A stretch of 38,747 nucleotides of DNA from Azolla caroliniana (taxonomy: Eukaryota; Plantae; Polypodiophyta), in contig JBHGNT010000292.1 of NCBI GenBank assembly GCA_043228905.1, forward strand, positions 1 through 38,747, given 5' to 3'. The translations under genes were made by a program, and so were the position numbers. The notes beneath the pieces were generated by a model. That model was not told the DNA's origin. It saw only the letters and a program-made list of their open reading frames with translations, and did no database searches. Every line of letters begins with the position of its first letter. Position 1 is the first letter of the stretch. This document shows positions 1-38,747 of the stretch, in pieces.

Positions 1-888
1 AATGTATCCCTTAAAAGGGTCGTTACGCAAGATATAACTTTTGGGCTATCCTACGATGAAACCTTTCAGTTGTGAGTGGCGGTGAATGGAATGCCAAGGG
101 ATATAATGCTAGCAACGACTATCCAAAACGTTAAATGCTTTAAACTGTCACTCCTTGAAGAAATGAATCTCGAGAGTAAAGGCCTTTGGTTTGGAGGTGA
201 AGCACTCAATAACAAAATGGTTTTGAAGAGGAAGAATTGTATGAGTTGAGAAAGAGATGGAGGGATTGTTGATGTGGACGCTGAAAATAAAGGGCTTGTC
301 GTTCAGAGATGGAATGCAGCAATGTCGTTCTGAAGAGCAAAACCACATGAGTCGATGAAGAGATGGAGCACTCGTTGGTTTCCTTTCAAAGTGTAAAACA
401 CACAAAAGAAAGGGGCAAGGGAGAGGGAAAAGGCAAGAAGATCCTTAGAAGCAGGTAGACTAGGGTCGTCAGAGACAATGTCAAAAGTAAAGAGGATACA
501 AGACATAGTGAAGGAAGTAGTGGAAAGAGTTTGCAGAAAGGATAGAGAATTGTGGAGATATTTTATTTGCAAGGATAGGGAACAGTTGGCACTAAAGCCA
601 AATTGATGCTTTCTCTTTCTTTATTTTTAGATAGAAAAGCATAGTTGATGCTTCATATTACAAAAAATGGTTTGCCCCATACTCAAGTAGATCAACACCG
701 ATCTTGGTAAGTTAATTCATAGTTGACTTTCTGTTTTGCTAATGATAACTTCACTCTTTTTCTTGTTGCTCTGCCTAGTTTTTATATCTCCCATGCATTC
801 CCCTTGTTCATTCTCTCATGTGCTGCAACTTAAATATCTCCCACACATCTGCGCATCCTCTCGTCTGCACATCTGCATTCCATCTCCA

Positions 889-1240
889 TGAGCCCTTCCC
901 AAGCCCATGTTCTGTCTTCTTCCACAAACTCCCCCCATGCTGATGATCCACCTATTTCCGCAAGCCCTCTTGGGCTGATGTTCTGTCAGTTTCTGCGAGT
1001 CCTTTCCGGGCTGATGTTCTGTCTGCCTCTGCAAGCCCTTTCCAAGCCGAAGTCCTGTCTTCCCCCACAGGCCCTTTTTGGACTGATGTTCTTTCTGCTT
1101 CTACAGCTCATTCCAGGCAGATATCCCATCCGTTTTTGTGAGCCTGCTCACTCTGGGCTGATGTTCTATCCGCTTTCTCGAGCCCACTCTGAGCCAATGT
1201 TCCATCGGCTTCTGCAAGCCCATTCTAGGCCAAATTCCCT
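889..1240. repeat. Degenerate ~36-bp minisatellite (about 10 units) in a GC-richer block, possibly an LTR-retroelement remnant
   Basis: Units such as gcaagccctcttgggctgatgttctgtcagtttct (960), gcgagtcctttccgggctgatgttctgtctgcctct (995) and acaggccctttttggactgatgttctttctgcttct (1067). They produce the 12-aa periodicity in ORF 888..1457. Confidence 0.7.
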
Positions 1241-1730
1241 GCCCACTTTTGTGAGACATCTTTGTGATCCATCTACCTTTATGAGACTTCTCTGGGCCAT
1301 TGCCCAGTTCACTTTTGCAAGTCCATTCCTGGTTGATGTCTCATCTGGTTCATTTAGGAATTGGCTGGACATCTTGATCACACATAGGAATGCAGTTCGG
1401 GAGTTCCATCTTCGGCATACACAAACCTTGCTCCTGGAAGCCGGTGTGCTAGAGTAGGAGATGACGTCACTGCCACCAAGTAGACTGCATTGTTGTGACA
1501 GTTTGTAAACTATGGTTATATTTTATTTCATAGTCTATTTTGAGAACCACTATTTTTAGGTAAATAAGTATAGTTCATGCTTCAAACTATGTAATGTATA
1601 ACAATTGAGTTTCCTCCCTAGAGACAAGGTGAAGGTTTTTCTTGTAATACATTGTTGTCAATGTTTTATATCTACATAAATTTTATCCATAAATTTAGGA
1701 GAAAAATAACTGAAGTTTTATTAGTCATCA

Positions 1731-1999
1731 TGTAGATTAATACGCATATTGCAAGGCATAGAAATGCCTCTTTCATAGAAGGCATTATTTGGGACTTGTT
1801 TAAAGGTAGTAAATGAAATGCATTTTTACGTCGTGTTTGTATACATGCATTATATATGCATATTGTGTAGATTAATATGCATATTGCAAGGCATAGAAAT
1901 GCCTCTTTTATAGAAGGCATTATTTGGAACTTGTTTAAAGGTAGTAAATGAAATGCATTTTTACATTGTGTTTGTATACATGCATTATATATATATATG
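1731..1999. repeat. Tandem duplication, 2 x ~135 bp, followed by a (TA)n microsatellite (~2006-2032)
   Basis: tgtagattaat..gcaaggcatagaaatgcctc..gtatacatgcattatatat starts at 1731 and again at 1866, with few differences. Confidence 0.9.
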
Positions 2000-2004
2000 T
2001 GTTG

Positions 2005-2035
<31 letters not shown>

Positions 2036-2342
2036 GTTACAATTACTTAACAGACTTGCTTTAATGATGACTTTAGACGATAATAGGGAAAACTATTTGT
2101 TGAATTCAATACTATTTTATCATCTTCATGGTCCTCAATTTTTTTTTGTCATTACTTGTGACTATGTGGTAGTTATACAATTTATAAAGTTGCAATTTCA
2201 AATAAAAGAAGCAATGCCAAAATAAACTATAAAATGACATTTTTATGAAAATAAATTCTACTAAGTAACATTAGAATCATAAATACCAGTAAGCCACAAG
2301 ATGTGTCCTTCAAAGTTATTCTAACCAGTAAATCTGCCTACT

Positions 2343-2460
2343 GGACATAAATTACATGAATGAATATAACAATACCACATTCATAAGCACTAAATCTACC
2401 CTACACATCTGACTTTAACATAATAGGACATAAATTTCATGAATGAACATAACAATATCA
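2343..2460. repeat. Short direct repeat (~35 bp, 83-bp spacing)
   Basis: ggacataaattacatgaatgaatataacaatac (2343) vs ggacataaatttcatgaatgaacataacaatat (2426). Confidence 0.7.
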
Positions 2461-3420
2461 TAATGGAATCATCTGTATACTTCAACACAGCATGCATAAC
2501 CATGAAAGAGATATATTGACACAAAAGAACTATCAAAAACTAAAAGTGAAATACTAGAGGATTTAAAAATTGAAAACAGGTTACAGTGATAAGATTGGAT
2601 GCAACTGCGTTGGAGTAGAGAATAGCTGTGTAAATTATTTTTTAATCATCCACTGCAAAAAATCGAAGGTAAAAAAGGTTGAAAGATCAAACCTGAAATT
2701 GTTCTTTTTTTCATGGTGCGGAAATCGGCCCCAGCTTCTTGTTTTTCGCAAGGGATTGACCAGCCCCTAACTGTCCTGTCCACTGGCAATGTTGTCTGGG
2801 ATCTCCTCATCCTATTTGAACCATCTGATGTTTGATGGGCATTTGCGACACCATTTCACATCTCCCCCCACTTTTCCAGCTTTCCTTGTGATTATGGATT
2901 TAAGCATTTTTATTGAGTGAAACAATTTCACTATTACAACTTATATTACATATATGAACTATTTATTTCATGTCAATTCATAAATTTTTTACATCTAGAT
3001 GAGTAAATATATTACAATCTACAATTCTTCATCTTCTATATCCTTTACAAAGAGTTTACAGGGAAAATCTTGCACAGATTCCCAAGACGATAGACTTACC
3101 CCAATTATGTATTTTATTATAGCAAATGTATACTGTTATATATTAATATGATTCAGATTTAGGGCTGTTGCCTGAATTGGAAAAACAAATACTTATCACC
3201 TAGAATGTATAATCTGTCTACAAATTTAAGTATATGATAGAACCTAAGATTGGAGATTTTGGGATCAAGCTAAACTTGCATGTAGTAAGTCAAATAATCT
3301 TGAAAAATGTGAACAGAGATATTGTAGAAGTTTTATCAGTCAACTTCTTGGAAATTTATCAGTTATGTCACATGATTGTGGCTCTATTGTCCTCCTTTCT
3401 TATATCTGTTCTGTCTGCAG

Positions 3421-5491
3421 GCATGGCTTTTAGCCCTGGTGTTTCTTCCATCTCGATCACATATGGCAGTTCGCGTGGGCATTGTGGCTTTTCTGACAGT
3501 AGTAACTATATGCTTCCTTCCGCGCAGGACGTGGCAAGTATGCTTAACAGATTGAAATCCAAACAATTTAGTTTCATTGAAGTATTTAAGAGTTAGAAAT
3601 ACCAAAATTTGCACCACATTTATCTCTATATCTCACATCACCTGGACCTGAACAAGAACTATTTTTCAAATGCAAGAGAATGCAAATTAGTAATAATAAT
3701 GTAGTTCATGGTAGGATTGTAAATTGCAGTATATAGGGCCTGTTAGCTTTCCAAAGAACGTTATCTACATTTAGCTTTACTACATTCTGTCTGTGTCTGC
3801 AACTCAAAGTGAAGGGGTATAGTTTTTTATTGCAGATGCTGTCTTTTGCTTTGCTGTCATGTAAAATAATATTTCTATTTTTCTTGCAGGATCAACTAGG
3901 AAGAATGGCATTCTTTTCTGGTTTACTTCTTTTAATGGTTTCGTTTGGAACAGATGGTGTGCCTCCTCTAGTTCAGACACGGACGCCACCACCAGCAATG
4001 TCTTCGCTTCCAGCGATACCCCCAAAACTGGGGGGCTATTCATATGTAATGTGGAAGTTTGGGCCCTTTCAACTAACTAGGAAAGGCTTGACACTGGGCA
4101 TCACTGCTGCATGCTTATCCTTCACTGTGAGAATTCTTATCTGCTTATCCATCATCGTTTACTGCAGGTTTTCTTTATTTCAAAAATTCAATGCTGGAAA
4201 AAAGTACAGTTTCCTTTAACTTCGATGCAAAAGAAAATACATTTAATGTACCTTCTGTATTGAGAAGATGTACTGTTGTATAGGTGCTTCAAAGTGCAAG
4301 TTTGTGCCTAGCAACAACTATGCCTGAACATTTAGCGGCAGGTCTGCGATGGTACTTGTCCCCATTTATATGGTTGAAAGCCCCTGTAGATGAGCTAGTT
4401 CTCACACTCCTCCTTTCACTTCGTTTTATTGGACTGGTCTTTGATGAGGTAAGCAAAAGATTTAGTTATGTAACAATGGGCTACTAGAAAATATGCTTTA
4501 TGTGAGATTCGTCTATTTTTTATTTACAGGTTCGAAACATAGCACTAGGAATAGTGGCTCGAGGAGTCATGTGGAAGAAACTAACCTTGCTAGAAGTAGT
4601 AGATGGTAGGTTTTATTGTGAGTTCCACAATTTCCACATTTTGTCTCTGGAAAAAGTTGCTTGACGTATTCTAATTCTTCGGGGCCATAACCCATGTGCA
4701 TGGATGTTACATTTGCATCCTTCTTCGCATACCCTATCTATTAAAAACAAACCTTAGAAGGGAAAGGAGGTATCATATAGCCTGAAATAGGCTGAAATGC
4801 TTTTAATGGATTTCTGAAATCTCAAAGAGTTCAAATTCTCTAAAAGTATTTTTTTATGCTAACATCTATGCTGTATAATCCAAGTATGTGATTGTTGTGC
4901 TTTATGTATATCACTTTCAACCCCATGTTCTATAGCCATCCAAGCTTGTACCTAGTTTCTGTAATATTTTTCATAAATCCTAAATGTAATTCAGTATGAA
5001 GAAATATTACATGTGCTATTTAATTTTTCTAATTTTAGATTTTCTGTGCTTTCTATTATTGGTGTACAATTTCATAGTTAATCAGCATTCTTCCTCTTTT
5101 CTGAAACAAATAAAAAACTAATGATGTTGTCATTCTTATTTGCAGTATTCTTTATGTTCTTTGGGCGTATTTTCAAAAACCTCTTTAATCATGCAGAGCA
5201 AATAGCTCAGGTAGGCTCAAATAGTGCTGTGCTCTTTGTCTTATGCAAACTGCATATGTTCAAATATTCCTACAAATCATGGTATGGTCGGTTGTGAAAA
5301 TCACATAGTTCTTGACGGATTTACTCATTCTCTTGCAGGCCATGATTGCTCGGGGGTATAGGGGAAATCCAACAACACATAAAATTTATTTTTTGGCAAA
5401 ATTTTCATTGAAAACACAAGACTACTTAGCAATTGTAGTCTTGGCTGTACTCATAGGGATGGGCCTGCTCTCAGAAGCCATATTATGCTGA
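3421..5491 (+). CDS. ABCI12: Plastid ECF-type/CbiQ-like transporter transmembrane subunit (ABCI12 homolog), 5'-partial
   Basis: GT-AG exons 3421-3537, 3890-4126, 4284-4448, 4530-4605, 5146-5210, 5339-5491 join in frame: AWLLALVFLPSRSH..DQLGR..QTRTPP..GPFQLTRKGL..LQSASLCLATT..LLLSLRFIGLVFDEVRNIALGIVARG..IFKNLFNHAEQIAQAMIARGYRG..stop. This matches Arabidopsis ABCI12 as I recall it. No upstream exon was found in 1-3420, so the 5' exons probably lie outside the window. Confidence 0.9.
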
Positions 5492-7610
5492 TAATTATGG
5501 ATTCTTAAAGGGGCTCCTACTCGTCTTTGTTATGCATCATGATATAACTCTTTAGATGAGAATGGCGTACTCTTAGCAAATGCATCATACCCTATGTTGC
5601 CTCCAAGGCTTGAATACCATATGATGCATCGATTGAGACTATTGAGTTACTGATTATGAATGCATCAACGAAGTGCATAATTGGCAGAAATGAAGGTACA
5701 TTCAGTTCTGAATGTTGCTCACTATGTATGTAGTCGGGTTCAAGTCTCATGATATGTATACCAATTTAATAAATGCCACCGGAATGATGGGTTTAACGCA
5801 AGACCAATTTAATCTCCGTTGTCAACTTTTCCAATTGGGTAACAACACTTTCTCCCTCTCTTTGACAACATTCTCATCTCAATGGCCTAGATAATTTTGG
5901 TTGATACCAAGGCCTCATAGATGTGTATTGATAGCAATACTACGTGCATAAGCCCCAATTGAATGAGCTAAATGGATACGAACTGTTAAGTTTTCAGATA
6001 AAGCTAAGGTTGGAAGTGAAATGGTGTCTCACATAATAATACTTTTCTTTGGAAGAGAGAGTTAAAAATAGAATCTTTATCATCCATGTTGAGGAGCTCA
6101 TTTGGCATATGGGGTTGAGATTTTAATGAATCTTGTATGTTTTTTCTTGCTAAGAAGTGTTTGCTACTGAGTAGCAATAATCCCCCTTCTTAGCTAAATA
6201 ATAATAATGCATTCATATTTTGCTCAACCTTATAGACAATCCTCTATGGCACCTAAGATATGGTGTTAGATTGATAGATTTGTATGAGATCATACCAATA
6301 ATAATTGTAAATATGATGCCATATGCCAATGGAGAGGACATTCCTAGAGCATGTGGTATGTTATAACATCACCTAGAGTGGGTAACCCTTGACGCCATAA
6401 CACAATGGAGAGGGTCTTCATTTAGAATGTGGGAAGTATAAAGAATTTACACGAACATCTATCTTGACATACAAACATGGATTTGATCGCACATTTCAAG
6501 CTCCTTGATCAAATATTAATCAAGGCCTTGAATTTGCTCATTATTTTACATTACAATAACAATGATTTGAAGAGATACAATTCAATGAAAAGTTTGTGAA
6601 AATGATTGTATGCTTAATGAAGGCAAAGGTGTACTCATCTTCACTTTGTAATGCCAATGATAATGTGGTGACCTTGACCACATGTGATCTACTATGGCAA
6701 GGCCAAGATGCTTAGAACTTATTGGGTAGAGGTTAATTTATAGTTCATGGAACTTGAGGGTTGCAAGGATAACAGGTCGCCATAGGTCCAACATTTCGAT
6801 TTCATCCCATCCTAGGTAGGAACCTCTTTGTCATTTTTCAATTTCGTGTGAGCGTGTGGTTGTGATTTTATGGTAATAGTAGTAGTCGAAACTTTAAACT
6901 TGGGAAAATAGATTTTAAGCAAAAAAACCCTACCGGAAGCAACAAGGAATGAAATGTTGTGGACATTGAGTGTTCATAGTGTGAAAGTCATTTGCTATAT
7001 TCATATTGTCCATTCCATTTAGATGATTTTATTCTCTTCATTTGATCGTTTACGTAGGGAATTTGTAACTAATTATTGCCCTATCTTGTTATAATCAAAA
7101 TGCAAAGACATGACATTTGTTGCATTTGTTTTGTTCATAACAACATTTTTTAGAGTATTTGTATTTCCATCACGTGTCTAATGGAGTAACTTACACTGTT
7201 CCGTTTTCCTCATTGGACTATTTAGGCAGGGAAGCCACAACTAATAATTGTGACAACTTCTCGAAGGCATAATGATAAACAAGATAACATAAACGTAATG
7301 AAAAAGGGAATGAACTAAAAACTCTAACTTATTATACTATACGAAACTCCCTTGGGTGCCCTTGTTGGTATGGGGATACATATATATCCCTCACAAGAGA
7401 AGTGTGGATGGGCTTGATACCCACTCATGCATTGCAATGTTCGTGAAAGAGAGAGTGTAAAAGAATTTTTGCACATATTAGCCCTCCCTTGATACAAAGT
7501 AGGGGTAGTTTTTAGAATTCCCCAAAACCATGAAATGATGAAGATTTAGTTGTCCAAATTATTCAGCCATAATACAGTTTTTTCATACGAAGTGACTGAG
7601 ATGAGACTCC

Positions 7611-10088
7611 ATGTTCTCTTCCACAGACACCAAGTCCTTGTGGGGCCCATCCAACTCCTTCGGAAACCCTGCATCTCTGAAGCTCTGTCTATGGCCATCT
7701 TTAAAGATAAACCCTAATTCCTCAGACTTCAGGCACAGACAAACTGGAAAACCTTGCTGGGTCCATGCTGGGTCCAACCCACCGTTTGCCAGAAACGAGT
7801 TGAAGGAGCTCAGCTTGCTTCATTCCACTGGCAAGCTGGTTTTTGATAACGGGCTTCCGAAGAAATTGCGGTTCCATGATCATGTTAGGATTTTGAATCT
7901 CATAAAGTCATGCCAGAAAGGGAAGAACATATGGAAAACTCGACGAATACATGCAGATGTTCTTGAAAGAAACTTGATTGCAAAGGATGTTTACATTGCC
8001 AATGCTCTTATCACAACATATGGCAAGTGTGGTTCACTTCAAGAAGCACTGGAGGTATTTGAACAGATTCCATTGCGGAATGTAGTGTCATGGAATGCCC
8101 TCATTGCAGGATATACCCAAAATGGGGTCGGTGATGAAGCACTGAAATTATTCAAACAAATGAAGGATGCAGGAATCCGTCCAGATGCTGTAACTTATAC
8201 TTGCATTTTGAAAGCTTGTGGAAGCATAGGGTCTCTGGAGATCGGGGAAGGAATAGATGCTGAGGTTAGAGAGCAAGGGTTATTGGAAAAAGATGTTGTG
8301 CTCAGTACTGCATTGTTGGACATGTATTCTAAATGCGGGGTTCTTGATAAAGCACGAGAAGTATTTGAGCAACTTTCAGAGAGGAATGTTGTGTGTTGGA
8401 ATGCCTTAATTGCTGGATATGCTCAAAATGAGCTTGGTTATGAGGCGCTGAAATGCTTCAAACAGATGCAAAATGAGGGTATAGATCCAGATGCAGTAAC
8501 TTTTATCTGCATTTTGAAAGCTTGTGGCATGGTAGGGTCTCTAGAGATTGGGGATAATATTGGTGTGAAAGTCAGAGAGAAAGGGTTCTTGCAGAAGGAT
8601 ATCATGCTAGGAAATGCATTACTGGACATGTATTTTAAGTGTGGTGCAATTGAAAAAGCACAGGAAGTGTTTGAGCAGCTTCCAGTACAAGATATTGTAT
8701 CTTGGAATGCCCTCATTTCTGGATATTGCCAAAATGGTTTTGGTGATGAAGCATTGAAGATTTTCAGACAAATGAAAAGTGCACGAGTTTGTCCTGATGT
8801 TATAACTTATATCTGCATTTTGAAAGCTTGTGGCCTTGTGAAGTCTTTAGAGATGGGGGAAAATGTATATGTTGAAGTCAAAATGCAAGGGTTATTGGAG
8901 AAAGATATCGTGCTTGGAACTGCATTGTTGGATATGTATTCTAAGTGTGGTGCAATGGGGAATGCAAGAGAAGTGTTTGAGCAACTTGCAGTGCGGGATG
9001 TTGTGACTTGGAATGCCATGATTTCGGGTTATAGCCAAAATGGACTCGGTGATGATGCGTTGAAATGCTTCAGAGAATTGAAAGATGCAGGAGTCAGTCC
9101 AAATGCAGTAACTTATATTTGTGTTTTGAAAGCTTGTGGCATTGTGGGGTCTCTAGATATCGGGGAAGAGATAGATGCCAAAGTTCGAGAGAAAGGGTTA
9201 CTGAAGAAAGATGTTACTCTTGGCAATGCATTGGTTGACATGTACTCCAGATGTGGTGTGTTGGAGAAAGCAGAAGAAGTGTTTGAGCAGATTCCAGAGC
9301 GTAATGTTGTGGCTTGGAGTTCCCTTATTACTGGATATGCCCTGAATGGGCTTGGCAATGAAGCATTGAAATGTTTCAAGCGAATGAAAGTTGCAGGAGT
9401 GTGTCCAGATGAGGTAACTTATGTCTGCATTTTGAAAGCATGTGGCATTACGGGGTCTCTAGAGGTCGGAGAAGATATAGTTGCTGAAGTCAGAAATCTA
9501 GGTTTGTTGCAGAACAACGTTGTACTTGGCACTTCATTTGTGGACATGTATTCAAAGTGTGGTGTGTTGGAGAAAGCACGTGAATTATTTGAGCAACTTC
9601 CTTTGCGGGATGTTGTTTCTTGGAACACCCTGATCTCTGGATATGGCCAGTTCGGTCAAGCTAGTGTAGTTTTTGACCTATATGTGACAATGAGGGCTGA
9701 AAATATTGTTCCAAATTCAGCTACCTTCATTGTTTTGTTGAATGTGTGTAGTCATGTAGGTCTGATTCAGGAGGGAGAAAAGTTGTTTGATGAAATGTGT
9801 ACTGTCCATTGTCTCACCCCAACAATAGATCACTACACTTGTATGGTTGATCTATTTGGCCGTGCAGGGCTCTTTGACAAGATTAATGTGTTTCTTAATG
9901 GTGTTCCCCATTTATGCCATCTTCCACTATTCCAAAGCATATTGGGTTCTTGTAGAAAATGGAGAAATGTAAAGCTTGGGAGATGGGCATTTGAACAATC
10001 AGTGCAATTGGATGAAAAGTGTGCTCCTGCATATATCTGTATGGGAAATATATATGCAACAGCTGGAATGCAAACAGAAGCAGAATGA
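7611..10088 (+). CDS. Intronless PLS-class pentatricopeptide repeat protein (organellar RNA-editing factor type), ending within E2
   Basis: 825-aa ORF with a transit-peptide-like N-terminus and P-L-S triplets at exactly 102 aa/306 nt spacing (W of the WNALI-type motif at about 8091, 8397, 8703, 9009, 9315, 9621). These are followed by P2-L2-S2 (HYTCMVDLFGRAG), E1 (ILGSCRKWRNVKLG) and a partial E2 (AYICMGNIYATAGMQTEAE*). Confidence 0.95.
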   Translation: MFSSTDTKSLWGPSNSFGNPASLKLCLWPSLKINPNSSDFRHRQTGKPCWVHAGSNPPFARNELKELSLLHSTGKLVFDNGLPKKLRFHDHVRILNLIKSCQKGKNIWKTRRIHADVLERNLIAKDVYIANALITTYGKCGSLQEALEVFEQIPLRNVVSWNALIAGYTQNGVGDEALKLFKQMKDAGIRPDAVTYTCILKACGSIGSLEIGEGIDAEVREQGLLEKDVVLSTALLDMYSKCGVLDKAREVFEQLSERNVVCWNALIAGYAQNELGYEALKCFKQMQNEGIDPDAVTFICILKACGMVGSLEIGDNIGVKVREKGFLQKDIMLGNALLDMYFKCGAIEKAQEVFEQLPVQDIVSWNALISGYCQNGFGDEALKIFRQMKSARVCPDVITYICILKACGLVKSLEMGENVYVEVKMQGLLEKDIVLGTALLDMYSKCGAMGNAREVFEQLAVRDVVTWNAMISGYSQNGLGDDALKCFRELKDAGVSPNAVTYICVLKACGIVGSLDIGEEIDAKVREKGLLKKDVTLGNALVDMYSRCGVLEKAEEVFEQIPERNVVAWSSLITGYALNGLGNEALKCFKRMKVAGVCPDEVTYVCILKACGITGSLEVGEDIVAEVRNLGLLQNNVVLGTSFVDMYSKCGVLEKARELFEQLPLRDVVSWNTLISGYGQFGQASVVFDLYVTMRAENIVPNSATFIVLLNVCSHVGLIQEGEKLFDEMCTVHCLTPTIDHYTCMVDLFGRAGLFDKINVFLNGVPHLCHLPLFQSILGSCRKWRNVKLGRWAFEQSVQLDEKCAPAYICMGNIYATAGMQTEAE

Positions 10089-10578
10089 ATGAAAGAAAGA
10101 AATATTAACGTCTTTAAAGAAGCCAAAATGGCCTAGACAACCAAAAAACATCTTAAAATCATGTCATGTATTTGAGAACAACAAACCAAATTAAATGTAA
10201 CGAAGTGAAAAAGTAAATAGAAATAGAATAAGACATGACTGAAGAATGTCGTCATTCATACATGTAAGATTCTCAAGTTAGATATATTGTAATTTTGTTT
10301 TCGAAATATCACTAGCATAGGTCAATCCAGAATGGAGAGGCCTCCGAAATGAGGGAAGCACATGTGATGTAGGAGATGATGGCTTTTATCTGTTGATGAC
10401 ATGGGTGGTGAGATCGTGGTCCACAAGGCCGTGGCCTACTTGCACGGAAAATTGCTATTGCCTGATCTATTGTAACCCCTTTGCAATGTCCTGGTCAGAA
10501 GCCCTCTTGTGTAGCCTCTTGATTGACTTGTAGCTTGAGTAGGAGTGATGGGGTTAAAGAAAGTTGTGATTGTGCTTT
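10085..10578 (-). mobile_element. 5'-truncated LINE 3' fragment (494 bp) inserted in the PPR gene, flanked by a GCAGA duplication
   Basis: Begins with the reverse complement of the family tail (atgaatgaaagaaagaaatattaacgtctttaaagaagccaaaatggcc). GCAGA occurs at 10080-10084 and 10579-10583. The body matches the copies at ~34290-34410 and ~37560-37995. Confidence 0.85.
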
Positions 10579-11013
10579 GCAGATAGAATTGAAAGTACGA
10601 GAGTGAAAAATAAATCATGGAATCAATACAAGGGAATTGCTGGTAGACTGATATTGATAAGAATGTCCATTCGTTTGGTGTAGCTGATCAGGGCCATCCT
10701 GAAAATACATATTTATATGTAAAGATGGAAGAGATTCATGAGGGACTAGCTCAAAGGGGTTATTCCTAAGGTTTGCATTGTATTATATCAAAGGTTGTTA
10801 CAGATCATTAAAATGAGGTCGTGCCAGTGGCGGTAGTGAGAATCTGCTCTGATTCATGAACCTGACCGTGTGCCTATGCATATATGTACCAAGATCATGC
10901 ATATTTCTGATGTCTGACATTCTGTGGCTTCTCAATGCTACAGAAGAAGATTTAGGTAAATGATTCAAATCATGTTCTTTTTTTTTAATGTGGAACCTTT
11001 GGTTCACTGTTGA
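10579..11013 (+). pseudogene. Orphaned, decayed E2-end plus DYW (WW-type) deaminase domain of the upstream PPR gene
   Basis: Reads ADRIESTRVKNKSW / QGNCW*TDIDKNVHSFGVADQGHPENTYLYVKMEEIHEGLAQRGYS*GLH.. / GGSENL / LIHEPDRVPMHICTKIMHISDV*HS / QKKI*VNDSNHVLFF*CG. This is the PG box, HSE, CxxC and DxxRxHxF order of a DYW domain, with stops and frameshifts. Confidence 0.8.
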
Positions 11014-11261
11014 TGTTGATGAAGTCAGATGAACCTGCTGATGAGCAAGCATTTTTTCCATCCTGGCATTAATTTACAACTTGTTCATGCGAGTATATGT
11101 TTAGTTGATATCATATTGTGTAATCTCATTGACCATGTTTGAGTTATTGACTGTTAAAGACAATGTGTTATGAATAATTGTTTGCATACATATGTGTGAA
11201 TCATGGGAAAATGCTAACAGTGTTCACATTCTTGAGATGGTAGAGGCATCTATGAAAACGG

Positions 11262-11643
11262 GCACAACACCATGTGTCTAGGGAGATATATATTTATTGC
11301 CTTTTCTATGTTTTGTTTATTGTAACAATATGTCAGTGACTGATTTATGTGTCATGGATAAGTCGTGTAATGTATTTGAACTATAGTATAGCTATTCCCA
11401 TTAAAAACCTCTCAAGTTAATGCCTCACTTAAGCCAATAGATGGCGGATAAGTCGAGCACAACACCATGTGTCTAGGGAGATATATATTTATTGCCTTTT
11501 CTATGTTTTGTTTATTGTAACAATATGTCAATGACTGGTTTATGTGTCATGGATAAGTCGTGTAATGTCGTTGAACTATAGTATAGCTATTCCCATTAAA
11601 AACCTCTCAAGTTAATGCCTCACTTAAGCCAATAGATGGTGGA
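11262..11643. repeat. Near-perfect tandem duplication with a 195-bp period
   Basis: gcacaacaccatgtgtctagggagatatatatttattgcc...cacttaagccaatagatgg starts at 11262 and 11457, with only a few substitutions. Confidence 0.95.
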
Positions 11644-11959
11644 AAGGATACAGAAGCAATAGAGAGTTCTGTGGAGTTTCCTTGGGAAGAAGAGGAGGAA
11701 GCAGAGTTAAACAGAACCCAGTCACCCGTCAACTTGTTGACAACACAAAAAACACCATTTTCCTGCCACTGGCGAGAAAGTTCCTATACTGACAGTATCC
11801 ATGCAAAATCAAGAGCTGTTGTGAGTGTTGTTGGAGGGACATCCTGGCATAAATGTAATCGGTGAGGATATGTGCAATTCGTTCAGATTTACAAAATGAG
11901 AACATTCTCCATTTTTGGTCGGAATGGCGGATCAAAGGGTAGTCCAACTATTGTGCATA

Positions 11960-14157
11960 ATGATGTGAGAAGATCTCTATTTGAAATATCTGCATTTGTA
12001 TTGCAACTTGGATCTAGAGATGCATACTTGATGCTACTCAAGGATCATGGTCACAAAATGGGAAGAGAGTTCTATTCACAATTATATCAACTGGAATGTT
12101 ATTTGGACATATTGTCAGCAAGAATGGGATTGTAACAACTCTAGGAAAGATGAACGTAATCCTAGAATCTCCAGCATCAACCAATGGCAAGGAGCTTTCC
12201 AGGTTCCTTGGACAAATCTGCTGGCACAGTAGGATGCTGCACACATCCTACTGGGCCATACCTTTGCACACATCAATGCATTTGCGAAAGAGGAAACAAC
12301 ATTATAAAGAGATGAAGGTGGTGTTGTCACTAGCTCCAGTTGTGCAACCAATGGATTGTAGTCGAGAATCCCATGTATTTGTCAATGCATCCAGCACAAT
12401 AATCATAAGCATATTAATGCAACTCTACAACCAAAAGTGGTATAAACCAGTGGGTTATGCCAAAAAACGTTTTCTTTCGATGGGGACCACAATGTATTCT
12501 TATACAGGGTAACCAAATCCGAATTGATAGGGATGCTCACACTGGATTTTGATCCTCCAGAAGATTGAATCTGCAATATTCTGTATGTCTAAAGATCTTC
12601 AGGTTGTGGCAGATTATTTGGCTACATTGGAAATTGGTGAGGCGAGACTCCAAAGTCTCAGACGACTTCCCCAATGGAGAAACCATTTAATCTTGAAGCA
12701 GCATCTTCAAGGTAAACAAGACCACGCATAATGATTGACAGATCCTCGATATGATGTTCTTTCCAGAAAACAGGAATAATTTGCTACAATGGATCAGATC
12801 GGAGAAGGTTGGTTGGAAGCACTGGGAACTTTGCTCTATCAGAGGGAGATTTCTATCAATGTTGCTGCATGGTATCTGGTTAAGGGGCAGTTTTTAAGCA
12901 TGAAAAACAGAGGGTATTCAACAAGGCACATGAATCCATAGTGGGCAGGAACTTAATCAGAAAATTGTACTTCCCGAAGCTTGACTTTTCACTTGAGGAT
13001 GTACTTGCCCCGACATGGAAGTAATCCTGGATAGCAATGGGCCCGGTTCGGTTTTGGTTTCTTGGCCTTGAAACCAAACCAAACCATTTATTAATAATAA
13101 AAACCGAACCAAACTGTTTAATTTTTTTAAGCCATTTAATTTAAACCAAACTGTTTAAAGAATAAGAGAAACCAAACTGTTTACGAAAAATTTAAAACCA
13201 AACCATTTTTTATTGATATTAATCATCATACTATTTATAAATTTGTGTGAGAAAATCATCATAAAATTTTGTCATCATGCTTATCATAAATGAAAAGGAG
13301 ACTCTACATATAATGCATATAAAATTCAATAAGTTAAAACTAGAGTTTAAAATTAAAAGTTGAAAGTTACAGCCTATAAGGAAAATTTATGAGTATTTTT
13401 TAACCTATAAACCTTTAAACCAAACCACATAAACAGAAACCGATAAACTACTAAACCGCTCAATTCAAAACCGATTAGTAACTTTTGAAACCAAACCAAA
13501 CCGTTTATTTATCTTCGAACCTATAAACCGTTAAGCGACAGTTTTTCGGTTTGGTTCGGTTTGAGCCGAAACCGGGCCCATTGCTAATCCTGGAGGAAGG
13601 GGAGACAACATCATCTCCATAACTATATAACTGTCTCCTTTTTCCTATGAAAATAGGCAAATGGGAATGTTTTTGAGGTATTTGATCTCACAGTAACCAT
13701 GGGACGTGAAGCATTCATGCAAATTGTGTGGGTGGTTTTATCCGCAATTGCACATGATATAGCCACAAGTCATAAAGCAACTAGAAGAAGGGTTCATTGT
13801 CAAGGCTTCATACTTATGCTTTCAATTGGTGAACCTTAAGTGTTTTGGTGATTATGCAATGAGAAATTTCAGCCAATTTTAATTTAAGAGGATCTATCTA
13901 ACAACTTCTTTGCCATTGAGATTACATACGAGAGCAAAGTTATGTATTTGGTCGGCGTGCATGCATTGAATGATTTCACACTGTGGCGTGACTTATGGGA
14001 ACTATTACATTTGCATCTTACACTTGTTGTACCTGGTTTGTTCATGGGGGTTAAACATGTGTGGATCACTATCAATGGTCCTGAAAAAGCTATGATTGCA
14101 ATGCACTTGCATCAATGGTTCTTAAATTGGATTTGTGTTATTGGCAACAACCATTAG
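11960..14157 (+). mobile_element. Decayed Ty3/gypsy LTR-retrotransposon pol remnant (RT C-terminus, RNase H, probable integrase); boundaries approximate
   Basis: ORF 12096..12512 reads LFGHIVSKNGI..ELSRFLGQICWHSR..LSLAPVVQPMD..HVFVNAS..PVGYAKK, the gypsy RT thumb/RNase H signature. VADYLA follows, then fragmented coding-like sequence. Confidence 0.75.
13032..13586. mobile_element. Non-autonomous hAT-type MITE (555 bp)
   Basis: Perfect 17-bp TIR TAGCAATGGGCCCGGTT (13032-13048 and 13570-13586). 8-bp TSD ATCCTGGA at 13024-13031 and 13587-13594. AT-rich core with many subterminal AAACCA/AAACCG motifs. Confidence 0.95.
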
Positions 14158-15039
14158 AGCAAGGCTACCATAGAAATTGGTTTTGACATAGAAAGAAAAT
14201 AATTGTTGACCTTTGAAGAATAATTTCCATTTCTATGCTCTTATGAACATAAACATGTGACAAGAAATCAAATAAACAAATTAAATAAAACAATGGATTA
14301 CAAACGCATAACATGTCAAATCACCCTCTAGCAAAGAACTAGATAGAGTTTAACACAAAACCCCATCTATGTCCTATATTGGTGGATTATGGTCTTGTGT
14401 GATCCTTGGAAGTTAGCTATTTAGTGAACCTAGAAGACAAGAGTGTTGCCTCACTGATAACGAGTCAAAGCCTCTTGAGATATTGTATTAAAGTGGGTAG
14501 CAAGTTCCCTTTATATAACTGAACTCGTTAGTCTCTTGGACCATCGCATATCCTACGTCCTTATGGGTTTGTTTCAATTCCTACAATAATCAATTTCTCA
14601 CTTACTCTAAATTCTTTAAATGAGCATTTAGAACTGTTTCATAAGGCTAGACAACTAAACTCAGCATGCCCTTTAAACATCCATGGAGGTCTCTAAGTAT
14701 AATATATAAAGGTTTTATGTTTTAGAAATATGCTTCAATGTTCGCTATACTTTAGCAATAGAAACGAGAGGTATGAAAGTTTCATCTCTATCAACTACTC
14801 ACCTAAATACCATGTTAAACTTGTTAAAAAGTAATGATATCGCAAAAACTCATAGATTTTAATTGATCTCAAGTTCTCAAATAAGTAATTGAAATAACTC
14901 AAAATTATTTTTTGCGTTATTCCATAACCCTAACGAAGTCTCAAAACACACCAAATGCTCCCTGAATGAATTGTGATTTAATAAATCCTTTGATGCATAA
15001 TGATCCAACCATTATTATCCATTAATTTGCTTCCAATCC

Positions 15040-15375
15040 AACAGTCTATCTAGTATCCTAAACACCACCAAATTTGAATGATCGATGCACTTATTATCCT
15101 GTAGCACTTTCATTAGATAATCTGCTTATTATATCCTAACACTTTCATTATTTGATTTCTTAATTCACTAATATGCTTATTATATATACTAACAATTTTG
15201 TTAACCAATTTCTTAATTCACTAATCCTACTCAAAAGCTGATTAAATAAACTTACTGCATCCTAGCACTTTCATTATCTATGATTGATCAACATGTCATA
15301 TGTAACACTTTTACTATCTGTTTGCAATCAACTTATTATATCCGAAAGATGTTATTAATCCATTGCTTAATCCGA
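15040..15375. repeat. Degenerate AT-rich short-repeat array upstream of the At5g58100-like gene
   Basis: Recurrent cttattatatcc/ctaacactttcatta/tagcactttcatta motifs, and tttcttaattcactaat twice (~15156, ~15209). Confidence 0.55.
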
Positions 15376-15635
15376 TGATCTTACAATGAAGCCGTCATTA
15401 ACGTCCTAAACCAATGATGTATGCATGTGACCGGGTGCCAAAAAGTAAATTGCAGTTTGATCATACAAGGAGCCCTTCATTAATGATCTCTTCTCAAACC
15501 ACTTATGCAATTCACTTTGTGCTTCAATATACTCCACTACAAAACAAAAGGACCCAGAAACAGAGTATGTTCAGCCATTCCTAAAGATCAAAAGTACTGG
15601 CGAGGAGACTGTGATGGACACAGGTCTGTAGATCG

Positions 15636-18600
15636 ATGAAAGCAGGCCCTGGATCGGGAACTGCAGTTCGGATTGGAATGGTTTTGGATATGGGCAAGCA
15701 GCGGAGCTCCGTCTCCTCCATTCTGCCTTTGCCTCTGCTTCTGCTCATCACAATTCTTCTCTCCACATCAGAGGTAAATAACGCATATGCAATCTCAACA
15801 GTTGTCTCTTGCAGAGATCATATCCGTTTATTTCAGGCTTAGAATTTAAAATAACGTACACTGCATTTTCTGTACTCCATTCACGTTCACTTGCTGCAAC
15901 ATATTTCTTTGTTTATTTGTTTTTCTTCTCTCTCAAGGTTTCTGCCATTGAACGGCCTGCTAATGGAGGCTGGCTTAAATCCTCATCCCCAGTTTTGTCG
16001 CTGTTCAATTTGAGAGAAAAGAATAAGTTTTGGAGTGAAAAGGTGATGCAGGCAGGTAAAGGGACCCAACTGTGGTTAATGAATCAGTGGTCATCCTTTG
16101 CAACCATACGGGCAGTCCTCAATGTGTAGAGGAGATAAAGCATCTGTATGTTCTTAACACATGTCTTTTCTTTGGAATAGACTTCGATGACTTGGAGCGA
16201 CCTGATCCCAAGTCCACAAAGGCCGCCATCTCAAATTTTACAACTGCAGGTACAGTCTCATGGACACTTCTACTTCATAAGCATTTCTGTTGAGGGCTAA
16301 GCAGTCCTACAGATACCATGAAACTTGTTGTGGGGTGTTATTAAATTAAATTGTTCTACATGTTCTCTACACTGGTGAAAATTTAATTTGTTTTCAGAGT
16401 AATGGAAATTCTCTTCCAATTTGTTCACTTTTTAAAGTTGCAAGGCTTTTAAAGTTTATCTGTAACCACCAAGCTCGGAAATGGAGGAACCAGTGATGGT
16501 GAGCCTGAGAATGAAAAAAAGCGAGGATTGGTCTCCTAGGACATCATCTGTGCTTATGGACCTAAATAATATGATGCATAAAAAAGGGTTAACTCTAATC
16601 TTTTTTGTGGAAGATAATCAAATTAGGAAAAATCCTGTTTTTGTTATCATGAACCTGAGAAAAAATTTACAGCTGGTGCTGGACATACCTTCAAGTGGTT
16701 CTTTCTGCTCAGATTTAAAGTCTTAGCTGAAGAGATGTTCTTTCACATTTGTGCATTCATGGATCTCCAGTTGCTTGTAGCATTGTAACAACTATAAAAA
16801 TGAGACAATAGAAGAAAAGAAATTCTGGCATATTGCAATACACCGAGACTTTATCAATACATTTGTTTTACTTGTTGCTGTTTTTTCATGTGAGAAAACT
16901 GTCATCTCTAATCACTAATACATTAGTTGCTCAATACTTGATTCAGAGATCTAGTCTTATAAAAGTAGCTGTTTTTGCTCAAGTGTACTTGCATTGTCTA
17001 CAGCATCTGTAGCAGATTACCTGAAGCTGGTACCGGTGGAGTCCATCTATTTGCCATTACCAGTTAACTTCATTTTTGTAGGCTTTGAAGGCAAAGGAAA
17101 CCAAGGTTTGCTTGTCTCTTTCTTAACATTGATACAGTTGCTTTCTCATTACATCTACAGTCTATTTCGTTTTGCATTTTAGTACAGGTATGGAATACAT
17201 ATGTAAATTATGAGTGCAATTTTTTCTTGGACTGCACTGGGATAAATCTTTCTTGTTTGTGAGTTTATGAGTTACAGATATGTATATGTTGTTGGCATTT
17301 ATGTGCAGAAAAATTTAGAGCATATATGTTTTATAGAATGAACAAGTTTTAAATTTCTCATGTGACATTCATATATTAATAGTCCTCTTTGTTTTGCTTT
17401 TGAGAAAGGGATCTCTGATTTGTTAGAACAATCCTTTGTCCATGTTATTGAAAGACATTAATTTAGAAAAGCACTTGCTAAAGTTTTAGTCTATTTTCTA
17501 GTTGATATTGCTTGAAAAGGGTATAGATATCATACTACTTAGGAAGTTTCTGATGTACTTGTAGATAACTAGAGCCATAAATTATTTTGTTTGCAAAGAG
17601 AATTGTGTGAAAGAAGCCCAGCTTATCTGTAAGCTGATCTTGGTGCTCTCAACACATGAAATTATTGTATCTCATGCTGTAATAGTTTCATATATGGATC
17701 AAGTTGAGTGGATGTAGCATGTCTTTGTATTGCATATTCTGCCATGTTTTGGATGTAAGAGGCACACGTTGATAGGAGAACATCATGAAATTTCCACAGT
17801 TAGGACATTGGCTTTTTGCAGGAGTTGTTAATGAATCTCTCAATCATTTTTGGAGAAGTTCACTTCCACTAGCGTGCTGCACATGCAGTATTTATGGTAG
17901 TATTCGACCCTGAGGGTTGGAGACGATTCCACTTGTAAGTAGGCGTGATAACCATGTGCTAGAGTTGCAGACTGATTATAGATTGCATCCCACACGTGTT
18001 GGATGGTCGGCTCTTCCACTTTCAGGTTTTCATACATGTTTTCTTTCTTGGGGAACAGTACTGCGGTTGCAGCATAGACTGGATATGCATTTGTCTCATG
18101 TGGGACTTCAGCAGCTCTCATCTTTTTGCTATTTTATGTGATGCAATATGGATGTGTTGCCTTGTGATTAGTCAGATGCCCATCATCACCTTGTGGCATA
18201 CCTGGAAGAGATGTTGCACTCAAATACTGGGTGGTGCATCTGGAAGAGACCATGAGGAGTCAATGGAATGCCTTAACTAGCGGAATGGAATAGATACAAT
18301 AAGGCACGCTTTATCGTATCTTAGGGACGCTCTTGCCTTTCCTTTGATTTTGTTTGCAGCCAAATTACATGTGGTTGTGTTACATGGTGGTAAAAACCCA
18401 ATGACAATTTCTTGCAGTCAGGTCTGCAGCTTTGCATACTCCTTTTGTACCATCCTCATAATTTGGACACATGAAAATTTTGATGGATTTCTTGTACAGT
18501 TAATATCAACCATGCTATCTATGTTGAAAAAGTGTTAGCTGGATTGCATAACCATAATATGATTCCCTTTGCTTTTATTTAGCGTAGATTTGTTTTCTGT

Positions 18601-21600
18601 TTAATATTTTGACTCGTGATATTTTGTTATCTAGGATTCTTTTCAACTATTTGTCTTTGTATTTTCATTTTCATTGTAAAATGTTTCTTTTGTCATTTAT
18701 GAAAACACCATTATTTTCAATTTTCTAATAGACAATAGAACACTTAATATATATGCATTTAAATACTACCTTTTAAATTTTTTCCTCATTTACTTGATTT
18801 GATTTCCAGAGCAGCTGCATGATTTGGGTTTTACAAGTGAATATTTATAGTCTATGCATTAACTTCCTTTTCTTGTTTTAAGATGTGAGACTTGGACAAG
18901 AAGAGCTTGAGCGATGGTTCAATCAGATAGACCATGTGCTGGATCATACACGAGTTCCCCAAGTGGGAGAATCACTTACACCATTTTATAGACAAAGAGC
19001 TGACGGAGAGCAGCGGCATCATCTTCCACTTATTAGTCATATTCATTACAAGTAAAGAGAACATAGTTCCATTTGTGTGCCTAAGCAAATGTTGGGTATG
19101 TTAAAACATAGTTGGTCTTTTGCAGTTATTCTGTCCATGCTATTGAAATGTCAGATAAGGTTACAGCAGTATTTGAATATGCCTTGAAGGTTCTGTCACG
19201 GAAGGAAGACTTAAAGGATGCTAGGTATGTCTCCTGTCATCTGAGAAGCTCCATATTTTTTGTGTTGGGTGCTGTGTTATTTATTTATTTCTCTTTATAT
19301 GATCTGGCAGGCCTGATTCAGATGTCCAATGGCAAGTTGATGTTGACAGTATTTCATATATTTTCTCAAGCTTGGTGCATTATTTGCAACTTGGGAATGC
19401 ATACAATATCTTCATTTTGAATCCAAAACGTAATCCAAATCGTGCCCATTATGGTTATAGGTAAGCTTAGGCAAGTGATAATGCTGATTAAAGAGCAGCA
19501 AATGTAAAGCAGGATGTTAAAGTTGTGACAAGTGGATCTTAATAGCTTTGACACATTTTATACAGGCAAGGTTTATCTGATACAGAGATACGGTTTCTGA
19601 AGGAGGTAAAATACAGCAGACTTCATTTCTCCTCTCAGCTCATCAATGACACATTTTTTTCACTCTCTCTATGTGTTGGTTATAAATAAATTGTACATAC
19701 AGTGATTGATGATCAATAGCTAGCTAGTTAGAGTTTCTTTGTGTTTATTTTTGGATCAAGGTTATAGTATTTAGGCCCTCTGAAGGAGTATTTTATTTTG
19801 GATGTCAGGATAACGAAGCACGGCTGGCTGTTATTAAATCAAAGTCTGGGAAAATCTCAAATCCACTAGGTATGAGCACAAAATAATTTTGTAAACTCTT
19901 GACAAGAGTTGTTCAGGTTGATAAAAATAGTTTTGTATAGACATGGAAAGAAAGACGAGTCCCTTGTATGAACACCATCCTATGCTGAGGTTTGCTTGGT
20001 CAACTGTGGAGAAAGCAGACATGGTAATTGAGAAATCTTGATTTATACTGTCCTTGGTATCTACAGAACTGTTGACATATAAGTGGTAATTTTATCCCAG
20101 GAACATTGGATTGATGCATCTTTTGATGCTTTGAAAACGATAGAAACATCATTGCAGGATAAAACTGGTGCAGAAATTGTAATTGCAAAGGCACAGGAGG
20201 TAACTCATTCTTGAGTGAACACATTTTCTAACTACATTGTCACTTACAATAAAATAATGTCCTTTATATGGAAGCTTTATTCACTTCTTTAGTTGATAAG
20301 ACTTTAGGATTCTCGAACTTTTATTTCTTATATGAGTAATTCAACATGGTATAGTGTTCATGTAAAGTGGTTGTGCAGGTATTACATAAGAGTGGTTCAG
20401 ACATAGCTTTGGCCCTTCAACGGGAGTTAAGCCTGGAGGAAAATGCTGGTCTTCATTCAGATTGTCTTGTTGATACTTGGGTTGGCATTGAAAGGTTGTG
20501 TTCATGAGATTTCACAGAAAGTCACATTTTTTTTGAGTGGAAAAAGACTGCATTATTTGGTCTGTGGGTATAATATAAATATAAATATAAAATAAATAAA
20601 TAATAAATATCTTTGTGAGTGTGTATGTATGCACATATAAGTACTGCCTTCATCATATTCTTCTTCCTTCTTATTTAGTAAAAGGGCGGTTGCATATGAT
20701 TCTAGATTCATTGACTATGCTAAGAATGTGAGGAAGATCATATCCACATCAAATTCTCCGTCTGCAAAACTTCACTCCTATGACGTGTCAAGGTGCCATT
20801 ACTATGCTCATATTAAATTTGGTGAAGGTTCTGTAATGGTGGTACCTTGACACATCATAGAAATGGTGTTTTGTGCCAACAAAGAACTTAAGTGGATATG
20901 ATCTTCATCGCATTCTTAGCATAATCAATAAATCTGGAATCCAGTTCAATAACTGACAGGGGTTTTTGTGATTGTCATGTGACCTGTGTTTTTATGTGAG
21001 ACGACATATTACTTTTACAGAACCACAGTTTTGGTTGCTGAGGGCAGCAGAAAACAGTCTAATTTGCATGCAGTTTTGGTTCCAAGTTAACCATCACTAA
21101 CTTCTTCATAGCTCCCATCATGTCTACCCCCCCCCGAACTCAACACATAGTAGAACATGCCCTAGCAGAGCCACCCTAGAAAGAAATATATATTAATGTC
21201 TACTAGAGGCCAAAGTTGGTCTACGAGACAAATCATGATTACAAATATGAGTGAATTCATGTTGTTGATACTGAAACAAAAATAAAAGCTCTAGGTTTCC
21301 TACCGTTTCATGATTGTGATCTTAATACATCTGGCAAAATGATTTTGGAGATGGGATACTAGCATGAACTGCATAACTAATATGAATGGTTTGAATAGTG
21401 ATGATTGGACATTGTATCCGAGGTTGGTGCAGTAGAACAAGGCTATGACAAAGTTGAACAATTGCAGTTTGGTGTCCTCATGCAGATCAAACATGGAAAG
21501 CAATGAATTTCCATGATCTGCTGATGGTATGAACCATGTGCCTTGTATTCTAGTACTCATGGTCTATGTTCTCGGCATTCCTTTTCTTGCTCTATGTTGA

Positions 21601-24600
21601 CTCCTTGGCACATTGTTAGTAGAGGTGTGGAGCTATGGAAGAAGTCATATGCTTTTAAAGTTTGAGCACATTCGACTTCTTCCCTATTTGTTTTGTCAAA
21701 TGAAGGAGCTCATGTATAGAATAGCATATTTCTCTCAGACGTGCTTGTAAGCTGGGCACCTATGTATGAGATGGTCCTTGCTTTTGATTTCTCCTTGACA
21801 TACATCTTTCAGTTCTAGGTATGTGAAGGGCTTGTCCTGCTTTAATCTCTATTTGGTCGGTGTAAACTGTAAGTTGGCCTATTTCTTGCAAGCACTATGT
21901 GGCATGTAGATGTCCATGTCCCTCAGTTTGTGTATGAATCCATCCTTTGAAAAGTCAATAAAATTATCTTCGCGGGAGGCCATCTTTAGGGGAAGAGGCA
22001 CCATTGGTGTGACCCAAGTCTTTTAGGTATAAACCTGCCATGGATCTTGCCATAATATCTTCTTTCATTCGTCATTTTGTAGAGTTGTACAATATCAAAA
22101 GGATGGAAAGTTCTCGATGTTGAGGCCATATCAACTGTGAATACCATGATTCTTCTGCATGTTCTGTTGTCACCATTTGCATTGATGCTTCAGTGTAATT
22201 CTTTGAGCTGGCATGGTTTGAATCTGGTTGATGAAGCACACTATCTGGGATAATGCTTCTACCATCATAATGGGTGTTGCCAATTCAGCACAAATGATTT
22301 CATGTGGTGTGGATGCTTTGTGTGCATCATCCATGTCAACATCATTACTAGTGAACTCTCTAGTTGTGTCCACATGTACATGGGGAGGCTTGGAGCCCAT
22401 ACAGCTGTATTGTAAATGAGAGCAGGGTTGACTGTGGTGTTGAATTACCATGCTTGTGTGCCTTGTGGCATTGTATCATGCTAAGGTGGCATAAGGCTTG
22501 AGTTGATCCTTGGCAACCTGGGTTATAGAGAAGCATTCATTTGTTCGTGTACATGTGACTCCCTAGATATCCATAGGAAGCCTCTACGTCAACTTACCTT
22601 GATGATGGGGGGACTGCAAGTCGATGTGGATTTATGAAAGATCAAGATATTAGTTTTTCCTAGGTTTACCAAAACTCTTTTTGCCCTGTGAAAGCCATAG
22701 GGCATTGAGATGTTGCAGCCTGCATGATATTGACACCAAGATTCTGTCATCAGCATAAAAGACATGAATCAATTCTCTTGCCGCCTCCACATCAGATGTA
22801 TTCCTCTACCCTGTTGATGTGCAGCCTGAAGAGGGTAGAAAGAAAGAAAGAAAGAAATATTAATGTCTTTTAAGAGGCCAAAATGGCCAATAAGACCAAA
22901 CAAGAGATTACATTGTAAGTGTTGTCTTGTCTTTGAGAACAAAAAATCAAAAGTTTTTTAGGTCGATCCAGAATTGAGAGGCCTCTGAAGCGAGGGAAGC
23001 ACCTGCTATGGCAGGAGAGCTACAACACTCTGTCACACAAAATGGTCATGACCTCAGGGAGCCCATCCACAACCTCACTCTTCTCAAAAAGATAAAAGCG
23101 TTCATGGCTGGTCATAGGAGTTGTAGGCGACATTACTGTAACACATCACTGGTCATTTTGGGCTTTCGTAGGCGAGAATATTACTTTCTTTCTTACACTG
23201 TATTTTGGCTTAAAATAAATAAATTCTCTCATTTCTTATGAGTCGATATATCAAATCTAATGTTGATACATAGATGCCGATTTATGGTAGATTGGAAATG
23301 AATAGGATATCCAACAGAAATGCTATGCCATGCCATTCGTACTACAAAGTTTTCAAACCGAATTTGATCAAAGACTATCTTGATACACTGCATGCGAGTA
23401 TAAATTATCTAATGGCAGGAAAAGCTCTTAAACCATGAATTCAACTCTCTGCTGTCGTGAAGTGCGTGTCATACATGCGCGGAGAAGGACTGGGCCTCTA
23501 AAAGATGGTTCAAAAGGATTGTTTTTATCAAGATAGGTCTGAACCCACAAACTTTGCGATAGATTAAATAATCTCCACCAATAAACCAAAACAATCCTTG
23601 AATATTTATCTATTTATTTATACATATTAAAATTTCTAACTTATAGATATTGAACGACTTAAATAAATATACTCGAATGGAAAGAAGATATGATTATATT
23701 AATTTATGTGAACTTAAACTTCAAATTTCAACCCTCCTTTTGAGATTTTTTGCACCACATTGCTCTTTTATTTTTTGAGACATGGATATTGATTGTTTTC
23801 TCTCTTCCCCCTTTTAATATAAGATGAGAACACCTTTATATAGGGTCTCACATGCATTAAGGTCTAATAGATTGTCACCACTTAGTGCTCATGCTTCAGC
23901 TGACTTACAATAATTTTATTGACTATGTATTTAAGAATGTAGTATGTTTTTAACATATGAAATAGTTATCTTAGTGATACTTATATTCCTTCAAAGAGGA
24001 AGGGTATTGAGTTCGAAATACGCTCTTTGTGTTTATTATACATTAGATAAGTTACTTGCTTTGGAGGTGGTTTCCGATCGTGTGCCATTGGCAACACAAC
24101 ATAGTTCATATCATTGCAGTCAATTGCCTACTATTTTTTATTCACATTTCTCAATTGGTGCGTTGAATGCTTTGAATTCCCCCGAGGTATTATGTTTTGA
24201 AAAATAAAATTGTCTGTGAGTTGAAACCTCGAATCTGATTGTTTAAAATGCATTCTCTACTCTGACCTCTCACCTGTCTGGCCATCTATGTATAATGATA
24301 AAGTGGTTGATCGTTTCAAATGATGCATTGATGTTTCTCAATGAAATTATTCTTCACTTCGATTGCAGGTGGGCATTTATTGATTTAAGTGCAGGACCAT
24401 TTTCTTGGGGTCCATCTGTTGGTGGTGTGGGTGTAAGAACAGAACATACTCTACCCTCTGTCGATAACCTGCTGGCAACCCTTTCTGGTAATGATGGTAT
24501 ATTCTGATAGCCTTTAGATAGTAGTATAATGTTGCTTATGTATCATTATAATTTTATTCTATTTATAGATTCTTCTGAAGATGAGGCACATGATGATCTT

Positions 24601-27600
24601 TCCAATCTTGTTGAAGAAAGATTTTCAGTGTTTGACGAGGTAACTTACAAACTAATTTAAGAATCACATGTATATGCAATGCAAGAGTTCTTTTAATTCA
24701 AGATGAAGAAGGATGTCAATATTTAAACATAGGAATAAATAAACAGATACTTCTAAGCATGCAGGTATAGATATAACTCAGTGAAGTGAAGAACTAACCC
24801 TAGCTGTCTGTAAAATTCCTATAATTCAATATGTTAATCCATATGGCTAACCTGTGTACATCATTAATTGCACCACTCTTTCCTGTCCCACTCGTGGGGG
24901 TAACTAATAGATGCTAGATCACTCTTAAAAATATTTGAAGGCTTTCATATGCAAAGGCACATTTGTGTAATGTTTAAATGAAGAAGAAAGACACTTATAT
25001 TTAAAACTAACATTATTTTATTCTGGTAATGTTGAATGCACTGTTGAATTTAAAACTCCCATCAAAGGTTCCTGTGCACCTGAGTTTTCCACGGCAATAT
25101 TTTATAAATAATATTGTTTAGAAAAACAATTTTTAGGAAATATCTTTTAAAATTGTCAACATGCCCATATATGCTGTTTTCAAGTCATCTCTAACGCATT
25201 TACATGGTGCTTGAGTCAAATAACTAGCTCCTGCAATCTTTTGATTGTGCAGGAATCTCCCCATGCAGTTGATACACTCCTTGCGGAGATAGACATTTAT
25301 GAAGTCTTCTCTCAAAGACACTGTGAAGGAAGAAGAGTGAAAGTTGCACTTTGTGATGGTATCATCGATGCAAATTTCCTTTCATACAATTTTTTATATT
25401 ATTTTTAATGTTTTTATATGAAGATAGGTTCTCTGACTTATTGTGATGATCATATGCTGCAAGGGTGTAGCTACTACTTGACCCATGTAATGTATATATT
25501 GTAACGGCCCAAATAAGACATTGTAGGCATGCCAATTACACTGAATACAATGTCAAAAATTATAACATGCATTATTCCTAAATATTTGGATTGTCTAGTC
25601 CATTATAAAGACTGATACGTAAGCCAACAGCCAAAGAAAAGTTACTTAGCAGTGGAAATTATAGTGATACTAAATTTTGCAGAAAGTTTTCTGGTGAAAG
25701 AAATATATATTGATGTCTATCAAGAGATCAAAATTGCCCCTAAGATCAAGTAATAGATTCCATATGTTGTCTCATCTTGGAGAACAGCTAATCAAAATAC
25801 ACAACTTTGAAAATAAGACTATTAATTTATGTTGATATAAATTGATGAAAATGCGGGGTTGATAGTATTCTCATCCATTAAATCTAGAAAATATATGACT
25901 TACAGATCGACAAACATCTGACAAAATCCACAATTGGTTTATTATATATTTTGAATAGTTTACTCTAATGGCACTATAGAGGAGTAAGCGATTCCTTATT
26001 ATATAGTATATGAATCATCTGATAAAATGATATTGTGCGCACTTTTTGACCTCTGTATAAGTGTGATGTGATTATTATAATGCTTCAGCAAGCAGTACCT
26101 TTGAATGTCTGGTATTTAGTTGTGCACATGTATTTTGCGACTTGTAAGTGTTTTTTAATCCTCACAACTTCAAGCAATGACTATTGTGAGATTGACATTT
26201 GGAAAAGAACTTGAATCTTTATACTGCCTAAGCCAAAACAAACTATATTAATGGGGATTGAAAGTTGCATTATTTAAGATAAGAAACTATTAGATGACAC
26301 ACATGTACGATTTACATTTGCTACAAGGTTTGTTTATAAGGATAACTCTGTTGAGATGTATACCATACATGACATTAACTTTCGGGATATACTGCCAGAG
26401 ATTGATGCTCATTGCATCTCTGGCATTATTTTAAACGGAATTGTTTGATTATTCGTGGCAACAGTCTAAAATTAATAATTTAATAACCTTAAAAAAGTGG
26501 TGACACAAATTTTCTCTTCAAGAAGCTTGTGAAAGTTTACTTAGATGACCATTCATTGAACAACTTGTCTTTTACTTACATGATTCAACATGCAGAACTT
26601 CAAGAGAGAATGGGGGACTTGAAAGAAGAACTACAATTTTTGCAACAGGAAAATGTAGAAGAAGCTCACAAGAGAAAGGCAGAAGAGGCATTGAAACGAA
26701 TAGAGCGATGGAATCTCTTCAGCGATGCCCATGATGTTCAGGTGTGTCGGCTTTGTTTACGCTAATTCTCTATTTTTATAATCATGAAATTTGTGAGAAA
26801 ACTGCTATGAACATTTGTAAGGTGCCTAAGAGTCTAGCAACAGCTTAAAGATAAACTAAAACAAGAACTATGTTTCTTAGTGATGCTCAAAGACTTTAAA
26901 TACAAAAATGAGAGTGTTCTTTGTATCATATGCATTTGTAAAATATTCCTGGCTCATAATGAGTTGTAGTGGGAGAGTGGAGGGAAAAGAGCAATGTAGT
27001 AAATGCTGTATGATGTAGTGGCTAGTTCAAAAAGTCGAGTGAATACGGTAGACAGGAGAAAGAAAGAAATAAAGATATATTAATGTCTTTTAAGAGGCCA
27101 AAATGGCCTATAAGACAAAACAAGAGATTACACCTTAAGTGTTGTCTCGTCTATGAGAACAACAAATCAAAATAAAATAAATATTACTAAGTAAATAAGT
27201 TTAGAAGAGACTAAAAGAATCTGGTTTTCGGCACATGTAAGATTCTCTAGTTAGATATCTTGTAACTTTTGTCTCTAAAAGATCTCTAGCATCGGTCAAT
27301 CCAGAATGGGGAGCTGTCACCCTCCAACAAAGATTGGATGTGTTCTCTGTGGATTTATTTTCGGCATATGGGTTTTTGAAGATAACTTATCTAAACATAC
27401 ATTTTGCAGCAGATTGGTAACTTTTCAGTTGCTCGAGATTGGTTTCTTGCAAATTTGGCAGCTACATTATGGTCTTCTATGAAACATGTCATCACACCAT
27501 CAACTGCAGATGGTGCATTTCATTATTATGAGAAGATTGACTTCCAAATCTATGTAATTACTCAAGAGGTAAGTTACATGGATTTCAGCTACCTTTACAT

Positions 27601-30600
27601 GTGATAATGTAGAAGTCAAGTAACATTTGTATTGTTTCCCTTATACTTGATGTTATTTTCATGATTATTAGAACTGATTCTATGCATAATCTATTTATTA
27701 TCTCTTTTTGAGAACTAGAATCTGTATGAAATTTCATTGTGATGCACTCTGTATAAAAAGACTTTACATTTTCTGAGGAATAAAAGCATTCCACATTAAT
27801 ATACATTTGGGGGACCAGAAATAAAACCACAAACACCACAATTCCCAACTTTTTGTGTATATGTGAGTGCCAAATGCAAAAGAAAGAGGCAGACCATGTA
27901 AATGTCAAAAACTAAATCTCAATTTCATACAGAGGGAAATCCACTCTCAAATTTTTTATATCAACCACCATATGAGTAGGCTGTACTATGAAACACACAA
28001 TCTAGTGTTCGGAAAGCAAATCCCTTGCCCCTTACATGTAGCATACTACCATATAGTACAGAAGGGGAATATGAAGACACAATCATCGATTGGAATGCGC
28101 ATAACTGCGTTGTACTAAAATACGGCACCAAGGGTCATGTTAAAACAATGATGCCTGAGTAGCACATGAGTCAAAGAAGAATTATGAATGTTAAAATGAT
28201 GTCCATATAGTACACGTATACAAGAAATAAAATAGATTGGATGCAAAAAAATCATTGGATAATTGGATAAGTCAAAAGTGGCTCGGAACACATGATGAGA
28301 AGGATGAGTGAAAAAAGAAGAAGATCGGAAACAGGCATCTCTTTGTTGACAATCTGGATACACTACCTTTAAACTAACAGATCACTAGCATAGAATTATC
28401 TTCTCTACAGTATCCAGTATTATTTTATGGTGTGTTTGGAAGAGGCATTGTACTCAATATTCTAGGTAAGATTATTCACTCATAGAGGATTCAGTGGGAT
28501 GCTTCCGCTGGCTCAGGAAAGGCAGCACAGGAAACATGACAAAGTTTCATTACTACCCAGTGGCATATTCGCCTATTCTCCATCTGGCCCCTTTGAGACT
28601 TTGTCTGTTAGTACACTCAAATGTAGTAGCTCATTACACATGGCTTTTATTAGCTAATATATTTATAGGAATTGTATATACTCTGTACAGTTATTGGAAT
28701 TAGGATACTTGACTGATTTGGTGTTCGATGGATATTGAACTAAACAATATTTGACTAAGATTTGTTTGTATAAGCAAGAGCATAGCTGGGATTTGCATGA
28801 TAAGTGTACGAGATGCTTTCTTAATAAAGATGGATTTTGAAGTTCTTTATGGATTCCATCATAAATGAGGATAACATAATTAATGATGATAAGATAATTA
28901 CAAGGAACAACCATTTTGTAATTCCTAATTCTGTCTCATTTCTCTTCTATCATTTCATTCCAGGCAGCTTCATATTTTGAAATTCTAGAACCTCTTGTAT
29001 GGTCCATATCTACATGTGTGTGGGTTCTTGTAATTTAATTATGTATGAATCATGATGAAATGAGTAATGACATGTGTGTGCCTTCACACTATATTTATTC
29101 TGGTTTATGGTTCTCAAAGATGAACAACATTTTAAGATGTACTGCTACTCAGTCTCAAAGACTGTTGTGGCCTCTTAAAGAAGTTAATATTTCTTTCTTT
29201 CTTTATTGTTACAGAAAGTCAAGCACAAGGATTTGTTACTTATGGATGTCAGCTTGTTCAAAGAAGCTCTGGCTGGAGTCATTGCACCTGGTCAAAAAGT
29301 GCAATATTCTATACGAATGTATATTTCTTTTTCCCTTTTTGGCATTGGGTAATTGTACATAAGTCACAATAAAATTGCATGTTGGACAAAGAAAACCATG
29401 CAATAATTGCATGCAAAGAAGGTTCACATAGGCTATGGTGCTCAACTGCCATGACGGAAACCTGCCAAACAGCTTGTATGACTGTACATGCACTCAGTAT
29501 AGAAGATTTGGTGTAACAATGTAGTTTGTGGTTCTTGGGACTGTATATGTGCACACTGTCCTTAAGTGGTACCAATTGCTGGATATCCATGAGAAAGTTG
29601 AGCACAGGCTTCCCCTTGTAAGGAAAACAGACGCTTCATGAATGTTGGTCCTAGATATGTGTAGGATAGTGTATATGCCACCTTTTCTTCGCCCAAAAAC
29701 ATTCTGGTTCTGTTCTCGTTAAAACACAATTTTTCAATGTTGACCAACAAATCTGTATTTAGATTGAAGAGAGCGGGTGCGAGTAGTCATCCTTGTTTTA
29801 CTCCAATCCTGCTAGACACAACCTTTGACAAGCTATTGCACTTTTCCTGACACTGATTCATATAGAACATAGGTTCCCTAGTGTATATCTATTGGGACTC
29901 AAAAGGGCGTCTAGTCGATCTGTAAGCTGTGCAATGGTACAGTGTCAAAGTACTCAAAAAATCCACATCTTTTTATGGACATTGCGCTCATAAACAAGGA
30001 TTTGGAGGGTCAAATCTGCGATTCAAACTTGCAAACCTCTTTTGATGTATTTGGGGAAATGTTATCTTTCTCCGGTCTCTGCATGGATTCAAGCTCTATT
30101 CTCACAAACTTCTGCTCACATGTATGACTAATGGCTCAACTGGATTTCAAAGAGAAGTTTTTTGATAAAATTATTGTGGCATTCTCATATTCAAAATAAC
30201 ACATTTACTAATGAGTTTTGTGTTCGAGTGCATTTGGCAATCATGTTTGGTTTTCTACATATTCAATTGAAAAGAGAAATACATACATGATTTGGCCTTC
30301 AGATTTATTTCCTACGTTTATATTTTTACATTTGAATTTTTTATTATGCAGCAAGTTTGAGGTTTAAACTTTCTTGTGCCTGATTTTACAGGCTAGCTTT
30401 GTCTGAAGATACTGCTTTGTCAATGGCATTTTCTGTAGCCAGAAGGGCAGCTGCTGTGCCTGTTCTACTAGTTAATGGTACCCACAAGACCACAACACGA
30501 TTATATCTCGATTCTCTGATTCTACAGCATCAGCTTCAACATTTAAGTGGGAGTGGCTCAGTGCTAGGTAGTGTAATATTAATATCCAAAATAATTTACT

Positions 30601-31948
30601 AGTTTTTGCAATGTGACCTTTTACAACTTCGAATCCATCTTTTGACTGCTAGAAGGTTGCACTGCCCTTTATTAGGACATGAGAGAACTTTTCTGGAGGT
30701 GCCCATCTTTTGGTTCATACAGCAGGGTGAGCCTCTTTTTATCGATAAGCACTATGTGGCAAAGGCATTGCCTGATATGGTGGTGGTGGTGCAATCTAGT
30801 CAAGCTTCATGGGCAAGCCATCTCCAGTGCAACAAGAAACCTATTCTTTGGGACCTCAGGTCTGTTTTAAACAGCCAAATAAATTACAAGGTCCAAATTT
30901 AATTATGTCCTTCTAAGTACTAATAATACTTAAACTCTTGTATCTATGTACTGTAATGAATGACAGCCGTCCTCTAAAAGATGCAGTAGCAGCAACAGCT
31001 GAGCATATAGCTGGATTATTGCCTTCTCACTTCGCTTATAGTGAAGCCCACAGTAGTGGAGATCAGGTTTGTGTTATGAATCCCTTATACTTACCAGATA
31101 ACTATGATTAGGCTAATACTTGATCTTGTTCTACAGGATTGGAGATGGGCAGTAGGCTGTCACCCATTTTCCAGCACAGCATCAGGATGGCGTGTCTCTC
31201 TTTTTCAGTCAGATGCTATGATGAGAAGTTACATCATAACGACATTGGATGAATCAGTTGAAAGAATGAATGAGGCGATCAAGCAACTTGCTAAAGAGCC
31301 AACATGTATCCTTTAGGGAAAAATGTTTTTTGAATCTTGTAAACATTTTCAGAATCGAATACATGGCTTCAATCTTTGACAAAAACAGACAAGGAATCAT
31401 TTGAACCCTTCAGAGGGCAGGAGCATATTCTTCTTAACAACTATAATACAGTCATCAACCTATGGAAGAGGGTAAGTTAATTGGTCATGGCAAGTGCACT
31501 TGAAGGAAATATGTTTTCTGATTTTCCTTTCTGTTGTGTTGACATCTAAAGATTGCCAAAAGCATGGAGGATCTTCGTTATGGAGATGCATTGCGTGTGC
31601 TTCATCTTCTTGAGGATGCATCAACAAGGTATTTGTGAGAATTTAAGTGAAAGCCAATCCCCTGAATCTTCAAGACGTTAAGCTATCTTGGGCATTTCGT
31701 GATATTCACATACTACATTTAAAAGAACTTATTTTCACGTACTACATTTATATGATTTCATTTGGCTTGTTCCCAGGTTTGTAAGAGCTACCAATGCAAC
31801 TGTTGCTGAGCTTCACCCAATTCTCTGCACTAAGCAGCACAATCTAGCAGTGGGATACGAAATGTACACAGGAATTGGTATCATCATGTCAGTGATTATT
31901 GTTTTATTATGGCTGAGGCCAAGGCGAACCAAGCCAAAAGTAAACTGA
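15636..31948 (+). CDS. Conserved plant protein of unknown biochemistry, At5g58100-like (signal peptide, C-terminal TM helix), 25 exons, ~969 aa
   Basis: Exons 15636-15773, 15938-16055, 16181-16249, 17004-17105, 18883-19051, 19126-19224, 19311-19460, 19566-19605, 19809-19869, 19941-20023, 20101-20199, 20379-20494, 24369-24487, 24569-24639, 25253-25358, 26596-26741, 27410-27568, 29215-29318, 30392-30567, 30676-30859, 30967-31066, 31137-31305, 31389-31471, 31552-31628, 31777-31948 splice phase-consistently (2910 nt). Motifs include LPVNFIFVGFEGKGNQ, WAFIDLSAGPFSWGPSVGG, LLAEIDIYE, MAFSVARRAAAVP and the C-terminal RPRRTKPKVN*. The start ATG could be 15636, 15678 or 15690. Confidence 0.92.
20698..20941. 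repeat. Long imperfect inverted repeat (fold-back), ~105-bp arms and ~30-nt loop, intronic
   Basis: Left arm gattctagattcattgactatgctaagaatgtgaggaagatcatatccac..atgacgtgtcaaggtgccattac pairs with right arm gtaatggtggtaccttgacacatcat..gtggatatgatcttcatcgcattcttagcataatcaataaatctggaatc. Confidence 0.9.
21178..22800 (-). mobile_element. Decayed LINE (RT plus 3' tail) in intron 12
   Basis: Reverse-complement tail agaaagaaatatatattaatgtctactagaggcc at ~21178. On the minus strand, the RT motif FYADD (YADD at 22746-22757) is followed by a VNLGKT-like motif. Confidence 0.75.
22838..23100 (-). mobile_element. 5'-truncated LINE 3' end, (TTTC)n tail family; 5' boundary approximate
   Basis: gaaagaaagaaagaaagaaatattaatgtcttttaagaggccaaaatggcc...gatccagaattgagaggcctc...gagggaagcac is colinear with the 10085 copy. 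Confidence 0.8.
27057..27314 (-). mobile_element. 5'-truncated LINE 3' end, same family
   Basis: gaaagaaagaaataaagatatattaatgtcttttaagaggccaaaatggcc...catgtaagattctc..ggtcaatccagaatgg is shared with 10090-10335. Confidence 0.85.
28960..29204 (+). mobile_element. LINE 3' end, same family, sense orientation, abutting the exon-18 acceptor; older body fragments may extend to ~27750
   Basis: tggtttatggttctcaaagatgaacaacattttaagatgt...ggcctcttaaagaagttaatatttctttctttcttt matches the 37890-37995 copy. Confidence 0.75.
29370..30130 (-). mobile_element. Decayed LINE reverse-transcriptase fragment in intron 18; boundaries approximate
   Basis: Minus strand reads GVKQG*LLAPALFNL (GVKQG at 29790-29804), then LVNIEK and YTYLG, the non-LTR RT domain motifs. 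Confidence 0.75.
31306..31388 (+). other. U12-type (minor spliceosome) GT-AG intron, 83 nt
   Basis: 5' splice site GTATCCTTT. Branch-site-like TCTTTGAC (31373-31380) lies close to the AG with no polypyrimidine tract (aaaaacag). Splicing restores AKEPT-Y-KESFEPF in frame. Confidence 0.85.
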
Positions 31949-33499
31949 GTGTCATATGCTGGGAGGAAGAAATCAAAGTTAAAAGAAGCAACAGTTAAGA
32001 TACGGGGATTTGTTATACAAAACATATCAAGTTTTGTAGCACTAGTGAAGAAATGTGCTAAACTCACCAGAAAGTTCTCTTTAATCAAAGAAAGGTTTCT
32101 GCATCTGATGAAATACTAATCTGTTTTTGAAGGAAGCACTCGATCTAAACTTTCATTCATAATGTTGCTTTTTACGTAAAGTAATGCGATAATGTTCCAT
32201 ATTTTCTGCAACTTCGTCTTGTGCTCATTTGGGTAAAGAATGGATTTGTAGAATGTGCTGGGGGGAGTACTTAGTTCAAGGAAATAATGGAATAGAAAAA
32301 AGGAGATTGAGGAACCAATGGATACTACTAGTGATAGAACCAACCATTTTTTCATCCACTTATTCGTAATTCTTCTTCGTTTGGACTGAAGGGAGGAGTT
32401 ACGTAGCATATAACAATGGAAGTCAGGAGAGGTAATGTAATGGTAGGTAGAAAGTCAAGCCTAGATAATTCCTGTTACCTTAACGTGTTTTTACTTCATT
32501 TGCCTCTGACATTAAAGATGTTTGTCCTTATCACTGTCTTATTGATGTCCAAAATTAAGCCCTTTCTAACCCATGGTCGTACCAAAAAGAGGAGAAAGCA
32601 TCAACATGAGCAAAATGAAATGAATACCTTACCTGTGTGGATGGTCAAGTCGTTAATTGGCTTAATTAGATATACTGATGGGGTTAGGGCCATTTAGAAG
32701 CAGAAATGGCACACCACCCATGTCTTTAGCATGCGTTGAATGTGCAAAACTACCAGTTTGGAACTGGTTTTATCAATTGGGAGTCTGTGATCATTGAGCC
32801 AAAGAAGGTAGGTTGCTCCTCAATATCACCATCCTGAAATCTAGGATTGGAACAGCATGGTCATCTGCATAGCTAATTAAAGGTAGATAAACTAGATGAG
32901 CTCTCACAATTAGGAATCACCAACAGTTTGGTTTTGGCTTAACCAATTTAGCATTGTTTAAGCCAAACTGGATACTTATTAACCAGTTTAGGGGAATTCA
33001 AACCTTACGGGAATTGAATTGAACCTGAAGTAGTTATGAGCTAAACCAATACTTTCTGGTTCAATGTTTTTCTTTTGAAATGGCATCTTTCTTGCTCTCT
33101 CTCTCTAAGAGTTCTTGGGACTATGTAGGGATATGTTACCTCTCTCTCTATCTGTCTCACCAAACCAAACTGAGTTCAAACCAGTTAAGAAAACTCAAGC
33201 TTGAATTGAGTTAACATTCAAAGAGCCTTAAGTCTCATACTTCCACTCGACCCTCTTGTGGTCATGCAACCCTTGGTGCAACTAAAAGGTAATGTACACA
33301 TTTGCAATTCCAAAAGCCACTATCTAAATTGTGGCTATTTTTTATACACTCGTCACACCAACTCTTGTCTATGGAGTAGAAACCTAGTGTTCAAGTCTCA
33401 ACGAGGCAAATAAATGGAAATATTTAGACAGATCTTTAGACTCAATCATTGCTTGCATGCTAAGGAGCAAAGCATTGTGCCCCATGATATAATCCGGGC

Positions 33500-34420
33500 A
33501 CATATGGGGGCTGCCCCCATTAATCATCAAGGTATTATTTCGATCAGTGACCAATATCCAATGGTTTTGGGAGCTCCCTAAACGAAGGTACTCAAGTTTG
33601 GCAAGGTGGAGATTTGTTAACTTTTTGTCCCACTAGTTGGAGGATCCTCTTAGTTTTGGATCCTCAATTTTGGATAAAGAATGGGCCAAAAAGTTAACAA
33701 TATCATCAAATCAACTAGTTGTGAATATGGAGATTGTCATTGTTGATATGCTGAAACACATCAATGTTCAAGTCACATGGCATAAAAACAAATGCATTAC
33801 CCCCCACTCCAATATATAGTTTGGGTTGTACCCATCTAAACATGATTAAAGTGGTAAAGAATAGAGTGATCCGGACTGATATTAAAAAGTTGGAAAACAA
33901 GATAACATGGATTAGCCCCATTGCATCTCTTGGAAAGAAAATGGCCCACTATAAATAAGACACTTTTTACATACATCAAAGGATGGATTCCTGATCAAAC
34001 CCTATAATCTATCCTATGCATTACCAAGTGTGATAGGGCAATTGCAAATATTTTCATATTAGTTAGAGGTTGAGGTATGTACGAATACCTCTAAAAGAAG
34101 GAATTTTCTAATTGTGTCATCAAGGAGTGGAATCTAAAGTACACTTGTGTTGTTTTTTATGAAACAAGTAAGGTTTCAGCCAAACACTGAAAGTAATAGA
34201 ATATGAGTGCCTATAGTATTTGGGTGAGGCTTTTCTTGCTAGAACTCAAGCGACATTGAGAGATGTTGCCAGTCAATTTAACAAAGGACAATCACAACTT
34301 TCTTTAGCACCATCATTTCTACTGATACTACAAGTCAATCAAGGGGTCCCAACCAAGATATTGCAAAGGGGTTACAATAGATCCAGCACTAGCAATTTGT
34401 CGAGCATGTAGACCCCACCT
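33500..34420 (+). mobile_element. Decayed LINE ORF2 C-terminal region, same family; boundaries approximate
   Basis: LEVEV..RIPLKEGIF*LCHQGVESKVH zinc-knuckle-like remnant (~34060-34145). caatcacaactttcttta..ttgcaaaggggttacaatagatc matches the reverse complement of 10460-10575. Confidence 0.7.
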
Positions 34421-35213
34421 CATGGTCTGCCTCATCGTTTATGAAGATAATGTATAAACACAAAAACCACAAAATCTATTCATTAAAATTTGATGACGTT
34501 CATTAATCACATCAAAACAGAGATGGTAGCAATTTCTATTATAACAAATAGCAGATGTTTATGTCACAAATTGTTTGCACCTGAAATTTTTCTTTTCTAA
34601 AGGAAAACTTAGGTTCTCCCAATTTTCCTTCCAAGGAGAGTGTAACAAATCAATAAATGATTAAATCACTATGGCTTCCCTTCGGTCAACCATAGTTAAT
34701 GAATGTGATTTATCCCAAAATACAAGGGCACCACGTGATTGCATATCTGACAAAGTAATATGAAGACCAATCTTTTCACAAGACTATAACAGATCAGGGA
34801 TCACGTCCTTTGTAGGATCCATCATTTGTGACCTTCAAATGCACTGCACACGATGTACTAAAAACCATCCACGCCCTCCAATGTCGCCCATACTGAAATA
34901 AGGTTTTTAGTCATTATCTCCAAAAAATGACTTCGGTCCTATCCAAGAGATCATATTATCTGGTCAAGGAAACAGACTTATGACAGGTAGACATAATAAC
35001 ATTTGGTTTTTACTTAAAGATGTTAAAGCTGATTGGGACCCAAAACATCAGAAAGCTCTAATATCTTTCTTGCATGATAGCATAAGCTTCCCTAATGCCT
35101 ACAATGCCAAATGAAACGAAAATCACAATGATGGACATTAGGATTCTGAAGACACAAAATAGAAATTGAAGATACAGTTATAAAAACGTACCTTTCATTC
35201 GCCCATGAAATGA

Positions 35214-38200
35214 TCATGTTAGCTGTGGTCTATTAGTTCTTGTAGCATATTTTGTGATAAATCGACGCATGTCCTTGGCTTTCTTGTCTGGAGTAAGGCC
35301 AGCTTGTTTAATTCTGTCATAAATAAGCACAGCCTGGGATAAAATCAAGATTAGCCTTAAATACCATTACAGTATCCTTATTATATTGAACACCACCAAA
35401 TACTAACATTAAATCTCCTCACACTATCCTTTTGGTATTGCACACCACATCATACCTCATCAAATTTCTCAGCCTTGATGAAGCCCTTCATTAGGGTTGT
35501 ATACGTCACCAGGTCTGGCGTCATTCCCTAATCCAACCAACCATTCAGATATCAGCAAAGTTTGATAAATTTAACTACATGAGACCGTCTTAATATCTGC
35601 GCTTTCTTCCAAATAACCAGTGTCAGGTCTAAGCTATCAAATACATTTGACATATTGGTACCCTCTTGAAATTAAGTTCTTTTTTAATCTGCAACACATA
35701 ATCATATAAGAGACAACGAACTAGTCATCAGGATCATTTCTGCCCTAGTCATAGTCAAGTTGAATTTGCATTTAGCTTTTACATGCAAACTAGTGAAATG
35801 TTGCCACCAAGCTGTTCAGTCGAATTATGTTGAGAAACTTAAGACAGTGTTCAGTTTTTTTGACAATGCCAGTCTATTCCTTCTTTTACAGGATCACAAC
35901 ATTATTATCATTCCCAATAAAATAACCTTGCGAACATTATTATTATTATTAGTTCAGAAACCAGAAAATGAGATTCCAACCCTCCATGTTTGCTCTTAGA
36001 GATCATTGTTCCACAAAGAGGCCAAAGGAGAACGAAGATTAACATCATCAATGTGAACCTTTTATGGGCGATGGAATAGCATGTGAAATTTCAATCCATT
36101 CAAATACAATTCAACCAAGGTCAAAAGACAATAACCTTTCAATATTAAAGAAGTCAAAAACATTTTTCATGCTCACAAGAGGAGGATGCCAAAGCGGTTC
36201 AGTGGAGAAAGGTGAAGTTTGGTTGCGTACAAGTTTAAGTCCAAATTCGCTGCTTTTTAATATGTATTTACCTTTAAATCTTGTGATCCTGCAAGGCATT
36301 TTTAGAAACTACAAGTTCTGCCCTTTCTTTGCAACCAATGAAGTTTGCCATGTCAACATCAGATTCCAATCACCCCTTGCGAGCAGGGTTTAGGGCATTG
36401 TTTTGTCTAGAATTTACTCTGCTTTAAAAGCTACCATAAGCTGTCCATGATGGGTAGGTGATGATGCTTCCTAAACATTAGTCACAGGGGATGTCATCTG
36501 CTGTTTCAAGTCGCCTTTTCGGAATGCATAATTAAGACAAGCAAGACCCAATTTTTTATTTTTTTACTAAATTTCCCAGTTTTTCCCCGTTTTCTATTCT
36601 CTTTCTGCCCTCTAAATTTAAGAATTAAACATATTTAAAATCAAAGAATAAAAATATATAATGTATATGCTTAAGCATCATTCCCATATGGCTTCCAAAT
36701 TTTCCATCCCACTTCTATTTCCACATATCAAGAACCCTAGATTAAATTATTTACTATCAGTAAAGCTATATAAATTCAAATCCATAATTACCCCTTCCAA
36801 TTTTCAATAAGGACATTTAGTATCAAGGAAATTGGATGAGCTTACATTTTGAAGCATGTAATCAAGCACAGACAATCCCTCTTCTGGCTTAGCTGCTACA
36901 CTGAAGGAGTTTAACAAGGAATTCAGCATGACTATAGTTGCCCCAATGCCATCGGCTTCCATTTTTTTGAAGACGGCCATAGCTTGCTCACAAAGTCCCT
37001 GTGCAATAATAAAACAACCAAGGAGTTACAAATGCAAACGCCATCAGATTTTATTGCAAACGAAAGAAACAAACACAACATCCAACATTGCTTAACATTG
37101 CTTCAAACAACAAAAGTATTTGATTAATCCCATGATTCTAAACAGGTGATTTGAAAAGCATATCACAAAACCTAGATTCAAAATAGAAACATCCTCATAG
37201 CTTCATGCAAACTGCGAACAAACTCAGAGCCTTCAACGTTGTACTACCTGATCGGCTCATACAATGACTTGAAGCCCTTGGCATCCCAGTAAATATGCAA
37301 TGAGTCACATAAATTTATGCATAAATGGATCTGCCAATTCTGCCTTTGAGGTTCGATTTGGAAAAATGTTATGCTTGCCATTCTGCTGTTTTTTATAAAA
37401 TAAGAGGGTGGTGCCACTGCCTCTTCAAACAAGGCTCCAGCCTACAAAAAACGGCAATGGAATATAAAGATCAACCGTGCTTGGGACGCTTCTTACTAGA
37501 ACTCAAGGGCCATAGAGAAAATTTGTTGAGGGACAAGAATGCAACTACAACTCATCAATGAAGAGCCATCACAACTTTCATTGACTTCATCCTTCCTCAC
37601 ACTACAGGTCAATCAAGGGCTACACAAGTGGGATATCGACCACAACACTCGAAACAGTCCATAGAACAGGCAATAGCAATGAGTCATACACATTGTACAC
37701 AGCCATCTGAACCAGCTCCCTCACCTTCTTTAACGACAAATAAAGACCATTATCACCCAGCACCCTCACATTGGAGATCTCTCCATATTGAATCGGACAA
37801 GGATGGAAATATTTTGAAGGCGAACGTTTCAGTCTATTGAAATTTCGAATCTTAAGTGCCTAGTTATCTAGATTTTTGTGTAGCCTTTAATTTGGTTTGT
37901 TGTTCTCAGAAATAAGACAGCATTTTAAGATGTAATCTCGTGTTCAGTCTCATAGGCCACTCTTAAAACACATTAATATGTCTTTCTTTCTTTCTTGCCA
38001 ACCATTACCAATTCTTGTTCTCACCATTTGTCATATGAAACTACATTTTCTCTTGTAGCATTTCCAATCCTCCTGCAATTTAAGAGTTTGTTTCAGCTTT
38101 ATATTAATATAAATAATCTTGGCATTGTGTTTGGAAGGTTTTTAGAAATTGGTTAGCAATGATTATGAGGAGATGTAAACTCATAAAGAAAGTTCACAAA

Positions 38201-38747
38201 CCAGGATTCTACCACTTATTGAAAAGTGATTGGCACTGTCATGAAGAATATATTCGCGCTGGATATATGGAAGCAATTATTCTAGAGTACTTCTATTACA
38301 CATCATTATAAACATAAGCAGTACAAAATTCACATACCTGTCGAGCATACGCATTTGCTAATGCACAATAAACACTTGCTTCAGGCTTTGATGATCGTGT
38401 TCTCATCGTCTCCAAACACTCAAAGGCATCCTGAAATCTCCCAGATTGACCGTATACATCAACTAATGTAGTATATGTAACAGCATTTGGAACAATGCCA
38501 ATGCCCTTCATGTCTTCAAGAATGCACTTGAGTTCGTCCCAACACTTTAGGCACCCTAACCAATATATGAGAATGTTGTAAGAGTGGGAACTCGGCTTAC
38601 ATCCTTCTTCTTTCATCGTAGAAAAGAGTTGCAATGCCATATTTGTTTCACCTGCCCTAAAATGGCACTCTATAAGTGAGTTCCATGTTATTACATCAGG
38701 TTCTATGCCCTCGGATCTCATTTTCTTGAATAGTTCCCGTGCTTTTT
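35214..38747 (-). CDS. P-class PPR protein, CRP1/At5g42310-like, 5'-partial
   Basis: Minus-strand GT-AG exons >38747-38338, 36998-36846, 35527-35456, 35333-35214 give ..PNAVTYTTLVDVYGQSGRF..YCALANAYARQ|GLCEQAMAVFKKMEADG..LDYMLQN|GMTPDLVTYTTLMKGFIKAEKFDE|AVLIYDRIKQAGLTPDKKAKDM..stop. This resembles the CRP1-family C-terminus; orthology versus paralogy is unresolved. Confidence 0.88.
37244..37996 (+). mobile_element. Internally deleted or decayed LINE 3' portion with (TTTC)n tail, in an intron of the CRP1-like gene
   Basis: CYACHSAVFYKIRGWCHCLFKQG..MEYKDQPCLGRFLLEL C-terminal remnant. Ends ggccactcttaaaacacattaatatgtctttctttctttc. Confidence 0.8.

What the first reader, a model, noticed from the sequence alone, without database searches (positions are those of the whole stretch)
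10579..11013. Fossil DYW:WW deaminase beside an intact PPR array: birth of a deaminase-less editing factor
Seen: the domain has in-frame stops at 10644 (likely TGG>TAG in CWWTD), 10767, 10809, 10915 and 10953, several frameshifts, and eroded HSE (GSE) and CxxC (SDV*H) motifs within ~430 nt. The upstream 2.48-kb ORF has no lesion. Established: DYW domains catalyse C-to-U organellar editing, WW-type PG boxes occur in seed-free plants, and angiosperm E/E+ PPRs recruit DYW donors in trans. Inference: the truncated PPR has remained under selection long after losing its catalytic domain. It may work with a trans-acting deaminase, or have become an RNA stabiliser or blocker.
Basis: partly seen in the sequence, partly recalled or inferred. 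Interest (0 to 1): 0.85.

Follow-up and report, generated by a model that had tools for sequence, protein, structure and literature searches.

The report
Transposon-clipped fern PPR with fossil deaminase
A fern-type gene for an RNA-binding protein, likely working in chloroplasts or mitochondria, is cut short by an inserted repeat and trails a decayed copy of its RNA-editing enzyme end, while the binding part stays conserved and likely borrows the enzyme from another protein, a common state in ferns.

Summary
The fossil is real. 10579-11013 is a decayed E2/PG-box/DYW tail, with all five stops confirmed, a sixth at 10986, and at least four frameshifts. A 495-bp dispersed repeat (10085-10579, flanked by GCAGA duplicates, likely a 5'-truncated non-LTR retroelement) splits the E2 motif and supplies the stop codon, so the ORF is clipped, not lesion-free. 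An orthologous contig (L001) carries the same insertion. Against it the PPR array has dN/dS 0.20 and the remnant 1.09, so selection on the array outlasted the deaminase. The state is ordinary in ferns: 46 of 60 named fern homologues end between E2 residue 13 and a partial DYW. Trans-acting donors are already proposed for ferns, and a truncated, still-selected PPR with a 3'-UTR remnant was published for CRR21 in 2012. Best model: a DYW-less specificity factor using a donor deaminase (0.55). Fresher leads: truncations pile up just after E2 helix A, and a second array (L013) acquired this repeat-capped end. The scan noted a similar deaminase-lost gene in a foraminiferan. Transcription is not shown.

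The parts
7611..10088 (+). PLS-class PPR ORF, 825 aa, intronless; its stop codon (10086-10088) lies inside the inserted repeat
7611..7880 (+). N-terminal extension of about 90 aa, likely an organellar transit peptide (inference; no predictor run)
   Evidence: in 7611-7773 it has 12 non-synonymous and 2 synonymous differences to run X2
7989..9920 (+). PPR array S-(P-L-S)x5-P2-L2-S2, preceded by a degenerate L-like motif; all 12 P/S/P2 motifs carry NN, ND, TN, TD or SD at positions 5 and last
   Evidence: Pfam PPR_2 E=8e-117; 306-bp period
9921..10022 (+). E1 motif, complete (34 aa)
   Evidence: Pfam E_motif E=1.8e-4, 22.1 bits, below the cut-off of 27.3, profile positions 2-40 of 63
10023..10084 (+). 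5' part of E2: helix A with Asn9 and the start of helix B (about 20 of 34 residues)
10080..10084 (+). left copy of the 5-bp direct repeat GCAGA (likely target-site duplication)
10085..10579 (-). 495-bp dispersed repeat with a (TTTC/ATTC)n 3' tail and a truncated 5' end; likely a non-LTR retroelement, family not established
   Evidence: no Pfam hit, no Rfam hit
10580..10584 (+). right copy of the GCAGA direct repeat
   Evidence: GTAGA in L001
10579..10625 (+). orphaned 3' half of E2 (ADRIESTRVKNKSW), ending in a +2 frameshift
10626..10817 (+). fossil PG/WW box and N-terminal DYW region, stops at 10644, 10767, 10809
10820..11013 (+). fossil catalytic half of DYW: GSE for HSE, SDV*H for CxxCH, stops at 10915, 10953, 10986, frame breaks near 10818, 10844, 10933

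Best explanation
This is a fern-type PLS-class PPR gene whose E2 motif is split by an inserted repeat that supplies its stop codon, leaving a neutrally decaying DYW deaminase remnant downstream and a conserved array that likely still marks an organellar RNA-editing site for a deaminase supplied by another protein. SHOWN: the split, the remnant, neutral decay of the remnant, purifying selection on the array, and retention of the RNA-contact residues S2-Arg13, E1-Arg12 and E2-Asn9. INFERRED: organellar import, RNA binding by the PPR code (predicted 5'-YUnAUnUUnGYnYGnGYnn, ending 4 nt before the edited base; code recalled), recruitment of a complete DYW donor that must bring its own PG box, and C-to-U direction (the lost domain was not of the KP type). 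Also inferred: the cis deaminase was already dispensable in this gene clade, so the insertion was tolerated rather than creative.
For: (1) Removing 10085-10579 rejoins E-A-D-R-I-E in frame between GCAGA duplicates. (2) L001 has the same insertion; against it the ORF shows 12 synonymous and 7 non-synonymous changes plus one in-frame 3-nt deletion (dN/dS 0.20, p=5e-4) and the remnant 7 and 24 (1.09); Fisher p=0.007. (3) Runs X2 and X10 give 19:10 and 14:9 synonymous to non-synonymous (40 of 64 rows were shown). (4) Residues that contact RNA next to the edited base in the consensus PPR-DYW structure (PMC13324415, passages) are kept here and, among 92 truncated homologues, are Arg in 81 of 92 (S2-13) and Asn in 57 of 88 (E2-9). 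(5) Of 113 homologues, 92 end between E2 residue 13 and a partial DYW and only 5 end before E2 residue 13. (6) Salviniales have far more PLS proteins than DYW proteins, and trans donors are proposed (PMC12548569, section 13). (7) In angiosperms PPR-E proteins recruit complete-DYW donors such as MEF8 and PCW1 (PMC11897456, passages).
Against: No target site, donor or editing was observed. [quoted passage not shown] E2 helix B, with RNA-contacting positions 24 and last, and the PG box are lost; the known donors DYW1 and DYW2 need parts from the partner. E1-Arg12 is Arg in only 29 of 92 truncated homologues. Run X4 gives 9:13, dN/dS 0.40-0.56, not significant for kappa>=2. X2, X10 and L001 share many differences and are not independent. 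None of 19 changed codons falls on a code position, but about 1 is expected by chance, so this says nothing. In vivo trans editing in ferns is a published suggestion, not a demonstration.
Confidence: 0.55

Rival explanations
1. The clipped protein is a non-editing RNA-binding factor. It stabilises, blocks or helps splice an organellar RNA, its editing site having been lost or never needed, as proposed for truncated CRR21.
For: CRR21 truncated in the middle of E, with a 3'-UTR remnant and dN/dS 0.08-0.28, occurs in species that lost the target C (PMC3441922). The long array with canonical code pairs could bind tightly on its own. The PG box and half of E2 are gone.
Against: E1 and E2 helix A, which position RNA at the edited base, are kept, and truncations across homologues avoid removing them. 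Full-length DYW proteins are too few to account for fern editing sites.
Confidence: 0.33
2. The gene is a slowly dying paralogue: selection has relaxed recently and the open frame reflects past constraint.
For: dN/dS against X4 is 0.40-0.56 and not significant for kappa>=2. No run is on record as RNA. The family is huge and redundant (3670 hits).
Against: The low dN/dS is measured between lineages that both carry the insertion and most of the remnant's lesions, so it postdates the truncation. At the remnant's lesion density about 40-57 lesions would be expected in 2478 nt, and none is seen.
Confidence: 0.09
3. The insert is an intron, or the remnant is otherwise rejoined, so that a full PPR-DYW editor is still made.
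For: TTTGCAG at the right junction looks like a splice acceptor and its use would restore E-A-D-R-I-E.
Against: No GT donor pattern lies in 9901-10200. The insert is a dispersed repeat between direct repeats. Contigs run through both junctions unspliced (records 14, 15, 22, 30, 31; RNA status only guessed). The remnant has six stops, four or more frameshifts and dN/dS 1.09.
Confidence: 0.02

Closest known systems
Truncated CRR21 of Thlaspi arvense, Lobularia maritima and Malpighiales (Hayes et al. 2012, PMC3441922)
   Same: [quoted passage not shown]
   Different: CRR21 is an E+ protein without DYW and its truncation went with loss of the editing site. Here a whole DYW domain was cut off, an inserted repeat marks the break, and the target is unknown.
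DYW-less PLS proteins of ferns (Salviniales survey, PMC12548569)
   Same: PLS array without a C-terminal editing domain, the majority state; a trans-acting DYW or DYW:KP donor is the proposed mechanism.
   Different: That section reports counts and sees no obvious C-terminal signature. It does not describe fossils of the lost domain, a mechanism of loss, or a shared end-point after E2 helix A.
Angiosperm PPR-E factors with MEF8/MEF8S or PCW1; E+ factors with DYW2; CRR4 with DYW1 (PMC11897456, PMC10226603)
   Same: RNA recognition and catalysis split over two proteins.
   Different: E+ partners and CRR4 keep a full E2 and the PG box; this protein keeps about 20 residues of E2 and no PG box, so it would need a complete-DYW donor. 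MORF bridging proteins are described as seed-plant additions (PMC13386178, passages).
DYW:WW subclade (basis of RECODE-WW, PMC12684383)
   Same: WW dipeptide in the PG box and one extra residue compared with PG-type domains (137 against 136 aa in that paper); that subclade edits C to U.
   Different: The paper's consensus came from a hornwort subclade; no reference sequence was available here for a tree; this copy is dead.

Membership tests
PLS-class PPR protein | (P1-L1-S1)n-P2-L2-S2 array of 35/36/31-aa motifs | tested here: met
   motif parse; Pfam PPR hits
PLS-class PPR protein | Organellar targeting | not testable with these tools
   only a fast-evolving N-terminal extension was seen
PPR-E (E2) subclass | Complete E1 and E2 motifs of 34 aa each | tested here: not met
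   E1 is complete; E2 stops after about 20 residues
PPR-E+ subclass (DYW2 partners) | PG box and start of the gating domain in the protein | tested here: not met
   these lie beyond the stop and the insert, out of frame
PPR-DYW editor (present-day gene) | In-frame DYW domain with HxE(x)nCxxC | tested here: not met
   six stops, four or more frameshifts, GSE and SDV*H
DYW domain (ancestry of the remnant) | Significant sequence homology to DYW domains | tested here: met
   Pfam single-frame scans were negative
DYW:WW subclade | WW in the PG box and one extra residue against PG-type | tested here: met
   L001 reads TGG TGG; 16 residues from the PG position to HxF against 15 in P0086, counted by eye; that WW names this motif is recalled
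DYW:WW subclade | Falls in the WW clade of a DYW tree | not tested
   no labelled WW reference sequences were at hand
DYW:KP (U-to-C) subclade | HAE active site and missing xHP (PMC9478123) | tested here: not met
   the remnant has Ser before Glu and keeps GHP
Non-LTR retroelement (insert) | Dispersed copies with a common simple-repeat 3' end, variable 5' truncation, target-site duplication | tested here: met
   four other window copies share the tail end; GCAGA flanks
Non-LTR retroelement (insert) | Reverse-transcriptase ORF (LINE) or tRNA-derived head (SINE) | tested here: inconclusive
   no Pfam hit on the insert or on two longer neighbouring copies; no Rfam hit
Trans-DYW specificity factor | Needed for editing a site and interacts with a DYW donor | not testable with these tools
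   needs genetics and interaction assays

The most novel reading that the evidence does not exclude
Fern DYW-less PLS proteins are a distinct 'half-E2' class. They arise repeatedly by stops, frameshifts and retroelement insertions, are viable only if cut after E2 helix A, and that helix with Asn9 is the missing C-terminal signature that seats a full DYW donor. A repeat-capped half-E2 end can also be copied onto unrelated arrays by recombination (L013), turning them into donor-dependent editors.
Probability: 0.3. Interest if true: 0.65.

Novelty: new member of a known kind. Interest (0 to 1): 0.35.

Why it matters
Ferns have thousands of editing sites but few full-length editors, and how the DYW-less majority arose and finds a deaminase is open. 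This gene keeps both halves and the break, so a before-and-after comparison is possible: clipped protein alone, with candidate donors, or fused to an intact fern DYW domain. The pile-up of truncations just after E2 helix A gives a concrete hypothesis for the docking unit. As a single gene it is ordinary; its worth is as a clear example.

Tried and rejected
(1) No genome is held for the window, so no genome-wide paralog count or donor search was possible. (2) Pfam found no DYW, E or E+ family in any forward frame of 10500-11101 or in 10626-10820. (3) The word-based protein search with the 40-aa piece found nothing. (4) A search with the P0111 tail gave only 2 proteins of 1922 candidates, so the DYW sample near the remnant is small. 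(5) No RNA holder was listed in the run search; eight holders are only guessed to be RNA. The four runs have no cover at 7400-7550, just upstream of the ATG, which is not used as evidence. (6) No joint skipping the insert was among the 15 of 860 joints shown, which is inconclusive; no uninterrupted ortholog was found. (7) Intron reading of the insert: rejected (see rivals). (8) The idea that the window's array was grafted onto another gene's remnant: rejected, because the array groups with P0111 and P0121 (99/95, 23 rows) while L013 falls outside (only 92 columns). (9) Rfam gave no hit in 10000-11700; Pfam gave none on the repeat or its neighbours. (10) No structure or complex prediction was run, as no donor candidate is known. 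(11) No organellar genome of this plant could be searched for the predicted target. (12) Literature searches that found no description of a repeat-clipped fern PPR-DYW or of the half-E2 end-point; one search found no paper with the phrase DYW WW. Gutmann et al. 2020 was not read (known only through citing papers and recall) and may already describe the E2-truncated fern class. No supplementary files were read. (13) A whole-window Pfam annotation did not run.

Full report
OBSERVATION. The + strand holds one ORF from the ATG at 7611 to the stop at 10086-10088 (825 aa). It parses as an N-terminal extension, a degenerate L-like motif, S-(P-L-S)x5-P2-L2-S2, a full E1 and about 20 residues of E2. 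Sixty of the 120 listed homologues are named Ceratopteris or Adiantum proteins, and the closest, at 55-65% identity, are unnamed, so the DNA is inferred to be fern. Downstream, 10579-11013 is a decayed E2/PG-box/DYW tail. A frameshift-aware alignment to P0111 scores 190 (53 of 111 identical) against 27.9 +/- 4.1 for 30 shuffles. It places stops at 10644, 10767, 10809 and 10915, and the alignment to P0065 adds 10953; frame breaks lie near 10620, 10818, 10844 and 10933. The stop-free 40-aa piece finds only DYW-bearing proteins: 2 hits in 1.84 billion representatives (P0111 E=3e-5; the other is a repeat-inflated E+/DYW protein) and 2 hits in the PDB. A profile from 9 fetched DYW tails hits 10638-10814 at iE 5e-11. 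Pfam itself finds nothing frame by frame.

Between the ORF end and the remnant lie 495 bp (10085-10579) flanked by GCAGA on both sides. Without them the frame reads E-A-D-R-I-E through E2. The insert matches seven other stretches of the window at 74-83%. Four of them start at the same AAGAAAGAAA-type tail, and contigs of other copies continue past 10579 with a common sequence (loose ends). This is the anatomy of a 5'-truncated non-LTR retroelement on the minus strand. Its family is not established (no Pfam or Rfam hit). The present stop codon lies in its tail, so the ORF is clipped rather than lesion-free.

SELECTION. A scan of metagenome contigs returned L001, an ortholog covering 9240-11352. 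It has the same insertion, shares four stops (10767, 10809, 10915, 10953), has TGG at 10644 and GAA at 10986 where the window has stops, and has its own 1-nt deletion at 10706. Substitutions are 19 of 845 in the ORF, 37 of 495 in the insert, 31 of 434 in the remnant and 19 of 339 downstream. In the ORF 12 are synonymous and 7 are not (dS 5.7%, dN 1.1%, dN/dS 0.20, p=5e-4). In the remnant's former frames the split is 7 and 24 (1.09; Fisher p=0.007; simple counts, no multiple-hit correction). Contigs of three runs on 8391-10135 gave 64 differences, of which 40 were shown: X2 19:10, X10 14:9, X4 9:13. X4 is the weak one (dN/dS 0.40-0.56, p 0.03-0.13), one row (8928) is partly carried by paralog contigs, and these comparisons share history. 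The only indel listed in that stretch is an in-frame 3-nt deletion in X10. Since L001 and the window both carry the insertion, selection on the array postdates the truncation. Transcription is not shown: no run is on record as RNA.

HOW COMMON. Of the 120 homologues, 7 named seed-plant or lycophyte rows were dropped. Of the other 113, 57 end in E2 residues 13-34, 26 at 35-60, 9 at 61-139, 8 have full DYW length, 4 are longer fused models, 4 end before E2, 1 ends in E2 residues 1-12 and 4 lack a match. Among the 60 named fern proteins the first three classes hold 46. Four of those 60 have a DYW-like tail and one has an intact HxE...CxxC. The sample is score-ranked, holds near-duplicates and rests on gene calls. 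In a tree of 60 rows and 92 columns the window falls in a supported 23-row clade (99/95). Only P0111 and P0121 in it keep a full-length tail, reading GYSEN and GHNVK, both damaged. I examined downstream DNA for 39 of 62 loci. Within the clade L003/L007 also trail a frameshifted remnant (E 1e-12, 3e-6), L005 runs in frame into the PG-box region, and L002, L004, L008 and L009 show none. So loss of the cis deaminase is recurrent, fossils are not unique, and the domain was likely dispensable before the insertion. The order of events cannot be fixed without an insertion-free ortholog.

A SECOND USE OF THE SAME END. L013 ends at the same codon with the same repeat. Its nucleotide identity to the window is 12-24 of 30 per block through L2-S2-E1 and 26-30 of 30 from about 10017. 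It carries about 400 bp of the insert at 89% and then DNA matching window 12815-14796 at 84-95% in three pieces, without the remnant. Its array lies outside the 23-row clade. The simplest reading is recombination near the E1/E2 boundary that gave another array the repeat-capped end. It rests on one contig, so an assembly chimera is not excluded.

MECHANISM. In the crystal structure of a consensus PPR-DYW with RNA, S2-Arg13, E1 positions 2, 6 and 12 and E2 positions 2, 9, 24 and last contact the RNA around the edited base, with E2-Asn9 at its phosphate (PMC13324415, passages). This protein keeps S2-Arg13, E1-Ser6, E1-Arg12 and E2-Asn9 and loses E2-24 and E2-last. Among 92 truncated homologues S2-13 is Arg in 81 and E2-9 is Asn in 57 of 88, while E1-12 is Arg in only 29. 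End-points start abruptly at E2 residue 13-14. This favours a protein that still presents RNA for editing and takes catalysis from a complete DYW donor, as angiosperm PPR-E proteins do with MEF8 or PCW1 (PMC11897456, passages; PMC10226603, passages). The boundary could also be a folding constraint, helix A capping E1. The main rival is a non-editing role: CRR21 cut in mid-E, with a remnant in the 3' UTR and dN/dS 0.08-0.28, is found in species that lost its editing site (PMC3441922, abstract and section 6). The remnant keeps xHP and Ser before Glu, unlike DYW:KP (PMC9478123, passages), so the ancestor was likely a C-to-U editor. The WW motif and extra residue fit DYW:WW (PMC12684383, passages), but no tree test was possible.

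WHAT IS KNOWN. A Salviniales survey found that only a small share of PPR proteins carry DYW or DYW:KP, suggested donors in trans, and saw no obvious C-terminal signature (PMC12548569, passages and section 13). PLS, E and E+ forms are regarded as truncated DYW proteins (PMC13386178, passages). I found no paper on a repeat-clipped fern PPR-DYW or on the half-E2 end-point (listings only for papers not named above). Gutmann et al. 2020 and all supplements were not seen and may cover it. Earlier scan notes include a foraminiferan PLS-E gene with a frameshifted remnant (not checked); none were found for this genome or this sequence.

VERDICT. The feature is real and well supported, and the break has a visible cause. 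It is a new member of a known kind. Interest 0.35. The half-E2 docking rule, if true (probability about 0.3), would merit about 0.65.

Noticed in passing
L013:1-737 and onward: A PPR array about 50% identical to the window's in L2-S2-E1 ends in the same half-E2 and the same repeat, then continues into DNA matching window 12815-14796; likely recombination, possibly an assembly chimera.
   Followed up: partly
homologues P0001-P0120: C-termini pile up from E2 residue 13-14 onward; only 5 of 113 end earlier.
   Followed up: partly
L003:979-1180 and L007:1095-1320: Another fern-type PLS gene with a frameshift at the PG box and a DYW remnant behind it.
   Followed up: partly
window 22840-23018, 27060-27313, 29090-29207, 34282-34414, 37568-37996: Further copies of the inserted repeat family. 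Near 33350 a broken frame reads TLVTPTLVYGVET, which from recall resembles the C-terminal part of RTE-type LINE reverse transcriptases; no Pfam hit.
   Followed up: partly
window 11259-11643: Tandem duplication of 195 bp at 97% identity just downstream of the remnant.
   Followed up: no
window 12018-12512: Decayed retrotransposon RT/RNase H fragment (Pfam RT_RNaseH_2 E=1.8e-5).
   Followed up: no
window 3213-5400: Exon-like pieces on the + strand that from recall resemble a plastid ECF-T/CbiQ (ABCI12-like) gene; Pfam gave no hit on the two pieces tested.
   Followed up: no
window 38584-38721: PPR-like peptide on the minus strand at the window's end (MRSEGIEPDVITWNSLIEC), probably another PPR gene (weak hit).
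   Followed up: no
window 960-1233 and 1731-2006: 36-bp degenerate repeats inside a 207-aa open frame, and a 135-bp tandem duplication.
   Followed up: no
P0122: A protein with 11 near-identical E+ repeats before a DYW domain; possibly an assembly artefact.
   Followed up: no
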